A stretch of 64,000 bases of DNA, from positions 25,441 to 89,440 of the forward strand of contig MHBE01000032.1 of the NCBI GenBank assembly GCA_001803205.1, read 5' to 3'. Within the stretch, counting starts at the first letter, position 1. Each line of letters begins with the position of its first letter. The translations under genes were made by a program, and so were the position numbers. The stretch comes from Lentisphaerae bacterium GWF2_38_69. GTDB lineage: Bacteria; Verrucomicrobiota; Lentisphaeria; Victivallales; GWF2-38-69. Positions 1 to 64,000 of this stretch are shown here, in pieces. The notes beneath the pieces were generated by a model that saw only the letters and a program-made list of their open reading frames with translations, had not been told where the DNA came from and did not search any database.

Positions 1-270
1 TATATTGAACTCTATGGAAAGACTGGTACAGCCCAGGTAGGCCCTCCTGACCACAGGACAAAATGCACATGGTTTATAGGTTTTGGATATCTTGATGATA
101 AAGCATATTCTCTTTGCATTTTTGTTGAAGGGGGTCTCGCGGGAGGAATGACAAATGCTCCAATGGCAAAAGCTTTATTTGAAAAATGGTTCGGCTCAGA
201 TTCGACGACTTATGAAAATTCAACAGGAGAAGAACTTTCAAATGGAGAAGAATTTGTTCCTGCAGACTGA
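1..270 (+). CDS. C-terminal fragment of a penicillin-binding protein transpeptidase domain (5-prime end cut by window edge)
   Basis: Frame 1 is open from base 1 to TGA at 268-270. The translation starts YIELYGKTGTAQV, which contains the KTG(T) active-site box of PBP transpeptidases. It is absent from the ORF track because it has no start codon in the window. Confidence 0.7.
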   Translation, partial: YIELYGKTGTAQVGPPDHRTKCTWFIGFGYLDDKAYSLCIFVEGGLAGGMTNAPMAKALFEKWFGSDSTTYENSTGEELSNGEEFVPAD

Positions 271-341
271 TTTGAAATCAACTCTGAATGAAACTAAGTT
301 AAAAGTTCTTTTGTCGAATTAAGAGTTTTACCTCAAATTGG

Positions 342-1127
342 TTGATAATAATGAAAATTATAACGCTGTTTTTCGGTACCATCTTATTTATAATTAGATT
401 TACGGCTTTCTTTGTCTGGTATTTTATTATGATGTTCAAGGGAGCCTACTATTGTTATCTGCACAAGAACTGGTATGGTCAAAAACAGCTTAGCTATACC
501 ACAAGAGTGTGGGCAAGAGGAGAAGCCTGGATCTTTGGAATCAAAGTAAAAATCCATGGAGATATTAGCAGACATTCAGGTTTAATTGTATCTAATCATG
601 TAAGCTACATGGATATAATGCTGTTAGGTTCAATATTTTCCCTTAGATTTGCTCCTAAAGATGATATCAGATCATGGCCCGTGCTAGGATGGCTTATCGG
701 TCTTTCAAGACCAGTATGGATCAATAGATCTTCCAAGCAAAGCTCAATTAAAGTCCTTAAGGAATTTGAAGAAACCATAAATAATAGAATAAGCCTGATA
801 GCTTTTCCAGAGGGAACTACTTCAAGCGGACTGACAGATCTTATTCCTTTCAAATCAACAACTTTTGAAACTGCCGTCACAAGCAATCTGCCTGTTTATC
901 CTGTGCTTATTAAATATCAGGACGATGCGATAGCCTGGTACGGAGAAGGAGATCCTCTTCTTATCCATGCATGGAAAATATTAAGCAAATGGCATATAAA
1001 AGCAGACCTGTATGTTCTTCCTCCAGTTGTTCCTCCAATAGGCACCAACAGGAAAGACTTTAGCTCTATGGTTTATGGGATAATGAATGAAAATTTTAAA
1101 AAAATACTTAAAGGAGAACTCAAATAA
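342..1127 (+). CDS. plsC: 1-acyl-sn-glycerol-3-phosphate (lysophospholipid) acyltransferase family protein
   Basis: Has acyltransferase motif I NHVSYMD (HX4D), motif FPEGTTS and an N-terminal hydrophobic anchor. The start is TTG at 342 or the in-frame ATG at 351. Confidence 0.75.
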   Translation: MIIMKIITLFFGTILFIIRFTAFFVWYFIMMFKGAYYCYLHKNWYGQKQLSYTTRVWARGEAWIFGIKVKIHGDISRHSGLIVSNHVSYMDIMLLGSIFSLRFAPKDDIRSWPVLGWLIGLSRPVWINRSSKQSSIKVLKEFEETINNRISLIAFPEGTTSSGLTDLIPFKSTTFETAVTSNLPVYPVLIKYQDDAIAWYGEGDPLLIHAWKILSKWHIKADLYVLPPVVPPIGTNRKDFSSMVYGIMNENFKKILKGELK

Positions 1128-1209
1128 AAGAAAACCTGTTGAGTTTTTTATACATTTAATTTAGAATTATCGATACTATGGTTTCAACACATATCACGGA
1201 GATTCCCTA

Positions 1210-2016
1210 ATGAAAATTAATAATGACTTTCTTAAGATTTTTTATTTAGCTTATCTTAAAGCATGGAATATTTTCTTTGAAACACCTTTTCCAGTAACAG
1301 CTAATAAACTAGGGAAAAAAATAGATTATAACAATAACGACCATGACGATCTAGTCCTTTTTGCAATACCTTTTGTAGGCCTGACTGTAGGGTTTATTGC
1401 CTTTGTAGTTATTACCATTGGATATCTCATTTTAGGCCCTATAGCTTCAGCTATTATCTGTTCTCTGATTGTTGTTTCCATCTGGGAGATTCTTACTCAA
1501 GGCAAAAATTCCCAAGCTCTGATTTCCAATCTTACTGCCAGATGGGAGAATTTTTCAGCTTCAAAAATGAAGAGAGCTTCCTCCGACACTGAATCAAACT
1601 ATGTCTTCATATATATTTTCATTACTTTTCTGGTAATAAGAATACTGAGTTTAGGCTTTCTCATTTATTATCATCATTTCGGATGGATAGTCATTACGGC
1701 TGTTCTTGTAATGGCTGTCCAGGGCCATTTAGCCTCGATAGGCCAAAATTACAGCAAGGAAATCTATATTTTCGCAGGCAAGAAAGAACAAATAACCATG
1801 TGGATTATTTCTGGAATTATATGCATAATATTTTCAGGATTCCATCTCTTCCCTACAATCATAGCTTTTGTCGTAGTAGCCTTCCTTGGAATAACTACCA
1901 AACAGTATCTTGATAAAAATGACATCTTAAATGGCGAAATAATCGGCATAGTCGGAAAATATACTGAAATTTTTGTGCTTCTCATAGGTCTGGTATACAT
2001 AACCTACCTGAGGTGA
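1210..2016 (+). CDS. polytopic membrane protein, function unknown (weak CobS-like pattern)
   Basis: A 268-aa ORF with about 6 hydrophobic segments. The FAIPFVGLTVG and C-terminal LNGEIIGIVGKYTE stretches loosely recall adenosylcobinamide-GDP ribazoletransferase family motifs. This is not strong enough to name the gene. Confidence 0.4.
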   Translation: MKINNDFLKIFYLAYLKAWNIFFETPFPVTANKLGKKIDYNNNDHDDLVLFAIPFVGLTVGFIAFVVITIGYLILGPIASAIICSLIVVSIWEILTQGKNSQALISNLTARWENFSASKMKRASSDTESNYVFIYIFITFLVIRILSLGFLIYYHHFGWIVITAVLVMAVQGHLASIGQNYSKEIYIFAGKKEQITMWIISGIICIIFSGFHLFPTIIAFVVVAFLGITTKQYLDKNDILNGEIIGIVGKYTEIFVLLIGLVYITYLR

Positions 2017-2026
2017 TATTTCTTTT

Positions 2027-2719
2027 ATGGATAATGTAATTGCTATAGACGGGCCGGCAGCCTCCGGTAAAAGCACAATTGCCAACCAGGTAGCTCAAAG
2101 GCTTGGCATTTATTATATAAATACAGGCAATATGTACAGAGGAGCAACTCTGCTTGCTCTCGAAAATAATATTACCTCTGAGACTCCATCCGAAAAAGAG
2201 CTGGAGAAACTTGCTTCAGACAATCAGATAACCTACGAAAAAGACAAATCTGGCAAACTCGTACTGACAATTAACGGTAAAGAAGCAGATCTTGATAAAA
2301 TCCGTTCTCCTGAAGTAACTTTATATGTAAGTGTCATTTCCAAAAGCAATGCCATCAGGAACTGGCTTGTAAGAGAACAAAGAAAAATGACCAGCCTGGG
2401 TTATATACTTATGGAAGGGAGAGACATTGGCACAAATGTATTTCCGAATGCTAGATACAAATTTTTCCTTACTGCCTCACCAGAAATAAGAGCCATAAGA
2501 AGGCTTTCACAAGGAGGAGAAACTCCCAAAAATGCGACTGTAGCTTCTGTAGCGCGTGACATTGCATTGAGGGATGAACTCGATTCAAAACGCGCTATAG
2601 CTCCTCTCAGGAAAGCTGACGATGCGATTCTGCTGGACAGCAGCCACCTTTCAATCGATGAAGTCCTCAATAAAATAATGACTCTTCTCCGTGAAAATTA
2701 CGATTTAACAAAAAAATAA
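2027..2719 (+). CDS. cmk: cytidylate kinase
   Basis: Has the N-terminal IAIDGPAASGKSTIA P-loop context typical of CMP kinase. It is 230 aa and has a basic lid segment (RDELDSKR). Confidence 0.9.
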   Translation: MDNVIAIDGPAASGKSTIANQVAQRLGIYYINTGNMYRGATLLALENNITSETPSEKELEKLASDNQITYEKDKSGKLVLTINGKEADLDKIRSPEVTLYVSVISKSNAIRNWLVREQRKMTSLGYILMEGRDIGTNVFPNARYKFFLTASPEIRAIRRLSQGGETPKNATVASVARDIALRDELDSKRAIAPLRKADDAILLDSSHLSIDEVLNKIMTLLRENYDLTKK

Positions 2720-2926
2720 AACAATACAGACCTCGGCATATTTTTATAGATACAGGAAACTATTTCATACTCACTGTATAATACCTATCGATGCGCAGTA
2801 TATTTTCATGTCCACGATAAAACAAAAAGGTATTTACTAAGGTTTTTCATAAATAAGTTAAATCTGTTTGCAAAACTCATGTGCAAATTCTGAGTTAAAT
2901 CGGCAAATAGAAATATAAGGAATCAA

Positions 2927-4213
2927 ATGGCTGAAACGGTTTTTAAAATAGAAAAAAAGAAGAAGATAGAAAATGCTTATCTGGTAGGAATAGAAACATC
3001 ATCAGATGAAGCACTTATTGCTAATGAACATCTGGATGAGCTTCGAGAACTTGTTGATACCATGGGCTTAAAATGCATTGGTTCTGAGATTGTTAAGTTA
3101 AGACAAAGTAATGCCAAGTTCTATATCGGTTCAGGCAAGGTAGAAGAAATAGGATTAAAAGCCAAAGAATTCAATGCGCAATGTATAATTGTGGATTTTG
3201 ATCTTTCTCCGTCACAGCAGAGAAATTGGGAAGCAGCCTGTAAACTCTGTGTTATAGATAGACAGGAGGTTATCCTTGATATTTTTGCAGCCAGGGCAAC
3301 TACCAGGGAAGCTGTGATTCAGGTAGCCCTCGCTCGGATGGAGTATTCGCTTCCAAGGTTAACAAGAGCCTGGACACATCTTTCACGGCAGAGCGGAGCA
3401 GGCGGAACAGGCGGGAGAGGAGAAGGAGAAACCCAGCTTGAAGCAGACAGACGCATAGTTCAGAATCGTATAGCCTATCTAAAAACCGAACTTAAGGAAG
3501 TTACGAAAAGGAGGGATGTCCAAAGAGCGAAAAGAACGAAAAGCTCTGTTATGACTGGAGCAATTGCAGGATATACAAATGTCGGCAAGTCTTCTCTTCT
3601 TAATGCTTTATCAGGCGCAAGCATATTTGTGGAGGATAAACTCTTTGCAACCCTGGATCCGACAACCCGTCTAATAAATCTTCCACCCAGTCAATCCGCT
3701 CTCCTGACTGATACAGTAGGATTTATCAGAAAACTGCCTCATAATCTTGTTGAAGCATTTAAATCTACTTTAGAAGAAGTCGTTCTTTCAGATTTTATAA
3801 TTCATGTGATGGATGTATCAAGCAGAAGCGTGGATGAACATTATAAAACGACGATGTTGCTGCTGAAAGAACTCAAATCACTTGATAAGCCGATTATTAC
3901 AGTGTTCAATAAAATAGATAAACTTGAAAATGTTGTCACAAAAGCCAGACTTAGAGCCCAGTACCCAGAAAGTATATTTATCTCTGTAAGGACTGGTGAA
4001 GGCTTAGATCAGTTAATTAAAAAAGTTGAAGAAGTTCTTCTGGGAGATTCTCAATTTTGTCAGCTGGCCATTCCTCCTGATCAATATGACATCGTATCAA
4101 AAATTTATAAGCACTGCAAGGTTCTGGGAACTCTTTTCGAAAACGATGTAATGATAATTTCCGCTCGAATTCCTTCAAGCCACAAAAAATTATTTGAAAA
4201 ATATATTCTCTGA
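2927..4213 (+). CDS. hflX: GTPase HflX
   Basis: Has the HflX N-domain signature GTGGRGEGETQLEADRR, G1 GYTNVGKSSLLN, G3 DTVGFIRKLPHNLVEAFKSTLEE and G4 NKID. Confidence 0.9.
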   Translation: MAETVFKIEKKKKIENAYLVGIETSSDEALIANEHLDELRELVDTMGLKCIGSEIVKLRQSNAKFYIGSGKVEEIGLKAKEFNAQCIIVDFDLSPSQQRNWEAACKLCVIDRQEVILDIFAARATTREAVIQVALARMEYSLPRLTRAWTHLSRQSGAGGTGGRGEGETQLEADRRIVQNRIAYLKTELKEVTKRRDVQRAKRTKSSVMTGAIAGYTNVGKSSLLNALSGASIFVEDKLFATLDPTTRLINLPPSQSALLTDTVGFIRKLPHNLVEAFKSTLEEVVLSDFIIHVMDVSSRSVDEHYKTTMLLLKELKSLDKPIITVFNKIDKLENVVTKARLRAQYPESIFISVRTGEGLDQLIKKVEEVLLGDSQFCQLAIPPDQYDIVSKIYKHCKVLGTLFENDVMIISARIPSSHKKLFEKYIL

Positions 4214-4294
4214 CGACTGAAGAAATGCTCATTTCCCAGGATATAATTTTCTCTATTGCAGTAAATCATCAAACCTCAAAACCAGGTTATATTT

Positions 4295-5971
4295 ATGGAT
4301 TTAGGAGAAGAAAGACAACTAAAAATAACTTTTGATAACGGTGAAGTAGTCTCCTGTTTTCCAGGAACGCTTGTAAAAACCATTATAAAAAAACATAAGG
4401 CATACAATCCTGAGCATAACTATGTCGCAGCCCTTCTTAATAATAGGGTAGTAACCCTTACATATCCGCTCAATACAGATTCAACACTTAAAATGCTTAC
4501 ACTTTCCGAGTCTTATGGCTGGAGGGTCTATAGAAATTCAGTGGCTTTTCTCCTTTCGAAAGCAGCTCATGAATGCTATCCTGACAACTGCCTGGAAATT
4601 AAACATTCTCTTGGGGAAGGATTTTATTGTACTCTTGACGGTATTGATAAGAAGGATCTTCATGAAATTCTTGGAAAAATTGAAATTTCCATGAGAAAGG
4701 ATATCGAGTCAAAACTTCCTATTAACAGACATAAAATTCCATTTAAAGATGCCCTTGACTATTTCACCAGCAAAAAGAGAGAAGATAAATGCAATTTGCT
4801 AAGATTTCAGAACCAGCCCAAAATAGCAATATATTACTGTGATGGATTTATTGATTTGGCGCATGGGGCTCTTGTTGAAAATACAAAAGACCTTCCTTTC
4901 TTTAAACTTATCCCTTACGAATCGGGTTTTGTTCTTCAGTTCCCTGATAAAACATGGCCAATAAAATTTTCTGAATTCAAAAAACAGAAACCTCTTTTCA
5001 ATATCTTTAAGGCTTATAAAAAATGGGGAAATGATATTGGGGTAAGAACTGTAGGAGATCTTAACAACTTAATAATCAAGGGAGAATTAAGAAGAATAAT
5101 AGAAATTGAAGAGTCTTTTCAGGAAAAGAGGCTTGCAGAAATTGCCGACGAAATCAAAAGCCGCAAAAAAGAACTCAAATGGATTCTTATTGCCGGCCCT
5201 TCTTCTTCAGGAAAAACTACTTTTGCCCACAGGTTATCCACACAGCTTATGGTAAACGGAATTAAACCTGTCATTCTCTCTGTAGATAACTATTTTGTCG
5301 AAAGGGATAAAACTCCAAAAGATGCCAATGGCAATTATGATTTTGAGAACATTGAAACCATTGACCTTCCGCTTCTCTATGAGCATCTAGAAAAGCTCGA
5401 TAAAGGCGAAGAAATCGAAATGCCTACTTTTGATTTTATTAATGGAACAAAAAAATATGTTGGCAATAATGTAAAGCTCAAAGATAATGAGATGGCAGTA
5501 ATCGAAGGGATTCATTCCCTTAATCCCATGATGACCAAAGTCCTGGCTCCGGAAAGAAAATACAAGATTTACATAAATGCACTTGCTCAACTGAATCTAG
5601 ACAACAATAATCGTATTTCCACTACCGACTGCAGGTTAATAAGAAGAGTTATAAGAGATCACAGAACAAGAGGTTATAGAGCATTTGCAACAATGCAGGC
5701 ATGGCACAGCGTCCGCGAAGGCGAAAGAAAATGGATCTTTCCGTTTCAAGGACATGCTGACACTGCATTCAGTTCTGCTCTCAATTATGAACTATTTGTT
5801 CTTAAACCTCTTGTAGAACCGTTATTTGCAGAAATAAAACCTTGGCATGAACCTTACCCTGACGCAAGAAGAATTCAGGAATTTCTCGAAAACTTCATTG
5901 CCGCTCCATCAAACGATGTGCCTCGCAGATCTCTCATAAGAGAGTTTATCGGAGGCGGAATTCTGGGATAA
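4295..5971 (+). CDS. uridine kinase / phosphoribulokinase-family nucleoside kinase with N-terminal TGS-like extension
   Basis: The C-terminal half has the P-loop AGPSSSGKTTFAHRL and a uridine-kinase-like core (SVDNYF, IEGIH). The N-terminal ~60 aa has a beta-grasp/TGS-like pattern. Its stop lies 3 nt before the yjjI-like start. Confidence 0.65.
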   Translation: MDLGEERQLKITFDNGEVVSCFPGTLVKTIIKKHKAYNPEHNYVAALLNNRVVTLTYPLNTDSTLKMLTLSESYGWRVYRNSVAFLLSKAAHECYPDNCLEIKHSLGEGFYCTLDGIDKKDLHEILGKIEISMRKDIESKLPINRHKIPFKDALDYFTSKKREDKCNLLRFQNQPKIAIYYCDGFIDLAHGALVENTKDLPFFKLIPYESGFVLQFPDKTWPIKFSEFKKQKPLFNIFKAYKKWGNDIGVRTVGDLNNLIIKGELRRIIEIEESFQEKRLAEIADEIKSRKKELKWILIAGPSSSGKTTFAHRLSTQLMVNGIKPVILSVDNYFVERDKTPKDANGNYDFENIETIDLPLLYEHLEKLDKGEEIEMPTFDFINGTKKYVGNNVKLKDNEMAVIEGIHSLNPMMTKVLAPERKYKIYINALAQLNLDNNNRISTTDCRLIRRVIRDHRTRGYRAFATMQAWHSVREGERKWIFPFQGHADTAFSSALNYELFVLKPLVEPLFAEIKPWHEPYPDARRIQEFLENFIAAPSNDVPRRSLIREFIGGGILG

Positions 5972-5974
5972 ATT

Positions 5975-7471
5975 ATGAATAACCAAATATTGAGTATTAT
6001 AACCAACCGCACACTGACTTATAATCAAAAAGTAATTCAGCTTGCATCCTGCGCTGAATCCATGATTACTCCCATTGAGCTCACAGATTCAGAGAAAAAT
6101 TATGTTAATGATAAAATTATCTGCACAATGTATGAGGGAAATGCTCCTTACAGACCGAGATATGTGATAGCTGATTTTGAAAATTTTATGAAAAAAGGCT
6201 CCATTTTTCTCGGCCTTCCTCCACCTAAAAACATCCATGAAGCTATAAATTCACTTCTTATTTTATACAAACATATTCCATCAATTACTTCTTTTCCTGT
6301 TTATATTGGCAATCTTGATTCTCTCCTTAACCCTTTTATACAAGATGAAAAAGAAGCGGAAGAAGCAATCAGGCTCTTTCTTGTACATATTGATAAAACA
6401 ATAACCGACTCTTTCTGCCATGGCAACATCGGCCCCAATGACACAATAGCAGGGAAAATACTTCTAAAACTGTTCAAAGAACTTGATTTTGCTATCCCAA
6501 ATATCACTCTCAAAGTTTCTGACAATACATCAAAGGATTTTCTTGCAGAGGCAATGAAATGTGCGATGCATACGGCAAAACCTAGCTTCGCCAATGATTC
6601 TTTATTCAGAAAAGATTTTAATGGAGATTATGCCATAGCAAGCTGTTATAACGGTCTTAAAATAGGCGGAGGCAGTCATACTCTTGTAAGAATAATCCTT
6701 GCTAATCTGGCAAAACGCGCTAACTCTGCGAATGATTTTTTCCATCACCATTTACCTGATGCAGTTAAGAAGACCTGCTCTTTAATGGATAAACGAGTAA
6801 AATTCCTTGTTGAAAAGAGCAGATTTTTCCAATCTAATTTTCTTGTGAAGGAAAACCTTGTTAATCTTGATAACTTTACAGCCATGTTCGGAATGGTTGG
6901 CCTGTCTGAATGTGTCAATACTCTTTTTGATAAAGATGGAAAGGCAGGACGATTCGGGCATGATAAAGATGCTGACAGCCTTGGACTCATGATAATCTCT
7001 GAAATAGATAAATTGGTAAAACAACACAAAGCTCCTTACTGCAAAGCGACCAATGGTTCATATGTTCTTCATGCTCAAGTAGGAATAAGCGATGACAAAG
7101 GAATTTCTCCTGGATGCAGAATACCAGCTGGAGAAGAGTCTGAACTTTTTGAACACATCATGCAGTCTGCTCCCTTTCACAAGTACTTTCCAAGCGGAAT
7201 TGGAGATATTTTTGTCTTTGACCAGACTTATAGAAATACTCCAAATGCTCTTATTGATATAATGAAAGGGTGTTTCTCTAACAACCTCAGATATATCTCT
7301 TTTTACTGTAAAGACTGCGATGTAGTTAGAATATCTGGTTATCTAGTAAAGAGAAGCGAAATTGAAAAACTTAGAAAATCTGAAGCGGTATTGAATGATG
7401 CTACTGTACTTGGAAAAGAGGCTGAAGAAAATTTACTTTCAATGAATAGAAAAATAAGAACTTCAAGATAA
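5975..7471 (+). CDS. yjjI: YjjI-family glycyl radical enzyme (function unknown)
   Basis: A 498-aa protein with a C-terminal glycyl-radical-type motif VVRISGYLV. It is immediately followed by a radical-SAM activase gene, the same pairing as E. coli yjjI-yjjW. The family name is from recollection, not from a search. Confidence 0.7.
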   Translation: MNNQILSIITNRTLTYNQKVIQLASCAESMITPIELTDSEKNYVNDKIICTMYEGNAPYRPRYVIADFENFMKKGSIFLGLPPPKNIHEAINSLLILYKHIPSITSFPVYIGNLDSLLNPFIQDEKEAEEAIRLFLVHIDKTITDSFCHGNIGPNDTIAGKILLKLFKELDFAIPNITLKVSDNTSKDFLAEAMKCAMHTAKPSFANDSLFRKDFNGDYAIASCYNGLKIGGGSHTLVRIILANLAKRANSANDFFHHHLPDAVKKTCSLMDKRVKFLVEKSRFFQSNFLVKENLVNLDNFTAMFGMVGLSECVNTLFDKDGKAGRFGHDKDADSLGLMIISEIDKLVKQHKAPYCKATNGSYVLHAQVGISDDKGISPGCRIPAGEESELFEHIMQSAPFHKYFPSGIGDIFVFDQTYRNTPNALIDIMKGCFSNNLRYISFYCKDCDVVRISGYLVKRSEIEKLRKSEAVLNDATVLGKEAEENLLSMNRKIRTSR

Positions 7472-7475
7472 TATC

Positions 7476-8294
7476 GTGCAGGAACACTTTGAAATTAATA
7501 GAGTAATTCCATTCTCAAACCTTGATGGGCCAGGAAACTGTTATGCCGTTTTCCTTCAAGGATGTAATCTTAATTGCCATTACTGCCATAATCCTGAAAC
7601 TATCAACAAATGCGATTTATGCGGTGTTTGTGTTGCCGCATGCCCTACTAAGGCTCTGACATTTGATGAAAAGTCTGTGGTATACAATGAAGATAAATGC
7701 ATAAAATGCGATACATGCCTCAGCGTATGTCCTATTAATTCCAGCCCAAAAACAAGAAATACTTCGGTAAATGATTTATTTAATGATATCAGGAAAAGAG
7801 CAGATTTTCTAAGCGGTATAAGTTTCAGCGGAGGCGAATGTACTCTCCAGCATAAGGCAATAACTGAATTATTTACCCTTCTGAAAAATAAACTCCCTTT
7901 TCTTACTAGACTAATAGATACAAATGGTAATATTGAATTGGAAATGCTACCTGATTTTGTTGATAATACCGATTTATTTATTTTAGATGTCAAGGCTTTT
8001 AACGAAGATGAACATATTAAGCTTACAGGTAAATCAAATAAGCTTATCCTAAAAAATTTAAACTTCCTCTTGACTCTTGGAAAGCTCTTCGAAGTCAGAA
8101 CTGTCATCTGCCCGGATGTTTTCACCTGTGAAGAAACTGTTATTGAAATAGCAAAAATACTCAAAGGTTCTAATACTAAATACTCTCTTACACCATTTCG
8201 CCCACAGGGAGTCAGAAAACAATTTTTAAAAATAAAAACACCTTCTGATTCATATATATCAAAACTTAACAAAATTAAGGATAATTATCTATGA
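7476..8294 (+). CDS. yjjW: glycyl-radical enzyme activating protein (YjjW-like radical SAM activase)
   Basis: Has the radical-SAM cluster CNLNCHYC (CX3CX2C) and two ferredoxin-type clusters, CDLCGVCVAACP and CIKCDTCLSVCP. The GTG start lies 4 nt after the yjjI stop. Confidence 0.8.
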   Translation: MQEHFEINRVIPFSNLDGPGNCYAVFLQGCNLNCHYCHNPETINKCDLCGVCVAACPTKALTFDEKSVVYNEDKCIKCDTCLSVCPINSSPKTRNTSVNDLFNDIRKRADFLSGISFSGGECTLQHKAITELFTLLKNKLPFLTRLIDTNGNIELEMLPDFVDNTDLFILDVKAFNEDEHIKLTGKSNKLILKNLNFLLTLGKLFEVRTVICPDVFTCEETVIEIAKILKGSNTKYSLTPFRPQGVRKQFLKIKTPSDSYISKLNKIKDNYL

Positions 8295-8704
8295 AAGAAA
8301 AACTTATTGGCACATGGCATCTTAAAAGCTGGATTGCTTTTGATCCCAAAGGAAATCAAATTTATCCTCTTGGAGAACAAGCTAAGGGCTATATCATGTA
8401 CACGGAAGACGGATTTATGTCTGCGACTATCATGAATCCTGACAGAGTTTCAAACATTTCAACAGGTCTCTCCCTCGGAACTATAGGATCAGGTGAAGGT
8501 TCTTATTTAAGTTATGCAGGATCCTACGAAGTAAAAGACAATATTGCTTACCATCATGTGGAAGTATCATGCATACCGGAAATGATAGGATCAAACCAGG
8601 AGCGTTCTTTCTCGATAGCAGACAACACACTAACTATCAATTCCCAGACTCCACTCCAAAATGGCACAAAAATCAAGCACACTCTTATCTGGACTAAAAA
8701 ATAA
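8291..8704 (+). CDS. lipocalin-like domain protein
   Basis: The N-terminal LIGTWHLKSW motif is typical of bacterial lipocalin-like (calycin) domain proteins. It is 137 aa. The ATGA start/stop overlap with yjjW implies co-translation. Confidence 0.5.
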   Translation: MKEKLIGTWHLKSWIAFDPKGNQIYPLGEQAKGYIMYTEDGFMSATIMNPDRVSNISTGLSLGTIGSGEGSYLSYAGSYEVKDNIAYHHVEVSCIPEMIGSNQERSFSIADNTLTINSQTPLQNGTKIKHTLIWTKK

Positions 8705-8745
8705 ATTTTGAGTAAGATTATGATATACCAGTAACCAGAATCAAT

Positions 8746-9465
8746 TTAATTCAGTGGGCGCTCTTTTATTTTCCTGAGAGCCAGTTGAGCGGCTTTGCCT
8801 TCTGCTTGTTTAAGATTTCTGCCTTCCCCTGAACTTACAATATTTCCTTCTATCATCAAATCGACTTTAAAAAGAGGATCGTGCTCTTTGCCAGTAACCT
8901 CTCGAAGAACATATTCGGGTTTGGAAGTTCCTGATTTTTGAAGATGCTCCTGCAAAGCTCCTTTTGGATTTCTATCTTCCATAGATATTTCGAGATTATC
9001 TAGCGAGCATTTAGCAATTTCAAGAAAAATATTTCTTGCCTGACTAAGCCCTGAATCCAGGAAAATTGCTCCTATTAAAGCTTCAAATGCATCACAAAGA
9101 TTGGAATCTCTTTCATTGCCATGTTGATCTTTTTCCCCTTTGCCTAGAAGCAGGAAATCTTGGATTCCAATCTTGCGGGCTAGATCTGCCAGAGAGGATC
9201 TTTGAACAATACCGGAACGCAAAATTGTGAGTTCTCCTTCTGCCTTGCAAGGAAATGTATTATAAAGATATTCAGTAACAATTATTTGGATAACTGTGTC
9301 CCCGAGAAACTCCAATCTCTGATTATTGTAGGAAAGTTTCCGCTCTGAAGCATAAGAAGTATGCGTAAACGCCTGCTTCAAAAGAAAAATATCTTTGAAA
9401 TTGTAATTTAATCTTTTCAGAAATTTCTCTATCGTATTTAACATGGGAAAGATTAAATAAGTCAA
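8746..9465 (-). CDS. rnc: ribonuclease III
   Basis: Has the RNase III signature ERLEFLGDTV, the second catalytic segment DAFEALIGAIF and a C-terminal dsRBD-like tail (GEGRNLKQAEGKAAQLAL). It overlaps the recJ stop by 4 nt. Confidence 0.9.
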   Translation of the reverse strand: MTYLIFPMLNTIEKFLKRLNYNFKDIFLLKQAFTHTSYASERKLSYNNQRLEFLGDTVIQIIVTEYLYNTFPCKAEGELTILRSGIVQRSSLADLARKIGIQDFLLLGKGEKDQHGNERDSNLCDAFEALIGAIFLDSGLSQARNIFLEIAKCSLDNLEISMEDRNPKGALQEHLQKSGTSKPEYVLREVTGKEHDPLFKVDLMIEGNIVSSGEGRNLKQAEGKAAQLALRKIKERPLN

Positions 9466-11207
9466 CTATTTCCGGAAAAAGCCGTCTTTACATCTACAAT
9501 GTTTAATTGCTGATTCATCATACCATTATAGAAATTGAGCTGAGGCGTAGCAAGGACATCCCATGGTTCCGGAGGAAGATTTTTTTCATTGAAATTAAAT
9601 GCAATGAACTTCATAGAATTGTCATATCTGTCTTTAATATAGCCTTTAGAATGTCCTTGTCCTACTGTTCTTATATGAGGTACTGTTAATCCGTTAAGTC
9701 TAAAAATAGGAGGAGGATTGCCAAACCCGAAAGGTTCAAATTTTTCAAGTTCTTCGAAGAATACTTCATTAAGTTCGCATATAAAAGCTTCGCCGTCATA
9801 CTCAATTTGAGGTATAAGGTCTTCTGAAGTCAATGCTAAGCTAACAGCTTTCTCAAACCTTGCTTTGAGTTCCTCTACATCTTTAGGAAGCAGAGAAAGC
9901 CCCACTGCCATTGGATGACCGCCGTATCGTGTAAGAATATCAGAACAACCCGAAAGAACTTTAACCAGATTTAGATTGGCGCAGGATCTTCCTGACCCAT
10001 AAGCCTGATCGCCCATAACTGTCAAAACAATTGTCGGCCTGTTATAATCTCTTGCAATTCTCGAGGCAACATTGCCGATGACTCCCTGATGCCAATTATT
10101 CCCGTAAATGAGAATAGAAGAAGCTTCTTTCATTTTTATTGTCTGATATATCTGCGATTCAGCTTCTTTGAATATTTCATTTTCTTTAGCTCTTCTCTGA
10201 GTATTAAACTCTTTAAGCTGCTGAACCAGGCGCATAGCGTCCACTATGCTGTGAGTATTGAGAATATTATATGCTACGCCTGGATCCCCAAGCCTTCCTG
10301 CGGCATTGATATAAGGAGCAAGTTTAAAAGCAATATCGTATGATTTAAGGTCTCCTGAAACTCCGGTAATATCGCACAAGGCTCTGATTCCTGGACGGAT
10401 CTGTTTTGATAGAGCTTTGAGCCCGTTCTTTGTAAGAATTCTATTTTCTCCCAGGATTGGGACAATATCTGCAACCGTCCCAAGAGCGACAAGGTCTAGA
10501 ACTTCTTTCAAATCGATTTTTTTAAATGATAGTTGATTATCAAAACTATATTTAATAAAAGCATGGGCTAGCTTAAAAGCAGTTCCTACGCCGGCAAGGC
10601 AATGAAACTTTTTAAGTTCAGGGTGTAGCTTTGAATTTATAATTGTGTGCGCGGAAGGAAGTTTAGCTGCTTGCTCGTGATGATCTGTAATAATGACATC
10701 AATCCCGAGTTCATTTGCTCTGTCTACAGCTTCCACGCTTGTAATGCCGCAGTCGACCGTTATAAGCAAATTGCATTTATAAACTTTCAGGGCATTATCA
10801 AGAGAATCAGGCGTGAAACCATATCCTGTATCAAGCCTGGCAGGCACAAAAACTGATACATTTGCCCCGCTTTCTGAAAGCACCCATGATAGAAGAGCTG
10901 AAGATGTCAGTCCGTCTACATCAAAGTCGCCATGAATAAGAATGTGTTCATCTCTCTTTATCGCATCCCAAAGCCTTTTTGAGGCCTGTTCAGTTCCAGG
11001 GAGCTCATAAGGTGAACCCAAATCACTTAATGAAGCATTAAAAAACGCTTCTACATTGTCTGCTTGAATATCTCTGCAAGCTAAAGCTAAAGCAATAGGC
11101 CTCGTAAAATTGTATCGCTGTATAAGTTTATTTACTTCGCTTGTCGAGAAATTCTTACTAATCCATCGATTCCCCGTCATTAATTTACCTTTTTTGTTAA
11201 AATTCAA
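9462..11207 (-). CDS. recJ: single-stranded-DNA-specific exonuclease RecJ
   Basis: Has the DHH family motifs HGDFDVDGLTS, TVDCG and ITDHH, and the DHHA1 motif YGGHPMAVG. Confidence 0.9.
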   Translation of the reverse strand: MNFNKKGKLMTGNRWISKNFSTSEVNKLIQRYNFTRPIALALACRDIQADNVEAFFNASLSDLGSPYELPGTEQASKRLWDAIKRDEHILIHGDFDVDGLTSSALLSWVLSESGANVSVFVPARLDTGYGFTPDSLDNALKVYKCNLLITVDCGITSVEAVDRANELGIDVIITDHHEQAAKLPSAHTIINSKLHPELKKFHCLAGVGTAFKLAHAFIKYSFDNQLSFKKIDLKEVLDLVALGTVADIVPILGENRILTKNGLKALSKQIRPGIRALCDITGVSGDLKSYDIAFKLAPYINAAGRLGDPGVAYNILNTHSIVDAMRLVQQLKEFNTQRRAKENEIFKEAESQIYQTIKMKEASSILIYGNNWHQGVIGNVASRIARDYNRPTIVLTVMGDQAYGSGRSCANLNLVKVLSGCSDILTRYGGHPMAVGLSLLPKDVEELKARFEKAVSLALTSEDLIPQIEYDGEAFICELNEVFFEELEKFEPFGFGNPPPIFRLNGLTVPHIRTVGQGHSKGYIKDRYDNSMKFIAFNFNEKNLPPEPWDVLATPQLNFYNGMMNQQLNIVDVKTAFSGNS

Positions 11208-11285
11208 TGAAACTTACAATAGTATCATTTACTAAAAAAACTTGATTTTAACAAAAATTAAACTAATTTTAATCTTCTTCTTTTG

Positions 11286-11372
11286 GCCGATGTGGCGAAA
11301 TTGGCAGACGCGCTACATTCAGGGTGTAGTGCCAGTAATGGCGTGTGGGTTCGAATCCCACCATCGGCACCA
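11286..11372 (+). tRNA. tRNA-Leu (anticodon CAG), class II with long variable arm, CCA encoded
   Basis: Folded by hand. Acceptor GCCGATG/CATCGGC; D arm GCG..CGC; anticodon stem CTACA/TGTAG with loop TTCAGGG (anticodon CAG). It has a long variable arm, a T arm GTGGG-TTCGAAT-CCCAC, discriminator A and CCA. Confidence 0.9.
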
Positions 11373-11429
11373 TTTAATTATGATTGCATTTCTATTGCAA
11401 TTGCAGAAAGAGAAAAACAGTTTGAACCC

Positions 11430-11804
11430 TCAGGACTTCTCTTTATTTTTAACGAAATATGTATCAACATAAGTATTTTCAATTATACCTACAGTAGAAG
11501 GTTCGTCAGAATAAAGGAACTGAGTATTGCCTAGCTTGAAGATATCGCCATTTTTAAGTTCTACATATGGAAGAACTTTCCCTCCGAGCAAAATCCCGTT
11601 CGTGCTGTCTAAATCTATTGCCATATAGGATCCGGCTCCTGTCAACACAAATTTACAGTGAACGGAACTTACTGAAATATCATCAATTTGAATATCATTA
11701 TTAAGTGCCCTCCCGCAAAAGTGGACATTTTTGGTCAGTTGAAAAGTTTTTCCCTTTTCATGATCTGAGATAATGACAAGTACTGGAGGTTTCTTATCGT
11801 TCAT
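11430..11804 (-). CDS. FHA domain protein
   Basis: A 124-aa protein with an FHA pattern: CGRALNNDIQIDDISVSSVHCKF ... STNGILLGGK ... LKNGDIFKLG. Confidence 0.8.
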   Translation of the reverse strand: MNDKKPPVLVIISDHEKGKTFQLTKNVHFCGRALNNDIQIDDISVSSVHCKFVLTGAGSYMAIDLDSTNGILLGGKVLPYVELKNGDIFKLGNTQFLYSDEPSTVGIIENTYVDTYFVKNKEKS

Positions 11805-11842
11805 AAAATGAAATTATAAAGTTGGGAACTTAGCCTACATTT

Positions 11843-12784
11843 TTAATTTGAAAAGACATCATTGGAAAAAGATAAATTCCCTTTTTTAATAGCATTGCTG
11901 TAATCTGAAGCTTTAAACCCATTGTTATCTGTGATTGATTGATCGGCATTTCGGCTTATAAGCTCTGTAACAACATCAGGCTTTGAAGCCATTGAAGCAT
12001 AAATAAGGGCAGTTTTTCCAAAATTATCCTTGGCATTGATATCAGCTCCAGAGCTAAGAAGCGGTTGTACGGTCTCAGGCCCAGCCGCTGCAGCATACAT
12101 AAGGGCGGTCCTTCCTGAATTATCTTTGGCATTTACATCAGCACCTTTAAAAATGAGAAAACTTATGACTTCAGGGTTGGCATTATACCTTGTAGCATAG
12201 TCCAGCACAGTCATTCCTTCGTTATCTCTTGCATTTATTTTTGCTCCGTCACTGATTAGTGTTTTCAGAAGAGAAGTATCTTCAGCATTACAAACAGCGT
12301 ACATAAGGACGCTTTTCCCTGAATTATCTTGGGCATTTACATCAGCTTTTCTATCAATAAGCAAATTAGGAATATCAGGCTGTACTAAATTCATTGTCGA
12401 GAACATCAGAGCTGTCTGTCCAAGAGTTGTCTTTTTGTTAACATCAGCACCTTTAGAAATGAGGAAAGTTATTATTTCAGTGTTTGACGATGCCATAGCT
12501 GCATCCATCAGAGGAGTCATTCCATCTTCATCTTTGGAATTAACATCTGCTCCGTGTTGTATAAGAGTTCCAAGAATTTTCACATTGTTGGATGAGATAG
12601 CAGAATTAGCAAGAGCTTCATCAAGGCTTGCGGTATCTGGTTTATCTTCTGAGATAATTTTATCTACGCTTTCAAAAGAAGCTTTCATCCAGAATTCAGG
12701 ACTTAAACTATCCAAAGAAGACGAAAAGGTTGTCTGCAAAGGAACAATGAATAATAATAAAATTATGTAAACACTAATTTTCAT
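11843..12784 (-). CDS. secreted ankyrin-repeat protein
   Basis: Has an N-terminal signal-like segment MKISVYIILLLFIVPLQTTFS followed by about 7 ankyrin repeats (recurrent G.T.LM.A......(V/I)...LI..GADVNAKD). Confidence 0.9.
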   Translation of the reverse strand: MKISVYIILLLFIVPLQTTFSSSLDSLSPEFWMKASFESVDKIISEDKPDTASLDEALANSAISSNNVKILGTLIQHGADVNSKDEDGMTPLMDAAMASSNTEIITFLISKGADVNKKTTLGQTALMFSTMNLVQPDIPNLLIDRKADVNAQDNSGKSVLMYAVCNAEDTSLLKTLISDGAKINARDNEGMTVLDYATRYNANPEVISFLIFKGADVNAKDNSGRTALMYAAAAGPETVQPLLSSGADINAKDNFGKTALIYASMASKPDVVTELISRNADQSITDNNGFKASDYSNAIKKGNLSFSNDVFSN

Positions 12785-12845
12785 TTATTTTTTAATTAAC
12801 AACTTAAGAACTATTTTTATCAGACAAACTGAAACTAAGTTTTAA

Positions 12846-13949
12846 TTAAAGCTTCCCAACCCTTTTCAGAAATCCAAGAACATCTCCGGCATTGTTGCCA
12901 TTTTCTTCAACCATTCGTCTTGCTTCATTCATTTTATCCAGTTTGTGATTTTGCAGGACTACATGCTGCTCTAATGACTTTTTAATTCTATTTCTAGTGT
13001 ACAGATCAGAAACCTTTTTAAAATCTTCAACAAGCTCTCTTGGCTTTCTGGAATAAAGTAGTGATACTGTAATCAGCGGAGTTGCTATATCCGGATTATG
13101 AACTAGTCCGTACATAGGTGTGACATTATCTGCTGAAAAATAGTCAAGTATATCGTAAAACTTGTTAATTCTCTCACTTGTAGGCATTTCAATCAGGAAC
13201 ATTGCTTCAATAGGTCTTTCCGGAGGAAGGAGAAGAACATTAAAATTGGCTCTTAACTGATCCTCAAATGACACATCAGGATTCCAAGGGAAATGGGTAA
13301 AGTGATTAAAATACGGCTTTGCGCGATATTGATCAAAATCTTCAAAATCAATGTGCCCGTCAAGCAACTTGTACATCTCTCCTTTTACAGGGACTGCAAG
13401 GAATGTATTAAGCGAATCAGCAATCATTTTATTATACTCATGTTCCGGAATCCTGGCTTCAAATTTAAGCTTGTTTGAAAAAAGCACTATGTTGCCGGTG
13501 TTGCCGCTGTCAATTGCCGCGGATACAGGGCCTCCAAGAAATTCTATTGTATTTTCAACATATTCGTAGGATTCACGGTTCATATAGGGAAGAACCAGGC
13601 AGAACATTGTTCTGTCTTCCTGCTTGAGGCTTTCTTCAAGTTTTGAAAGATGATAAAGAAGTTCTGATGTTATGCCATTGCCTGTTCCTCCACCGGTAGA
13701 TGTAAAAAGAGTATTTCCTTTAATGAGCTGCTTTAGCTTTTCTCCAACCGAAATAAAGGACTCTTTTCCTGTTTTAGGATTTTTCCCAGACCCCCTTAAT
13801 TGACCTCTTGCAGAATGAGTTACAGCAAGAATCTTCTGTTTTGCCTCAACTTTCGCAAGTTCAAGTTCGGATACATTTACAGCTACACATTCCGCATCAG
13901 ATGAAATTGAAGCCAATTTACTTCCGGCTCCACCTATACCTATATTCAT
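12846..13949 (-). CDS. tubulin/FtsZ-superfamily GTPase (TubZ-like)
   Basis: Residues 4-11 read GIGGAGSK (T1-type G box). Residues 86-92 read GGGTGNG (tubulin signature GGGTG[ST]G-like). Residues 197-205 read DGHIDFEDF, resembling the FtsZ T7 NxDFxD segment at the expected ~110-aa spacing. It is 367 aa. Its start overlaps the stop of the upstream 109-aa gene (ATGA). Confidence 0.7.
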   Translation of the reverse strand: MNIGIGGAGSKLASISSDAECVAVNVSELELAKVEAKQKILAVTHSARGQLRGSGKNPKTGKESFISVGEKLKQLIKGNTLFTSTGGGTGNGITSELLYHLSKLEESLKQEDRTMFCLVLPYMNRESYEYVENTIEFLGGPVSAAIDSGNTGNIVLFSNKLKFEARIPEHEYNKMIADSLNTFLAVPVKGEMYKLLDGHIDFEDFDQYRAKPYFNHFTHFPWNPDVSFEDQLRANFNVLLLPPERPIEAMFLIEMPTSERINKFYDILDYFSADNVTPMYGLVHNPDIATPLITVSLLYSRKPRELVEDFKKVSDLYTRNRIKKSLEQHVVLQNHKLDKMNEARRMVEENGNNAGDVLGFLKRVGKL

Positions 13950-14275
13950 TTTGAGCCCTCCAGAAACAAGGATTTTTTAGGTTTATATTTTGTATTAGAT
14001 AACAGATATTCAAGAGCCTTAGCCCCGTGTTTGCTTATATACAGGTTTTTCCTGTTTCCATCTCCAGAAATGCCGACAAAGCACAGTGTATGCAGAGAGT
14101 CAACAAAACTCACAGCACTCTGTTTGGTTCTCGTAGCTCCAATGTATTTAAGATCATCAAATATATTGGTTATATTGTATTTTATTTCCTTTTCTTCAGC
14201 TTTAGCCGTCCAATAGAGAATTAGGAAATGCGGTTCTTTCAGCATTAAACATTGTTCTTCAAATAAGTCTGTCAT
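13946..14275 (-). CDS. small winged-helix-like putative DNA-binding protein (TubR-like by position)
   Basis: A 109-aa protein. The segment RTKQSAVSFVDSLHTLCFVGISGDGNRKNLYISKHGAKALEYL reads as helix, recognition helix, beta-wing and helix. It is translationally coupled to the tubulin-like gene. Confidence 0.45.
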   Translation of the reverse strand: MTDLFEEQCLMLKEPHFLILYWTAKAEEKEIKYNITNIFDDLKYIGATRTKQSAVSFVDSLHTLCFVGISGDGNRKNLYISKHGAKALEYLLSNTKYKPKKSLFLEGSK

Positions 14276-14373
14276 CTCAATATTCTTTTTAGAATATGTT
14301 ATTAATTATCTCCTCACTATTTAAGAATAATAAAAATTTATTTTTTGTCAATAGAGTTTATTAAAATTAACTT

Positions 14374-14482
14374 TAGTATAGTGTAGTAGTGTTTATTATA
14401 CTATACTTCTGTTAGATATGTATGATTTTATTGGTATAAATACGAATATTATGTGCGTATTTTATATGTAGTGTAGTATAGT
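14374..14482. repeat. iteron-like repeat blocks upstream of the TubR/TubZ-like operon (candidate centromere/operator)
   Basis: AGTATAG occurs at 14375-14381 and 14475-14481, with its inverted copy CTATACT at 14401-14407. GTGTAGTA occurs at 14381-14388 and 14471-14478. The two composite blocks, TAGTATAGTGTAGTAGTG and TGTAGTGTAGTATAGT, lie about 90 bp apart. Confidence 0.35.
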
Positions 14483-14589
14483 TTGCTATTATTCCAATAA
14501 TATAAAATAATGGATTAAATCCTCTATTGATATGAGAAAGAAACAAACTAAAATTATTATAATCAATTCAATTTTGGAGATTTTATAGC

Positions 14590-15834
14590 ATGGAAAGAAA
14601 GTTTGATTTAAATAAAATTGACTCACTCCTTGAAGAAGCTATTGAAGATTTTGCTTTTCCTGGAGGTGTTTACGCTGTTGGCTCATCAAATGAGATATAT
14701 GCGCTAAAACCTTTTGGATTCCATACATATAGAAAAGCTAGAATTGTCAAAGAAGATGATTTATTTGATTTAGCATCACTGACTAAAGTCTGCGCTACAG
14801 TCCCAGGAGTAATGAGACTATATGAGGATAAGTTGTTAGATCTTGAAGATCTAGTTGTTAAATATCTTCCTCAGATATTAGGAAATAATTCTTATCAGAA
14901 TAAGCTGAAATCAAAAATTACAGTCAGGCAGCTTCTGAATCATACATCTGGATTTCCTCCTGATAATGACATATACAAACTCAGACATATATCCATTAAA
15001 CAAAAATGGGAAGCTTTATATCGAACACCTTTAGCCTATTTCCCTGGGGCAAAAGTCATTTATTCAGATGTAAACATGCTTCTTCTCCAAAAAATCATTG
15101 AAGAAATTGCAAATAAAGAGTTTGATGTATTTATCATTGAAGAAATTTTTTCGAGAATAGGAATGGATTCAGCAATTTTTAATCCATCCGAACAGTTAAA
15201 AAAGAGAATAATACCAACAGAATATTCAATATGTGACGACTCCCTCTTACAAGGAACGGTTCATGATGAGAATGCTCGAGCTCTAGGAGGAACTACAGGA
15301 CACGCTGGACTTTTTGCGACAGCTCAAGACCTTATAAAATATGCTCAAATGTATCTCAATCATGGCAAAGTAAAAGATATATCCATTTTTAAAAATCAAA
15401 CAATAAAAACATTTGTATCTCGAGATACTTCGATACCTCCTGGGACAAACAGAGCTCTTGGATGGAACACAGCATATGATCCATCGTATTTAATTCCCAA
15501 AAAATTCAGAGACGAAAAATATCTCATTTGGAATAACAGTGAATTATATGAAGAATACAATCAGCCTTCTGCAGGTATTTTTATTGACCCTGATGCTATT
15601 GGACATACAGGTTTTACAGGTACAAGCATCTGGATAAGCTTCAAATACAATATATTTGTCATTTTTCTTACAAACAGAGTTTTCTTTTCAAGAAGTTACA
15701 CGCATATAGATCTTTTTAATTATTATAGACAGAAAATAAGCTCCCTTATCTGGAGCACGATCGGATTTACAGAAAGAAATGAAATTAAAGAATTAATCAA
15801 ACCTAGGCTTTATCATAAGGCAGATTTCAGATAA
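14590..15834 (+). CDS. serine hydrolase, beta-lactamase (class C / PBP4-like esterase) family
   Basis: Has the SxxK motif ASLTK, the YxN motif YSDVN and the late box HTGFTG. It is 414 aa with no obvious signal peptide. Confidence 0.8.
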   Translation: MERKFDLNKIDSLLEEAIEDFAFPGGVYAVGSSNEIYALKPFGFHTYRKARIVKEDDLFDLASLTKVCATVPGVMRLYEDKLLDLEDLVVKYLPQILGNNSYQNKLKSKITVRQLLNHTSGFPPDNDIYKLRHISIKQKWEALYRTPLAYFPGAKVIYSDVNMLLLQKIIEEIANKEFDVFIIEEIFSRIGMDSAIFNPSEQLKKRIIPTEYSICDDSLLQGTVHDENARALGGTTGHAGLFATAQDLIKYAQMYLNHGKVKDISIFKNQTIKTFVSRDTSIPPGTNRALGWNTAYDPSYLIPKKFRDEKYLIWNNSELYEEYNQPSAGIFIDPDAIGHTGFTGTSIWISFKYNIFVIFLTNRVFFSRSYTHIDLFNYYRQKISSLIWSTIGFTERNEIKELIKPRLYHKADFR

Positions 15835-15853
15835 ACATCATAAGAGCAGTCAT

Positions 15854-16291
15854 ATGACAGAAAAAAAATACTTGGACAGAAATTGTCCTTATTGCAATTT
15901 AATATCAGGGAAATTAAACAATATTCATGTTCTTTATAAGGACACGATTGTGACGGCATTTATGAATCATATGCCTGTAAATCCCGGGCATGCAATAGTT
16001 ATTCCGAATGTTCACTATAGCAACCCTTCCTCACTTCCTGAAAATATTGCTGGAAAAATGTATTTTATAGCAACAAGAATAGGAGTCGCCTGTAAAAGAG
16101 CTATGGACTCTACTGGTTACAATATTATAAGTTCAGACGGGTTCTGCGCAGGACAGGACATTCAGCATGCTCATCTGCATATTATTCCCCGCTATCTAAA
16201 TGATAACTGGCATTTGAATTGGAGAGCTTTACCCTCTGATTTCGATATTACTAATACATATAAAATAATTCTAGCTAAACTCTTAATCTGA
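15854..16291 (+). CDS. HIT family hydrolase
   Basis: Has the histidine-triad motif HAHLHIIPR and an N-terminal CxxC (CPYC). Confidence 0.85.
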   Translation: MTEKKYLDRNCPYCNLISGKLNNIHVLYKDTIVTAFMNHMPVNPGHAIVIPNVHYSNPSSLPENIAGKMYFIATRIGVACKRAMDSTGYNIISSDGFCAGQDIQHAHLHIIPRYLNDNWHLNWRALPSDFDITNTYKIILAKLLI

Positions 16292-16330
16292 TAATCCCAT
16301 CCAAATCAGATTAAAAAATGCTTTTAATTT

Positions 16331-19027
16331 CTATTCGTCAAGGTCGATATACTCATATTTCTGGATTCGGAAAGTGTCACCTGAAGTGCTGCGTTGAACA
16401 GTAGCCATAATTTTTTGGGTGGCAAGAATTTCATCACCATTGATATCAAACCTACCTATTTGCGTGACTATCTGCTCGCCTGCATCGTTTGTATCTCCAT
16501 CCTCATTAAGGTCTTTTTGTATGGTAACTCCCCCAATATCTTTAATAGTCTGAGCGACTGCAACAATGGTGAATAAGTTAGCCTCAGTTGATTTAGTCAG
16601 ATTTATGAATTTCCCAACCAGTTCTTCTTTTTTTGCATCATTAGTCTGCTGAAGATTGCCTCCTGTAGAATTATAGTTCGTGAAGAGATCAATGAGAGTT
16701 GGCTCTTTCAAAAACTCCGCCCTATTTTTATAACTCCCATTATAAGACATTAGATTATTAGCAAGATTTTCAGCAATAATGGCATTAACTTCATAACTAG
16801 TAAGCCATCCTGGAACAGTATATCCGCTCCCTATTCTGATTTTTTGAAATAATACTCTTAGAACATCTAGTTCTTTGCTGTTTATACTAATTTTCCCATA
16901 AACTTGCTTCTCAGATGTCATTTTTACCTGATCATAAATATTAGCATCTCCATCAGCATAAGCATCTCCACCGCCAATCATATTTTCAGCAACATTGTAG
17001 TTTTTAAGATTAATTGTTTGCCATTTAGCTGCCCTGTGAATAGCACCCAATTCCCAAGGCGACAGCATTTTAGAATTTCTCATATATGCAGTCGAAACAT
17101 CGTATGGCTGAGTAATTCCTGGTTCAATGTCAGCGTTCCCTCCCGGATTTGGATTGCAAACAGAATTCAATGAACCAATAGTGCCGTTTGAAGAAGTATT
17201 TATTGAAACAGGTCCATTCCAGTCTGAAGCAAGGAAGTTCTGCCTGGGATCATTTATTTCATAATCGATATAAAGATTTTGAGATGTCCCAGTTGCAGTT
17301 AATGTACTAGAAGTGCAGTAGCCAGTATCAACATAAGAATAATCTAACATATTACCTGTAGTGTCATTAAGTTTTACAGTTAAGTTATTAATTTTGAATT
17401 CCGTTATACTTCTTGAAAGACCAGGAACAGCGTTAAAATCTACTGATAAAAAAGCTAAGCTGCTAGAAGCGGTTGAAGCAGAACTATATGTTTTACTGTT
17501 TGTTGTCTGGGAAATTGTTGTAGAAATATCTGTGAATGACTCCAAAGTATTATTGCCATTAGGATTCGGTGCCCATTTGAATTGCCCTGAAACTTTGATT
17601 TGAGCAGAAGTAGATATATTGGCTATTTCATAAAGATTTACCAGCTCAAGGCTTACTTCATCAAGGCTTATTCTGCAGACATAAATTGAATTTGATGGGC
17701 TTATATTTGATTCTGAAACACTTCCTGTGAACTTCAATCTTACCTCATTTATGTAAGGACATTTTTCCAGTCCTACATAAGCGGGTTGGGTTGGATTATC
17801 TGTTGTGGCAACCGTATCTGTATCGTTATAATCAATAAGATTTGCTGCAATCTGTAAACGCGCTGAATCTGCGGTTGAAAAATCTCCGTTATTTTTCCAG
17901 TTCCTTATCCAATTTATTGCATAAAGTTCTTCATCTGGTTTATTGATTGAAAATTTAACTGGTTCAGAAATAATTGAATCTACAGAAAGATCATTCCAGT
18001 TTGATCTCATAAGATTAAAGCGATGATAAAGCTCTGATTCTTCTTTTAATTCATCTGAATTGGCATTAACCCAATATGCTTCCGCATCAGGAGGGTTGTC
18101 GATGTATAACACACTACGAAATCCATTTGCGGCAGCCATGTCAGTAATCTTTCCTTGTGGGTTCATAATTTCCAAAGCCCCGAAAAGCTCTTTATAGTCC
18201 TTCCATCTACCGCCGATCGGGAGGCGCCCTGCCGGAGTATTTACGGAGCTTAACTTCTGATCGAAAATCTGTTTAAACCATAAACTTCCCGAACCTGTAC
18301 CTAAGCATCTCAAGAAAAGTTCAGAGATATCTCGTCCAGGTCTTCCAATCACATAAGTACCATCAGGATTGACCATGGTAATTTCCCTGTTGGTTTCTCC
18401 AGGACTTCCATCAGATCCTAAATTAGCGGAAGGTTCATTGGATTCAGTTGGTGTTTGATTTTCACTTAATCCCAATAATTCAGCATTTAATCCCGAATCA
18501 GCTCCCGCTGAAGGATCTACTTTCCCTTTATCTGCTATTACGACATAAGCAATTCTGGATATAAGAGGATACGAAGCATATCCTGAAGGAAGCGGCAGAT
18601 AAATCCATGTTTTGGCATCATGGCTAGTAACATCATATGTCCCGGAAGAATTAAGGGAATCAATTATCGTCACTCCGTTTACGGTAGTTTTAAGGTTTTC
18701 ATCAAGCTGGTCATAGTATATTGCAGAGTCTTCTATTGAAGTCATATAATTATTATCGTAATCGTATTCTACTTCATGATGACTCCATATCTCTTCCTGG
18801 GCAATTGTTGTATATTTGCTTACTTGCTTCATTGATACCATTGCACGATTAAGAGCTGATTGGGTAGAGATTCTTGCAACAACCATAGCATCATTGCTTT
18901 TTGTAGCTTTCTTTTCTATTATGCTTGAAGTAAGAAAAGTCAAAGCAAGCATCAGTAAAAGAATACATACTGCTATTGCGATTATAATAGCTGTCCCATT
19001 TTCTTCGTTGTTCAACAACTTTTTCAC
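16331..19027 (-). CDS. large GspK-like minor pseudopilin (cassette 1)
   Basis: The GspK-type N-terminus ENGTAIIIAIAVCILLLML has Gly followed by a hydrophobic helix and no Glu+5. A late GKISINSKELDVLRVLF segment resembles the GspK (G)KININTA..VL helix-hairpin-helix motif. It is third in an I/J/K-like gene order and is paralogous to 22832-25363. Confidence 0.6.
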   Translation of the reverse strand: MKKLLNNEENGTAIIIAIAVCILLLMLALTFLTSSIIEKKATKSNDAMVVARISTQSALNRAMVSMKQVSKYTTIAQEEIWSHHEVEYDYDNNYMTSIEDSAIYYDQLDENLKTTVNGVTIIDSLNSSGTYDVTSHDAKTWIYLPLPSGYASYPLISRIAYVVIADKGKVDPSAGADSGLNAELLGLSENQTPTESNEPSANLGSDGSPGETNREITMVNPDGTYVIGRPGRDISELFLRCLGTGSGSLWFKQIFDQKLSSVNTPAGRLPIGGRWKDYKELFGALEIMNPQGKITDMAAANGFRSVLYIDNPPDAEAYWVNANSDELKEESELYHRFNLMRSNWNDLSVDSIISEPVKFSINKPDEELYAINWIRNWKNNGDFSTADSARLQIAANLIDYNDTDTVATTDNPTQPAYVGLEKCPYINEVRLKFTGSVSESNISPSNSIYVCRISLDEVSLELVNLYEIANISTSAQIKVSGQFKWAPNPNGNNTLESFTDISTTISQTTNSKTYSSASTASSSLAFLSVDFNAVPGLSRSITEFKINNLTVKLNDTTGNMLDYSYVDTGYCTSSTLTATGTSQNLYIDYEINDPRQNFLASDWNGPVSINTSSNGTIGSLNSVCNPNPGGNADIEPGITQPYDVSTAYMRNSKMLSPWELGAIHRAAKWQTINLKNYNVAENMIGGGDAYADGDANIYDQVKMTSEKQVYGKISINSKELDVLRVLFQKIRIGSGYTVPGWLTSYEVNAIIAENLANNLMSYNGSYKNRAEFLKEPTLIDLFTNYNSTGGNLQQTNDAKKEELVGKFINLTKSTEANLFTIVAVAQTIKDIGGVTIQKDLNEDGDTNDAGEQIVTQIGRFDINGDEILATQKIMATVQRSTSGDTFRIQKYEYIDLDE

Positions 19028-19028
19028 T

Positions 19029-19835
19029 TCAGTTTTGACCTCTCTCGCTTAATAAGACAGTTTTTGAAAACATAATCTCATTTTTTTCCCTAAAATTTGC
19101 TGCAGCAGAATTCGATAAAGTTTCACTTCCATCAATAGCTTCCTTGGGATTACCTCCTATAGATAACCATTTTAGCCATTCTGAATGTGGAAGTATGAAA
19201 ATCCTGATTTCTATTGAATAAGGAAGTTCTTGAATAGAATCTTGAGAAGATGATATAATCGCGCCTGTCCTTTGAAAGCAATTAAATTCTATTTTTGTAA
19301 CATAAGGAATGATTTTGTTCGCAGGTTCGCTAGAATCATTGTTTGCAGTAAAAGCCTTGCCGCTACCCGTAAGTCCAACAGACAATGGATAATCATTGAA
19401 ATCCCATTTCTCGCTTCCTTCACCTGTTATACTCCTCATAAGCCAGCCGTCCGAATCAGATATAACTGAATTTTCAGGATACCAAAGGAAGTATTTAACC
19501 TCGTAAAGTCCTGAATAGCTTTCAGAAGCATCTTTTATGTCAATAATTGATATAAAGTTAATAGCCTGGCTATCATACCATTGATTTGTTGAAGTTTTGG
19601 ATTTAAACCAAAAAGGGGCAGTATCAGCAGTATAGTAAACAGACTGCAAATCTCGTGAGATCAATTCAAGAGCTATCCTGCCATCTTCAAATGCCTGTCT
19701 TTTCGATTCAGAAATAGACCATATATTTTTTGCAGAATTAAAGAACATCAAAACAATTCCTAGTATTATGACAAATATCAAAAGACTTGCAATAAGCTCA
19801 ATAAGAGTAAATATTTTTGAAGTTTTAACAATCAT
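19029..19835 (-). CDS. GspJ-like minor pseudopilin (cassette 1)
   Basis: Has the N-terminal prepilin-type motif KIFTLIELIASLLIF with Glu+5, followed by the GspJ-like ...RIALELISRDLQSVYY. It is paralogous to 21999-22835. Confidence 0.65.
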   Translation of the reverse strand: MIVKTSKIFTLIELIASLLIFVIILGIVLMFFNSAKNIWSISESKRQAFEDGRIALELISRDLQSVYYTADTAPFWFKSKTSTNQWYDSQAINFISIIDIKDASESYSGLYEVKYFLWYPENSVISDSDGWLMRSITGEGSEKWDFNDYPLSVGLTGSGKAFTANNDSSEPANKIIPYVTKIEFNCFQRTGAIISSSQDSIQELPYSIEIRIFILPHSEWLKWLSIGGNPKEAIDGSETLSNSAAANFREKNEIMFSKTVLLSERGQN

Positions 19836-20524
19836 TTTGCGATACCGCCTGGAGTTACATTGTTAAAATTAAAAATTTCAAAATAATATCTGTTTTTAGT
19901 TCTTTTCGAATATGGCTTGTCAGCAGGATAGCTTATTTCAATGTTTATGCCTGCAACAATTGCTTCGATATTGGCAAGTTTTTTAGTAGAATCAATGCTT
20001 GTTTCTTTATCTTCAGTATATCCTGCCACATAAAGATCTCGTAAATAAAAAGGGTCTGAAGAAGGTGTTTTATAAAATAATTGTCTCCAAACAATTGCTT
20101 CCCCCGTAAAATCAACAACATCCCCTGTCTTTATCTTAATTCCAAAGATTCCTTTAGTAAGAGGATTATTGTCAATATCTACATCTGAAGCAATATAGAT
20201 AATTGATTCTTCAGGAATATTCCAAGCAGAAGTATCCATAACGCTTGAAGGTTTGATTTCATATGGAGGCTCATTGTCTCCAGTAGATGTAGGGAGATTT
20301 GACATAACAGTATTCCATTTCGGAGTGGGCTCATTAGTCTCTCTTGAAAGATAAGCAAAAATTATGTCTGCTGCAATTGATGAATATGTTGCACCGATAG
20401 AGTCCCTATTTTGGCTAATTCCTGTAGGGAAAATTGCTAGTATGCCTATTGCTCCCAATGCAAGAATTCCTATTGCAAGAACAATTTCAACAAGAGAAAA
20501 ACTACTTTTAATAAAATTTCTCAT
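19832..20524 (-). CDS. pseudopilin with prepilin-type N-terminus (cassette 1, first gene)
   Basis: The N-terminus is MRNFIKSSFSLVEIVLAIGILALGA (F-S-L-V-E motif). The C-terminal block EISYPADKPYSKRTKNRYYFEIFN is shared with the product of 20827-21951. Confidence 0.6.
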   Translation of the reverse strand: MRNFIKSSFSLVEIVLAIGILALGAIGILAIFPTGISQNRDSIGATYSSIAADIIFAYLSRETNEPTPKWNTVMSNLPTSTGDNEPPYEIKPSSVMDTSAWNIPEESIIYIASDVDIDNNPLTKGIFGIKIKTGDVVDFTGEAIVWRQLFYKTPSSDPFYLRDLYVAGYTEDKETSIDSTKKLANIEAIVAGINIEISYPADKPYSKRTKNRYYFEIFNFNNVTPGGIAK

Positions 20525-20640
20525 ATATCTATTGTATCCTTCTATCAGATCAAACGGAAGAGTATTTGATAAATAATAAAAAACAATAATTATCTTTATT
20601 CTTTTTACTCAAGCTTTTATCGACACTAATAATTATCTCT

Positions 20641-20727
20641 ATTAATTAAGAAATAAAATTCTTATGAAAGCAATCTTAAGTTAATTTGGAGGTATATGTC
20701 AAATTAATTAAGAATTTATGTCAAATT
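20641..20727. promoter_or_regulatory. repeated words in the divergent promoter region between the two pseudopilin cassettes
   Basis: ATTAATTAAGAA occurs at 20641-20652 and 20703-20714. TATGTCAAATT occurs at 20695-20705 and 20717-20727, 22 bp apart. The words lie in the 302-bp gap between divergent starts at 20524 and 20827. Confidence 0.3.
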
Positions 20728-20826
20728 TGAATCTTTTCGCTTTAGTTACCTTTTTATTTATCGATAAAATATATATAATTTCTCATAAGAATAGAGAATG
20801 AGGATTAGGCATAATTGGAGGTAAGT

Positions 20827-21951
20827 ATGAAGATTACAAATAAGAATTTCTTTTCATTAATTGAACTATGCTTAGCTATTGGAGTCTTGGCGGTAGGAGC
20901 TACGGCAGTAACAACAATGATTCCAGTGGGAATTAAGGAGAATAGAGAATCCATTGGAAATAATTACTCATCAATATTTGCGGATGACATGCATTCATAC
21001 ATTTCAAATTATGCGCTTAATTTGACTCCGGAAAATTGGAAAGCTTATTTTAATAATCTAATGATGCCGAAAAATGGTTTTCCTTCTGTGGTGTCATCGA
21101 ATAATTGGACTCTCCTTCAGGGAGATATTTATTCACCTTCTAAAGAAGATTACAAAAACCCTGGAAATTATACCAGCGCTCTGCCTGGCGTGTACGGAAT
21201 AAAAGTACACTCAGGAAATTCTAATACTCCTGATTTTGTAGCTCAGGCAAACATTTGGGTTACGGAAGTACAAAATCTGAATCTGGCTAATTCATACGGC
21301 AATGCACAGCAAACTTCTGGAGGATTTGTAAATGTCGGTGGAGGTTCTTCTCAATCTACTACCCCTGCTGAGAGCGTTACAATGTATAAAGTTACAAGCA
21401 ACAATATTGGCATCAACCCCAATAACAGCACTTGGGTCTTTGAATTGAAAAAACCTGATGGCTCGTATTTTACCAGAGCTGATATGAAAGAAAATAAGAA
21501 AAATGATTTGTATAACAACCCAGGCGTTACAATGGAGGCAATTCTTATAAAAATGAGAATGAAAGGAGGAGGTCCTGATATAACAGTTGACACAAGTTAT
21601 TCTGTTGATCTTAAGGGAAAAAATATCATATTTGAAGCTCCGTCATCTGATCCTATGGAAGTTTGTATCTGGAAAGAAAATGGCGGAATGGGTCAATGGT
21701 ATATTAGATTTGAAGGTGGATATAGTACTATTATATCGACAGAAGATGGCAGCAGCCTTAATCTTCCAGATAAAGAAAGCGTAGCAAATCCATTGCTTTC
21801 AGATCCAAATGCTAATAATTCATTAACAACAGGAGATCTTGCTAAAGGAGTAAATGTTGAAATCAGCTGGCCTATTGAAGCGCCATACGCAAATAGAACT
21901 AAATTAAAATATTATTTTGAAGTATTTAATAAAGACTTGATTGCTCCTTAA
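20827..21951 (+). CDS. pseudopilin with prepilin-type N-terminus (cassette 2, first gene)
   Basis: I prefer the ATG at 20827, which is preceded by GGAGG at 20816-20820; the ORF-track start at 20815 is TTG. The N-terminus is MKITNKNFFSLIELCLAIGVLAVGA. The C-terminal block EISWPIEAPYANRTKLKYYFEVFN matches the cassette-1 paralog. Confidence 0.6.
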   Translation: MKITNKNFFSLIELCLAIGVLAVGATAVTTMIPVGIKENRESIGNNYSSIFADDMHSYISNYALNLTPENWKAYFNNLMMPKNGFPSVVSSNNWTLLQGDIYSPSKEDYKNPGNYTSALPGVYGIKVHSGNSNTPDFVAQANIWVTEVQNLNLANSYGNAQQTSGGFVNVGGGSSQSTTPAESVTMYKVTSNNIGINPNNSTWVFELKKPDGSYFTRADMKENKKNDLYNNPGVTMEAILIKMRMKGGGPDITVDTSYSVDLKGKNIIFEAPSSDPMEVCIWKENGGMGQWYIRFEGGYSTIISTEDGSSLNLPDKESVANPLLSDPNANNSLTTGDLAKGVNVEISWPIEAPYANRTKLKYYFEVFNKDLIAP

Positions 21952-21998
21952 AAGGCTTTTATAGCCTTTCTATCAAATCAGGGATATAATGTTTGACT

Positions 21999-22835
21999 AT
22001 GAATGCATTTAAGGTAAAGCTATCTCTGACTTTTACTTTGATTGAACTTATAGTCTCAATAGTTGTTTTGACTTTGTTAGCTATTGGAGCGGTTCAATTT
22101 TACAATGCAGCCCAAAACGCATGGACTCAGGCAGAATCAAAGAGAGAAATTTTTGAAAATGCCAGAATCGCTCTGGATTTGATTTCAAGAGACTTAGAAA
22201 GCGCATATTACGGAAGCGGGGCAGGTTCTTTTTGGCATTGGAAAGGAAATACTGACTGGAATGAATACAGTAACGAGCTTCTCGCTTTTGTTTCGGATAC
22301 TCCTATTCCACCAAATAACTCTTGTACGAGTAACTTGTGTGAAATCAAGTATCAGCTTTGTTATACTGAAAATTTAGATGACGATAAATTTGGCTGGCTG
22401 AGAAGAAGCGTCACTGGAAACTATTCCGGGACATCACCTAATCCCAAATGGAATTTTTTCAATAATTCTACTGTAGGATATACTACAAATGCCATTGGTG
22501 GCATTCCATCGGCTTCATTTACTGCTAACTCTAGTTCTTCAGAAAGCTATCAAAAATTAATTCCATATGTATTAGATGTTTCTTTTATATGTGATACTGA
22601 TACAGACCCGGGAGCTGCAATTCCTCCTGATACTACAACTAATTCAGGAGCTGATGCATGCAATGTAACTCAGTTTCCGAATCTGGTAATGGTAGATATT
22701 ACTTTGATGGATAGAAGTTCATGGACAAAATGGGTCGACTTACTAAAAAATAGTTCAACAAATGCTGATGCGTTTAGAGAAGAACATCAGAAAACTTTTT
22801 CAAGAATGATATTTTTAGATGATAGAGGACAATGA
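21999..22835 (+). CDS. GspJ-like minor pseudopilin (cassette 2)
   Basis: The start is ATG at 21999 (an in-frame TTG at 21993 is also possible). Has the motifs LTFTLIELIVSIVVL and RIALDLISRDLESAYY. The C-terminal FSRMIFLDDRGQ parallels FSKTVLLSERGQN in the paralog. Confidence 0.65.
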   Translation: MNAFKVKLSLTFTLIELIVSIVVLTLLAIGAVQFYNAAQNAWTQAESKREIFENARIALDLISRDLESAYYGSGAGSFWHWKGNTDWNEYSNELLAFVSDTPIPPNNSCTSNLCEIKYQLCYTENLDDDKFGWLRRSVTGNYSGTSPNPKWNFFNNSTVGYTTNAIGGIPSASFTANSSSSESYQKLIPYVLDVSFICDTDTDPGAAIPPDTTTNSGADACNVTQFPNLVMVDITLMDRSSWTKWVDLLKNSSTNADAFREEHQKTFSRMIFLDDRGQ

Positions 22836-25363
22836 GCAAGCTTATAAATGAAAAAGGGATAGCAACAATAATGACAATTGGGTTTGTCGTTCTTATGTTT
22901 TGTATCGCTTTAGCATTTATCACCACATCAATAATTGAAAAAAAATCTTCTCTTAATTTTCAGAGCATTGCAGTCGCAAGGCTTGCGGCACAATCAGCTA
23001 TGAGCAGAGCTTTAGCACAAATGAAATCAATTGATACACGGCTGCCATTGCATGATAAAGTTTATTCATATAGATATGAAAATGACAGCGCTGATTCGGA
23101 ATCTGACCGTGCTGGTGAAACTCTGAAATTAATAAACGCTTTATCAATTCAAATAAACGGCACGGATTATGTCCCAGTCTCCTATTCCGGAACTGACACT
23201 CCATTTGCCTGGATATACAATGTCGATACCGACAGAAAGTTGATTTCAAGAATGGCTTATGTAGTAATAACTGACTCCGGAAAACTAGACCCCTCGGCGG
23301 TTCTTGATTCGGGAACAACCTCAGGATTGCATCCTTCAGAGATAAATACAGGAATAGCCGCAAATGCCACTAATGGAATTTCTGGAGAAAATAATAGAGA
23401 AATAACAATGACAACCTCTACAACATCAAAGATAATTGGCCGGCCTGGGGCAAATGTAAATGAAATATTCCTAAGATCAATAACAAATTCGGAAAGCTGG
23501 TTTACTTCAACAGGGATAGGAAATTATGCTGAAAGAATGAGCATGACGAATTCAGACGGCACTTCATCTACAGGGGCAACATCAACCTATCTTCTTCCCG
23601 GTAATAGATGGGCTGATTATGATCAGATTTTTAAAGCCATTGAAATTGACCAGAATGATATAACAAATTTCAAAAATTTATTTTCTGTTTATGAGCCAGC
23701 TATCCCGGAAGAGTATTGGATTGATGTTAATTCAGACGGAATAAGAAGCATGTCGGAACTCTATTCAAGATTTAATTTGGGAAATGCAAACTGGGATTCG
23801 CTGACTATCAGCGATATAGATATCCCATGGTTGCAAAATTGGAAAAACCAGGGAGGATTTCCTTCCGCTTCTGATGCGAAAAATCAGATAATCGCCAATT
23901 TGATTGATTATTGCGACTCTGATGACAACCCAACTACGGATTATTCCGGAAGCAATATTCCCACATATTTCGGGCTTGAAAAAGTTCCATATGTAAATGA
24001 AGTGCGGATTCCTCTTAGTATTAATTTAGAGAAGAATGGCAGTGGAAATAAGACATGGCGATATCATACTATTTCAATAATGGATCCCGGCGTGGAAATA
24101 GAACTTGTTAATATGTATGGAAGTGTGCCTGATTCAAAAGTAAAACTGACGCTATATATAAGCATGAGGGTTAACGGAACTGAATCTCTTCCTTCATTTA
24201 TTTATGAAAATGATTTATTTCCTACTCCGTACAGTTTTCTTTCATCTGGATATCAGAAACAAGCATCGACCTTTTATAGTCTAGACGGCACTACTGCAGA
24301 AAAATATAATGTCTCATCTTTGCCATTGGAAGCAAAAGTAGACACTCTGATTGTGGAAGTCAGCAGTTCAACCACTACACAATATTATGATTATGCCGCC
24401 ATAAGCACGCCAAGCACGGCAGAGTGGATAAGTTTAGGAAATATTCCGGATGGTGTTTGGCAGGAAAGGTATATTGATTTTCAGGTTAAAGATCCAAGAC
24501 AAAACTTATTGCCAAGTGACTGGGAAGTTGACATTGACAGTTCATCTAATGGCACTTTAGATGAATTAAATCCAAAAAACAGTAATTTCCCCTCCTCATT
24601 TTCAGGAACGGATACTGATATCGAATCGAACAACATACAGCCTTATGAAATATCTACTGCATATATTCGCAATGCTCCTATGAAATCGCCATGGGAATTG
24701 GGATTTATACACAGGGGAAAAGCATTTCAGACAATTAACCTGAAACAATATAATACTACTGAAGGTTATAATGACGGCGCCGGAGGCAATTCATATTCAG
24801 ACGGAGATGCCAACATCCTTGATCAAATAAAAATGAGTTCGGAAGATTCTGAGTATGGTAAAGTAAACTTGAATACACAAAACGATACTGTTTTGAGATC
24901 CCTTTTTGACAAAATAAGAATAGGAAGCGATCCTGATAATCCTGGCTGGCTAACCACTTACAGTATCACCAACAACAATGGTTCAGATACAGCGGCACAA
25001 ATATCATCAACTATTAGAGGTTTTACCTCTGGAACCAATTTAAGTACACGAGCTGAATTGCTTTCAAATTCGAGTGTTACAAACAAATTAACTACTCTTT
25101 CAGGGCAAGTAAATGACAGGACTCAGGAGGAAGTTATAGGTAAATTTATCAATCTTACTGATGCAAGTCCCGGCAATGTTTTTTATGTTATTGCAATTGG
25201 AGAAGCTATTAAAGATGTCGGATTTGGGAACTCAACTAACTTTGAAGTGTTTGACTCAAATGCAGACATGATTTTGGCAACGCAAAAAATATACGCAATC
25301 ATACAGAGAAACCCAATAGATAATAGCTTTAAAATTATTCGGCTACAGTATGTAACCGAATAA
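22832..25363 (+). CDS. large GspK-like minor pseudopilin (cassette 2)
   Basis: The N-terminus is EKGIATIMTIGFVVLMF. It shares collinear blocks with 16331-19027: REITM..IGRPG..(S/N)E(L/I)FLR, Q I(A/I)ANLIDY.D.D, GLEK.PY(I/V)NEVR, SPWELG.IHR...QTINLK.YN and DGDANI.DQ.KM(T/S)SE..YGK(I/V).(I/L)N(S/T). Its start overlaps the upstream stop. Confidence 0.6.
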   Translation: MSKLINEKGIATIMTIGFVVLMFCIALAFITTSIIEKKSSLNFQSIAVARLAAQSAMSRALAQMKSIDTRLPLHDKVYSYRYENDSADSESDRAGETLKLINALSIQINGTDYVPVSYSGTDTPFAWIYNVDTDRKLISRMAYVVITDSGKLDPSAVLDSGTTSGLHPSEINTGIAANATNGISGENNREITMTTSTTSKIIGRPGANVNEIFLRSITNSESWFTSTGIGNYAERMSMTNSDGTSSTGATSTYLLPGNRWADYDQIFKAIEIDQNDITNFKNLFSVYEPAIPEEYWIDVNSDGIRSMSELYSRFNLGNANWDSLTISDIDIPWLQNWKNQGGFPSASDAKNQIIANLIDYCDSDDNPTTDYSGSNIPTYFGLEKVPYVNEVRIPLSINLEKNGSGNKTWRYHTISIMDPGVEIELVNMYGSVPDSKVKLTLYISMRVNGTESLPSFIYENDLFPTPYSFLSSGYQKQASTFYSLDGTTAEKYNVSSLPLEAKVDTLIVEVSSSTTTQYYDYAAISTPSTAEWISLGNIPDGVWQERYIDFQVKDPRQNLLPSDWEVDIDSSSNGTLDELNPKNSNFPSSFSGTDTDIESNNIQPYEISTAYIRNAPMKSPWELGFIHRGKAFQTINLKQYNTTEGYNDGAGGNSYSDGDANILDQIKMSSEDSEYGKVNLNTQNDTVLRSLFDKIRIGSDPDNPGWLTTYSITNNNGSDTAAQISSTIRGFTSGTNLSTRAELLSNSSVTNKLTTLSGQVNDRTQEEVIGKFINLTDASPGNVFYVIAIGEAIKDVGFGNSTNFEVFDSNADMILATQKIYAIIQRNPIDNSFKIIRLQYVTE

Positions 25364-25383
25364 CTTAGGAACTTGAATTCTAT

Positions 25384-26541
25384 TTATGCCTGGATAAATT
25401 CTGCCATTTCAATAATTTTATCCAGTTTTTCAGCTCTGGTTATATAGCAGTAATCTCCCAAAGCTCCTCTATATACAACTGGCATTTCCTGGTTAAGAAC
25501 AATAAATTGACCGTATTTGTTCAAAACTTCAGAATGTGAATTTTTATAAGTTTTGTTGTTCTTTCTTCCAACATAGGAGCAATGAAATTTTCTTGAATAT
25601 TCTATTTTATTTACTCCATTGATAACCAGATCAGCCCATATCTGGAAAACATTTATTTCGCAAGCGTAGTTGAACATATCTGCAGTAAGACCGCCTGGAG
25701 GCCTTATATTAACCTCCAGCGGAACAAATTCTCCTTTTGGAGTATAGAAAAATTCCAGATGGAAAAAACGATTTTTGACATTGAATCCTTTCAAACATCT
25801 CCTTCCGGCTTCTTCTAGAATCGGAGATATCTCTCTTTGAGAATAGTAATAGATATGATCGTCTTTATTCACTACATCCATTACTGGCGTGCTGAAAACA
25901 TGTGAAGTAAAAAAAACAGGTTCTGAATTCCAGTCGGCAATCCCGTCAAATGAGTGAATCTGCCCTGAAATGAATTCTTCAATAATATATGAATGATTAG
26001 AAATGGTTTCATAAGCTGTTTCAAGTTCATGTAGATTATGGATTTTATAAGTGGCGCTTGCTCCTACACCTATATCAGGTTTGGCAATAACAGGATAACC
26101 TATTTCAGTAATCCATGATTTGGCTTCATCAAAAGATTTAACAACTTTGCCTTTAGCTACTCTGAGTCCAAGCTTCTGGTAAATCTTTTTCATTTCCGAT
26201 TTGGCTTTTATATATTTCATATCTTTGCCTCGCAGCCCAGGGATGTTGAAATCATCTCTTAACTGAGCTTCCGTTTCAAGCCAGTATTCGCTGTGTGAAT
26301 CAAGAATATCAATTTTACCGTATTTGTGAATGAAATAAGCAATGCCTCTTATGAGCTCGTCATAATTATGCATATTTTCTACTTTATAGTATTCAGTAAG
26401 ATTATCTTTGAGATCCTGGCTAAGCTGATTATACGAATCATCCGCAAGGCCAAGAACTCTTGCCCCTGAACTTTTCAAAGCTTTAGCGAAGGATTTGTAA
26501 TTTGGAGGGAAGTTTGGTGAAAAGAAAATAGCATTTTTCAT
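25384..26541 (-). CDS. ATP-grasp domain carboxylate-amine ligase family protein (substrate unknown)
   Basis: A 385-aa protein with an ATP-grasp pattern: IGYPVIAKPDIGVGA, IIEEFISG and FFHLEFF....PLEVNIRPPGG. Confidence 0.75.
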   Translation of the reverse strand: MKNAIFFSPNFPPNYKSFAKALKSSGARVLGLADDSYNQLSQDLKDNLTEYYKVENMHNYDELIRGIAYFIHKYGKIDILDSHSEYWLETEAQLRDDFNIPGLRGKDMKYIKAKSEMKKIYQKLGLRVAKGKVVKSFDEAKSWITEIGYPVIAKPDIGVGASATYKIHNLHELETAYETISNHSYIIEEFISGQIHSFDGIADWNSEPVFFTSHVFSTPVMDVVNKDDHIYYYSQREISPILEEAGRRCLKGFNVKNRFFHLEFFYTPKGEFVPLEVNIRPPGGLTADMFNYACEINVFQIWADLVINGVNKIEYSRKFHCSYVGRKNNKTYKNSHSEVLNKYGQFIVLNQEMPVVYRGALGDYCYITRAEKLDKIIEMAEFIQA

Positions 26542-26778
26542 AAATTTTATTTATCCTTATGTTAAAAATATATTAAGAGATGCGAGTTAGATTTTATAGC
26601 ATCTGAATAGAAAAGTCAATTTGTGTTATTTACAGAAATTTTTAGAAAACTCCTTTCATAAATTCGATATGATACAAAAATACACTATTGTAAGGTTGGT
26701 AGGAAATTGTACAGGTTTCCAACTGGAAGTCTTTATACAGGTTTTATACATTTGATCCCCCATATCCAAAGGAGAACT

Positions 26779-28071
26779 ATGGAGCCTCGCGAATATTACA
26801 GAACAGTACTAAGCAGATTAAAAAAATGTTTTGAGCATAGCGGATGCGCAATAACCATTGAAAAGGAACTCATCGATGAAGGGTATTCAAAAGACTTCCC
26901 AAAGATGATAACTTCCAAAAAGAATATTGATTATCTGACTGTGGAAAGAGCTTTTCAAATACATTTGCCTATAATTGGAGAGAATTGCCAAACAGTGCTT
27001 TATCCCATGGATTTTGAAATATTCCTGGGAGAAGAACAGTCTCTACTATATGAAGACAAAGCCACTCAGAAAAAGTATTTCCAGGAAACATTGCCGGTAA
27101 TTAATTATATTAAAAACATCTTTATCAATAAACAAATACCGTTTCTTCTGGATTACACCCCATCTGGAGGCCATTTACTGTTTAATGTAGATGTAAATAG
27201 CAAGGCAGGAAAAGCGCTTCAGGAAATAGGCGCGATTGAACAAGGAATGCTTGAAACAAGCCTTAGGCATGGCATAACACAGAAGGCAATGCTGACCTTC
27301 AGCGGAATTACAAGAATAGCGGAGTATGTGGCGCTAAAAACTGTAATAGAATTCAAAGATTCTAAAGAAAAGGGAAATTTTGAGGTAACTATTTCAGATT
27401 CTTCTGCAAAATGCATAAATATTGACAATAGCTGGTGTGAAGGTGCCCCTCATTCTAGATCGATAAGGAGCCCATTCAGTTTGCATAAAAAGAATCAGGA
27501 GAAATATAAAAAATATGATGAGCCGCCTCTTGTAGATATTATCGGCGGCTATTTTGACGGAAAGACTTTTCATCATGAAGCTGATCTTGATACTATAATT
27601 GACGGCATGTGGGATTTGGGTAAAGCTTCAAAATGGGCAAAGAATTTTGATGGAGTTATTCCAATGGCAAATAATTCAATGGTAAAATTTATAGAAGAAT
27701 ATAAAAGTTCAGGATTGTATACTTTCCATAAGGATTTCGATACTACTAAGGATATTCCTGCAGGAAAAGCACTTGAATATGCAAGAAGCGAAAGAAATAT
27801 CCCCGAATGGACAATGAATATTCTAAACAATCCTAATCCAGGAACTGTTCAGCCGATAAATATGATTGGATTTATATACGATTTTGTAATTCGTGCCAAA
27901 TGGAGACCAAAGCATGTGGCTAACATTCTAAGAGATATTTATCTTGAAGAATCCTTCAAATGGGTTCAAGATTTTGTAGATGCCACGCCGGCAGATGAAA
28001 AAGCAAATTTTTGGGTTAGAACTTTTGCAGCTACTGCCTATTGGCAGAACGGGAAACTTAAGTTAAACTAA
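26779..28071 (+). CDS. conserved protein of unknown function with AEP (archaeo-eukaryotic primase)-like catalytic motifs, paralog A
   Basis: I prefer the ATG at 26779, preceded by AGGAG and aligned with the start of paralog B. Motifs: YPMDFEIF (DxE, motif I-like); LDYTPSGGHLLF (sGxGxH / TPSGG.HLyF-like motif II); CINIDNSWCEGAPHSRSIRSPFSLHKKN (hD ... [KR]SPFS.H.K, very like the eukaryotic PriS LLKSPFSVHPKTG motif III). This rests on motif-level recognition only. Confidence 0.5.
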   Translation: MEPREYYRTVLSRLKKCFEHSGCAITIEKELIDEGYSKDFPKMITSKKNIDYLTVERAFQIHLPIIGENCQTVLYPMDFEIFLGEEQSLLYEDKATQKKYFQETLPVINYIKNIFINKQIPFLLDYTPSGGHLLFNVDVNSKAGKALQEIGAIEQGMLETSLRHGITQKAMLTFSGITRIAEYVALKTVIEFKDSKEKGNFEVTISDSSAKCINIDNSWCEGAPHSRSIRSPFSLHKKNQEKYKKYDEPPLVDIIGGYFDGKTFHHEADLDTIIDGMWDLGKASKWAKNFDGVIPMANNSMVKFIEEYKSSGLYTFHKDFDTTKDIPAGKALEYARSERNIPEWTMNILNNPNPGTVQPINMIGFIYDFVIRAKWRPKHVANILRDIYLEESFKWVQDFVDATPADEKANFWVRTFAATAYWQNGKLKLN

Positions 28072-28116
28072 TATTTGCATTAAACTAAATTTAATTATCA
28101 GAGGAGTGCTAATTAT

Positions 28117-28302
28117 ATGAAAACCTGGCAATGTTGTGAATGTCAGTGTAATCAAGTTGAAATACCATTTTACAGAAAATGCTATCCGGATTCAGAATCA
28201 TATCTATGCCATGCATGCAGTTATCAAGCCTTAAAGCAGGGAAGAGTAGATATTCGCATGATCTCCGATCTTGATTTCATAAATTGGTTCGAAGAAGAAT
28301 AA
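28117..28302 (+). CDS. zinc-ribbon miniprotein
   Basis: A 61-aa protein. It has CCECQC near the N-terminus and CHAC 20 residues later, giving two CxxC knuckles. GAGGAG lies upstream of the ATG, and the gene starts 46 nt downstream of paralog A on the same strand. Confidence 0.5.
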   Translation: MKTWQCCECQCNQVEIPFYRKCYPDSESYLCHACSYQALKQGRVDIRMISDLDFINWFEEE

Positions 28303-28325
28303 GTCCCCCTCAGCCCAATACAAGC

Positions 28326-28362
28326 TCTGATTCATGAATGCTTATAAAAGCTATGAATCAGA
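28326..28362. terminator. hairpin between convergent genes (possible bidirectional terminator)
   Basis: A perfect 10-bp inverted repeat, TCTGATTCAT (28326-28335) and ATGAATCAGA (28353-28362), with a 17-nt loop. There is no clear U-tract on either side, so it is weak as an intrinsic terminator. Confidence 0.3.
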
Positions 28363-28401
28363 ACTGATATTTCGAAGCTCATAGATTTATTTTCTATATT
28401 A

Positions 28402-29715
28402 TTAGATTCTCATCCATCCTGCTTCAATGTAAGCCAGAGCGGAATAGGTTCTTGCCCAGAAATTAGCTTTTTCATCAGAAGGATATTCGTTATAAAAATC
28501 GTCATTCCAATTATATTTTGGATCGGCATACACATCTCTTAGAATATTTGCTACATGGCGAGGTTTCCACTTATGTTGAATTACGAATTCTCTGACGAAG
28601 TTGATTAAATTTATAGGCTGCAGGCACATTGGATTAGGCCAGTGCAGCATCCATCTTGTAATGTCAGACAGATCTTGAATTTGTTTAGCATAATCAAGAG
28701 CCATTCCAGGTTCGTTATCATAAGTTTCATCGAAATCTTTATGCATTTCGTATAGTTCCGAGCGCTTGTATTCATTTATAAAACCAATCAGCGTATTGTT
28801 GCTGTTTGGTATATTGCCTGTAAAGGTTTTTGCATATTCTGCTGCTTTTTCCAGATCCCACATGCAATCTATAACATGATCTAACTCATTAATTCCAGTT
28901 ATTTCTTCCCCGTTATAATGTACTCCGATAACATCACAAAGAGGGTCGTGCTTGTATTTAAATTTCTCCCAGTTTTTCTTATGAAGGCTGAATGGGCTCC
29001 TTATGCTTCTAAATCTTGGCGAACCTTCGCACCAGCTATTGTCAATATTTATGCAGTTCATTGCAGCATCAGAAATCATTACCGGAAGTTTTCCGGTGCG
29101 CATATTTGCTCTGAATTCTTTCATTGTGAAGAGAGCTATATATTCTGCTAATCTGGTAATACCGCTGAAAACTTTTGCAGTTTCAAGAGGTACCTGATTC
29201 TTTACTCTGTAGTCAAGAGTGCCTTTTGCCTCATTGCATGTTCTTATAAGGCCTTCTTCCAGAGCACCTATCTCGGCAAGGGCTTTAGAAGACTCTTGAT
29301 AAAGAGGAGTGTAGAAAAGTATATGGCCTCCTGCAGCTGTATAATCTAAGATGAAAGGCATTTTTCTTTTCAGGAAAATATCTTTAATGAACTGTATCAC
29401 TGGCCATATTTTTGAAAAATAATTTTTATGACTTTCCTTGCTGACAAAAAGATATTTCTGTTCTCTTGATAGAAAGAGTTCATAATCAAGAGGAGCAAGC
29501 ACTGCTTCAGTGCCTATAGCAGGAATATGAACCTGGAAACCTCTTTCGGCAGTCATGTGGTAGAGCTGATCTTTATCAAAAGTAAGAGAAGGAAAATGAG
29601 GATTTGCGTCATATTCTTTAATAATTGTCTTTTCATTGACAATAATATAATCGCTCATTGAGAAAGCAGCATCAAGTTGAGGGAAAACACTCTTGTAGTA
29701 CTCTAGTATATTCAT
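28402..29715 (-). CDS. conserved protein of unknown function with AEP-like catalytic motifs, paralog B
   Basis: A 437-aa protein collinear with paralog A. Shared motifs: APLDYELF, LDYTAAGGHILF, CINIDNSWCEGSPRFRSIRSPFSLHKKN, WKPRHVANILRDVY and SDEKANFWARTY. Confidence 0.5.
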   Translation of the reverse strand: MNILEYYKSVFPQLDAAFSMSDYIIVNEKTIIKEYDANPHFPSLTFDKDQLYHMTAERGFQVHIPAIGTEAVLAPLDYELFLSREQKYLFVSKESHKNYFSKIWPVIQFIKDIFLKRKMPFILDYTAAGGHILFYTPLYQESSKALAEIGALEEGLIRTCNEAKGTLDYRVKNQVPLETAKVFSGITRLAEYIALFTMKEFRANMRTGKLPVMISDAAMNCINIDNSWCEGSPRFRSIRSPFSLHKKNWEKFKYKHDPLCDVIGVHYNGEEITGINELDHVIDCMWDLEKAAEYAKTFTGNIPNSNNTLIGFINEYKRSELYEMHKDFDETYDNEPGMALDYAKQIQDLSDITRWMLHWPNPMCLQPINLINFVREFVIQHKWKPRHVANILRDVYADPKYNWNDDFYNEYPSDEKANFWARTYSALAYIEAGWMRI

Positions 29716-29833
29716 AAAAGATTCTCCAGTTAATTATTTCTTGAAAGTAATATATGATATTGTCTTATTTATAGCTTAAACGCAATACTTAAAGTAAAAT
29801 TAGTTGCCTGAAATGAGAAAAATAGAGGGAAAA

Positions 29834-30682
29834 ATGAAAATTGAAAAAATTTATGTTTTCGGGGATAGCATTCATGATGCCGGAAATCTCTACAAAGCCA
29901 CCAATCAGGAGCAGCCTTCAAAAAATTACTATCAGGGTAGATTTTCAAATGGCCCTGTTTACTGCGAATATATCGCTGCATTTTTATCTGAGCAGACTGG
30001 ACGGAATATATCCTTGAATAATTTTGCTTACGGGGGAGCATTGACAAAATACAGAAATGGTTATGAGCCAATGGCGATATCCCTTAAAGATCAAATTGAA
30101 CTAAAAGAGTTTATTTTTACAGAACAAGATTTAGTGATATTTGGATGCGGGCCAAATAATTATGGATTCTTTTTTGACATACACGAATTTCCATTTCTCC
30201 ATCTTAAAAGGATAAAAACAATTTCTAAGGATATTGAATTTTGCGTTAAAAGAGTAATTGAGAAAGGAGCAAAAAATATTCTTGTTTTTAATGTGCCTGA
30301 TATTTTTGAAGCTCCTGTCAAGAAAAAATTGAGCTGGTTATTCAAAGTTTTGATTGCTCCTCTTATGGAGAAATCATTAGTTAAAACAAATATAGAAATT
30401 GAGGCTATGGTAGACGCGCTCAATAGTTCAGAAATAAAAGCATGCGTTTTCGATGTTCACAAAATTTACATGGAAGCACTCTCCTCACCAGAAAAATATG
30501 GTTTCACAAATTCAAATAATTCAATAATTCCTGGCATGGGCCGTTATAATGGAAATATATCCACAGACAAGAATAAAGAGGATTATATTTTCTGGGATTA
30601 TGTACATCCAACTACCAAAGCCCATAAAATGCTGGCCGATTATCTTAGAGTTTTAATAAATGAAAAATTTAATATAGAATAA
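29834..30682 (+). CDS. SGNH/GDSL-family hydrolase (lipase/esterase)
   Basis: Block I reads IYVFGDSIHDAGN and the C-terminal block V reads WDYVHPT (DxxH). I prefer the ATG at 29834, preceded by GAGGGA; the ORF track begins at 29804. There is no signal peptide. Confidence 0.8.
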   Translation: MKIEKIYVFGDSIHDAGNLYKATNQEQPSKNYYQGRFSNGPVYCEYIAAFLSEQTGRNISLNNFAYGGALTKYRNGYEPMAISLKDQIELKEFIFTEQDLVIFGCGPNNYGFFFDIHEFPFLHLKRIKTISKDIEFCVKRVIEKGAKNILVFNVPDIFEAPVKKKLSWLFKVLIAPLMEKSLVKTNIEIEAMVDALNSSEIKACVFDVHKIYMEALSSPEKYGFTNSNNSIIPGMGRYNGNISTDKNKEDYIFWDYVHPTTKAHKMLADYLRVLINEKFNIE

Positions 30683-30752
30683 GTAATATTCTTCTTTATA
30701 ATCAACTCTAATAATTATTAATAAAAACATACAAATATCTCAGAAGGGAAAA

Positions 30753-32018
30753 ATGAAGAAGAAACTTGTAGTTGTAGGGTGTGGTTTTGCCGGCCTGAGC
30801 GCGGTAAAAATTCTCAGGCAGCACATTGATATAGATATTGTCCTGATTGACAAGAGAAATCATCATCTTTTTCAACCTCTTCTTTATCAGGTTGCTACCG
30901 GTGAACTTGACGCAAATCATATAGCTACTCCGATAAGAGGGTTAATGTCAAAATTTGAAAATGTATCAGTAGTTAAAGATACTGTTACATCGGTGAATCT
31001 TAAAACAAAAGAAGTTTGCACTTCAAAATTGTGTTATAAATATGATTATTTAATTCTTGCCTGCGGCGCTCTTCATTCGTATTTTGGGAGAAATGAATGG
31101 GAACCTTTCGCTCCTGGCCTGAAAACTCTGGAACAGGCTTTGGAAATAAAAAACCGTATTTTCGATGCATATGAAAAAGCAGAAAATGAGAAAGATGAAA
31201 AAATCAGAAAAAAACTTCTTTCATTTGTGGTAGTAGGTGGTGGTCCTACTGGAGTTGAGCTGGCTGGCGCCATTGCAGATATTTCCAGGCATATCATGAG
31301 GAAGGATTTCAGGAATATAAACCCTATAGAGACAAAAATAGCCCTTATCGAGGCTTCAGATAGAATTCTTGCGCCTTTTGATCCTAAAATTTCTGCAAAA
31401 GCTACTAACTTTTTACAGAATATGGGCGTAAATGTGATGGTTTCACATAAAGTAATTGAAATCGATGCTGATGGAGTTAACCACTCTGAAGGAAGAATTG
31501 AAGCTGCTACTGTCCTTTGGGGTGCTGGAGTTGCGGCTGCTGAAATTGGTAGAGCTCTTGGAGTGGAAACTGATAGATCAGGAAGAGTAATAGTCGAAGG
31601 CGATTTGAGTTTGAAAGATTATCCGGAAGTTTTTGTGATAGGCGATCAAGCACATTCCAAAGACAGAAAAGGCAAACCCTATCCAGGAGTAGCTACTGTA
31701 GCTTTGCAGCAGGGAACATGTGCGGCAAAGAACATAGTAAGAGATATGGAAGGAAGGAAGCGCTGGAGATTTTTCTATTTTAATAGAGGGAAAGCAGCTA
31801 CCATTGGAAAAAGCAAGGCCGTCCTGGAGGTGGCAAATATTAAAACTGCCGGACTTATAGCATGGATGATGTGGCTTGTAATTCATATCTGGTTTCTATG
31901 CGGATTCCAAAACAAAGTACAGGTACTCATACAGTGGGCGTGGTTTTATATCTTTAATCGCAGTCAATCAAGAATAATTCTTGAAAGAGAATGGCAGCTT
32001 TTTAAAAAGGCTAAATAG
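30753..32018 (+). CDS. ndh: type II NADH dehydrogenase (NDH-2)
   Basis: Has two dinucleotide folds, VVVGCGFAGLS and VVVGGGPTGVELAG, plus the GD motif VFVIGDQA and a C-terminal membrane-anchoring hydrophobic segment. Confidence 0.85.
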   Translation: MKKKLVVVGCGFAGLSAVKILRQHIDIDIVLIDKRNHHLFQPLLYQVATGELDANHIATPIRGLMSKFENVSVVKDTVTSVNLKTKEVCTSKLCYKYDYLILACGALHSYFGRNEWEPFAPGLKTLEQALEIKNRIFDAYEKAENEKDEKIRKKLLSFVVVGGGPTGVELAGAIADISRHIMRKDFRNINPIETKIALIEASDRILAPFDPKISAKATNFLQNMGVNVMVSHKVIEIDADGVNHSEGRIEAATVLWGAGVAAAEIGRALGVETDRSGRVIVEGDLSLKDYPEVFVIGDQAHSKDRKGKPYPGVATVALQQGTCAAKNIVRDMEGRKRWRFFYFNRGKAATIGKSKAVLEVANIKTAGLIAWMMWLVIHIWFLCGFQNKVQVLIQWAWFYIFNRSQSRIILEREWQLFKKAK

Positions 32019-33140
32019 ATGTTTTCTACAGTCCAGATAGATAATTTATCTATAAAAATTCCTTTTTCTGATTTTGTATTTGGCGGGGAACTGACCTTAA
32101 AAGGTATTGACAATGCCAGGAAGTTTGTTGACACCGCTATACTGGAAGCTTTTGATTCTTCTGATATCTGGCAGGAACTTTCTACTGATTCACCTGATGT
32201 GTATAATTCCATAAGGGATTTTGTGCTTTCTGGAGGAAAGAGGCTAAGACCGATCTTATTTTATCTTTTCTACAGAGCTTTTACTCATGAAGTTGATATT
32301 TCCAAAGCAAAAAAAATTATGGCTGCTATGGAGATGATACACGGCTTTATACTCATTCATGATGACATTATAGACAAATCTGATTCAAGACGGTCACAAA
32401 AGACTCTAAACAGGAAATTTGACTTGATTCTTTCTACGGGGAAAAGTTCTTCTCCCGTGAAAGGAGAAGATATGGCAATTGTCGCAGGGGATATGCTGTA
32501 TGCTTTTGCCGTAGATGTTTTCAACCAGGCTGGACTTGATCCTTCCCTTATGAGCAAAATCATCCAAAAGCTCTCACAAACTGCGCTTATGACAGCTCAT
32601 GGAGAATTCAGAGAAATTCTTGGCACGACAAAAGACCTTGGTCAGCTTAAAGAAGAAGATCTTCTAAGAATTTACGATCTGAAAACCTCCTATTATACAT
32701 TCTTTGGCCCTGTGATAATCGCCTCTATGGTAGCTTCATTTGATATTTCTGATGAATTGATAGAGAACTTTACACTTGCACTGGGAAAAGCTTTTCAAAT
32801 TCATAATGACATAAAAGAAATACTTGCGCCGGAATCAGATACAAATATACCTAAAGATTTTATTGAAAAGAAAAGGACTCTTCCGCTTCTTTGGGCATAT
32901 GAGGCATCAGATAAAACAGATAAAAGACTAATAGATAAATTTTTAAAAGAGAAAAAAGTCAATCAAGTTGATTTCAACTATATAAGAAAGATCTATTTTG
33001 AGAAAAACATAATACAAAAAGCTAAAAGTGAGATTCAAAAACTCACAAATCAAAGCATCGATATTATAATGAACATTGAAGCTGATAAAGTTTATCTTAG
33101 CTTCATTACAAATTACATTAAAGATTTACTAAAACTATAA
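32019..33140 (+). CDS. polyprenyl diphosphate synthase family protein
   Basis: The first Asp-rich motif is ILIHDDIIDKSDSRR. The KRLRP and GEFRE/Q-type segments are present. The second Asp-rich position reads FQIHNDIKE rather than DDxxD. Its start abuts the ndh stop. Confidence 0.75.
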   Translation: MFSTVQIDNLSIKIPFSDFVFGGELTLKGIDNARKFVDTAILEAFDSSDIWQELSTDSPDVYNSIRDFVLSGGKRLRPILFYLFYRAFTHEVDISKAKKIMAAMEMIHGFILIHDDIIDKSDSRRSQKTLNRKFDLILSTGKSSSPVKGEDMAIVAGDMLYAFAVDVFNQAGLDPSLMSKIIQKLSQTALMTAHGEFREILGTTKDLGQLKEEDLLRIYDLKTSYYTFFGPVIIASMVASFDISDELIENFTLALGKAFQIHNDIKEILAPESDTNIPKDFIEKKRTLPLLWAYEASDKTDKRLIDKFLKEKKVNQVDFNYIRKIYFEKNIIQKAKSEIQKLTNQSIDIIMNIEADKVYLSFITNYIKDLLKL

Positions 33141-33163
33141 ACATATTTAAAGTGTAATTTATT

Positions 33164-34579
33164 ATGGAAGAAATCATTAAAAATTTTATTGTGGAAATGT
33201 TCTATGCGTTGCAATCTGCTGAATTTATGGCAAGAATTCAATTCGCTGTCACTGCGATAATTCATTTCATTTTCCCGCCTCTTACCATAGGACTTGCACT
33301 GTTTACGGCAATTGTTGAGACAGTTTTTGCCATAACAAAAAACGAAAAATACAAGATGATGGCTAAGTTCTGGGGAAGGCTTTTTCTGATTAACTTTGCC
33401 GCCGGTATCGTAACTGGGATTGTGATGGAATTTGAATTTGGCATGAACTGGGCAAGATTTGCAAATTATGTAGGAGACATTTTCGGAGTGCCTTTGGCTA
33501 TAGAGGTTCTGCTTGCGTTTTTTATGGAGTCAGTTTTCATAGGCTTATGGATTTTCGGATGGGATAAATTTCATAGGTCTGTCCATGCGCTTTTTATATG
33601 GCTTGTTTCAATAGGATCGATTCTCTCATCTTTATGGATATTAATTGCAAACTCTTTTATGCAGGAACCTGTAGGTTTTGTAATAAGGAATGGAAGGGCT
33701 GAATTAGTCGATTTCCTGGCAATACTGAGTACCCCGCAAGTATGGTTGATGTTTTGGCATACGCTTTTTGCATCGTTTTGCACTGGAGCTTTCTTCATAT
33801 TAGGAGTATGCGCATACCATTTCTGGAGAAAGAGTGACGATATGGATGTCTACAGAACATCTTTCAGATTAGCTACGCTATATGCATTTATTGGAATAGT
33901 CGGGGTAATATGGTATGGACATTTCATGGCAGATCATATAATTGAAGCGCAGCCTATGAAAATGGCCGCAATGGAAGCTGCATGGGAAACCCAGGATCCG
34001 GCGCCTGAAGGCCTTTTAGTAATTACTGACCAGAAAAATCACAGGAATTTCTTTAAACTTGAAATTCCTTATGGCTTTTCAATAATTGCATATGGCAAGC
34101 TGCACGGGGAATTAACAGGTGCCAATGACCTGCAAAAAAAATATGAATCTAAATTCGGCCCGGGGAATTATATTCCTCCGATATTCATAACATTTTATGC
34201 ATTTAGGGCTATGGTTGGCGCAGGAGGACTTATGCTTCTGGTCGCAGGACTGCTTTTCATATATACATTTCTTTTGGGAAGATTTAAATTTTCTGCATGG
34301 GTTCTATGGTTCTTAATATCCTGTATTGTTCTGCCTTATATGGCAAACATTACCGGATGGGTTGTAACAGAAGTAGGCAGGCAACCATGGATAGTTCAGG
34401 ATTTAATGATGACTGTAAATGCTACATCTCAAACAGTGTCTTGCACTGATATTTGGATATCACTAATTCTGCTTGGCGGATTTTTTGGTCTGTTAACGCT
34501 TATTAATTTCTACTTTCTGTGGAAATACAGCACAGCAGGAACCTTTGATTTTCGTAAAAAAATTGAAGAAAACAAATAA
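33164..34579 (+). CDS. cydA: cytochrome bd quinol oxidase subunit I
   Basis: Has the GRQPWIV signature, an N-terminal heme-ligand-region pattern (AIIHFIFPPLTIG) and multiple TM helices. Confidence 0.9.
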   Translation: MEEIIKNFIVEMFYALQSAEFMARIQFAVTAIIHFIFPPLTIGLALFTAIVETVFAITKNEKYKMMAKFWGRLFLINFAAGIVTGIVMEFEFGMNWARFANYVGDIFGVPLAIEVLLAFFMESVFIGLWIFGWDKFHRSVHALFIWLVSIGSILSSLWILIANSFMQEPVGFVIRNGRAELVDFLAILSTPQVWLMFWHTLFASFCTGAFFILGVCAYHFWRKSDDMDVYRTSFRLATLYAFIGIVGVIWYGHFMADHIIEAQPMKMAAMEAAWETQDPAPEGLLVITDQKNHRNFFKLEIPYGFSIIAYGKLHGELTGANDLQKKYESKFGPGNYIPPIFITFYAFRAMVGAGGLMLLVAGLLFIYTFLLGRFKFSAWVLWFLISCIVLPYMANITGWVVTEVGRQPWIVQDLMMTVNATSQTVSCTDIWISLILLGGFFGLLTLINFYFLWKYSTAGTFDFRKKIEENK

Positions 34580-34596
34580 AGAGAGGAGAAAGCACA

Positions 34597-35598
34597 ATGG
34601 ATCTAAATACATTCTGGTTTGTTCTTATAGCAATACTTTTTGCAGGTTTCTTTTTCCTTGAAGGTTTTGATTATGGAATAGGCATTCTTTTGCCGTTTGT
34701 ATCAGACAGAGACACAGAGAGAAGACTGGTAATTAATTCAATCGGAAATGTCTGGGATGGAAATGAAGTCTGGTTGATAGGAGCAGGAGGAGCTATATTT
34801 GCGGCTTTCCCCTTATGGTATTCAACTCTCTTTAGCTCTTTTTATATGGCTCTGGTCTTTATTTTGTTAGCTCTTGGACTTAGAGGAATTTCGATTGAAT
34901 TAAGAAGCAAGAGTAAATTCAGGAGATGGAGAGCTTTCTATGATATTTGTCTTTTTATTAGCAGTTCCATTCTTGCTATTTTATGGGGAGTATTTGTCGG
35001 AAATATCATAAGGGGATTACCTATAGCAGAAGGTATTTATATGGGCAATTTCTTTTCTCTTTTAAATATCTATTCTCTTATCTCCGGAATACTTTTCCTG
35101 CTGATATTCGCTTATCACGGGGCTGTTTTTTTAAGGATTAAGATAGATCAGACGAGCAGCGTGTGGTATTCAGTTAATAATTTGATTCCGCAATTACACA
35201 GAATAACATCAATCTGGTTTCTGTTTTTTGTTTTAATAACAATTTATGAAGCAAAACTTATCCAGTCTCCAATGGCATTTTCAATGTTTGCAGTTGGGTT
35301 TGCCTTATTTGTACTTTCCGGAATATCACAGAAAAGAAATAAGCTTGCATTTCTTCTTTGTGGTCTTTCAATAATTATAACAACTCTTGCTGTATTTGTT
35401 CACAGCTATCCGCATACGCTTATTTCCAATTTATATGCAGAATGGAGCCTGACGATATATAATTCCTGTTCATCGCAATATTCTCTTAAGATAATGATGA
35501 TAATAGCTGTTATCCTGGTTCCGATTATAATCATTTATCAGGCTGCTTCATATTATTTATTCAGGAAAAGGCTTACTGCAAAGGATTTAAAATATTAA
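34597..35598 (+). CDS. cydB: cytochrome bd quinol oxidase subunit II
   Basis: The N-terminal FLEGFDYGIG motif is typical of CydB. It is a polytopic 333-aa protein directly downstream of cydA. Confidence 0.9.
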   Translation: MDLNTFWFVLIAILFAGFFFLEGFDYGIGILLPFVSDRDTERRLVINSIGNVWDGNEVWLIGAGGAIFAAFPLWYSTLFSSFYMALVFILLALGLRGISIELRSKSKFRRWRAFYDICLFISSSILAILWGVFVGNIIRGLPIAEGIYMGNFFSLLNIYSLISGILFLLIFAYHGAVFLRIKIDQTSSVWYSVNNLIPQLHRITSIWFLFFVLITIYEAKLIQSPMAFSMFAVGFALFVLSGISQKRNKLAFLLCGLSIIITTLAVFVHSYPHTLISNLYAEWSLTIYNSCSSQYSLKIMMIIAVILVPIIIIYQAASYYLFRKRLTAKDLKY

Positions 35599-35627
35599 AA
35601 GCCCATTATTAACAAGTATTATAATTT

Positions 35628-38600
35628 ATGTCTCAATATAATTTTAGGATAAGTGCTCTTTTTCACAAAATTGCGGTTATAACGCTTGGAATAATTACAG
35701 TACTTGTGATTTTGCTGGGCTTATTCATGGTTAGTGAAAGGAATAATATTACTAAAACCATTGAGACAAATTTTAAAGAAAGCATGAATTATGGACATGA
35801 TGTGTCCTACATCATTACCGGGGCTGAAGCAACTTTAAAAGAGATGTCTGCTATTATTGGAGAAAACTATAATACAGACGATGCAAGTAAACCTGAAAAA
35901 CTTCAATTCTTTCTTGATAAGACAGATAGAATAATAAGGGCTTCTATTGACAACAAGTCATATTATCAAGGTGTATGGTTTCAGATAAATCCTTATATTG
36001 CAAAAAATAGCGCTTCTTATTTTTCATGGTACTTCAGAGATAAAGTTCAGAATGTTATTAAGTTTGAAGAAACCTCTTCGCGTCTTATGACTCCTGAATC
36101 TGATCCATATTATTATAACGCTGTTAAAGCAGGTAAAATGGTCATAAGCGGAATTTATAAAGACAGAGATTCACAGGTTGACCTTGTGACATTATCTGAA
36201 CCCATTTATATCCATGAAATGCTTATAGGAGTAGCTGGAATAGATTTTTCAATTGAAGATATAAAAGGGATTTTTACAAAAGCAAAAGAAAAGCATGGAG
36301 ACTTAAATCTGTATCTCTATAATTCTCAGAATGTTTTTATAACCGGAACAAATGAACCTTCTGACATGATCAAAGAAAGTATAGTTAAATATTTATCAGA
36401 TAAAGGCAACCAACAATACATCTGGTGCAATAATTCACTCGTTTTTGAAATCCTTATGCCTCAGAAGAGTTTTTCTTTAGTAGCCGAGCTGCCTTCAGAA
36501 GTTATTTATTCAAATTTAAAACAAGTTTTCAATATAACTTTTGCCTTAATTGGATTCCTCATTCTTATGCTTATAGTTGTTTTGATAGACAGATATAAAT
36601 TGTTTAATTATGCTAAAAAGATAAGCGATAAATGGAATGTTATTTCCGGTTTAATGGATTCTATTCCTGATAAAATTGCGCTCAGGGATAAACAAGGCGT
36701 ATACCTGTCATGCAATGAGTCCTATGCAAAATTCTTCAATAAAACGAAAGTTGATATTTCTGAAACAACTGTCCATCAGATAATTCCTAAACTTTTTGCA
36801 GATGAGATAGCCAAAGAAGACCAAGAAGTTATCTCTTCTAAAAAAACTATTGAAAAGGAACAGGAGTTTTCAGGAGAAAAGCTGACATATCTTGATTCTA
36901 TAAAAGCTCCTTTATACGATTCTGAAAATGAATTAATAGGAATAGTGAATATTTCCCGTGATATTACTGACAGGAAAAAAAAGGAAATGGAACTATTAGA
37001 TGCAAAAAAGAAGGCTGATGCTCTTGCTATGGACAAGACTAATTTTCTGCGAAATATGACTAACGAGATTTTAACTCCATTAAACGGCATTGCAGGATTT
37101 TTAGAACTGCTTAACGATACAAGATTAGATACAGAACAGGCAGATTATGTAAAAGAGGCAAGAGCTTCATCAGATGATCTTTTAAATCTGATAAAGCAAA
37201 TTCTTGAATTTACAAAAATTCAGGATGGGCAGATCATGCTTGATAAGGCCAAAATAAACATAAGAGCTGCAATTGGTGAAATTATAAGCGCCAATGTTCA
37301 AGCAGCAGAAAAAAGGGGCGTAATATTTAATGCTAAAATAACGCATTCTACTCCTGCTTATATTGTTGCTGACAAACTTCGCCTCAGACAAGTTTTAAAT
37401 ATATTAGTTGGAAATGCCATAAAGTTTACCGGAACTGGAGATGAAGTGCTTCTTGAAACATCAGCTGTAAATAAAGGAAATAACAAAGCAAAAATTACTT
37501 TTAAGGTTTCTGATACTGGTTCAGGTATCAGCTCAGAAGATATTGATAAAATAAAAGAGGCTTTTGAAAGATATGATCTTGAAACTACAAAAAAGAATGG
37601 AGGAATAGGATTAGGCCTTACAATAGCCAATAGACTAATTAAAATAATGGATTCTGAAATTAACATTATCAGCGAAAAAGGGAAAGGCACTATTTTCTCA
37701 TTTTCCATAGAAGAAGATATTGGACAGGAAGACCAATATGCGAACCACATTGAAAAAGATGCTCTCAAAGGTATTGCATTGCTAATTATTGAGAGGAATA
37801 AGACCACTTCAGATATCGCCAAATACTACCTGGAAAAATATGGGTGTTCTGTCCAGTCAGCATTTAATGAGATGGAAGGAATTGAGTTTTTTAAATCAGG
37901 TAAAAAGTTTTCTCTTGTTATTATCGGAAGCGATTTAAATTGCTTTGATGCAGCAAAAGAGATAATCAAGATTAGACCTGTTTCAATGATTTTATTATGC
38001 GACAGCTATAAAACGGCTGAAGCTATTCAGGCAAAAGGAAGAGGGTTTGCCTCTATAGTTAGAAAACCTGCATTGCCAGACGAAATCGTAGACGCGGTTA
38101 AAAAAGCGCTTAGAAATGACAAAATTACATCAGACATTACTAACAGGGAAAGAGTAAGTTCAAATAAAACAAATGATTTGAAAATTTTAGTTGTTGAAGA
38201 TAATGAGACTCATGCAAAGATGATTCTGAAAAGTCTTGTTAATCTCGGAATTCCGGCTACAGATTCAGTTGTCAGCGGAAACGATGCAATAAGACTTTGC
38301 AAGGTTAATGCATATGACCTTATAATTATGGATTGCCAGCTTCCCTTAATGGATGGCTATGAGACTACCAGGCGTATCAGGAATAGCGGAATGAATATAC
38401 AAAAAACCGCTATAATAGGGCTGACTTCATACAACCTTGCCGGAGAAAGAGAAAAGTGTATGAATTCAGGGATGGACGAGTTTCTTGCAAAACCAATTGA
38501 TCCTTCTGAGCTTATTGAAAAATTGAATAGCCTGAAAATTTACACTACAGATAGTAGCTATAAACAGGCTGCTCATCTAAAAATAGCCCAGAGCATTGCT

Positions 38601-38882
38601 GATTCTACAGGGCTTAAACTTGAGAATGCAATAATCGCTCTTTCAGAATACAAGTCCGCGCTCCCCAAACTTATAAGTGAAATATCATCAGCTATACAAA
38701 AAAAAGAATTTAAAGCTATCTTTGCTCCCTCAAATTCAATTAAAGAAATAAGCCCTTTCTTTGGTATGGAAAGACTTTCAAAGCTTGCGGAAGATATTAA
38801 TAATGCCGCTGGCACAGGCAATGAAAAAGCCTGCGTTAAATATCTGGAAGAAATCAGGAATTGTGTTAAGCTACTCTTATAA
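35628..38882 (+). CDS. hybrid sensor histidine kinase/response regulator (dCache-like, PAS, HisKA-like, HATPase_c, pseudo-REC, REC, Hpt-like) with non-canonical phospho-acceptor positions
   Basis: A periplasmic Cache-like segment (YYYNAVKAGKMVISGIYKD...IGVAGIDFS) lies between two TM segments, followed by PAS. The H-box reads FLRNMTNEILTPLNGI. N box VGNAIKFT, G1 DTGSGI and G2 GGIGLGL are present. The REC domain has DLIIMDCQLPLMDG and KP. The C-terminal Hpt-like segment reads SNSIKEISPFFG. Confidence 0.85.
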   Translation: MSQYNFRISALFHKIAVITLGIITVLVILLGLFMVSERNNITKTIETNFKESMNYGHDVSYIITGAEATLKEMSAIIGENYNTDDASKPEKLQFFLDKTDRIIRASIDNKSYYQGVWFQINPYIAKNSASYFSWYFRDKVQNVIKFEETSSRLMTPESDPYYYNAVKAGKMVISGIYKDRDSQVDLVTLSEPIYIHEMLIGVAGIDFSIEDIKGIFTKAKEKHGDLNLYLYNSQNVFITGTNEPSDMIKESIVKYLSDKGNQQYIWCNNSLVFEILMPQKSFSLVAELPSEVIYSNLKQVFNITFALIGFLILMLIVVLIDRYKLFNYAKKISDKWNVISGLMDSIPDKIALRDKQGVYLSCNESYAKFFNKTKVDISETTVHQIIPKLFADEIAKEDQEVISSKKTIEKEQEFSGEKLTYLDSIKAPLYDSENELIGIVNISRDITDRKKKEMELLDAKKKADALAMDKTNFLRNMTNEILTPLNGIAGFLELLNDTRLDTEQADYVKEARASSDDLLNLIKQILEFTKIQDGQIMLDKAKINIRAAIGEIISANVQAAEKRGVIFNAKITHSTPAYIVADKLRLRQVLNILVGNAIKFTGTGDEVLLETSAVNKGNNKAKITFKVSDTGSGISSEDIDKIKEAFERYDLETTKKNGGIGLGLTIANRLIKIMDSEINIISEKGKGTIFSFSIEEDIGQEDQYANHIEKDALKGIALLIIERNKTTSDIAKYYLEKYGCSVQSAFNEMEGIEFFKSGKKFSLVIIGSDLNCFDAAKEIIKIRPVSMILLCDSYKTAEAIQAKGRGFASIVRKPALPDEIVDAVKKALRNDKITSDITNRERVSSNKTNDLKILVVEDNETHAKMILKSLVNLGIPATDSVVSGNDAIRLCKVNAYDLIIMDCQLPLMDGYETTRRIRNSGMNIQKTAIIGLTSYNLAGEREKCMNSGMDEFLAKPIDPSELIEKLNSLKIYTTDSSYKQAAHLKIAQSIADSTGLKLENAIIALSEYKSALPKLISEISSAIQKKEFKAIFAPSNSIKEISPFFGMERLSKLAEDINNAAGTGNEKACVKYLEEIRNCVKLLL

Positions 38883-40479
38883 GAATATATCAGTATTATT
38901 AAGCGCAGGTCTATTTGTATGCAGCATGACAATTGTCCAGGCCTGGGCAATTTCTTCAATACTCGACGAAGGATTTAATCCATCAAATGCAAAAGGATTA
39001 TTTATTTGTTTTATTGAGATATTCATAGTGTTTTCAATATTAAAAGGAATAGGCATATTTTTAAGCAATTATTTTGAATCAAATGCTGCTCTTAAATTAA
39101 AAGAAGCTGAAAGAAAGAATATAATCTCAAGATTTTTTAGAATTTTTCCAGGATCAACTGAAACAGAACTGATTTCACTTTTAAATAATCAATTTGAATC
39201 CCTCGAAACTTATTATGGGGAGTATCTTCCATCAGTATATCTTTCAATTTTTTCTCCTCTTATCTTCCTGATTGCAATTTTTATATCCGATATATATTCA
39301 GGTATTATTTTACTAGTTACGGCACCTCTGATTCCTCTTTTTATGTTTTTGATTGGGAACAAGGCAAAAAGCATGACCGACAAGCAATGGCACATTTTAG
39401 GAAGATTGAGTTACTATTTCCTTGATACCCTTCAGGGAATTACAACCTTAAAGGTTTTTGGTCGATCAAAAGACAGGATAAAAAAAATATCAGAAATTAC
39501 TGAAGAGTTTAGGATTTCTACAATAAAAATTCTTAGAATTGCTTTCGTTTCTTCGCTTACCATTGAATTAGTTTCGACTTTAAGCATAGCTATTGCGGCT
39601 GTCAGCATCGGAATAAGGCTGCTAAATGGTAAAATTGAGTATTTTAACGCAATATTTATTCTTATTTTAGCTCCTGAATTCTATTATCCTTTAAGAAAAT
39701 TAGCTGCTAAGTTTCATGCCGGCCTTGAAGGCAAAATTATAAAAGAGAAGATTCATATCTTACTTAAAAATGACATGTCGGACGATGAACGGTCTAACTA
39801 TGAATCTTTTCCAGGGCTAATTAACAGAGTAGAACAAATTTTCCCTCTTAAACTTGAGAACTTGGATTTTTCATATGAAAAGAATAAGAAAATAATTAAA
39901 AACTTTTCATTGGAAGTTACAGAACGCCAGACTATTGGAATAAAAGGTAAGAGCGGTTCTGGGAAAAGCACTTTAATAAACCTCATTACAGGTCTTTTAG
40001 AGCCAGAATCAGGCAATATTCTATTCAATGCCAGGAAATTATGTAAAAAAGAGCTGGCATCGATTTTTGGATGGGTTCCGCAGAATCCTTATATTTTCAA
40101 TAAAAGCATTAAAAAAAATATTCTTATTGGAAGGGAAATAGCAACAGAATCTCAAATTGAAATGGCTTTGAGAATAAGCTGCCTTGAAGAATTTGTTTCA
40201 AGTTTACATAATGGAATAGAAACAGTTGTGGGCGAAAGAGGAATGAATCTGAGTGCCGGACAAATCCAGAAAATCGCAATTGCCAGAGCAGTTATAAAAG
40301 ATGCTCCAATTCTAATACTTGATGAGGCTACTTCTTCAATAGATATTTTATGCGAAGAGGAACTCGTTTTTAGACTAAGGGAATATTCAAAATTAAAAAC
40401 AGTTATTTTTGCGGCACACAGAGGCGGTGTTTTTAAGAATGCTGACAAAATAGTTGATTTGGACAACTTAATAAGATGA
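38821..40479 (+). CDS. cydD: ABC transporter CydD (cysteine/glutathione exporter required for cytochrome bd assembly)
   Basis: Shows collinear similarity to E. coli CydD as I recall it (TAPLIPLFMFLIG, LRIAFVSS, LILAPEFYYPLRKL). Has Walker A GKSGSGKST and the signature LSAGQ. The ATG at 38821 gives an N-terminus, MKKPALNIWKK...NISVLL, comparable to E. coli MNKSRQKELTRWLK...NISRLL. The track start is TTG at 38761. Any start that preserves TM1 overlaps the kinase 3-prime end. Confidence 0.8.
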   Translation: MKKPALNIWKKSGIVLSYSYKNISVLLSAGLFVCSMTIVQAWAISSILDEGFNPSNAKGLFICFIEIFIVFSILKGIGIFLSNYFESNAALKLKEAERKNIISRFFRIFPGSTETELISLLNNQFESLETYYGEYLPSVYLSIFSPLIFLIAIFISDIYSGIILLVTAPLIPLFMFLIGNKAKSMTDKQWHILGRLSYYFLDTLQGITTLKVFGRSKDRIKKISEITEEFRISTIKILRIAFVSSLTIELVSTLSIAIAAVSIGIRLLNGKIEYFNAIFILILAPEFYYPLRKLAAKFHAGLEGKIIKEKIHILLKNDMSDDERSNYESFPGLINRVEQIFPLKLENLDFSYEKNKKIIKNFSLEVTERQTIGIKGKSGSGKSTLINLITGLLEPESGNILFNARKLCKKELASIFGWVPQNPYIFNKSIKKNILIGREIATESQIEMALRISCLEEFVSSLHNGIETVVGERGMNLSAGQIQKIAIARAVIKDAPILILDEATSSIDILCEEELVFRLREYSKLKTVIFAAHRGGVFKNADKIVDLDNLIR

Positions 40480-42173
40480 TTATAAAGATAATTAAAATTA
40501 TCCTTCCTTACTGGAAGTGGATGCTTCTCGGGCTTTTTTTAATGCTGCTGACAATAGGTAGTTCAGTAGGCCTTATGACTGTTGGAGCAATTCTGATTAC
40601 GATTGCGGCAAGCCAGCCTTTTATAGCAACTCTGCAGCTGCCAATTGTAGGAGTTCGTTTTTTTGGTACATCAAGGGGATTTTTCAGGTATTTTGAAAAG
40701 CTCGTAACCCATAATGCTGTTTTCAAACTATTAAAAGAGTTCAGGTGTTATTTTTATAGAACCACTGAGCCTTTTGCCCCATCAATTCTATATAAATACA
40801 GCAGCGCTGATTTGCTTAGACGACTTGTTGTTGATATAGAAAGTCTTGATAATATTTATTCTAGATTTATTCTTCCCGTTACGGCACTTTTAGCAACAGT
40901 TATAATCCTTTGTTTTTTTCTTTTCTTCAATTTTAAATTAGTGCTCACCCTGATATTAGCTTTAGCTTTGACTGGTCTGATAGTGCCGTATATTGCTTAT
41001 TTAATTTCAAGGAAATATGCGTATAAACTTTCCGTAATACAAAAAATAATGGCAATTGAAAATTTGGATTTGATCAGGGGTTTTAATGATATAGAAATGT
41101 TTTCTCAGGAAAAACAATATACTGATAAGCTTTTTGGCTTAAGCAGAGAACTTATAAAATTCAAAAGCTTAATAATCACTATAAATTCATCTGCTGAAGC
41201 TTTGATGAATTTGATGTTTTCATTGGAATTGGCGATGGTTATTTATTTTATGATTACAGATTCATACAGCATTATTACAGTAGCATCTGCAGTTGTTGGA
41301 ACTATGGCTCTTTATGAAGTTATACAAGCATCAGGTTTAGCTTTTCAAAAATTATCTTCGACTATTGAATCAGCTTCCAGAGTTTTTGAAGTTACTGAAG
41401 GCAAAAGCCATTTTCCGGATCTTCAAATTCATAATTCCCCTTATCCTAATAGTTCTGAAATTATATTCGATAATGTTACATTCAGATATTCTGGTACAGA
41501 AAGTTTTCAATTACTGAATATAAATTTAAAAATTGCTGAGAATGAATGTGTTTTAATCATTGGTCCAAGCGGCTCTGGTAAGTCAACAATTGGATCGCTT
41601 TTGATGGATTTCTATCAGCCTAGTTCGGGAAAAATTACTTTAGGAGAAGTTAACACTAGTGATATCGGACAGTATAAATTGACAGAATATATTTCACTTT
41701 GTGAACAGAGAAGCCATATATTTAACGATACAGTTTATGAAAATCTCAAAATTTCTGCAGATGATATTTCTGAAGATCAACTGCAAAAAGCTCTTACCCT
41801 TTCAATGTGCGATAATTTTTTATCAGTTCAGAATTTAAAGAAAATTAATTGTGCTAATTTGAGCGAAGGACAAAAGAAAAGGATTGCCATTGCACGGACA
41901 ATTCTTGCTGACAAAGAAATAATGATTTTTGATGAACCCTTTGCAAATCTCGATGAAAAAACAGCTTTTAGTTTATCTCAGAATTTGCTTAATATGAAAA
42001 AAAATAAAAGTATTGTGATAATAACTCATGTTTTCCCGAAATCCTATGAAAATGCAGATAGAATATTTCTTATTAATCAAGGAAAAATTGAAGCTGAAGG
42101 AACTCCTGCCGACCTTGAAGCAAATAAGAATGGTTTTTATTTAAAGTTACGAAATTATTTCAGGGATTATTGA
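40476..42173 (+). CDS. cydC: ABC transporter CydC
   Basis: Has six TM segments plus an NBD with Walker A GPSGSGKST, the signature LSEGQKKR and Walker B IMIFDEP. Its start overlaps the cydD stop by 4 nt. Confidence 0.8.
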   Translation: MIIKIIKIILPYWKWMLLGLFLMLLTIGSSVGLMTVGAILITIAASQPFIATLQLPIVGVRFFGTSRGFFRYFEKLVTHNAVFKLLKEFRCYFYRTTEPFAPSILYKYSSADLLRRLVVDIESLDNIYSRFILPVTALLATVIILCFFLFFNFKLVLTLILALALTGLIVPYIAYLISRKYAYKLSVIQKIMAIENLDLIRGFNDIEMFSQEKQYTDKLFGLSRELIKFKSLIITINSSAEALMNLMFSLELAMVIYFMITDSYSIITVASAVVGTMALYEVIQASGLAFQKLSSTIESASRVFEVTEGKSHFPDLQIHNSPYPNSSEIIFDNVTFRYSGTESFQLLNINLKIAENECVLIIGPSGSGKSTIGSLLMDFYQPSSGKITLGEVNTSDIGQYKLTEYISLCEQRSHIFNDTVYENLKISADDISEDQLQKALTLSMCDNFLSVQNLKKINCANLSEGQKKRIAIARTILADKEIMIFDEPFANLDEKTAFSLSQNLLNMKKNKSIVIITHVFPKSYENADRIFLINQGKIEAEGTPADLEANKNGFYLKLRNYFRDY

Positions 42174-42862
42174 GAAAATTGAGAAAAAAACCATTTCCCC
42201 AGTTCTTGTTTTTCTTCCCTTGTAGGTGGAATTTTAAGAGCTCCTTCTACTCGTTCTACAGTCATTGTTTTATTTTTATTATCACATCCTATGATGATTA
42301 TAGATTCGTAATCTCCACCTTCCCATACAGCTTCTTCGGGCCAGTTTGATTTAGCAGAGTAACCGGAGGTAATTCTAAGGTTTTTTATCAAATCATTTAT
42401 TACTTCATGACTCCAACAGACAAGTATTGTTTTACCATTAAGATATTCCTGTTCAGTAATAAGTTGTGCCATTTCCTTATACTCATCTTTTCTGTAAGGG
42501 ATCTGAAGCAAGTCATCCGGAGTATCTGCTTTATGTTCATAAATCCATGTCACCAGTGGTGATACTGTTTGAATATGCCTTACGCTTTGAGCCATTTTAT
42601 GCTCTGCTTTTGCGTAATAAGGGTCACATGCAAAAATATAGTTTGGATATGGTATTTTCTTTGCTCCCTGGAGTGTCTCTATATAATATTTTAAAAATAC
42701 AGAACTTCTAATCATTCCTTCTTTTGAAAGAGAAGGCCCCAGTTCCTCTTTTCTGGCAGGGACATAATAACCGTCTCCATGCCTGATTATGATAATGTGT
42801 TCCGGCATGGCAAGAGAAGAGATGGACAAAAGAAAAAGAGAGATGAAAATCAAATTTTTCAT
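42167..42862 (-). CDS. secreted histidine phosphatase superfamily protein
   Basis: Has a signal-like N-terminus MKNLIFISLFLLSISSLA, the RHG motif IIIIRHGDG and a downstream catalytic His context VCWSHEVI. Its stop overlaps the cydC stop region by 7 nt (convergent). Confidence 0.6.
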   Translation of the reverse strand: MKNLIFISLFLLSISSLAMPEHIIIIRHGDGYYVPARKEELGPSLSKEGMIRSSVFLKYYIETLQGAKKIPYPNYIFACDPYYAKAEHKMAQSVRHIQTVSPLVTWIYEHKADTPDDLLQIPYRKDEYKEMAQLITEQEYLNGKTILVCWSHEVINDLIKNLRITSGYSAKSNWPEEAVWEGGDYESIIIIGCDNKNKTMTVERVEGALKIPPTREEKQELGKWFFSQFSQ

Positions 42863-43013
42863 AAGTTATTTAAATAAATTTAATGGTTTGTCTCTATGAT
42901 ATAAAATTTTATAGAAATGGCAATCATCCAGATTCTTATTATCTGAAAATTGTCTTTTCTTTTATGTAAAGATAAAGTAGATGCGATTTATATTACTTAT
43001 GAGAATTATAGAA

Positions 43014-44108
43014 ATGGATAATAACAAATTTTATATGCAAATGGCAATAGATCTTGCCAAAGAAGGCTGGGGTAGAACTAATCCCAATCCTCTTGTAGGA
43101 GCTGTGATTGTTAAAAATGACAGAATTATAGGCAAAGGATATCACAAAGCATTTGGAAGTTCGCATGCGGAAATAGAAGCCATAAAGAGCATTTCAGAAG
43201 ATCCTTCAGGAAGCACTATGTATGTTAATTTAGAGCCATGCTCTCATTACGGCAGGACGCCTCCTTGCGCTGATGCTTTGGTAAAAGCCAGATTCAAAAA
43301 AATTGTTATCGGGATGGTTGATCCAAATCCTCTGGTTTCCGGCAAAGGTATTGCAATTCTGGAAAAAAACGGAATTGAAGTTATTTCAGGAGTGATGGAA
43401 AAAGAAGCAAAGAAACTAAATGAAATATTTAGTAAGTACATAACAAGGAAAAAACCTTTTGTAATCATAAAGAGCGCCATGACCCTTGACGGTAAAATTG
43501 CTTCAAAAACCGGCGATTCAAAATGGATTTCCAATGAAGCTTCAAGGCAATATGTTCATTCTATTCGTGACAGAGTTTCCTCAATAATGATTGGAATAAA
43601 TACAATCATACATGATGACCCATTACTTACTACAAGATTAAAAAACAAAGAAGGGAAAGACTCGATAAGAATTGTTATCGATAGCAAAGGCAGGCTGCCT
43701 TGTGACGCAAAAATTATCAGAAGTTCAAAAACCGCACCATTAATACTTGTTCTGGCAGAGACTCCATCAGAGGAAAAAGCTTTAATGTTTCAAGCAAACA
43801 ATATTAAAGTTATTGTTTGCCCTGGAAGGAATGGAAGAGTTGATTTGTCCATGCTTATGGATGAACTCTATAAACTTCAGATTGACAGCATCCTAATTGA
43901 AGGTGGAGGAACTTTGAACTATTCATCTCTTGAATCGGGAATAGTCGATAAAATTATGTTGTTTATTTCTCCAAAGATAATAGGAGGCACAGAAGCTATT
44001 ACAGTATTTGAAGGAAAGGGAAAAGAGAGGATAAATGAGGCTTTTTCACTTAAAAACATTGAGTTTAAGACTTTTGAGGATGATATTCTAATCGAAGGTT
44101 ATCTTTAG
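43014..44108 (+). CDS. ribD: bifunctional riboflavin biosynthesis protein RibD (deaminase/reductase)
   Basis: Has the CMP/dCMP-type deaminase zinc motifs HAEIEAI and PCSHYGRTPPC, and a C-terminal reductase domain (KSAMTLDGKIA). I prefer the ATG at 43014; the track ORF begins at 42981. Confidence 0.9.
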   Translation: MDNNKFYMQMAIDLAKEGWGRTNPNPLVGAVIVKNDRIIGKGYHKAFGSSHAEIEAIKSISEDPSGSTMYVNLEPCSHYGRTPPCADALVKARFKKIVIGMVDPNPLVSGKGIAILEKNGIEVISGVMEKEAKKLNEIFSKYITRKKPFVIIKSAMTLDGKIASKTGDSKWISNEASRQYVHSIRDRVSSIMIGINTIIHDDPLLTTRLKNKEGKDSIRIVIDSKGRLPCDAKIIRSSKTAPLILVLAETPSEEKALMFQANNIKVIVCPGRNGRVDLSMLMDELYKLQIDSILIEGGGTLNYSSLESGIVDKIMLFISPKIIGGTEAITVFEGKGKERINEAFSLKNIEFKTFEDDILIEGYL

Positions 44109-44117
44109 GAGAATGAA

Positions 44118-44765
44118 ATGTTTACAGGAATAATAGAAGAGCTGGGAATATTCAATTACCTAAAAAGCTCTGAAAAATTAGTTACTACCTCTGTTTCATG
44201 TACTGAAATTCTAAAAGGATTGAAAATAGGAGACAGCATAGCTGTTAATGGAGTATGCCTTACGGTGAGTTTTTTTGATTCATCTTCGTTTATAGCTGAT
44301 GTTATGCCCGAGACACTTAATAAAACAAATCTTGGAAAACTAAAACCCGGTAGCTGTGTAAATCTTGAGAAAGCCCTTTTGGTTTCGGACAGATTAGGTG
44401 GACATTTTGTCAGTGGACACATTGATGGAGTCGCTTATATCTGCGAAAAAAAAAGTGATAGAAACGCCATAATTATAACTTTTAGTACCTCAAAAGAACT
44501 GCTTAGATATATGGTTCAAAAAGGATCAGTTGCCATTGATGGAGTTAGTTTAACTATAGCATTTATAGATAGAATTTTTTTTGGAGTTTCTTTGATACCG
44601 TTAACCGCTAAGCTCACCACACTGGGATATAAAAATATTGGTGATGAAGTTAATATAGAATGCGATATTATTGGCAAATATATTGAAAAGTTTTTAACTG
44701 AAAAACCTTATGCTTCTGAATCAAAGATAACGCAGGGGTTTTTAAAAGAACATGGATTTGCCTGA
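44118..44765 (+). CDS. ribE: riboflavin synthase
   Basis: Has the N-terminal MFTGIIEE signature and an internal duplication ([12 protein letters not shown] / [11 protein letters not shown]). Confidence 0.9.
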
Positions 44766-44782
44766 TTTTAAAGAGGTTACTT

Positions 44783-45985
44783 ATGAAGTTCAATAGTATT
44801 GAAGATGCTGTTAAAGACATACACAATGGGAAGATGGTTATTGTCATTGACGACGAAGACAGGGAGAATGAGGGTGACCTTATAATGGCAGCTGAAAAAG
44901 CTACTTCCGAAGCAATTAATTTTATGGCAAAGTATGGAAGAGGAATGATTTGCGTGCCTATCACTTTGGAAAGATCCAATCTTCTGGGTCTTAACAGGAT
45001 GATAGAAAAAAATGAAGATAAATATTGTACGGCTTTCACAGTAACTGTTGATCATATTTCAACAAGAACAGGGATATCTGCCCATGAACGAGCTTTGACT
45101 GCCAGAGAACTGGCAAACCCTGTGGCGAAAGCATCTGACTTCAAACGCCCAGGGCATATTTTCCCATTGATTGCAAAACGCGGAGGGGTTCTTGAAAGAA
45201 CCGGCCATACTGAAGCAGCAATAGACCTGGCAATAAAAGCAGGATTAACCCCGGCAGGAGTTATTTGCGAAATTATGAATGAAGATGGTACGATGGCAAG
45301 AACTTCCCATCTTATTGAATTTGCTCATAAACATTCCCTTAAAATAATTACTATTGAAAGACTTATTGAATATAGAAAAAAAAGCGAAAAACTCGTAAGA
45401 AGAGTAGCCGAAGCTGATATGCCTACCAAACATGGCCCATTCAGAATTATCGGATACGAAAATGTAATCAATGGTGAACATCATGTAGCTTTAGTCAAAG
45501 GGGATATAAGCCCATCAAAGGAACCTGTGCTTGTAAGAGTTCATTCAGAATGTTTAACAGGCGATGCGTTTCATTCACTTAGATGCGATTGCGGAGACCA
45601 ACTCGATGCAGCATTGTCCAGGATAAATAAGGAAGGCAAAGGAGTTCTTCTATATATGCGTCAGGAAGGGCGAGGAATTGGTTTGATCAATAAAATCAGA
45701 GCTTACTCTCTTCAGGATCACGGAAGAGATACAGTTGAAGCAAATGTTGAACTTGGTTTCCCTGCTGATTTAAGAGAATATGGCATTGGAGCGCAAATAC
45801 TTTATGATTTGGGAATAAGAAAAATTCGGGCGCTTACTAACAACCCCAAAAAAATCATCGGATTAAACGGTTATGGCCTTGAAGTAGTAGAGAGAATTGC
45901 TTTACAGGAAGGTAAAAATGAAGCTAATTATAAATATCTCAAGACAAAAAAAGACAAGATGGGGCATATGCTTGAACTTCAGTAA
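44783..45985 (+). CDS. ribBA: bifunctional 3,4-dihydroxy-2-butanone-4-phosphate synthase / GTP cyclohydrolase II
   Basis: The DHBP synthase motif is [11 protein letters not shown]. The GCH II zinc motif is [16 protein letters not shown], followed by [10 protein letters not shown]. Confidence 0.9.
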
Positions 45986-46034
45986 GAAAAGAAGTTATCA
46001 ACAAGTTATTAACAATACTAAAAAGGTATAAATT

Positions 46035-46502
46035 ATGGCAGTAAAAGTTAATCAGGCAAATCTCATCGGAAAGAATTTAAAGGTATGTATAGTTGTAGGC
46101 AGATTTAACGAATTTATCAGCAGTAAATTACTTGGAGGAGCCATTGATAGTCTAATAAGGCATGGAGTAGATGAAGAAGAAATAGAAGTAACCTGGGTCC
46201 CAGGTTCTTTTGAAATCCCTTTTATAGCAAAGAAAATTGCGGAAACAAAAAAATTTGACGCAATTATATGTCTTGGAGCTGTTATTCGTGGCTCGACTCC
46301 ACATTTTGATTATGTTTCTAATGAAATGTCAAAAGGTATTGCAAAAGTATCTCTTGACTCTGGCATTCCAGTTATATTTGGAGTGCTGACGACTGATAAT
46401 ATTGAGCAGGCTATTGAAAGAGCAGGAACAAAATCAGGCAATAAAGGCTATGACGCGGCTGTAACCGCAATCGAAATGGCAAACCTTGTAAAAATTCTGT
46501 AA
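46035..46502 (+). CDS. ribH: 6,7-dimethyl-8-ribityllumazine synthase
   Basis: A 155-aa protein with the motifs [17 protein letters not shown] and [14 protein letters not shown]. It is the last gene of the rib operon. Confidence 0.9.
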
Positions 46503-46546
46503 TTCTTTGCCAAACAAATAAAAAGAAATATTTATTTTAAAAGGGT

Positions 46547-47779
46547 TCAATCTGAATACTTTTTAACAAATAGTGTTGAGACAAAAGCTATTGCACTCAA
46601 TACCAAAATTGATAGATAAAAAAATTCAAAAGTCTGACTTTGCCCTTTGAAAGCTGAAGCTACTATTATTGGAAAGAATGAAGCAATGAGCATTGAAAAA
46701 TTATAAGCTGATGCAACTCCTGTATACCTTGTCCTCGTAGGGAAATTTTCTGCCAGCATCGGATAATATGACCCTGCCATGATTGATATGACCAGTTGAT
46801 AGCTTACCATAAAAAGGATAAGCTCTCCAATGGTGTTTATAGTTTGAACCGATAATGCAGGGTAAGCTAAAATCAGAATCAACAAAAGTGCGGCTCTATA
46901 AATTATTTTTTTGCCTATTCTATCTCCAATAAATCCAAATATAGGAACAAGCACCACCGAAGCTGCATATCCTATAAGACTTGCCATAAATACATCTGAA
47001 GGTTTGCAGTTATTTACAGCAATAAATATTGAGGGCAAAACAAGATAAGAAAGTATCAGGATAGAAGGCAGGATGAGAATTCCTATGCCGCTGAAAAAAC
47101 TTTTAGCGAAAATTTTTAAATCCATTGGATGCCTATTCTTTATTTCTGCTACGAATGAAGGGGTTTCAATTGTATTTTTTCTTATGTAAAACACGCAGAA
47201 AGCCAATAAGCCTCCCAAAATAAACGGAATTCTCCATCCCCAACTCTGCATTGCTTCATTAGGCAAGTTAGAAGACAAAAGATATATAACACCATTGCCA
47301 AACAACACTCCAATTGTGATCATCGATGTCATTATAGCACAATTAAGCCCCTTGTAATTTTTGCCGGTATGTTCAGAAATAAATGTTAAAGCACATGGAA
47401 GTTCCGCTCCAAAAAGAATGCCTTGAAAGAGTCTGAGAATGATAAAAAGAATGGAAGCAAATACTCCTCCGAAAGAATTCTGATATGTAGGCAAAAATCC
47501 CATTGTCATAGTTACTATCGCCATCAGAAACATAACTTCCACGAGAATTTTTTTTCTTCCGTATCTATCCCCAAGAATTCCAAAAATAATTCCTCCTAGA
47601 GGTCTTACGATATATGCAATAGCAAAAACCAGATACGAGCTTATAAGGGATACAATTTTGTCATGTGAAGGGAAAAAATGGTAACTGATATATGAAATGA
47701 GGAGCGCGTAAATCGTAAAATCATAATATTCCAGCCCCGAGCCTATCGAAGCTAGAATAGTACTCTTTTTTATTTTCAT
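46547..47779 (-). CDS. MFS transporter (metabolite:H+ symporter-like)
   Basis: Has about 12 TM segments and the MFS loop motif GDRYGRKKIL, repeated in the second half as GDRIGKK. It overlaps the upstream flavoprotein gene by 4 nt. Confidence 0.8.
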   Translation of the reverse strand: MKIKKSTILASIGSGLEYYDFTIYALLISYISYHFFPSHDKIVSLISSYLVFAIAYIVRPLGGIIFGILGDRYGRKKILVEVMFLMAIVTMTMGFLPTYQNSFGGVFASILFIILRLFQGILFGAELPCALTFISEHTGKNYKGLNCAIMTSMITIGVLFGNGVIYLLSSNLPNEAMQSWGWRIPFILGGLLAFCVFYIRKNTIETPSFVAEIKNRHPMDLKIFAKSFFSGIGILILPSILILSYLVLPSIFIAVNNCKPSDVFMASLIGYAASVVLVPIFGFIGDRIGKKIIYRAALLLILILAYPALSVQTINTIGELILFMVSYQLVISIMAGSYYPMLAENFPTRTRYTGVASAYNFSMLIASFFPIIVASAFKGQSQTFEFFYLSILVLSAIAFVSTLFVKKYSD

Positions 47780-48984
47780 CTGCCTTTTTTCTTTTTGAGC
47801 AAATCAATGATTTTTTTTGAAATCGAAAAATCATGAGGCAGACTTTTTTCGGACAAAATATTGGAAATATACTTTTGAAGTCTTAGATTCCTGATAATTA
47901 CTGAGAAAGCCAGAGGGGAAATCAGCCTATTTGTAAATAATGATTTTGCCGTATTATATGATTTAAAATAAGGCTTAATTTTTTCTGTTATAGTTTTATT
48001 GTAAAGCTCTGATGATGAGATGTGCCCTAATCTAAAAGACTCTAAAATGCTGCTTCCGGCTCTAATCCCTGTTTCAAGGGCTTTTCCTACTCCCTGGCCT
48101 GTAAAAGGATATGTGGATGAAATAGTTTCTCCTACAAATAAAACATTTCCATATGACATCTTACTATAATTTATCAGTCCACTCCTGAGGAATGCTCCTT
48201 TTGGAGCTTCTTCCCAAGCACCTTCAGTCCCAAATTCTTTGTTAAGTTTCTCAATGTGATTTAAAAGCACTTTTTTAAGGTCTGTTTTTGGTGAAGTACA
48301 TTCAAAACCGCAGCCAACATTGTAAAATCCATCTTTCATTGGAAAAACCCAGATATATCCTTTTCTAGTCAGGCTGAAAAATATAGCTCTTGGGAATGTT
48401 ATGTCCCATTTCGCGCTGTAGTAGCCCCTGTAGGCAACTGCATCAGGCTGTTTAAATGGAATATTTCTGAGTGTATATAGGCATTTATCGTTCTGGCAAC
48501 CTATAGAGATAACAACATAAGAACATGTAAAAGTCAAAATCTTATTGGTAAAAGGTTCAAGAAAATCAACCTGGTATTTATTTTCTTCTTCGCGTATTTC
48601 GCCATTAAAAAGTAATTGCCTGAATTGACAGTTTGCGTTCGTCATTACTTTTCTATTGAGTATGCTGCTAAGTTCTCCTCTCTGAAGAGTAATAACTTCT
48701 GAATCTAATGAGAAATGGGTTTTGTTATTGAATGGATAAAGGTCTATATGACTCATCATATGCCCTTTTTTCCTGACTTGTTCCATAATCCCAAGTTCAG
48801 TCAGACATCTGATAGAGTCTCCGGTCAATGCATCACCGGAAACTTTATCTATGGGCGAATTCTCTTTATCAACGATAAGAAGTTTAAAATTAAGATTATG
48901 TCCAAGGGTTATAGCTGCAGCAGTTCCAGCCGGTCCTGCTCCAATAATTATAGCATCGAAAAAATTATCTGACTCTATATTCAT
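47776..48984 (-). CDS. FAD-dependent oxidoreductase, geranylgeranyl-reductase-like family
   Basis: Has the N-terminal dinucleotide fold DAIIIGAGPAGTAAA and is about 400 aa. The later GD-type segment FVGETISSTYPFTGQG is present. Confidence 0.65.
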   Translation of the reverse strand: MNIESDNFFDAIIIGAGPAGTAAAITLGHNLNFKLLIVDKENSPIDKVSGDALTGDSIRCLTELGIMEQVRKKGHMMSHIDLYPFNNKTHFSLDSEVITLQRGELSSILNRKVMTNANCQFRQLLFNGEIREEENKYQVDFLEPFTNKILTFTCSYVVISIGCQNDKCLYTLRNIPFKQPDAVAYRGYYSAKWDITFPRAIFFSLTRKGYIWVFPMKDGFYNVGCGFECTSPKTDLKKVLLNHIEKLNKEFGTEGAWEEAPKGAFLRSGLINYSKMSYGNVLFVGETISSTYPFTGQGVGKALETGIRAGSSILESFRLGHISSSELYNKTITEKIKPYFKSYNTAKSLFTNRLISPLAFSVIIRNLRLQKYISNILSEKSLPHDFSISKKIIDLLKKKKGR

Positions 48985-49046
48985 AAGGCAAAATGTTTAT
49001 AACTTTTTAGAAAAATACACCCTGATATTTGGAAATATCAAATAGT

Positions 49047-50765
49047 TTAGAAACAAGGCATGGGATATTTTGCAATGAAAGTTTTAACTTCTAAAGCAAT
49101 TTTTGCAAGTTCTAACTCATTATCCATAGCTCCTACTGCCCTATCAATCCATTTAGCTATTACTGCCATATCTTCTTCTTTAAGTCCTCTTGTGGTAATT
49201 GCAGGAGTCCCGATTCTTATTCCGCTTGTAACAAATGGTTTTTCCGGGTCAAATGGAATCATGTTCTTATTAACTGTTATTCCGGCCTTGTCTAAAGCTA
49301 TTCCTACAGCTTTACCTGTAGCTTTCTTAGGTCTTAAATCAACCAGCATAAGATGATTGTCGGTTCCTCCAGAAACAATTCTAAAGCCGCAATCAGTAAG
49401 TCCTTTGGAAAGACTCTTTGCATTTGTTATAACTTGTTTCTGATAATTTTTAAATTCCGCTGACATTGCTTCATGGAGGCATACTGCTTTAGCGGCAATG
49501 ACATGCATTAAAGGGCCTCCCTGCATTCCAGGAAATACTTTTGAATTGACATCTTTTATATATTTTCCCTTACAAAGAATAAGTCCGCCTCTTGGGCCTC
49601 TTAGAGATTTGTGGGTCGTCGTCGTAACAATATCTGCGTAAGGAACAGGACTAGGGTGTAATCCTGCTGCGACTAATCCTGCGATATGAGCCATATCTAC
49701 AAAGAGTTTTGCTCCTACTTTATCTGCAATTGAACGCATCCTGGCAAAGTCGATTATTCTTGGATATGCACTTGCTCCTGCAAGAAGCATTTTAGGTTTA
49801 TGCTCCAGAGCAAGTTCTTCGAGATGTTCATAATCGATTGTTTCGGTCTCTTTAGAAACTCCGTAAGGGACAATTTTATAGAACATTCCGCTAAAATTAA
49901 GAGGGTGCCCATGGGTAAGATGTCCGCCATGCGCAAGATCCATGGAAAGAACTGTGTCTCCAGGAGAGACTAATGTATAGTAGGCCGCCATATTTGCCTG
50001 GCTTCCTGAATGAGGCTGTACATTTGCAGCTTCAGCTCCAAAAAGTTTGCAGGCTCTTTCTATAGCAAGACTTTCTACTTTATCAACAAATTCACATCCG
50101 CTATAATATCTTTTTGCAGGATAACCTTCTGCGTATTTATTGGTAAGTACGCTTCCCTGGGCTGCTCTAACAGCTGTGCTCGCAAAATTTTCAGATGCTA
50201 TTAGTTCAATGCCGTCGGTTTGTCTTCTGTTTTCCTCATCTATGAAAGAGGCTATTTCAGGATCAACAGATCTTACTGCAGCTATTTCGTCGTAAGAATT
50301 TTCTTCTATCTTTTCAATCCTTTTTAAATGGCGGGCTTCTTTGGAGAATGGGGTTTCCAGCCATATTTTGCAAAGATCAAGGGCTTTTTCCTTATTTATA
50401 TAATCTGCAGGAAGAACAAGCACATTAGAGCAGTTATGTTCTCTGCTTTTTGTCGCAAATCCTTCATTGGAACAAAGAGCTGCCCTTACATAGTTGAAAC
50501 GATTAGCATTAATAGTCATGCCTACACCGCTTCTGCATATAAGAATTCCCCTTTCATTTAGTCCGAGAGAAATTCTCTTTGCGAGAGATGATGCGTAATC
50601 GCAATAATCATCTTGAGGGTCAAATGACCTAGGACCAATATCATTTATTTTATAGCCTTCTTCCTGAAGTTTTTTTACTAGAAAATCTTTCATTTCCAGC
50701 CCACCATGATCCGTCGAAATCAAAATTTCCTTGCTCTTATCCATACAATCTTCAATCTTTTTCAT
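49047..50765 (-). CDS. glyA: fusion protein: ribose-5-phosphate isomerase B (N-terminal ~150 aa) + serine hydroxymethyltransferase
   Basis: The RpiB/LacAB part has ISTDHGG and [14 protein letters not shown]. The SHMT part has [16 protein letters not shown] and the PLP-lysine motif [14 protein letters not shown]. It is a single uninterrupted 572-aa frame. Confidence 0.85.
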
Positions 50766-50795
50766 ATCAACTGCTCTCCTTAAGTTAATATAATC

Positions 50796-51257
50796 CTACA
50801 ATTCTTTTTCAATTATATCATAAAATGCATAAAGATATTTTTTCATTTCGGAAAAACACTCTTCATAAAGACTTGCTTCTCCGCCAAAAGGATCTGATAT
50901 AGAAATCCTATTAAGCGAATATTCGCTTAATAGCTTCATTTCAGGTTTCCTGTCAAAACTATAAGAAATTTTTTTGATATCATCAAGATGCGATTGCGTC
51001 ATAGCAATTACAATGTCAGCCCATTTAATATGTGAAGAAGTTAATTTCTGGCTTCTATGAGATGAAGCATCTATTCCATGCTTTTTAAGTATAGATAATG
51101 TATTTTCAGATGCGGGCATCCCATCAATAGCTCCTATTCCGGCAGACTGAATATTAATTTTATAAAGAGTTTTTCTTTTTATACACAAATCTTTGAAAAA
51201 CCATTCAGCCATTGGACTTCTGCAAGTATTGCCTGTACAAACAAATAAAATATTCAT
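50796..51257 (-). CDS. low-molecular-weight protein tyrosine/arginine phosphatase
   Basis: Has the CX5R(S) P-loop VCTGNTCRSPMAE at the N-terminus and a DP-loop ISDPFGG. It is 153 aa. Confidence 0.85.
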   Translation of the reverse strand: MNILFVCTGNTCRSPMAEWFFKDLCIKRKTLYKINIQSAGIGAIDGMPASENTLSILKKHGIDASSHRSQKLTSSHIKWADIVIAMTQSHLDDIKKISYSFDRKPEMKLLSEYSLNRISISDPFGGEASLYEECFSEMKKYLYAFYDIIEKEL

Positions 51258-51266
51258 ATCTCTATC

Positions 51267-54200
51267 TCATTCCAGGTGCAACATTCTCCAGACTCTGTAG
51301 AATTCGGTGGATCCCCAGGCCTGAGCATCGCAACCTTTTTGCTTGTGAGGGTAACTGCCGTCAACTATTTCAGGAAGATGCCCAAGGCAGCCAAGATTGA
51401 ATAAGTAGGAAGAAGATGAAAGAACACTGACTGCGTGAGCTAGTCCTCTATGTCCATAAACCTTGTAGTATGCTTCAGAATATGAAGGAAATGTCCAAGT
51501 CCATGCTGTGCCATTATGATATGCAACTTTACGCTGCGTATCTTCATTTCCGGAATAATAATGGCAATATGGTGAAAAAGGATCGTTAAGAAGCTTGTTA
51601 TTATTATCATACACAGGCAACTGAAATCGTACTGTTCTGTCTGCAAGACTTCTTATGGCTCCAGGCACAAGAAGATCGTAGGAAACATCGAGAATGCTCT
51701 TTGACAGTTCGATTTCTCCGTCAAGAGCGCCAAGAGTTATGGCGAAAAGCTGGTTATTTCGGATATGGTCGTCTGCTTCAGCCTCAGCAGCAGGCTTAAA
51801 TCCATCACAGTGCAGGCAGTCAGAAAGATATTTTCGGCCTGTTTTCTGACCTATTGTATTATAATAATCTATAATGAAATATTTATATATAGAATCTTTT
51901 ACTTGTCTGGCTTTTACTTCCCAGTCATGTTTACCACTACAGTCAATTTCAGATAGGAAATTTAAAGAAAAATACCAGAGAGCCTGTATTTCTATAGGAT
52001 ACCCTTCCCTAGGAGTGCCAGCTGGGTAATTCGTATCCATCCATGTGAAGTGAGGAGGACTGTATACGAGCATTGAATCAGCATCAACTCTTATACCGTT
52101 TTGAGTTCCATCAATATAGTTGATAGCTATTGATTTCAGCGCATCAAAAAGAGTTTTTTCTCCATTTACCTTTTCAGATAAAATAGAATCATCTCCGGCA
52201 ATTTTCAGGTAGTCGCTGCATCCTACAAAAAACCATAGCTGAGCATCAGAAGTATCTCGATTCCCTACAATTTCTCCATGAATAATATTAGGAAGAGTTC
52301 CATTTTCTTCATATTTGCCAAATTGAAGAAGAATTTTCCTTACATCATCTTTAAATCCTGCGCTAAGCAGTCCTCTAACGCAAATCAGAGTATCTCTGCC
52401 CCAATCTGTAAACCATGGATACCCTGCAATAACTGTTTTAAGTGCATCGCGCTTTACGACATATTTCTTAATTGTTCTGGGCAGAAGATGGTTTACTGAG
52501 TTATCTGATGCTTCAAGAAGATATTTGAAATTAATATATATCTGAGTTTCAATTTCATCATTATCCTCCTGGGTCAGGAAATTTGATCTGATTTCAGATT
52601 CTTCTCCTCCAAAAATATCAATATGGAAGAATCCTGGACTGTAGAGATCGGATGTCCATTGCATTCCTCTGTCGCGTTCAACTTCATGTTCGATATTATA
52701 TAAAAACTCTGAGGCTCTTTTGAAAACGCCTTTTGTTGTAAATATTTTGAGTTTTCTTTCCTGTACTGGTTTAAAAATAAAACTCTTTATATTGCAGGTA
52801 ACTGAATTTTCCCATTTATTTCTAATGTCTTCATCAATTTTAGTATCGGCATGGAAACCTCTGTCTTCAATATCAGGCCTTATAATCAGATGGATTTGTT
52901 CTTGATCTGAAACATAAGAAGAAGCTTTTAGCAAAGGATGTCTATAGAGATAGAGGGAGACTGAGTTATTGTAATTGTGCATGATTACAGCCAAGCTGAT
53001 ATCCACATAAAGACTATTGCCCACAGGCGCATGGAAAGTCCATGTCCCGCCTCCGTCAACATTTAATTTGAAGCTTTCAAGGTTATCTATATTTAGTTCG
53101 ACTGATCTTCCCTGATGTTGCACCCATGCTCTGAATCTTGTCAGCATGATATGCCTGTCTACAGGGACATCAGAATTGGGATTAGCAGCAAGAAATGCTT
53201 CATATTTTGAATTTATTTTATTCCATTCCAAAGCTATATGGGACATACCTCCTCTTGAATTAGTATCAAGAAATGTCCCTGAAAAATTCCTTATTTCCTT
53301 GTTTGTCAGAGTAGTCTTCAGCATATGAACATCCGTTGCCAGATAAATAATTTCAGAAGTACTTCTTATTGTTTTTCCCTGTCCATAAACTGAAATTGTA
53401 AATTTATGCTTTTTATGGTCATTAAGTTTGAGCTTGGGTGGAGTGATTATAAAGAAATATTCTCCATTTGAACATCTGTGGCTTCCCCTATACTGAAGGA
53501 CTTTTTTATCATTTCCAAGTGTAAATCTGAATCTATGGGGAGCTTTGATTATGACAAGGTGGTTTGGAGGGACGATAAAAGATCTGCTAGAATCATTAGG
53601 CCATGTCCAATGAACCATTGGAACAGGTTCATCTTTATCAAAAAGGGATTGTGTAAAGTGCTCGGGATCATTTAAATATTTTGTTTCAATGCCATTTATA
53701 TCTAACCCGGAAATTACAATTGTCTCATTTCTCCATCTGAGAAGATCCAAAGCGCTTGCCCTGCCTCTTTGAAGCTCAATACCGTCTGGAACTAGTATGT
53801 TTTTCATTTCCGATTCTTTTACTTTTATAAAATCATCTTTGTTTGGACAGAGACAATAGACATCGCCAGGTTTCAAGTTGACTACAGAATATGTTCCCAA
53901 AGGAGTTTCAGAAATCATGTCTAATAAGAAATCACTTTCCAGTTCTTGAAGATTGAATTCACTCAAATCGACTAAGAGCGAAGATTTACAGTCCAAATTT
54001 ATTAGAATAAGAAGTTTAGATTTAGCCAGCCTGGAACTTCTGATAAATATCAATAGCGAATCTTTCTCAGAGGCAATGAATTTTATCGTAGAGTCTCTGT
54101 AAAATGCTTTATGAGATATAAGGATAGCATTTATTCTTCTGATAAAAGCATTCTGGTTTTCTCTCGATCCCCAATTTAGAGCTGACGCTTCATGAACATC

Positions 54201-55619
54201 GATTTTTTCTTTGGCAAACCATTCGACTCCGTTTGTAAATCCGAATCCGCCGTTATCTGAGAGAAGAGCGCATAATCCAGTTCTCATTCTTGCATAAGTA
54301 TTTGATGTAGCAGCAAGTCTTGCATTGTCATGAGTCTCAGCATAATGAACCATTATTCCGTCTGACTGGCTTGTTTTATGAGCTATTTTTGAAATATAAT
54401 CCTGAATTTGCCATTTTGTGTAGTTTTGGAAAAGTTCCGAATAAGCCCAGTTCATATTGGCTCTGTTAAGTAGATCTACAGTTATTTTGGGATCGCCTCC
54501 AAGTCCTTCAAGGAGGAAAATCGTATCAGGATATTCGTTTCTGACTTTTGCAATTATATAAAGCCATGCTTCATATGGTATCATGTATCCTGCATCACAT
54601 CTGAAGCCATCGACTCCGCGGGAGGACCATGTAAGAAACATTTCTGCAAGATATTCCCATAGTTCAGGGTGAATGTGGTTAAGCTCTGTAAGATCACCCC
54701 ATGTAACGCCCCATGCGCCTGGAGATATTATTTTCCCGTCTGCTTCTCTAAGAAGCCATTCAGGATGTTCTTCATGAAGTTTTGCTGCCCATCCTACATG
54801 ATTTATAGCTACATCAATAATCAGTTTTGCATTTCTTTTGTGAATGGCATCAACAAGTTCGATAAACTGTTCTAGAGGAGTCGCTTTCTTGTCAAATTCA
54901 GCCAAAGAAGGATCTATATCAGTAAAATCCAAAGAGGCATAAGGACTTCCGTATCTTCCCATTCTGGCAAAAACCGTAGGGGTGGGATTAATTGGAAGTA
55001 AATGTATAATTCTACAGTTTAGGTTTTCTATAATAAAATCAAGTTCTTTAATAAGATCCCTAAAAGTTCCTGAAGGAGGAATTATGGTAAAATTATATTT
55101 ATCATATTTACTCATTTCCTCTATAGTAAACCCATTTATAGGCTTTGATTTAGAATAGTATTTATTCGGACCGAATTGTCTGGGAAACGCACAATAGATG
55201 CTATTTGCACAACAGTATTCTGCAGGTTCTACATTTACAGAAACATTGCCTCCTATAGGCCATATTGCATCTGTTTCATTTTCAGGTATAAAAAAGGTAA
55301 TTGCTTCGAAGTGTCCCACTTCAACGAGTGCAAGATGAATATTATATTCTTTTTCGTTAAGCGGGATCATAGGAATATCATACCAGTCCTGACCGCATAA
55401 AGGTTTTTCATCTTTTACACGATGTATAATTTCTTTGCGTTTAACAGAAGCTCTTCCGATATTAGTCCTTAGGAATGCTCTTCCATCATAATGCTGGTCT
55501 AAGGTAAGTCTAAATAGAATACTATCTCCTCTGAAATAGAGTTTATGCTCTCCTGTGTTAGGGCTCTGGGTTAATCGAACCATTTTCCCTCCTGAAATAG
55601 TTTGCAATCTTGTATACAA
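51267..55619 (-). CDS. 1450-aa glycogen-debranching-type enzyme: GH13 alpha-amylase-family (GlgE-like) N-terminal half fused to amylo-alpha-1,6-glucosidase (GDE_C/GH133-like) C-terminal domain
   Basis: The GH13 regions are IIDVAINH (I), GVDGFRCDAGY (II), FLLEGLGG (III) and HYAETHDN (IV). HLLPINP, GSPYA and HPEW resemble the GlgE-type subfamily. The C-terminal third has GYPWFTDWGRDT and an (alpha/alpha)6-type tail ending in AQAWGSTE. Confidence 0.75.
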   Translation of the reverse strand: MYTRLQTISGGKMVRLTQSPNTGEHKLYFRGDSILFRLTLDQHYDGRAFLRTNIGRASVKRKEIIHRVKDEKPLCGQDWYDIPMIPLNEKEYNIHLALVEVGHFEAITFFIPENETDAIWPIGGNVSVNVEPAEYCCANSIYCAFPRQFGPNKYYSKSKPINGFTIEEMSKYDKYNFTIIPPSGTFRDLIKELDFIIENLNCRIIHLLPINPTPTVFARMGRYGSPYASLDFTDIDPSLAEFDKKATPLEQFIELVDAIHKRNAKLIIDVAINHVGWAAKLHEEHPEWLLREADGKIISPGAWGVTWGDLTELNHIHPELWEYLAEMFLTWSSRGVDGFRCDAGYMIPYEAWLYIIAKVRNEYPDTIFLLEGLGGDPKITVDLLNRANMNWAYSELFQNYTKWQIQDYISKIAHKTSQSDGIMVHYAETHDNARLAATSNTYARMRTGLCALLSDNGGFGFTNGVEWFAKEKIDVHEASALNWGSRENQNAFIRRINAILISHKAFYRDSTIKFIASEKDSLLIFIRSSRLAKSKLLILINLDCKSSLLVDLSEFNLQELESDFLLDMISETPLGTYSVVNLKPGDVYCLCPNKDDFIKVKESEMKNILVPDGIELQRGRASALDLLRWRNETIVISGLDINGIETKYLNDPEHFTQSLFDKDEPVPMVHWTWPNDSSRSFIVPPNHLVIIKAPHRFRFTLGNDKKVLQYRGSHRCSNGEYFFIITPPKLKLNDHKKHKFTISVYGQGKTIRSTSEIIYLATDVHMLKTTLTNKEIRNFSGTFLDTNSRGGMSHIALEWNKINSKYEAFLAANPNSDVPVDRHIMLTRFRAWVQHQGRSVELNIDNLESFKLNVDGGGTWTFHAPVGNSLYVDISLAVIMHNYNNSVSLYLYRHPLLKASSYVSDQEQIHLIIRPDIEDRGFHADTKIDEDIRNKWENSVTCNIKSFIFKPVQERKLKIFTTKGVFKRASEFLYNIEHEVERDRGMQWTSDLYSPGFFHIDIFGGEESEIRSNFLTQEDNDEIETQIYINFKYLLEASDNSVNHLLPRTIKKYVVKRDALKTVIAGYPWFTDWGRDTLICVRGLLSAGFKDDVRKILLQFGKYEENGTLPNIIHGEIVGNRDTSDAQLWFFVGCSDYLKIAGDDSILSEKVNGEKTLFDALKSIAINYIDGTQNGIRVDADSMLVYSPPHFTWMDTNYPAGTPREGYPIEIQALWYFSLNFLSEIDCSGKHDWEVKARQVKDSIYKYFIIDYYNTIGQKTGRKYLSDCLHCDGFKPAAEAEADDHIRNNQLFAITLGALDGEIELSKSILDVSYDLLVPGAIRSLADRTVRFQLPVYDNNNKLLNDPFSPYCHYYSGNEDTQRKVAYHNGTAWTWTFPSYSEAYYKVYGHRGLAHAVSVLSSSSYLFNLGCLGHLPEIVDGSYPHKQKGCDAQAWGSTEFYRVWRMLHLE

Positions 55620-55669
55620 ATTACAGATTATAGCTTGAGCTTCAATAAAATAAATTGCCCTTTGCTTTT

Positions 55670-57334
55670 ATGAATAGATATATTAAGAATTTTCTTTCAA
55701 TAGGATTTTTTACAAGTTTTATTGTTCTTTTTTTGTTTATATACTATCCGGCACTAGGAAAAATATCATTAAATAAAGGATTTGAACAGAAAGATAAAAA
55801 AAATGAAGATTCAACTTTTGTTCTAAAAGGTTATGCTCCTGAAGAAAGTAAATGGATAGAATTTAAAATTCCTGCTGCTTCCAGGCGCATAAAGATTACA
55901 TCGAATGCAACTTTTTATTTCAATCCAAGAGAAAAATCATTTCCATACTCAATAAACTACGAAATACTTGATAAGTCAGGGAATATTCTCCTTTCAAATA
56001 CTTATTTTCAGTTAGGAAAAATTAATTTGTACAAGGGAAAAGGCTCAAATAGGATTTTATCTGAACCCTTTTTAATAGACGGAAATGCTTATTTAACAAA
56101 AAATAGCGACATCGTTATTCCCTTGCAGAAAATAAACAATGCTGTTGTATTGAAAGTAAGATGGATCAAATCAGATGCTTTTTCCGGAAAAATTATAATC
56201 AGAGCTTCAAAAATGAATGAATTTTCAGAAAAAAAACATGAAAGCTATTGGATGAGGATAACTGAAGGGAAAAAGAAAGAATTAGCCCAGAACAGCATTT
56301 TCCCTTTTCAAGAATTAAAAACTGAAGAAATTGAGAATATTCTTTCTTCGAAATGGAAATATTTAACGCTGATTCCAAAAGAAGAGAATGTGAATTATGG
56401 ATGCAGGATAGGAACAATCCCTAGAATTGCATTAAAGCTATTGCGCATTTCCAGAGTTCAAATGGACAGCTCTGAGGATAAAAAAATAAAATCTGAAATT
56501 TTCAGACTCTATCTGCAAAGTGCAGGAGGAGTATTTAAAATCCCTAGCCTGAAAAATATAAAAAAAGCTGAGGCTCTTTTTCAAGATATTTTTAATCAAA
56601 ATAAAATCACAAATGAAACAATAAATAAATTTGCAGAACTTGGGTTTGACCTGAAAGAAATAAAGAAGAAAAATAATTATTACATAGTTGTTCATGAAAA
56701 AGAAGGCCATAAACAAGGGAAAGGATTCTATATTTTCTGCAGGAATTCGAAAATTAAAAACTGCTCTCTCGAAATCCCGCATAGATTTTTTGATGATCAA
56801 ACCGGCATAATCGGTTTCAAAATGTTAGTCACTGGAAATTTTTCTGCTGCTGCATGGAATACTGTCCACAGATACCAGACACCAAACAATATGACCGGTT
56901 CTTCAGATATGGCTCATAACAAACGATCTTATTTTCACGCATTTACTCAAGCGTTCAGAAAAAGCAATGATGCTAATGTCCTGCTTCAATTGCATGGCTT
57001 TAATGGACATAGGCATAATTTAGGAAAAGATTTTCCCTGTGTAATTCTTAGTGAGGGGAAAAATGAATCTAATGTTAAATTCCTTGATCTCAGCAATATC
57101 ATAAAATCTATAATTAAAATACCTGTATTTATATATCCTATTGACAATAAAATAGAAGAATTATCAGCGCAGGGGAATATTGCTGCTGCAGATTTTCTGA
57201 AATCGAAAACGCAAAAGATTTTTGTACATTTCGAAATGAATAAACTCTTAAGAGATAAATTTATAGCTGATAAAGCGTTTCTAAAATATTTTTCAATTAC
57301 CTTGAATAATGCTGCAGGAAAAATTAATGAATAA
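55670..57334 (+). CDS. membrane-anchored protein of unknown function; C-terminal region with possible zinc-amidohydrolase (PghP-like) motif spacing
   Basis: The start is ATG at 55670 (the TTG at 55655 is also in frame). Has an N-terminal TM FLSIGFFTSFIVLFLFIYY. The C-terminal motifs are IPHRFFDDQTG ... DMAHNKRSYF ... LLQLHGF, spaced about 38 and 22 aa apart. This spacing is reminiscent of the H-x4-E ... H(I/V)TS ... HG zinc-site pattern of poly-gamma-glutamate hydrolase PghP. The evidence is weak and pattern-level only. Confidence 0.35.
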   Translation: MNRYIKNFLSIGFFTSFIVLFLFIYYPALGKISLNKGFEQKDKKNEDSTFVLKGYAPEESKWIEFKIPAASRRIKITSNATFYFNPREKSFPYSINYEILDKSGNILLSNTYFQLGKINLYKGKGSNRILSEPFLIDGNAYLTKNSDIVIPLQKINNAVVLKVRWIKSDAFSGKIIIRASKMNEFSEKKHESYWMRITEGKKKELAQNSIFPFQELKTEEIENILSSKWKYLTLIPKEENVNYGCRIGTIPRIALKLLRISRVQMDSSEDKKIKSEIFRLYLQSAGGVFKIPSLKNIKKAEALFQDIFNQNKITNETINKFAELGFDLKEIKKKNNYYIVVHEKEGHKQGKGFYIFCRNSKIKNCSLEIPHRFFDDQTGIIGFKMLVTGNFSAAAWNTVHRYQTPNNMTGSSDMAHNKRSYFHAFTQAFRKSNDANVLLQLHGFNGHRHNLGKDFPCVILSEGKNESNVKFLDLSNIIKSIIKIPVFIYPIDNKIEELSAQGNIAAADFLKSKTQKIFVHFEMNKLLRDKFIADKAFLKYFSITLNNAAGKINE

Positions 57335-60300
57335 CGAATTAATTTTTAACTTCAAAAAAAGCCAGCCTCTCATATGGTACTGCCTTTCTGCCAAAGAACT
57401 GAAAATTATTAAAAAAATAAAACCTGAAAAATTAGAAAAGTATTTGACAGAGATAGTCAAAGATAGCTCTGATTCAAAAAAAATATCCTTCGTATTCAGA
57501 TTTATCCCTTCCATCCAAAATTTTCCAAACCATGATGCATTTATTCTGAAAGGAATTAATCTGCTTAACAACTCAAAATCTATTAGGATTAAATCTAGTG
57601 TACTATACTACCTTACTAAGGTTAACTTAAATAACTTTCATTCATTTCTTTTGACAAATACTTTTGCAGCGCTGATACTTGACAATACTAATAATTTCCA
57701 ACTTGCCTTCATGGCACTTGTCCTTTTGAAAAATATCGATGCCGATCGATTCTTAAAGGTTTGCGGCAAAATTTTGCTCATTGACGAAACTAAGATGATT
57801 TTTCACAAGAAGAAAGTTGCGTCTTTGCTGATGGATATGCATTTGAACAATAAATACGCGACAGAAATGCTTGAACAGCTTTTTAATGAAAACATTCCTT
57901 TTGTTCAGAAGGGAATAGCCGAAAATTTACATCTTCTGAACAATCATAATGAAATTTTGAAATGGTTAAACAGAATTTATTCAGAATCTGAAAATGGCGT
58001 AATTTGTACTGCAATAAGAAGCATTTTATCAGTACATGTTTCTGATGGTAATTTTAAAGCAATTCTGAATATTCTGAAAAAAACCAACACTGAAGTTCAG
58101 TTATTTAGCATTGAAACACTGACTGAATTTTTCATTAGATTAAAAAAATCAGATAAAGAACGATTCTTTATATTACTTGAAGCGGCAGTCCCATTGATGG
58201 AAGAGCTCTTCGAAAAAACCAGCAACGATTCTGTCTGCAAGGCATTGAAGCTGTCATTGGAGAGGCTTTGGATTGAAACCAATGATTCAGCTTCAGAAAT
58301 ATTTTTAAAACTTAAAAATTTACTCAAAAAAAAGAGAAGAACCAAAAAAATAGAAATTCCGCTTCATCTCATCTCTTCCTGTAATGAAGAAACTTTAGGC
58401 AGGGTTTTAGCTGTAATAGCGCAGGAAGATTTTTGCATTCAACTTATAAAATCAGTTTTCGGGAAATTTTATTTGGTCAAAGATGCTTTTTTCAAATTCA
58501 GGTTATGGAGGTTTTTACACGAATTAAGACATTCATCTACTTCAAAAAGACAGAGCTGGAAAAACACTGTAGGCAGACATTTTATCGGGAGAAACAGGGC
58601 GGCATCGTCAATATTAGCTGAACAAGCTAAGACAGATGTTCCTGGAGAAAACATTTTAAATGACAGCATACCAGCTTCAATTCCTATGATAGATGATTTT
58701 ATTTCCGCTTCGGAATCATCCGAAGATTATAAAATATTTTCACCTGAAGGAATAACAATAATAAAGCCGCCAGAGAGCATATTTAAAAAGCTCTATGCCG
58801 AATTAAATGTCGCATGGAATTTCAATAAACTCTCAAATTTGAGAAATTCAGCTGAAAATTCTTATATTTGCAGTTTCAGAAAACTTGGATTTCAAGTTAA
58901 TATTGTGCCTTATTCCTCTGACAAAATATTTTCTTCCTTGCCAGGCCGGCTCTCAAAAAAATTATTCTCCGTATCTTTCGTTTTCCCTTCCATGCTAAAT
59001 AGCTACATTGATGATTTAAAAACTTACTTTATCTCATTGTATTCAAATTCCATCAGAGAACTTGCATTGTTCTTATCAGCTTTTATAGCATGTTTCATTG
59101 TTAGGCACCTAATAGTAAATGCGCTTTATAAATATTACAGAACATCTTTTCTGCTATGCATCGGGGGATGGGGCACAAGAGGAAAGTCCAGTGTAGAAAG
59201 GATGAAAACAGCGCTTTTTGCATATCAGGGATGTAATGTTATAAGTAAAACTACCGGAAGCGAAGCCGCCTTTACTTATTCAGTTAATAATGAAAAGCCA
59301 ATATCAGTTCCTATCTTCAGGCCTTACGGGAAGGCAACAATATGGGAGCAGCTCAAATTCACCAGATTAGCTTCAAAAGTGAATGCTGAGATTTTTCTTT
59401 GGGAATGTATGGCCATATCTCCAAAGTATGTCAAAATAATGCAGCATTCATGGCTTCATGACAACTACTCAACAATTACTAATACATATCCTGACCATGA
59501 AGATCATCAAGGACCAGCAGGATGGAATGTAGCCGAAACCATGGCTAATTTCGTGCCCGATAAAGGAATGCTGCTTACAACTGAAACACAGATGTATCCG
59601 TTCCTGAAAGATGAATGCGAAAAGAATAATAGTTCATTTGTAAAAATAAGCGGGAATGAAAATGTGCTTATAACATCGGACATACTCGGACTTTTCCCTT
59701 ATAAAGAACACCCTTCAAATATATCTCTTGTTTTAAAACTGGCAAATGAATTGGGTATTGATGGAGATGTGGCTCTTAAAGGAATAATAGATACAGTTAA
59801 ACCAGATATAGGGGCTTTAAAAGAATATAATCCAGTGATAGCAAACGGCAAAAAAATTACATTTATATCAGGGATGTCAGCAAATGAAAAAACTGCCTGC
59901 ATTTATAACTGGAATGCATTACAGATGAATACCTTTCAAAAAAATACTTTGAGGGCAGTATTAATAAATAATAGAGCTGATAGACCCTCAAGATCAAAAA
60001 TTTTTGCAGATCTAATAGCAAATGCCGAATTGGATTGCGATAAATACTTTCTTATAGGCAGTAATCTTGATTCATTTCTTTCCCATGTGAGAAAGTTATG
60101 CCATAATAAAGAGGAACTCCTGAAAAAATTTGTCGTTATACATGATTACCATATACATCCTGCAAAACTTTTTGAACTTTTTGAATCACATATTCCGGAA
60201 GGATGGTCCATGAAAATAATGGGTATTCAGAATATAAAAGGTGTCGGAATAAATATTTGCCGATGGCTTGAAAATCCTGATGATTATTGTTCCTGTGCAA

Positions 60301-60455
60301 GAAGAACAAGATATTTTGCTTTTATAACAGATTTTTTCGATCCAATTTTTATGATTTTTAAAAAAAGCAGAGCTAACTCTATTTATAGAAGTCTTGTAAA
60401 AGGAAAAGTAAGTCCGGCTTATGCAATAAAAAAACTTGATGAACTGAGCTCATAA
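57309..60455 (+). CDS. 1048-aa fusion: N-terminal ~590-aa helical-repeat (HEAT/ARM-like) region + TM + PgsB/CapB-like Mur-ligase-fold amide ligase
   Basis: The C-terminal ~450 aa is collinear with B. subtilis PgsB as I recall it. GGWGTRGKSSVERM matches NGIRGKSTVTRL. SKTTGSEAAFTY matches GKTTGTDARMIY. WECMAISPKY matches SECMAVNPDY. NTYPDHEDHQGP matches NVLEDHMDVMGP. KPDIGAL matches PPDPGAM. INNRADRPSRS matches MNCRADRVDRT. A TM segment (LALFLSAFIACFIV) precedes it, as in PgsB. Its start overlaps the upstream gene by 26 nt. Confidence 0.6.
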   Translation: MLQEKLMNNELIFNFKKSQPLIWYCLSAKELKIIKKIKPEKLEKYLTEIVKDSSDSKKISFVFRFIPSIQNFPNHDAFILKGINLLNNSKSIRIKSSVLYYLTKVNLNNFHSFLLTNTFAALILDNTNNFQLAFMALVLLKNIDADRFLKVCGKILLIDETKMIFHKKKVASLLMDMHLNNKYATEMLEQLFNENIPFVQKGIAENLHLLNNHNEILKWLNRIYSESENGVICTAIRSILSVHVSDGNFKAILNILKKTNTEVQLFSIETLTEFFIRLKKSDKERFFILLEAAVPLMEELFEKTSNDSVCKALKLSLERLWIETNDSASEIFLKLKNLLKKKRRTKKIEIPLHLISSCNEETLGRVLAVIAQEDFCIQLIKSVFGKFYLVKDAFFKFRLWRFLHELRHSSTSKRQSWKNTVGRHFIGRNRAASSILAEQAKTDVPGENILNDSIPASIPMIDDFISASESSEDYKIFSPEGITIIKPPESIFKKLYAELNVAWNFNKLSNLRNSAENSYICSFRKLGFQVNIVPYSSDKIFSSLPGRLSKKLFSVSFVFPSMLNSYIDDLKTYFISLYSNSIRELALFLSAFIACFIVRHLIVNALYKYYRTSFLLCIGGWGTRGKSSVERMKTALFAYQGCNVISKTTGSEAAFTYSVNNEKPISVPIFRPYGKATIWEQLKFTRLASKVNAEIFLWECMAISPKYVKIMQHSWLHDNYSTITNTYPDHEDHQGPAGWNVAETMANFVPDKGMLLTTETQMYPFLKDECEKNNSSFVKISGNENVLITSDILGLFPYKEHPSNISLVLKLANELGIDGDVALKGIIDTVKPDIGALKEYNPVIANGKKITFISGMSANEKTACIYNWNALQMNTFQKNTLRAVLINNRADRPSRSKIFADLIANAELDCDKYFLIGSNLDSFLSHVRKLCHNKEELLKKFVVIHDYHIHPAKLFELFESHIPEGWSMKIMGIQNIKGVGINICRWLENPDDYCSCARRTRYFAFITDFFDPIFMIFKKSRANSIYRSLVKGKVSPAYAIKKLDELSS

Positions 60456-60519
60456 ACTTAAATTACTATTATTAGATAATATTATTACACTGAAAGAAAA
60501 AGGATAAAAAGTTATATCT

Positions 60520-61275
60520 ATGAAGTCATTTTTTCTTCAAAAAAATAAAATCTATTTTCTACTCCTGCTTTCTATCATATTTTTAAAAAGTACTGCTTTA
60601 TTAGCTTATGATAGTGATACAGTTAAAATACTTAATCCTAAACAGTCCCAGATTATAAAAGAATATATTTCTGCGATACAGAAATTTGATCGGTTGATTG
60701 ATTATGAACCAAATAATTCTGAAGCATATGCCAAAAGGGCATTATGCAAAGATCTGATAGGTGACTGGAAAGGAGCTATTGAGGATTACAGCACTGCTTC
60801 TAAACTTGATCCAAAAAAAGCTGAAGGATATCTGCTTGCAATTGGATCCATTAACAACAAATTAGGCAATTTTTCCGAAGCAGTACATTCATATGACAAG
60901 GCTATTGCTTTAAATCAGAAAAATTCTGCTGCTTATTTTCTCAGAGGAGCCTCTAAACAGCTTCTCAGGAATTACAAAGGAGCTATTGAGGATTATGATA
61001 AAGCTATTGAACTCTTTCCACAATTTACACAGGCGTATAGCGCAAAGGGAACTGTTCTGCTTGAAGAAAAAGATCTGTTAAAAGCTATTTCTGACTTCGA
61101 TAAAGCAATCAAAATAAATCCGAATTATGCTAAAGCCTATTATGGAAAAGGATTGGCAGAGGAACGATTAGATAGGAAAAAAGACGCTTTGCAAGATTTT
61201 ACAAAAGCTTTTGAGTTAGGCTTTCCTCCAGCAGGCGCTAAATTGAAAGATTTAAAAACCGATTCATCAAAATAA
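60520..61275 (+). CDS. secreted TPR-repeat protein
   Basis: Has a signal-like N-terminus (IYFLLLLSIIFLKSTALLA) and about 5 TPR units with recurring A.(Y/F)..(R/K)(A/G)......(Y/W)KGAIEDY(D/S)KAI.L.P. Confidence 0.85.
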   Translation: MKSFFLQKNKIYFLLLLSIIFLKSTALLAYDSDTVKILNPKQSQIIKEYISAIQKFDRLIDYEPNNSEAYAKRALCKDLIGDWKGAIEDYSTASKLDPKKAEGYLLAIGSINNKLGNFSEAVHSYDKAIALNQKNSAAYFLRGASKQLLRNYKGAIEDYDKAIELFPQFTQAYSAKGTVLLEEKDLLKAISDFDKAIKINPNYAKAYYGKGLAEERLDRKKDALQDFTKAFELGFPPAGAKLKDLKTDSSK

Positions 61276-61278
61276 AAA

Positions 61279-61306
61279 TGGTGGTCCCGACTGGACTCGA
61301 ACCAGT
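61279..61306 (-). other. truncated tRNA 3-prime end (T arm + acceptor + CCA only): putative att site of an integrative element
   Basis: The minus strand reads ACTGG-TTCGAGT-CCAGT-CGGGACC-A-CCA, which is a perfect T stem-loop, the 3-prime acceptor strand, the discriminator and CCA. The complementary 5-prime acceptor strand GGTCCCG and the D/anticodon arms are absent from the next ~80 nt. Confidence 0.6.
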
Positions 61307-61333
61307 GTATTTTGTATCTGTATAACTTCATTT

Positions 61334-61377
61334 TATCCACTTTTTATCCCCTTTTAGCTTGTCATATCCACTTTTTA
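61334..61377. repeat. 13-bp direct repeat pair between att-like site and integrase gene (candidate arm-type binding sites)
   Basis: TATCCACTTTTTA occurs at 61334-61346 and 61365-61377, 31 bp centre to centre. Confidence 0.4.
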
Positions 61378-61380
61378 GGC

Positions 61381-61413
61381 AATAATAGTTAATAGCAGTT
61401 AGCAACTATTATT
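61381..61413. promoter_or_regulatory. perfect 10-bp inverted repeat abutting the integrase start codon
   Basis: AATAATAGTT (61381-61390) and AACTATTATT (61404-61413) are separated by 13 nt. The ATG at 61414 follows directly. Confidence 0.35.
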
Positions 61414-62694
61414 ATGGTGGTATTTATGGCAACTGATAAAAAGAATCTCAAGAAAATTAGAGATGTCTTCTACCTTAGAACTAAAGTTGACGGGAAAGAA
61501 ATATTAAAGTCTCTTGGAGTCAGAACGCTTGCAGAAGCTAAAACCAAGAGAGATGAATTCTTGTCAGGAGCAAGAGATGTTAAAACTCAGTCAGATGTTA
61601 TTTATAAAGTAGCAAGAGCAAAGAAAATTTATCAACCAAAGAAATTCCTAATAGAAAATATTATACCTGAATTCAGAACCTCTCTTGAAACGGCTAAGAG
61701 CAAACCAGGCGAACCTCTTCTGAATATGTATTGCTACTGGATTAAAGAGTTTCAGAATTGGCTCCATCAAAATGACTCTCCTATTAAGTATCTATCTGAA
61801 ATCAATACAGATATTGCAAAGAAATATGCAAAAAACCTATATCACAGCAATATCAGTCCGAAAACCTACAATGAGAAAATAAATTGCCTTGCCAGAATGT
61901 TTAAGCTGATAAATGGATCAGTTAATACACCTTTTGACGAAAAAGACGAAAGCGGCAATACAAATATTGAACGGCTTAATAAAGAAACAGTATCTAGGGA
62001 AGTTTTCACAAGAGAGGACGCCATTAGGATATTAAACAGCTTCAATGAAATAAATATCCCTTTCAGGAATGAATATGAGCTTCTTTTTTATCTCGGAGCT
62101 TATACCGGAATGAGACTAAAAGACTGTGCTTTATTGCTATGGGATAAAGTAAATTTTGCAGCAAATAATATTACAACCAGACCTTATAAGACTCAGAAAC
62201 ATAATATTGAAGTGCAAGTACCAATGCACCCAAATTTAAGGGCAAAGCTAATTACTGCAAACAACCCTGAAAATCAATATGTGATGCAGAATCTAGCAGA
62301 AACATATCTCAGGAACCCAAAGGCAGTAGGCAAAGTTATAAGCAGGATATTGGAGCTTAACGGCCTTACAAATCCAAAGGTGGAAAATAAAAAATCTCCT
62401 TGCTTATATGGTTTTCACTCATGGAGATATTTCTTCTCAAGCATATGCGCAGAACAAGGGATTCCTCTTGATGTAGTTAAAAACCTTGTAGGCCACATGA
62501 ACGAGGCTATGACTAGAAGTTACACTAAAATCTCAGATAATAAATTTCATCAGCAGGAGATTGCTAAGTTTCAAATCACGGAACCCACACCAGAACAGGA
62601 CTCACTCAAAAAAACGCTTCTGAAGAGGCTGGAAACGCTTCCAGATTCAACCTTAAGTCAAGTATTAAAACTTCTTGATACGATTGAGGCATAG
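61414..62694 (+). CDS. int: tyrosine recombinase / phage-type integrase
   Basis: The C-terminal catalytic pattern is GMRLKD (Arg I), GFHSWRYFF (HxxR) and LVGHMNEAMTRSYTK (His...Tyr). An alternative start is the ATG at 61426. Confidence 0.85.
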   Translation: MVVFMATDKKNLKKIRDVFYLRTKVDGKEILKSLGVRTLAEAKTKRDEFLSGARDVKTQSDVIYKVARAKKIYQPKKFLIENIIPEFRTSLETAKSKPGEPLLNMYCYWIKEFQNWLHQNDSPIKYLSEINTDIAKKYAKNLYHSNISPKTYNEKINCLARMFKLINGSVNTPFDEKDESGNTNIERLNKETVSREVFTREDAIRILNSFNEINIPFRNEYELLFYLGAYTGMRLKDCALLLWDKVNFAANNITTRPYKTQKHNIEVQVPMHPNLRAKLITANNPENQYVMQNLAETYLRNPKAVGKVISRILELNGLTNPKVENKKSPCLYGFHSWRYFFSSICAEQGIPLDVVKNLVGHMNEAMTRSYTKISDNKFHQQEIAKFQITEPTPEQDSLKKTLLKRLETLPDSTLSQVLKLLDTIEA

Positions 62695-62697
62695 ATT

Positions 62698-63528
62698 ATG
62701 GATAAATACACTCAACAGTTTTTAGAATACTTAAATAGGCATATAAACTCAAAGCTATATGAGAAGTTTAAAACACTTTTAAATAATGCCTATGACGATG
62801 AAGGTATTTTTAATCTACCTTTTAGTAATAATGACTTTCAAATCAGTGAAGTCCAAGAAATATACAAACATGCAAGAGAATACTTTCCTTTTATCCCACA
62901 AATCTATTCGGAAATGGATATTGCTAAAAATACTGATGAGGTCTTATCTGTGGGAAAGTCAATTTATTATTCGCCTGGAAAAATCAGCTACTACCTTTGC
63001 TCATTGGTACAAACTATTCTCGAGTCAACTTACTTATCTAACACAATCTCTAACTCGAATGAACTTACTTTTTCCCATTGGTTAGATAGTTTTAAGTGTA
63101 GAATTGAAAAAGAATTCAATAATAAACCTAACTTAGCTGACCCCCTTAGTGCCCTTTGTGATATATGTGCCGAACATTTATCAAATGATAATCAATATGA
63201 TTTGCTTGAGACAGTGTTTAATCTAGGCTATCAAACTGCCTGCAATCAACTGGAACAAAGAGGTTTTGATAAAAGGATATTAGGCTCGTCAAGAATCAGA
63301 GAGGGACAATTAAATTATAGGAATGATATGCAAATTCCTAAAAACCAAAATAACAGGGATTATTCGGAATTCTTAAAACTTCAAAAAGAAAATCCTGATT
63401 TAGCAAAAAATCAAATTTACATAAAAATAGCAAAAAAATATTATAATCAAGACTATATATCTGACCCATCAAGAGTTACAGATAAAATAAAAAGTGCTAT
63501 TTATAGAAAAGTAAAACCTTCAAGATAG
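62698..63528 (+). CDS. hypothetical protein (island-borne)
   Basis: A 276-aa ORF starting 3 nt after the integrase stop. I recognise no motifs in it. Confidence 0.5.
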   Translation: MDKYTQQFLEYLNRHINSKLYEKFKTLLNNAYDDEGIFNLPFSNNDFQISEVQEIYKHAREYFPFIPQIYSEMDIAKNTDEVLSVGKSIYYSPGKISYYLCSLVQTILESTYLSNTISNSNELTFSHWLDSFKCRIEKEFNNKPNLADPLSALCDICAEHLSNDNQYDLLETVFNLGYQTACNQLEQRGFDKRILGSSRIREGQLNYRNDMQIPKNQNNRDYSEFLKLQKENPDLAKNQIYIKIAKKYYNQDYISDPSRVTDKIKSAIYRKVKPSR

Positions 63529-63547
63529 GACGGTTTTTAAGCGTCCT
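63527..63547 (+). terminator. weak hairpin after the 276-aa gene
   Basis: AGGACG (63527-63532) pairs with CGTCCT (63542-63547) across a 9-nt loop, followed by TTTG. The stem is short and the U-tract is poor. Confidence 0.25.
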
Positions 63548-63616
63548 TTGCCTCTAATAACTAAATTTGCCGTCAAGCTCAAATAACTGAGCGAAACTTT
63601 AATAAAAGGCGGCAAA

Positions 63617-63925
63617 ATGAATCAACTACAGTACACCCGAGAGGATATAGGTATTCTCTCGAAAAATCTCAAACCCCTCTCTCAAATGGGAGTCATTCCT
63701 GAAGAATCCATTGCTTCGATGGTAGATGTTCTCAGAAGCAATCTCTCAGGAACAGCAAAACCATCTCAAAGCCTCACAGTTAAAGAAAGTTGCAAAAGGC
63801 TCAAAATCTCAAAACCTACTCTTTATCAGCTAATCAAACGAGGCAGAATTAAGCCTATAAAGTTGATGAAATGTACTCGAGTTCTTGAATCAGAAATTGA
63901 AAAGATTCTTAGGGGTGAAGTATGA
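63617..63925 (+). CDS. excisionase/AlpA-like helix-turn-helix DNA-binding protein
   Basis: The C-terminal half, LTVKESCKRLKISKPTLYQLIKRGRIKPIKL, matches the excisionase-family HTH pattern (.a..lg(v/i)S..T(l/i)Y.l...G..P..k). Confidence 0.6.
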   Translation: MNQLQYTREDIGILSKNLKPLSQMGVIPEESIASMVDVLRSNLSGTAKPSQSLTVKESCKRLKISKPTLYQLIKRGRIKPIKLMKCTRVLESEIEKILRGEV

Positions 63926-64000
63926 CGGATATTCAAGATATTAAGCGCCGGTTTTCCTGCAAAGATGTATTGAAACTTAAAGGCATTGACACACCGGCAA
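63922..64000 (+). CDS. 5-prime fragment of a gene (possibly primase/replication-type N-terminus), truncated by window edge
   Basis: The ATG overlaps the preceding stop (ATGA). MTDIQDIKRRFSCKDVLKLKGIDTPA resembles the opening of CHC2-zinc-finger primase-like proteins (I..IK.R....DVL...GI). Only 26 codons are visible. Confidence 0.25.
   Translation, partial: MTDIQDIKRRFSCKDVLKLKGIDTPA

Follow-up and report, generated by a model that had tools for sequence, protein, structure and literature searches.

Two convergent paralogous genes of a Lentisphaerota bacterium probably encode a new family of archaeo-eukaryotic primase-like enzymes

What is the function of two neighbouring paralogous genes, found in an uncultured anaerobic Lentisphaerota bacterium, whose products carry motifs like those of the archaeo-eukaryotic primases (AEPs) and which stand apart from the usual partners of such enzymes? 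Enzymes of the AEP and Prim-Pol type have key parts in replication in archaea and eukaryotes, in NHEJ in bacteria, in damage tolerance, in the replication of plasmids and viruses and in CRISPR adaptation, and those of bacteria are thought to be associated with LigD or LigC or to be carried on mobile elements.

The two genes, here called copies A and B (Table 1), lie in a 64,000-nt stretch of DNA (the window) and run towards each other, their stop codons lying at 28071 and 28402. An earlier note on this DNA had described them as collinear paralogues, which is borne out by a full-length comparison of the two proteins (46% identity, 66% positives, E = 3e-145). For A, the ATG at 26779 is a better start than the TTG at 26707, which would give the longest ORF, because an AAGGAG Shine-Dalgarno sequence stands 7 nt upstream of this ATG and because the orthologues of A, also of 430 aa, begin at the same position. 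Both proteins are mildly acidic overall (computed pI 6.3 for A and 5.8 for B), a property that does not point to avid binding of DNA. The earlier note had also reported no helicase, Ku or ligase partner, and none was found within about 10 kb of A/B, among the window's remaining large ORFs, or as a recurrent gene in the loci of relatives; CRISPR/cas genes are likewise absent near A/B and from the relatives' loci.

Table 1. Coordinates in the window of copies A and B, their motifs and domains, and the ORF between them
Feature	Position	Strand	Remarks
Copy A	26779..28071	+	430 aa; ORF with Shine-Dalgarno; AEP-like catalytic domain aa 1 to ~262
A motif I, LYPMDFE (D78, E80)	26998..27018	+	predicted metal ligands; predicted strand 72-82
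A motif II, TPSGGH (G130, H132)	27157..27174	+	beta-hairpin turn, predicted strands 122-127 / 130-138
A motif III, NID (D216)	27418..27426	+	third acidic residue, end of predicted strand 212-216
A motif IV / putative NTP-binding segment, RSIRSPFSLHKK (R227, R230, S234, H236, K238)	27457..27492	+	conservation; translation
A C-terminal all-helical domain, aa ~263-430	27562..28068	+	family-specific; superfamily-conserved
61-aa CxxC...CxxC ORF, zinc-ribbon-like	28117..28302	+	between A and B; own GAGGAG ribosome-binding site
Copy B	28402..29715	-	437 aa; two-domain architecture same as A
B motif I, LAPLDYE (D77, E79)	29479..29499	-	translation
B motif II, TAAGGH (G129, H131)	29323..29340	-	translation
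B motif III, NID (D225)	29041..29049	-	translation
B motif IV / putative NTP-binding segment, RSIRSPFSLHKK	28975..29010	-	translation

The AEP motifs have been defined as hhhDhD/E (I), sxH (II), hD/E (III) and Rh (IV) (PMC5862659), and the conserved positions fit these definitions. Every string that had been quoted for the AEP-like blocks of the two copies was recovered by translation, and motifs I to IV are complete in A and B, in keeping with the view that both are catalytically intact. What had been taken as a single third block has to be divided, as its residues are present in both copies but it merges motif III (NID) with a downstream motif IV segment (R..R..S.H.K), which reads RSIRSPFSLHKK in A and B alike. 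Across 94 superfamily sequences, 17-47% identical to A, D78 of motif I and an acidic residue at position 80 are each kept in 91/94, while in motif II G130 is found in 94/94 and H132 in 87/94, and D216 of motif III in 94/94. The invariant or near-invariant positions of the catalytic domain in this set are D78, E/D80, T/S127, G130, H132, D216, R227, R230, S/T234 and K238, and 55 of 59 additional ORFs of the family retain this signature in full. In a confident AlphaFold2 model (pLDDT 94.1, pTM 0.93) the motifs are placed on predicted beta-strands in the AEP order, R227/R230 corresponding to predicted strand 228-230.

Structure prediction followed by a Foldseek search, which the earlier note had recommended, points in the same direction, to the AEP catalytic fold with its N-terminal alpha/beta unit and RRM-like unit: the 13 best PDB matches of the model are all AEP enzymes, as are most of the next 12, and these AEPs come from different clades. 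Among the top 13 are CAPP Prim-Pol (7nqf, 7nqd, 7p9j), Prim-PolC (6sa0, 6sa1, 5op0) and LigD-Pol (2iry, 2iru, 2fao), with E = 4e-3 to 6e-2, probability 0.97-1.0 and target-normalised TM 0.43-0.59, the E-values being modest (about 1e-2) and the RMSDs large (6-11 Å); human PriS and poxvirus D5/E5 AEP domains follow further down the list. In BFVD, the best matches are viral AEP primases and Prim-Pols, and one BFVD match bears the name 'TOTE conflict system primase domain'. When the catalytic-domain profile of the superfamily was aligned by hhalign with LigD/Prim-PolC, P = 1.6e-4 was obtained across 86 columns at a probability of 20-50%, with the family TGxGxH aligned to LigD SGGKGxH; the co-aligned region covers motif II alone with its preceding helix, as motifs I and III are shifted by family-specific insertions. 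Unrelated profiles gave 0.3-0.5 in this comparison, a reversed profile 0.77, and the best of 30 column shuffles 0.029.

A comparison with the Pfam models, which had also been recommended, returned nothing for A, B or their relatives. No model from Pfam, NCBIfam, PHROG, PADLOC or the PDB-sequence set gave a family match for A, B and about 90 relatives, the PDB sequence profiles yielding nothing relevant for any of them, and the Pfam/NCBIfam AEP models (DNA_primase_S, Prim-Pol, LigD_Prim-Pol and others) matched 0/94 members even at E <= 10, DNA_primase_S failing at this threshold for A, B and 92 relatives. The top 13 fold matches of the predicted structure, the hhalign P value and the invariant motifs nevertheless support the AEP-like catalytic core that had been proposed, and A and B are very probably AEP-fold nucleotidyltransferases with an intact active site, the assignment to this fold being solid.

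The C-terminal ~170 aa were found to have no such counterpart. Blocks conserved between the paralogues, as had been noted, are present in both, and P295, Y308, S311, L313, H317, P359 and W395 are conserved across the superfamily. A separate model of this domain (pLDDT 85) gave no significant match in the PDB (best E = 2.7), and the domain resembles neither PriL-CTD nor PriCT nor any other accessory domain of primases; DNA_primase_lrg matched weakly in just 1/94 members (E = 0.029).

The family has 160 or more close homologues and, at 50% identity, no fewer than 275 clusters, all with these motifs in common, which is far more than chance would give, and all labelled "hypothetical" everywhere. 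Its members occur in anaerobic Lentisphaerota, Desulfobacterota, Elusimicrobiota and Negativicutes, with 45-55% identity across phyla and a single copy in most phyla, the A/B duplication being confined to Lentisphaerota, where B forms a distinct paralogue lineage specific to this phylum. Mapping of phyletic spread and neighbourhood, another of the checks proposed earlier, thus yielded several phyla and, across 84 loci, no conserved neighbour gene. In these 84 loci of the A/B family and in 47 loci of a distant subfamily, neither an integrase nor a helicase nor any further conserved neighbour was seen, a TIM barrel of the distant subfamily apart, no recurrent Ku or ligase gene was seen in either set, and no viral relative was present in 2.9 million viral contigs.

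Among known systems, Prim-PolC (PolD1) and the LigD polymerase domain (5op0, 6sa0, 2iry, 2fao) are among the best structural matches and provide the sole sequence-profile link. They resemble the family in being stand-alone bacterial AEP catalytic domains of ~260-300 aa with an acidic triad, sGxGxH, and P-(F/Y)-S after motif III (APYSxR, as compared with SPFSLH in the family). The family differs from them in ~15 aa inserted after motif I, ~30 aa of helices before motif III, the extra 170-aa helical domain and its different taxa, all in anaerobic phyla; it is matched by neither LigD_Prim-Pol nor any other Pfam/NCBIfam model, and it has neither Ku nor a LigC/LigD ligase nor a PE domain nearby. 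A LigD/Ku NHEJ module was rejected for A/B, no Ku, ligase or PE domain being adjacent in the window or recurrent in the 84 and 47 loci, as was a Prim-PolC/LigC excision-repair module, there being no operonic ligase among the neighbours. The top Foldseek match, CAPP Prim-Pol of Marinitoga (7nqf, 7nqd, 7p9j; E = 3.9e-3, probability 1.0, TM 0.59 normalised to the 219-aa target), is distinguished by the absence of CRISPR/cas genes near the family, of detected sequence similarity and of shared accessory domains.

PriS (4lik, 6r4t) is a weaker structural match (E = 0.4-2.5). As a comparison of spacing only, R230...H236 of A, the basic residue and the His/Tyr position that follow motif III, are 6 residues apart, like the NTP-binding K318...H324 of human PriS and R231...N237 of PolpTN2 (PMC5862659). 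Two adjacent genes recall the two-subunit PriS-PriL primase, but a heterodimer of this kind was rejected, since no PriL-type domain or PriL-CTD similarity is present and the second gene encodes a catalytically intact paralogue, as opposed to an Fe-S subunit of PriL type. The PrimPol-PV1 supergroup and PolpTN2-like AEPs have a conserved Arg on the motif IV flange strand, as do R227/R230 of A (Kazlauskas et al. 2018); these are plasmid- or virus-borne and often have Gln in place of the motif II His, whereas the A family is chromosomal and keeps the His. A mobile-element primase-helicase, in which a Prim-Pol goes with PriCT, D5_N or an SF3 or DnaB helicase, was rejected as well, given the lack of a helicase domain, of relatives in the viral contigs and of PHROG or PADLOC matches, and given the housekeeping flanks.

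Another context is found in the distant subfamily, which has the same signature and next to which a TIM barrel lies immediately in 19/47 loci, two fusions with the barrel occurring as well; tandem pairs of the subfamily occur at 13 loci, and at one locus a PolB-VRR_NUC gene is a further neighbour. The barrel is endonuclease IV-like (PF01261, E = 7e-37), its closest structure being MJ1311, an uncharacterised structural-genomics orphan. Of the nine ligands of the Nfo trinuclear metal site (H69, H109, E145, D179, H182, H216, D229, H231, E261), H109, E145, D179, H182, H216, D229, H231 and E261 are kept, seven ligands are in register, E261 is one column off, and H69 probably corresponds to the histidine of FH(A/V)P. 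The nfo and CbiR models match the barrel only below their cut-offs, CbiR being the best in NCBIfam, and the next-best solved relatives after MJ1311 are ketose 3-epimerases (6e-10 to 7e-8), not Endo IV. In mycobacterial BER, it has been shown experimentally that EndoIV and Prim-PolC cooperate, gap processing being followed by gap filling (PMC5663958), and the distant subfamily with its barrel mirrors this order. The repair reading of A and B is drawn from these relatives, which are ~20-25% identical, because the subfamily of A/B itself has no TIM-barrel partner.

We favour, at a probability of roughly 55%, a new AEP family that performs repair-type priming or gap-filling; a DNA repair or priming role, taken on its own, has slightly less than an even chance. 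The N-terminal ~260 aa would be the AEP catalytic module, in which D78 and E80 (motif I) and D216 (motif III) would bind two catalytic metal ions, and H132 together with R227/R230, S234, H236 and K238 would hold the triphosphate of the incoming NTP. The C-terminal helical domain may bind the template or the initiating nucleotide, as helical or zinc modules of other AEPs do. The activity would be template-dependent nucleotide polymerisation on DNA, in short-gap or repair synthesis or in re-priming, by a stand-alone chromosomal enzyme acting outside any Ku/LigD or helicase module. A functional hetero-oligomer of A and B is doubtful, with some indirect support for pairing from the recurrent tandem pairs of the distant subfamily. 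A bolder proposal, which we regard as quite unlikely, is that of a second chromosomal, vertically kept primase-polymerase of anaerobic bacteria and probably archaea, in which two paralogues, both catalytic and with a novel helical domain of their own, would form a hetero-oligomer for DnaG-independent re-priming or for a new Endo IV-coupled excision-repair synthesis; more novel still would be an AEP active site put to non-DNA chemistry alongside the MJ1311-type phosphodiesterase.

To our knowledge, all AEPs characterised so far polymerise nucleotides on a nucleic-acid template, which speaks against the suggestion that the AEP fold and active site serve a substrate other than chromosomal DNA, in RNA end repair or tailing, in making an untemplated nucleotide signal, or in nucleotidylation of small molecules or sugar-phosphates, the barrel then acting on the product. 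This suggestion, which we consider unlikely, draws on the ketose 3-epimerases that follow MJ1311 among the solved relatives of the barrel and on its best NCBIfam match, CbiR, a small-molecule phosphodiesterase; the barrel itself, however, keeps three-metal ligands of the Endo IV/CbiR type and not the E-D-H-E set of the epimerases. While the mild acidity of A/B, the want of a DNA-metabolism gene consistently nearby, a C-terminal domain with no primase-like match, and a 45-55% cross-phylum identity in scattered housekeeping contexts that resembles a metabolic enzyme would also fit such a substrate, there is the PolB-VRR_NUC gene beside the family gene at one locus, and cooperation of EndoIV with an AEP has direct experimental precedent (PMC5663958).

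It could also be argued that the resemblance is spurious, that is, that another alpha/beta fold of unrelated function has short motifs and an AlphaFold model that mimic an AEP by chance, as there is no HMM-level match to any AEP model, Foldseek E is ~1e-2 with high RMSD, and hhalign probability is 20-50%. We hold this to be highly unlikely in view of the 13/13 best PDB matches and most of the next 12 being AEPs of different clades, the viral primases found in the independent BFVD library, an hhalign P that surpasses the best of 30 shuffles 180-fold and the controls at least 100-fold, and superfamily-invariant residues that coincide with all four AEP motifs, correctly ordered and placed on the secondary-structure elements expected for them. 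Most improbable is a mobile element or anti-phage/conflict system with the Prim-Pol as replication initiator or defence effector, for which flat GC content throughout the A/B region, the lack of a PADLOC or PHROG match and of relatives in the viral contigs, and the absence of an integrase, helicase or conserved neighbour in 84 and 47 loci leave little room, even if, LigD aside, the majority of bacterial AEPs reside on mobile elements (PMC5862659), BFVD returned the 'TOTE conflict system primase domain' protein, and a paralogue pair with a small zinc-ribbon gene could look like a cassette. The flanks of A/B are housekeeping genes (NDH-2, cytochrome bd and polyprenyl synthase in the window; tRNA synthetases and PolA in relatives), and the gene occurs in one copy and keeps 45-55% identity from phylum to phylum.

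Read as an AEP family with a repair-type role, these proteins would represent a chromosomal AEP that stands alone, is strongly conserved and carries a new accessory domain, missed by present annotation profiles in several anaerobic phyla known almost solely from metagenomes, and with a sister subfamily, often tandem-duplicated, that is tied to an Endo IV-like phosphodiesterase by adjacency and fusion. If this is true, a new excision-repair or re-priming module would be defined, MJ1311 would gain a function, and profiles built on the family would allow 'hypothetical proteins' to be annotated as repair enzymes in their hundreds; should the substrate not be DNA, this would be, as far as we know, the first AEP whose role lies outside nucleic acids.

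A separate observation concerns the 61-aa zinc-ribbon-like ORF between A and B, which did not appear in the earlier note and which related Lentisphaerota MAGs have in the corresponding place, with 85-87% conservation.

[quoted passage not shown] The convergent, collinear pair described in the earlier note was recovered exactly at the positions listed in the table, where the two proteins align end to end with 46% identity (E = 3e-145), and all of the motif strings quoted in that note are present, each having been mapped to nucleotides and verified by translation. An AAGGAG box lies 7 nt before the ATG at 26779, and orthologues of 430 aa start at the corresponding residue; both favour this ATG over a longer ORF for A that starts with TTG at 26707. 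The 61-aa ORF, which the earlier note had missed, has its own GAGGAG ribosome-binding site and is absent beside single-copy family members; it very probably represents a genuine small zinc-ribbon gene, since it keeps 85-87% identity and the same position in the closest Lentisphaerota metagenome-assembled genomes (MAGs; loci L001/L002/L006 and L005). The computed pI values of A and B are mildly acidic (6.3 and 5.8), no obvious LexA-type box was seen when the upstream regions were read by eye, and promoter and terminator scans gave nothing informative.

Coordinates of the features discussed, in the window unless a locus (L-number) is given
Feature	Position or locus	Strand	Remarks
ORF A	26779-28071	+	430 aa from ATG
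ORF B	28402-29715	-	437 aa
61-aa ORF	28117-28302	+	two CxxC pairs, zinc-ribbon-like; between the two stop codons of A and B
ATP-grasp_4 protein	25384-26541	-	385 aa; divergent from copy A
GDSL lipase	29804-30682	+	best NCBIfam match Legionella lysophospholipase PlaA, E = 1e-40, below cut-off
Six successive ORFs	16331-25363		898, 268, 230, 378, 280 and 843 aa
LacAB_rpiB fusion ORF	49047-50765	-	572 aa
Distant subfamily with MJ1311-like barrel	L086 4750-5898; L089 3886-5052; L090 2243-3208		association
Barrel after family gene	L099, L100, L104, L109, L113, L116-L118, L120, L122, L123, L125, L128, L129, L131, L134
Tandem family paralogues	L088 1295-4020; L092, L095-L097, L101-L103, L107, L111, L112, L114, L119
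Variant family member	L122 3365-4765; L123 6951-8351		near-identical loci
DNA polymerase-VRR-NUC fusion	L086 7442-10018	-	858 aa; convergent to family gene

Conservation was assessed in an alignment of 94 members of the wider superfamily that are just 17-47% identical to A. G130 and D216 (numbering of A) are present in all 94 members, D78, an acid at position 80 and T/S127 in 91 each, H132 and K238 in 87 each, R227 and S/T234 in 86 each, and R230 in 82. The published AEP motifs are hhhDhD/E (I), sxH (II), hD/E (III) and an Arg in the flange strand termed 'motif IV' (PMC5862659), and the conserved positions fit motifs I-IV, in agreement with the AEP-like blocks claimed in the earlier note; in the AlphaFold2 model they fall on beta-strands whose predicted order is that of AEPs. 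In human PriS the NTP-binding residues K318...H324, and in PolpTN2 R231...N237, are spaced by six residues (PMC5862659), and by these published positions R230...H236 of A has the same spacing. The eleven-residue signature is whole in A and in B, so that both copies look catalytically intact, as had been suggested, and it is also whole in 55 of 59 further family ORFs from metagenomes.

The AlphaFold2 model of A, for which a 32-sequence alignment served as input, is very confident (pLDDT 94.1, pTM 0.93), and its best 13 Foldseek matches in the PDB are all AEP enzymes, namely the CAPP Prim-Pol domain, mycobacterial Prim-PolC and the LigD polymerase domains (LigD-Pol) of M. tuberculosis and P. aeruginosa (E = 4e-3 to 6e-2, probability 0.97-1.0, target-normalised TM 0.43-0.59). 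Next come human PriS, the D5/E5 AEP domains of poxviruses and ASFV PrimPol, and a search of a viral-structure library with the model independently returned primase and Prim-Pol proteins. While these scores are modest, the consistency of the AEP matches is striking. For comparison of profiles, LigD of the Agrobacterium At plasmid led to four solved LigD-Pol/Prim-PolC chains, which provided the reference profile. Against this profile, hhalign gave P = 1.1e-3 for the 94-sequence superfamily profile and P = 1.6e-4 over 86 columns for the catalytic domain only, placing the T-G-x-G-x-H hairpin of the family and the long helix before it on the S-G-G-K-G-x-H and helix of LigD; controls gave 0.3-0.5 for unrelated profiles, 0.77 for the reversed profile and 0.029 for the best of 30 column shuffles. 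Motifs I and III were not co-aligned with those of LigD, and neither global nor low-MAC mode yielded a credible collinear alignment of the two; relative to LigD, the family carries insertions of about 15 residues behind motif I and of about 30 helical residues ahead of motif III. The hhalign statistics for the AEP link are, like those of Foldseek, modest.

Residues ~263-430 of A form an all-helical C-terminal domain that is conserved throughout the superfamily (P295, Y308, S311, L313, H317, P359 and W395). Modelled alone (pLDDT 85), it has no significant match in the PDB (best E 2.7, to generic helical proteins), and on this account it is a family-specific domain. Its identification as a PriL-CTD, PriCT or pRN1 helical domain is unsupported by any significant PDB match, and likening it to PriL-CTD, PriCT or the pRN1 helix bundle would be speculative and functional only.

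Scans of A and B against Pfam, NCBIfam, PHROGs and PADLOC gave no matches, to curated AEP families or otherwise, and searches of PDB sequences with the single sequence, the close-family profile, the broad profile or a 60-aa consensus spanning motifs III and IV found nothing relevant; when the 94 superfamily members were compared with Pfam at E <= 10, the AP_endonuc_2 fusions were picked up and otherwise just scattered noise. Close homologues (~437 aa, 43-73% identity) number at least 160 and are called 'hypothetical protein' wherever they are publicly named, and an exhaustive profile search gave at least 275 clusters at 50% identity; no description of the family was found in the literature. 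All 80 genome matches (L005-L084) are metagenome-assembled or single-cell genomes with no cultured isolate seen among them, which makes the genetics of the close family harder. The closest relatives in named genomes are from Lentisphaerota/Victivallales (65-70%), which places the window in this lineage, and the gene is also present in many Desulfobacterota, Elusimicrobiota and Negativicutes. Copies of the B type (63-79% identity to B), which adjoin A or lie elsewhere in the genome and are always accompanied by an A-type copy, are limited to Lentisphaerota/Victivallales MAGs, and other phyla have a single copy about equally distant from A and B, a distribution that points to an old, lineage-specific and retained duplication.

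The window is ordinary anaerobe chromosome of flat GC, with genes for NDH-2, a polyprenyl synthase, cytochrome bd and a YjjI-type glycyl-radical enzyme, and with RecJ 16 kb away. When all ORFs within +/-10 kb of 84 close-family loci were clustered, no conserved neighbour emerged, the largest cluster being a generic ABC ATPase at 16 loci, and a scan of viral contigs found no relatives of the family. The order ATP-grasp, A, 61-aa ORF, B, GDSL lipase is retained solely in the window's own clade. The ATP-grasp_4 gene stands beside the pair in close relatives only (5 loci), and its functional connection with the pair was considered and rejected because it is syntenic with the pair only in this clade, where the shared placement is probably plain synteny; the GDSL lipase is likewise syntenic with the pair only there. 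Elsewhere in the window, none of the six successive ORFs before the ATP-grasp_4 gene has a Pfam match, and the 843-aa product has an N-terminal hydrophobic helix that recalls pseudopilin or secretion-system components, while a single ORF unusually joins a LacAB_rpiB (ribose-5-phosphate isomerase B) domain to a full serine hydroxymethyltransferase.

The family has the motifs and the predicted fold of the AEP superfamily, no curated AEP model detects it, and the defining contexts of the LigD/Ku, LigC/Prim-PolC, primase-helicase and PriS/PriL systems do not apply; the usual AEP partners, whose absence the earlier note had remarked upon, are not recurrent neighbours in the 84 loci. On these grounds it is filed as a putative new family within the AEP superfamily, outside every named AEP family. 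The observation made in the earlier note is confirmed and its AEP interpretation is supported. Structurally, the family is nearest to Prim-PolC/LigD-Pol and the CAPP Prim-Pol domain, and it may work like them.

Members of the distant subfamily are 460-530 aa long, about 20-25% identical to A, and carry an additional segment at the N-terminus and a Cys cluster (D.NC.SQQEKG.C..P.CG) at the C-terminus; the 61-aa protein might, speculatively, provide this cluster in trans. A 4-sequence alignment proved suitable for pattern-based locus searches, for which broad alignments were too divergent, and large-database searches with two broad alignments returned mostly the close family, or six proteins only. 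Of 47 loci surveyed, 16 have a ~280-aa AP_endonuc_2 TIM barrel directly after the family gene, in at least two different flanking contexts, and three further loci have it before the gene. Two proteins (P0231 and P0257) are direct fusions of the two. The barrel belongs to PF01261 (E = 7e-37) and is closest to uncharacterised MJ1311 (PDB 3wqo; E = 3e-24 to 4.5e-21), with ketose epimerases second and Endo IV third; its best NCBIfam match, phosphodiesterase CbiR, is below cut-off. In alignment with E. coli Nfo, H109, E145, D179, H182, H216, D229 and H231 are in register, E261 is shifted by a single column and an equivalent of H69 is probable, so the metal site is predicted to be of the trinuclear Endo IV type; epimerases have an E-D-H-E site instead. 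In M. jannaschii, MJ1311 has been named as the predicted homologue of Endo IV (PMC2770678), and the association offers a candidate functional partner for this structural-genomics orphan.

In the proposed mechanism, D78, E80 and D216 would carry out two-metal nucleotidyl transfer, H132, R227, R230, S234, H236 and K238 would bind the NTP, and the C-terminal domain would have an accessory role, the most likely function being that of a stand-alone enzyme for repair-type DNA synthesis or re-priming. The best functional clue is that the sister subfamily has an Endo IV-like partner. In mycobacterial base excision repair, the 3' end is cleaned by Endo IV, after which the AEP Prim-PolC uses rNTPs to fill the short gap and LigC seals it (PMC5663958), an order that this pairing matches. 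Whether a repair role carries over to A and B is uncertain, because they lack this partner, the barrel being absent from the window and from the surroundings of every close-family locus. A substrate other than DNA, acted on by the active site in concert with the MJ1311-type phosphodiesterase, is also conceivable, if rather unlikely. Cooperation of two catalytic subunits is plausible but unproven, given that paralogue pairs recur: tandem, motif-intact pairs occur at 13 of the 47 distant loci and arose independently of the A/B pair of Lentisphaerota.

At two of the distant loci, L122 and L123, the family member has the signature N-D-S-G-Y-E-P-R-S-Y-K in place of the usual D-E-T-G-H-D-R-R-S-Y-K, with the TIM barrel still present one gene later; this variant is either a degenerate or inactive form or an alignment artefact. 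At L086, on a contig that is probably archaeal (TrmB and DUF8156 neighbours), the family gene faces the gene of a family-B DNA polymerase that bears a fused VRR-NUC nuclease domain, the one example seen of such a neighbour.

Follow-up and report, generated by a model that had tools for sequence, protein, structure and literature searches.

A split PgsB/PgsC-type locus: a HEAT-like/PgsB fusion protein encoded with a candidate periplasmic hydrolase

Synthesis of poly-gamma-glutamate (PGA) is understood almost only from the PgsBCAE system of Bacillus; its export mechanism and the Gram-negative cases are poorly known. The window analysed here, a 64-kb stretch of DNA, encodes a PgsB-like amide ligase (protein B) directly downstream of a second protein (protein A). 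A preliminary description of the sequence saw here an orphan ligase lacking the partners PgsC and PgsA, and linked protein A to the phage PGA hydrolase PghP. The question is whether a pgsB-like gene in such surroundings encodes a stray enzyme or part of a complete synthase, and what role protein A may have in it.

Gene B and its ligase domain

All features described lie on the forward strand. Genes A (55655..57334) and B (57309..60455) are present in the list of open reading frames as two overlapping frames, sharing 26 nt, just as first described. Gene B encodes 1048 aa, or 1042 aa from an ATG at 57327, which has AGGA 8 nt upstream; the database copy of B (P0001) is 1042 aa long and fits this later start. 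The overlap with gene A is then 8 nt, and the coupling of B to its upstream gene holds with either start. Overlap of the stop of A with the start of B suggests translational coupling and a fixed stoichiometry of the two proteins.

Residues 590-984 of B (59076..60260) matched TIGR04012, the PgsB model, with 241.4 bits (cut-off 222.7; E 1.3e-71) over practically the whole profile (positions 4-377 of 380), confirming the assignment as a PgsB-type amide ligase. This was the sole NCBIfam match of B at E ≤ 0.1. All 25 B family members also matched TIGR04012, and no other NCBIfam model matched them at E ≤ 1e-3. The six PgsB motifs noted previously are all present: the P-loop GTRGKSS (residues 622-628; 59172-59192), KTTGSEA (647-653), ECMAISPKY (699-707), DHEDHQGP (729-736), PDIGA (832-836) and NNRADR (887-892). 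The residues of the PgsB catalytic blocks are invariant across the 25 family members. A better match of B to FolC, MurC-F or cyanophycin synthetase had been considered; NCBIfam models for FolC/FPGS, MurC-F, Mpl and cyanophycin synthetase gave no match to B, nor did Pfam Mur_ligase to B or the 25 members. As TIGR04012 was the only model matched, identification of B as FolC, a Mur ligase or cyanophycin synthetase was rejected. Comparison of B, including its ligase part, with PDB sequences gave no match, and the family profile likewise matched no PDB sequence over that part. Since B scores only about 19 bits above the TIGR04012 cut-off, it belongs to a deep sister clade, whose substrate specificity could differ.

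Family alignment places a single short hydrophobic helix (LALFLSAFIACFIV-RH-LIV) at residues 585-603 (59061..59117), in agreement with the helix proposed ahead of the P-loop. It is the only conserved hydrophobic segment of B and lies about 15-40 residues before the P-loop in nearly all 25 members. From its position, we take it to be the counterpart of the N-terminal membrane anchor of PgsB. The first 21 residues of B. subtilis PgsB are required both for its localisation to the membrane and for making PGA; its ligase domain is cytoplasmic and depends on the N-terminal helix (PMC7490850). By sequence, the PgsB-type ATP-dependent amide-ligase domain of B is complete and follows a short, putatively membrane-anchoring helix. 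With this one short helix between some 570 N-terminal residues that lack a signal peptide and the ATP-dependent domain, a simple transmembrane topology is problematic.

Two regions precede the helix. Residues 397-560 (58497..58988; FRLWRFL...) are strongly conserved in the family alignment and match no known family; their invariant columns are W400, R401, E405, K413, R414, E438, P445, E447, P459, G481, R512, Y519 and F553. Residues 1 to about 360 (57309..58388) probably form a diverged HEAT-like alpha-helical repeat, to judge from matches at family level. HEAT_2 (PF13646) was detected in 16 of 25 relatives of B (best E 2.9e-17) and HEAT (PF02985) in ten, and the family profile matched alphaRep/HEAT chains in the PDB (E 2.7e-11). 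However, the N-terminal region of the window's own B gave no HEAT match in Pfam at E ≤ 0.1. The helical-repeat character of the extension of about 590 aa attributed to B is thus supported at the level of the family only.

Protein A: a membrane-anchored protein with a predicted zinc-carboxypeptidase-type fold

Gene A encodes 559 aa from a TTG at 55655 or 554 aa from an ATG at 55670, according to the list of open reading frames. The ATG is the likelier start because homologues, 23 of which are about 550 aa long, begin at MNRYIKK. A hydrophobic helix at residues 12-31 (55688..55747; helix 3-30 in the AF2 model) is a probable signal anchor, which would place most of A in the periplasm. By eye, N-termini resembling signal peptides are found in the split homologues A_N, in protein X (locus L003) and in the short homologues P0026-28.

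Strands at residues 55-187 of the AF2 model form a predicted beta-sandwich (jelly-roll-like) domain (55817..56215). It is the counterpart of the N-terminal part of a separate proteobacterial protein, A_N; positions 1-250 of the A profile match A_N frames of about 830 aa. With the full-length model of A (pLDDT 75), in which this domain prevailed, Foldseek found jelly-roll, GOLD and lectin-like domains, all as weak matches; the C-terminal domain was therefore modelled by itself.

The C-terminal alpha/beta domain (residues 281-559; 56495..57331) was modelled by AF2 with pLDDT 87 and pTM 0.89. On this model it can be assigned with confidence to the zinc-carboxypeptidase type of fold, as a fold class only. 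Foldseek matches in the PDB include DapE (E 2e-5), the M14 structure 3l2n (E 3.8e-5), aspartoacylase, CCP5, 1aye, 4oko and 2odf (Atu2144); matches in BFVD include a zinc carboxypeptidase and AstE/AspA. The PGA hydrolase YndL in complex with PGA (5onj_A) was the fifth-best PDB match (E 1.4e-4, prob 1.00; TM 0.38 by query and 0.50 by target, rmsd 5.9), with DapE and M14 structures matching equally well or better. Cell-wall amidases and lysins were also found (CwlV 1jwq, a Bacillus phage lysin and a peptidoglycan hydrolase). All of these matches are at fold level (TM 0.35-0.50). The metallohydrolase fold first proposed for A is thus consistent with the model, which is of zinc-metallohydrolase type with YndL among its top matches.

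Eight residues of this domain are the same in all 55 sequences compared, which come from different phyla: H376, D380, Q445, H447, G448, N508, E527 and R533. H376 (56780-56782), D380 (56792-56794) and H447 (56993-56995) are putative metal ligands and E527 (57233-57235) is a putative catalytic residue. The H/D/H set noticed earlier is therefore present, but the spacing given for it, H-x4-D ... H ... HG, is replaced by H376-x3-D380 ... H447-G ... E527. The proteins encoded in the window, A as well as B, keep every family-invariant residue. Membership of A in the PghP family (Gamma_PGA_hydro, PF05908) did not hold: A had no match in Pfam (E ≤ 0.1) or NCBIfam, and among 22 A-family members searched against Pfam at E ≤ 10 no family was significant, with PF05908 reaching at best E 0.25 in one member. 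The A profile also matched no PDB sequence.

A PgsC partner in the same bin and a conserved module

Three CapC fusions used as tblastn queries (E ≤ 1) found no CapC-like sequence in the 64-kb window, and no CapC fusion on the window's own contig was among the database matches. The orphan description of B is thus correct for its surroundings; it does not hold for the genome bin. Another contig of the same bin carries a gene for a 658-aa tandem-CapC/PgsC fusion (P0184; PF14102). The bin (X3) is a 3.2-Mb metagenome bin that contains the window completely, and the CapC-fusion locus (L107:7000-11000) aligns in full with one of its contigs at 0 differences. Read depth at the CapC-fusion locus and the A-B locus was 48.4 and 48.7 in X3, and 51.2 and 50.9 in X1. 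This equal depth supports the presence of both loci in one genome; it is not proof, since the bin is metagenomic. In the nearest relatives, an A-like protein (P0011) and a CapC fusion (P0182) occur in the same metagenome assemblies. From domain content, the membrane partner of B is identified as this 658-aa protein with two predicted CapC/PgsC domains, encoded on the other contig of the bin. A close homologue of the fusion is found at a Victivallales chromosome locus (L016; PF14102 in two stretches, E 6.7e-36), which shared no genes with the window in a tblastx comparison. The single sample metatranscriptome (X4) had no contigs on the A-B locus.

PgsA/CapA was said not to be adjacent, and no PGA_cap (PF09587) gene was found in any of the neighbourhoods listed with Pfam matches. 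In B. subtilis, pgsBC without pgsA suffices for PGA production (PMC6029982).

A threshold of E ≤ 1e-3 gives 1694 representatives of the B family, and E ≤ 1e-30 still gives 450. The 150 best members are mostly 1250-1580 aa long, making the B of the window about 300 aa shorter than is typical. In our reading the shortening has affected variable linkers and spared the conserved blocks.

More distant relatives encode the CapC fusion, A and B in one operon. In Victivallales the CapC fusion is followed by A and then B; in proteobacteria and others it is followed by A_N, A_C and, after about 5 kb, B. Besides the CapC fusion and the HEAT-PgsB protein, the module contains A, whole or split into A_N and A_C, and, in proteobacteria, an exported protein X of about 1750 aa. 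Of the loci with enough flanking sequence, 51 of 54 have A_N, 44 of 47 have A_C and 32 of 37 have B. In most lineages the CapC fusion also contains a paralogous copy of part of the A C-domain that has lost the PH..D motif.

In GTDB, 247 species-level genomes encode the CapC fusion; they are spread over Victivallales, large sulfur bacteria, Methylococcaceae, two Legionella species, Desulfobacterota and others. Hosts include Legionella yabuuchiae, L. impletisoli, Thiomargarita, Parabeggiatoa, Thiodiazotropha (MAGs, from lucinid clams), Sulfidibacter corallicola and the cultured Desulfocicer vacuolatum and Desulfobacter latus. Several divergent lineages have the split A-B arrangement with intact genes of equal lengths at 47-58% identity. 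The A-B pair is thus not a one-off but belongs, in compact and split form, to a large conserved family. In the literature on PgsB/PgsC and on PGA in the host taxa, the combination of HEAT-PgsB and tandem CapC was not found, nor was a demonstrated product for any member of the B/CapC-fusion family.

The gene downstream of B (60520..61275) encodes a TPR protein (Pfam TPR_1, 1e-30) with a hydrophobic, signal-like N-terminal sequence. The secreted TPR protein described earlier is therefore real, but it is not a conserved part of the module: at that position relatives L001 and L005 have an oppositely oriented gene for cytidylate kinase, and the TPR protein was rejected as a component.

Proposed function and comparison with known systems

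A and B are probably two of the three core parts of a compact, genomically split and oversized polyamide synthase of PgsB/PgsC type from a Gram-negative family, which would be PgsA-independent, of gamma-glutamyl type and equipped with a processing hydrolase. At the cytoplasmic face, B would activate the gamma-carboxyl of glutamate, or of a related amino acid, with ATP and extend the polyamide chain, which would pass through the membrane domain of the CapC fusion. A, tethered through the N-terminal helix so that its domains lie in the periplasm, may bind the emerging polymer by its beta-sandwich domain and then cut, trim or release it by its zinc-hydrolase-like domain. Its role would be analogous to that of PgdS or PghP or, should it act as a transferase instead of a hydrolase, to that of CapD. 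The synthase would work without PgsA. Tentatively, and with a good deal more doubt, the module may be seen as an envelope-spanning machine of diderm bacteria, in which a giant PgsB on a HEAT scaffold, a tandem-PgsC channel, dedicated periplasmic zinc hydrolases of a new family and, in proteobacteria, the exported protein of about 1750 aa make and export an anionic polyamide without PgsA, and whose product or its attachment may differ from Bacillus gamma-PGA.

The same machinery could serve another chemistry, giving an amide-linked product other than free poly-gamma-glutamate: a polymer of a different amino acid or of mixed composition, or chains of gamma-glutamyl residues on an envelope acceptor, with A as a transferase or trimming enzyme. 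The PgsB score of B barely above the cut-off, the lack of PgsA in every Pfam-listed neighbourhood and the family-specific additions (the HEAT region, conserved residues 397-560, the CapC duplication with its extension of about 300-700 aa, and protein X) are consistent with this. Nevertheless, we consider it unlikely, as TIGR04012 and PF14102, both specific for PGA, are the only models that the two core proteins match, each conserved PgsB block is kept, and nothing positive points to another substrate.

Alternatively, A may stand outside the polymer pathway, as a structural or scaffolding protein of the periplasm or as an amidase or carboxypeptidase acting on peptidoglycan to make way for the machine through the wall. 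Cell-wall amidases and lysins are indeed among its structural matches, and the copy without PH..D in the CapC fusions of most lineages indicates that non-catalytic use of the fold exists. This is improbable given the putative metal-binding and catalytic set invariant in all 55 sequences and the tight linkage of A to the synthase genes (44/47 and 51/54 loci). Finally, that A and B are orphaned or decaying remnants without a working PgsC, or that B alone is a FolC-like soluble or peripheral ligase acting on a small molecule, is suggested by the lack of pgsC and pgsA in the window and by the shortness of B, but is highly improbable in view of the CapC fusion at equal depth in the bin, the intact, equally long genes of several lineages, the retention of all family-invariant residues, a shortening that spares conserved blocks and the lack of any FolC or Mur match.

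With a PgsB/PgsC-type synthase as the preferred reading, the locus points to a conserved, taxonomically broad system that keeps the PgsB and PgsC cores and has new components in place of PgsA. Among these is what appears to be a new zinc-hydrolase-like protein family, whose set of invariant residues looks catalytic. As several hosts are cultured, the system is directly testable, and the larger fused proteins may ease structural work on the PgsB-PgsC interface. For annotation, a pgsB without an adjacent pgsC is not thereby an orphan.

Among known enzymes, the M14 zinc carboxypeptidases and their relatives (carboxypeptidase A, MpaA, CCP5, AstE/AspA and N-formylglutamate amidohydrolase-like proteins) share the fold class predicted for A (TM 0.35-0.43). 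Several M14-type or related enzymes cleave gamma-glutamyl bonds. Carboxypeptidase A has the set H69-x2-E72 ... H196 ... E270, and the conserved residues of A presumably follow the same order (strand-His-x-x-x-acid, strand-His, strand-Glu). However, A has H-x3-D where these enzymes have H-x2-E, and no Pfam match to PF00246, PF04952 or PF05013. Its conserved N402 and R406 could bind a carboxylate.

PghP and PghL (YndL; PF05908) resemble A in the alpha/beta zinc-peptidase-type fold of its modelled C-domain and in its PGA-type gene context. The zinc site of PghP is His/Glu/His; the putative site of A has the motif H-x3-D ... H ... E, and A has no significant PF05908 match. Moreover, A is membrane-anchored, has an additional beta-sandwich domain and is encoded with a synthase rather than by a phage.

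The PGA loci of Cloacimonadota (CapB-CapC-PgsF) consist of ordinary CapB- and CapC-like proteins with PgsF (doi 10.1101/2025.11.11.687785). Like the module, they place PGA-type synthase genes in a diderm host and lack a PgsA of the Bacillus kind. The preprint describing them does not mention a HEAT-repeat fusion or tandem CapC. A matches no NCBIfam model.

The closest comparison is with PgsBCA(E)/CapBCA(E) of Bacillus, in which PgsB and PgsC form the minimal synthetase of B. subtilis (PMC6029982). In contrast to that system, B has about 590 extra N-terminal residues (the HEAT-like and conserved middle regions), CapC occurs as a tandem duplicate with an extension of 300-700 aa fused to it, and neither PgsA/CapA nor PgsE is seen in the annotated neighbourhoods. 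The module adds A in all lineages and the ~1750-aa exported protein in proteobacteria, its hosts are diderm and, in this genome, its genes are split over two loci. What it shares with the Bacillus system is the full set of PgsB blocks, the membrane helix before the P-loop of B and a CapC-domain partner.

A PgsB-type ligase in an overlapping gene pair

Gene A (55655-57334, + strand) is an ORF of 559 aa when read from a TTG, but homologues begin with MNRYIKK, which favours the ATG at 55670 as the start. Gene B (57309-60455, + strand) is an ORF of 1048 aa; its database copy has 1042 aa and matches an ATG at 57327, with AGGA 8 nt 5' of it. The two genes overlap by 26 or 8 nt, depending on the start of B, which makes translational coupling plausible.

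All six PgsB motifs quoted for B in the preliminary description were found, as was the hydrophobic helix ahead of the P-loop. The sole NCBIfam match of B was the PgsB equivalog TIGR04012 (241.4 bits against a cut-off of 222.7), which spans profile positions 4-377 of 380. The ligase is not closer to FolC, Mur ligases or cyanophycin synthetase than to PgsB, as none of their NCBIfam models matched B. Pfam gave nothing for B at E ≤ 0.1, and the ligase part matched no PDB sequence.

The N-terminal region (~590 aa) of the window's B is likewise without a Pfam match. Among 25 aligned members of the B family, HEAT_2 was detected in 16 (best 2.9e-17) and HEAT in ten, and the family profile matched alphaRep/HEAT chains in PDB at 2.7e-11. 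Residues 397-560, between the repeats and the helix, are more conserved than the repeats and have no known relatives. When 1.84 billion representatives were searched exhaustively with HMMER, 1694 relatives of B were recovered at E ≤ 1e-3, and 450 of them passed E ≤ 1e-30; where the source gives a name, it is 'hypothetical protein' or 'PgsB/CapB'. The best 150 are mostly 1250-1580 aa long and share the same layout (HEAT repeats, middle region, helix, PgsB), with a C-terminal part longer than that of the window's B. The latter is a compact version of the family and, from a reading of the alignment consensus, appears to retain both conserved C-terminal blocks. In a Magnetococcales MAG, the 14-kb contig that encodes a 1475-aa homologue of B (L002, 4443-8870) has neither A nor a CapC fusion, perhaps as a further case of a split system.

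Gene neighbourhoods and the PgsC partner

The nearest relatives (47-58% identity) are Lentisphaerota/Victivallales metagenome contigs with the same synteny as the window: debranching enzyme, LMW phosphatase, RpiB-SHMT fusion, then A and B. The 1450-aa amylase/glycogen-debranching fusion (51267-55619, - strand; alpha-amylase catalytic domain, GDE_N and the amylo-alpha-1,6-glucosidase domain GDE_C) is divergent from A, their starts lying only ~35-85 bp apart, and this arrangement is kept in relatives. Both this protein and the 572-aa fusion of ribose-5-phosphate isomerase B (LacAB_rpiB) with serine hydroxymethyltransferase (49047-50765, - strand) are kept as fusions in relatives, the latter with ~84% identity in L001 and L005. 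Downstream of A-B are a TPR protein and a tyrosine integrase (61414-62694). Just 3' of the TPR gene and ahead of the integrase lies a tRNA 3' fragment (61276-61307, - strand; reverse complement CACTGGTTCGAGTCCAGTCGGGACCACCA), which was not called by ARAGORN. Contigs of sequencing runs X1 and X3 branch exactly there, and a 34-mer at this site is at double depth. An integrative element appears to have inserted at a tRNA gene, with the fragment as one of its att repeats, and the remainder of the window, up to 64000, may be part of that element.

No pgsC was found near A-B in the nearest relatives. More distant Victivallales have a three-gene operon encoding a 900-1040-aa CapC-domain protein, an A homologue and a 1270-1370-aa B homologue. 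An alignment-based scan of one genome per GTDB species found the CapC fusion, a tandem-CapC/PgsC membrane protein, in 247 genomes. Hosts include Victivallales, Thiotrichaceae, Parabeggiatoa, Thiomargarita, Methylococcaceae, Thiodiazotropha, Legionella yabuuchiae, L. impletisoli, Desulfocicer vacuolatum DSM 3385, Desulfobacter latus, Sulfidibacter corallicola, Mariprofundus, Sulfurovum and a Verrucomicrobiota MAG. Two split proteins, A_N (~830 aa) and A_C (~310 aa), stand in place of A in proteobacteria and in most of the other lineages examined outside Victivallales; ~5 kb more coding sequence comes next (L003, 1155-6665; L048, 16501-21848), with B last. In L003 this stretch encodes a single 1836-aa protein with a signal peptide, which has no Pfam match and, by tblastn, no counterpart in the window. 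Among loci with sufficient flank, the CapC fusion is accompanied by A_N in 51 of 54, A_C in 44 of 47 and B in 32 of 37. No PGA_cap (PgsA) gene was seen in any neighbourhood whose called genes were listed with Pfam hits.

The preliminary description had B as an orphan with no PgsC, and this is refuted at the level of a genome bin. The CapC-fusion scan and a further protein search revealed that the tandem-CapC fusion of the window's relatives is shorter (658 aa) and is encoded at another locus, where its gene precedes a DUF2760 gene and two HSP70-like genes, one with DUF3731 (L107, 8001-15392; L097, 6001-13361; L016, 10004-17340). This trio is always 3' of the 658-aa CapC gene, in the window's bin and in relatives. 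An A homologue (P0011) and a CapC fusion (P0182) share the assemblies GCA_005795915.1 and ERZ27300137, plus runs with neighbouring accession numbers, and the longest contig is 279,359 for both.

The complete window sequence is present in groundwater metagenome runs X1 and X2 and in X3, the run of a 3.2-Mb genome bin. A 658-aa CapC fusion (P0184) is located on scaffold L107, which, to judge by its record name (ANAN16-1), may come from a groundwater assembly. An X3 contig of 26,344 nt covers L107:7000-11000 with zero differences, and depth at this CapC locus (48.4 in X3, 51.2 in X1) matches that at the A-B locus (48.7 and 50.9, respectively). Thus, the PgsC partner is in the same bin (a bin rather than a closed genome), at the same abundance, on another contig. 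Domain identities, conservation, gene linkage and co-presence in one bin are what the analysis shows.

Modelled fold and putative active site of protein A

There are 23 homologues of A, each of ~550 aa and belonging to no known family, and no NCBIfam model matched A. In the AF2 model of the full-length protein (pLDDT 75), an N-terminal helix is followed by a beta-sandwich (55-187), from which a helical linker leads to an alpha/beta domain; this whole-protein model was uninformative in Foldseek. The C-domain modelled alone (281-559; pLDDT 87, pTM 0.89) matched zinc peptidases in PDB: the DapE catalytic domain (2e-5), M14-like 3l2n (3.8e-5) and YndL/PghL bound to PGA (1.4e-4). Other PDB matches were REP34, procarboxypeptidase A2, an aspartoacylase-family protein, the cytosolic carboxypeptidase CCP5 and 2odf (Atu2144), while BFVD gave zinc carboxypeptidase, lysins and AstE/AspA. 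As TM-scores were 0.35-0.50, the relationship is at the level of fold only.

Residues P375, H376, D380, Q445, H447, G448, N508, E527 and R533 are invariant, and N402, R406 and D418 nearly so, in 55 distinct sequences drawn from several phyla. In the C-domain model H376/D380, H447 and E527 are each at, or just past, a predicted strand end; the zinc ligands and catalytic Glu of carboxypeptidase A come in the same order. This supports A as a putative active metallohydrolase. The earlier proposal was a possible PghP-like motif set in A; the C-domain is modelled with a fold of the zinc-peptidase class and has an invariant putative site, and placement in PF05908 or M14 is not supported.

Signal-peptide-like N-termini, identified by reading, in A_N and protein X (the further large exported protein of proteobacterial operons) of L003 and in short homologues P0026-28 suggest that the A domains are periplasmic. 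Long CapC fusions contain a paralogue of the initial half of the A C-domain (hhalign probability 91%) that has lost the PH..D motif; the 658-aa fusion is without this copy.

Proposed mechanism and comparison with known systems

The helix of B (residues 585-603; window 59061-59117) comprises 14-16 hydrophobic residues and, after them, a conserved RH. No other hydrophobic helix, and no signal peptide, occurs in B; ~570 residues precede this helix and the ATP-dependent domain follows it. A transmembrane helix would place the HEAT and middle regions outside. More probably the helix is re-entrant or half-spanning, with the HEAT/middle and ATP-dependent parts both cytoplasmic.

The following account of substrate, product, A activity and topology is inferred throughout. 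B would form gamma-glutamyl-type amide bonds with ATP on the cytoplasmic face, its short helix inserting next to the membrane domain of the CapC fusion (~9-10 hydrophobic segments), through which the polymer chain would exit. In the periplasm, A would bind the chain and then cleave, trim or transfer it. PgsA would play no part. Passage of the polymer across the outer envelope may fall to the additional exported giant protein in proteobacteria.

A literature search found no description of protein A, of either fusion (HEAT-PgsB or tandem-CapC) or of the operon. The PgsB and PgsC cores are already known, and are so annotated by some pipelines. In B. subtilis, pgsBC without pgsA is enough for PGA production (PMC6029982), and CapB-CapC-PgsF operons have been mentioned in Gram-negative producers (2025 preprint, doi 10.1101/2025.11.11.687785). 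Of the family described here, the window carries a compact and split version.
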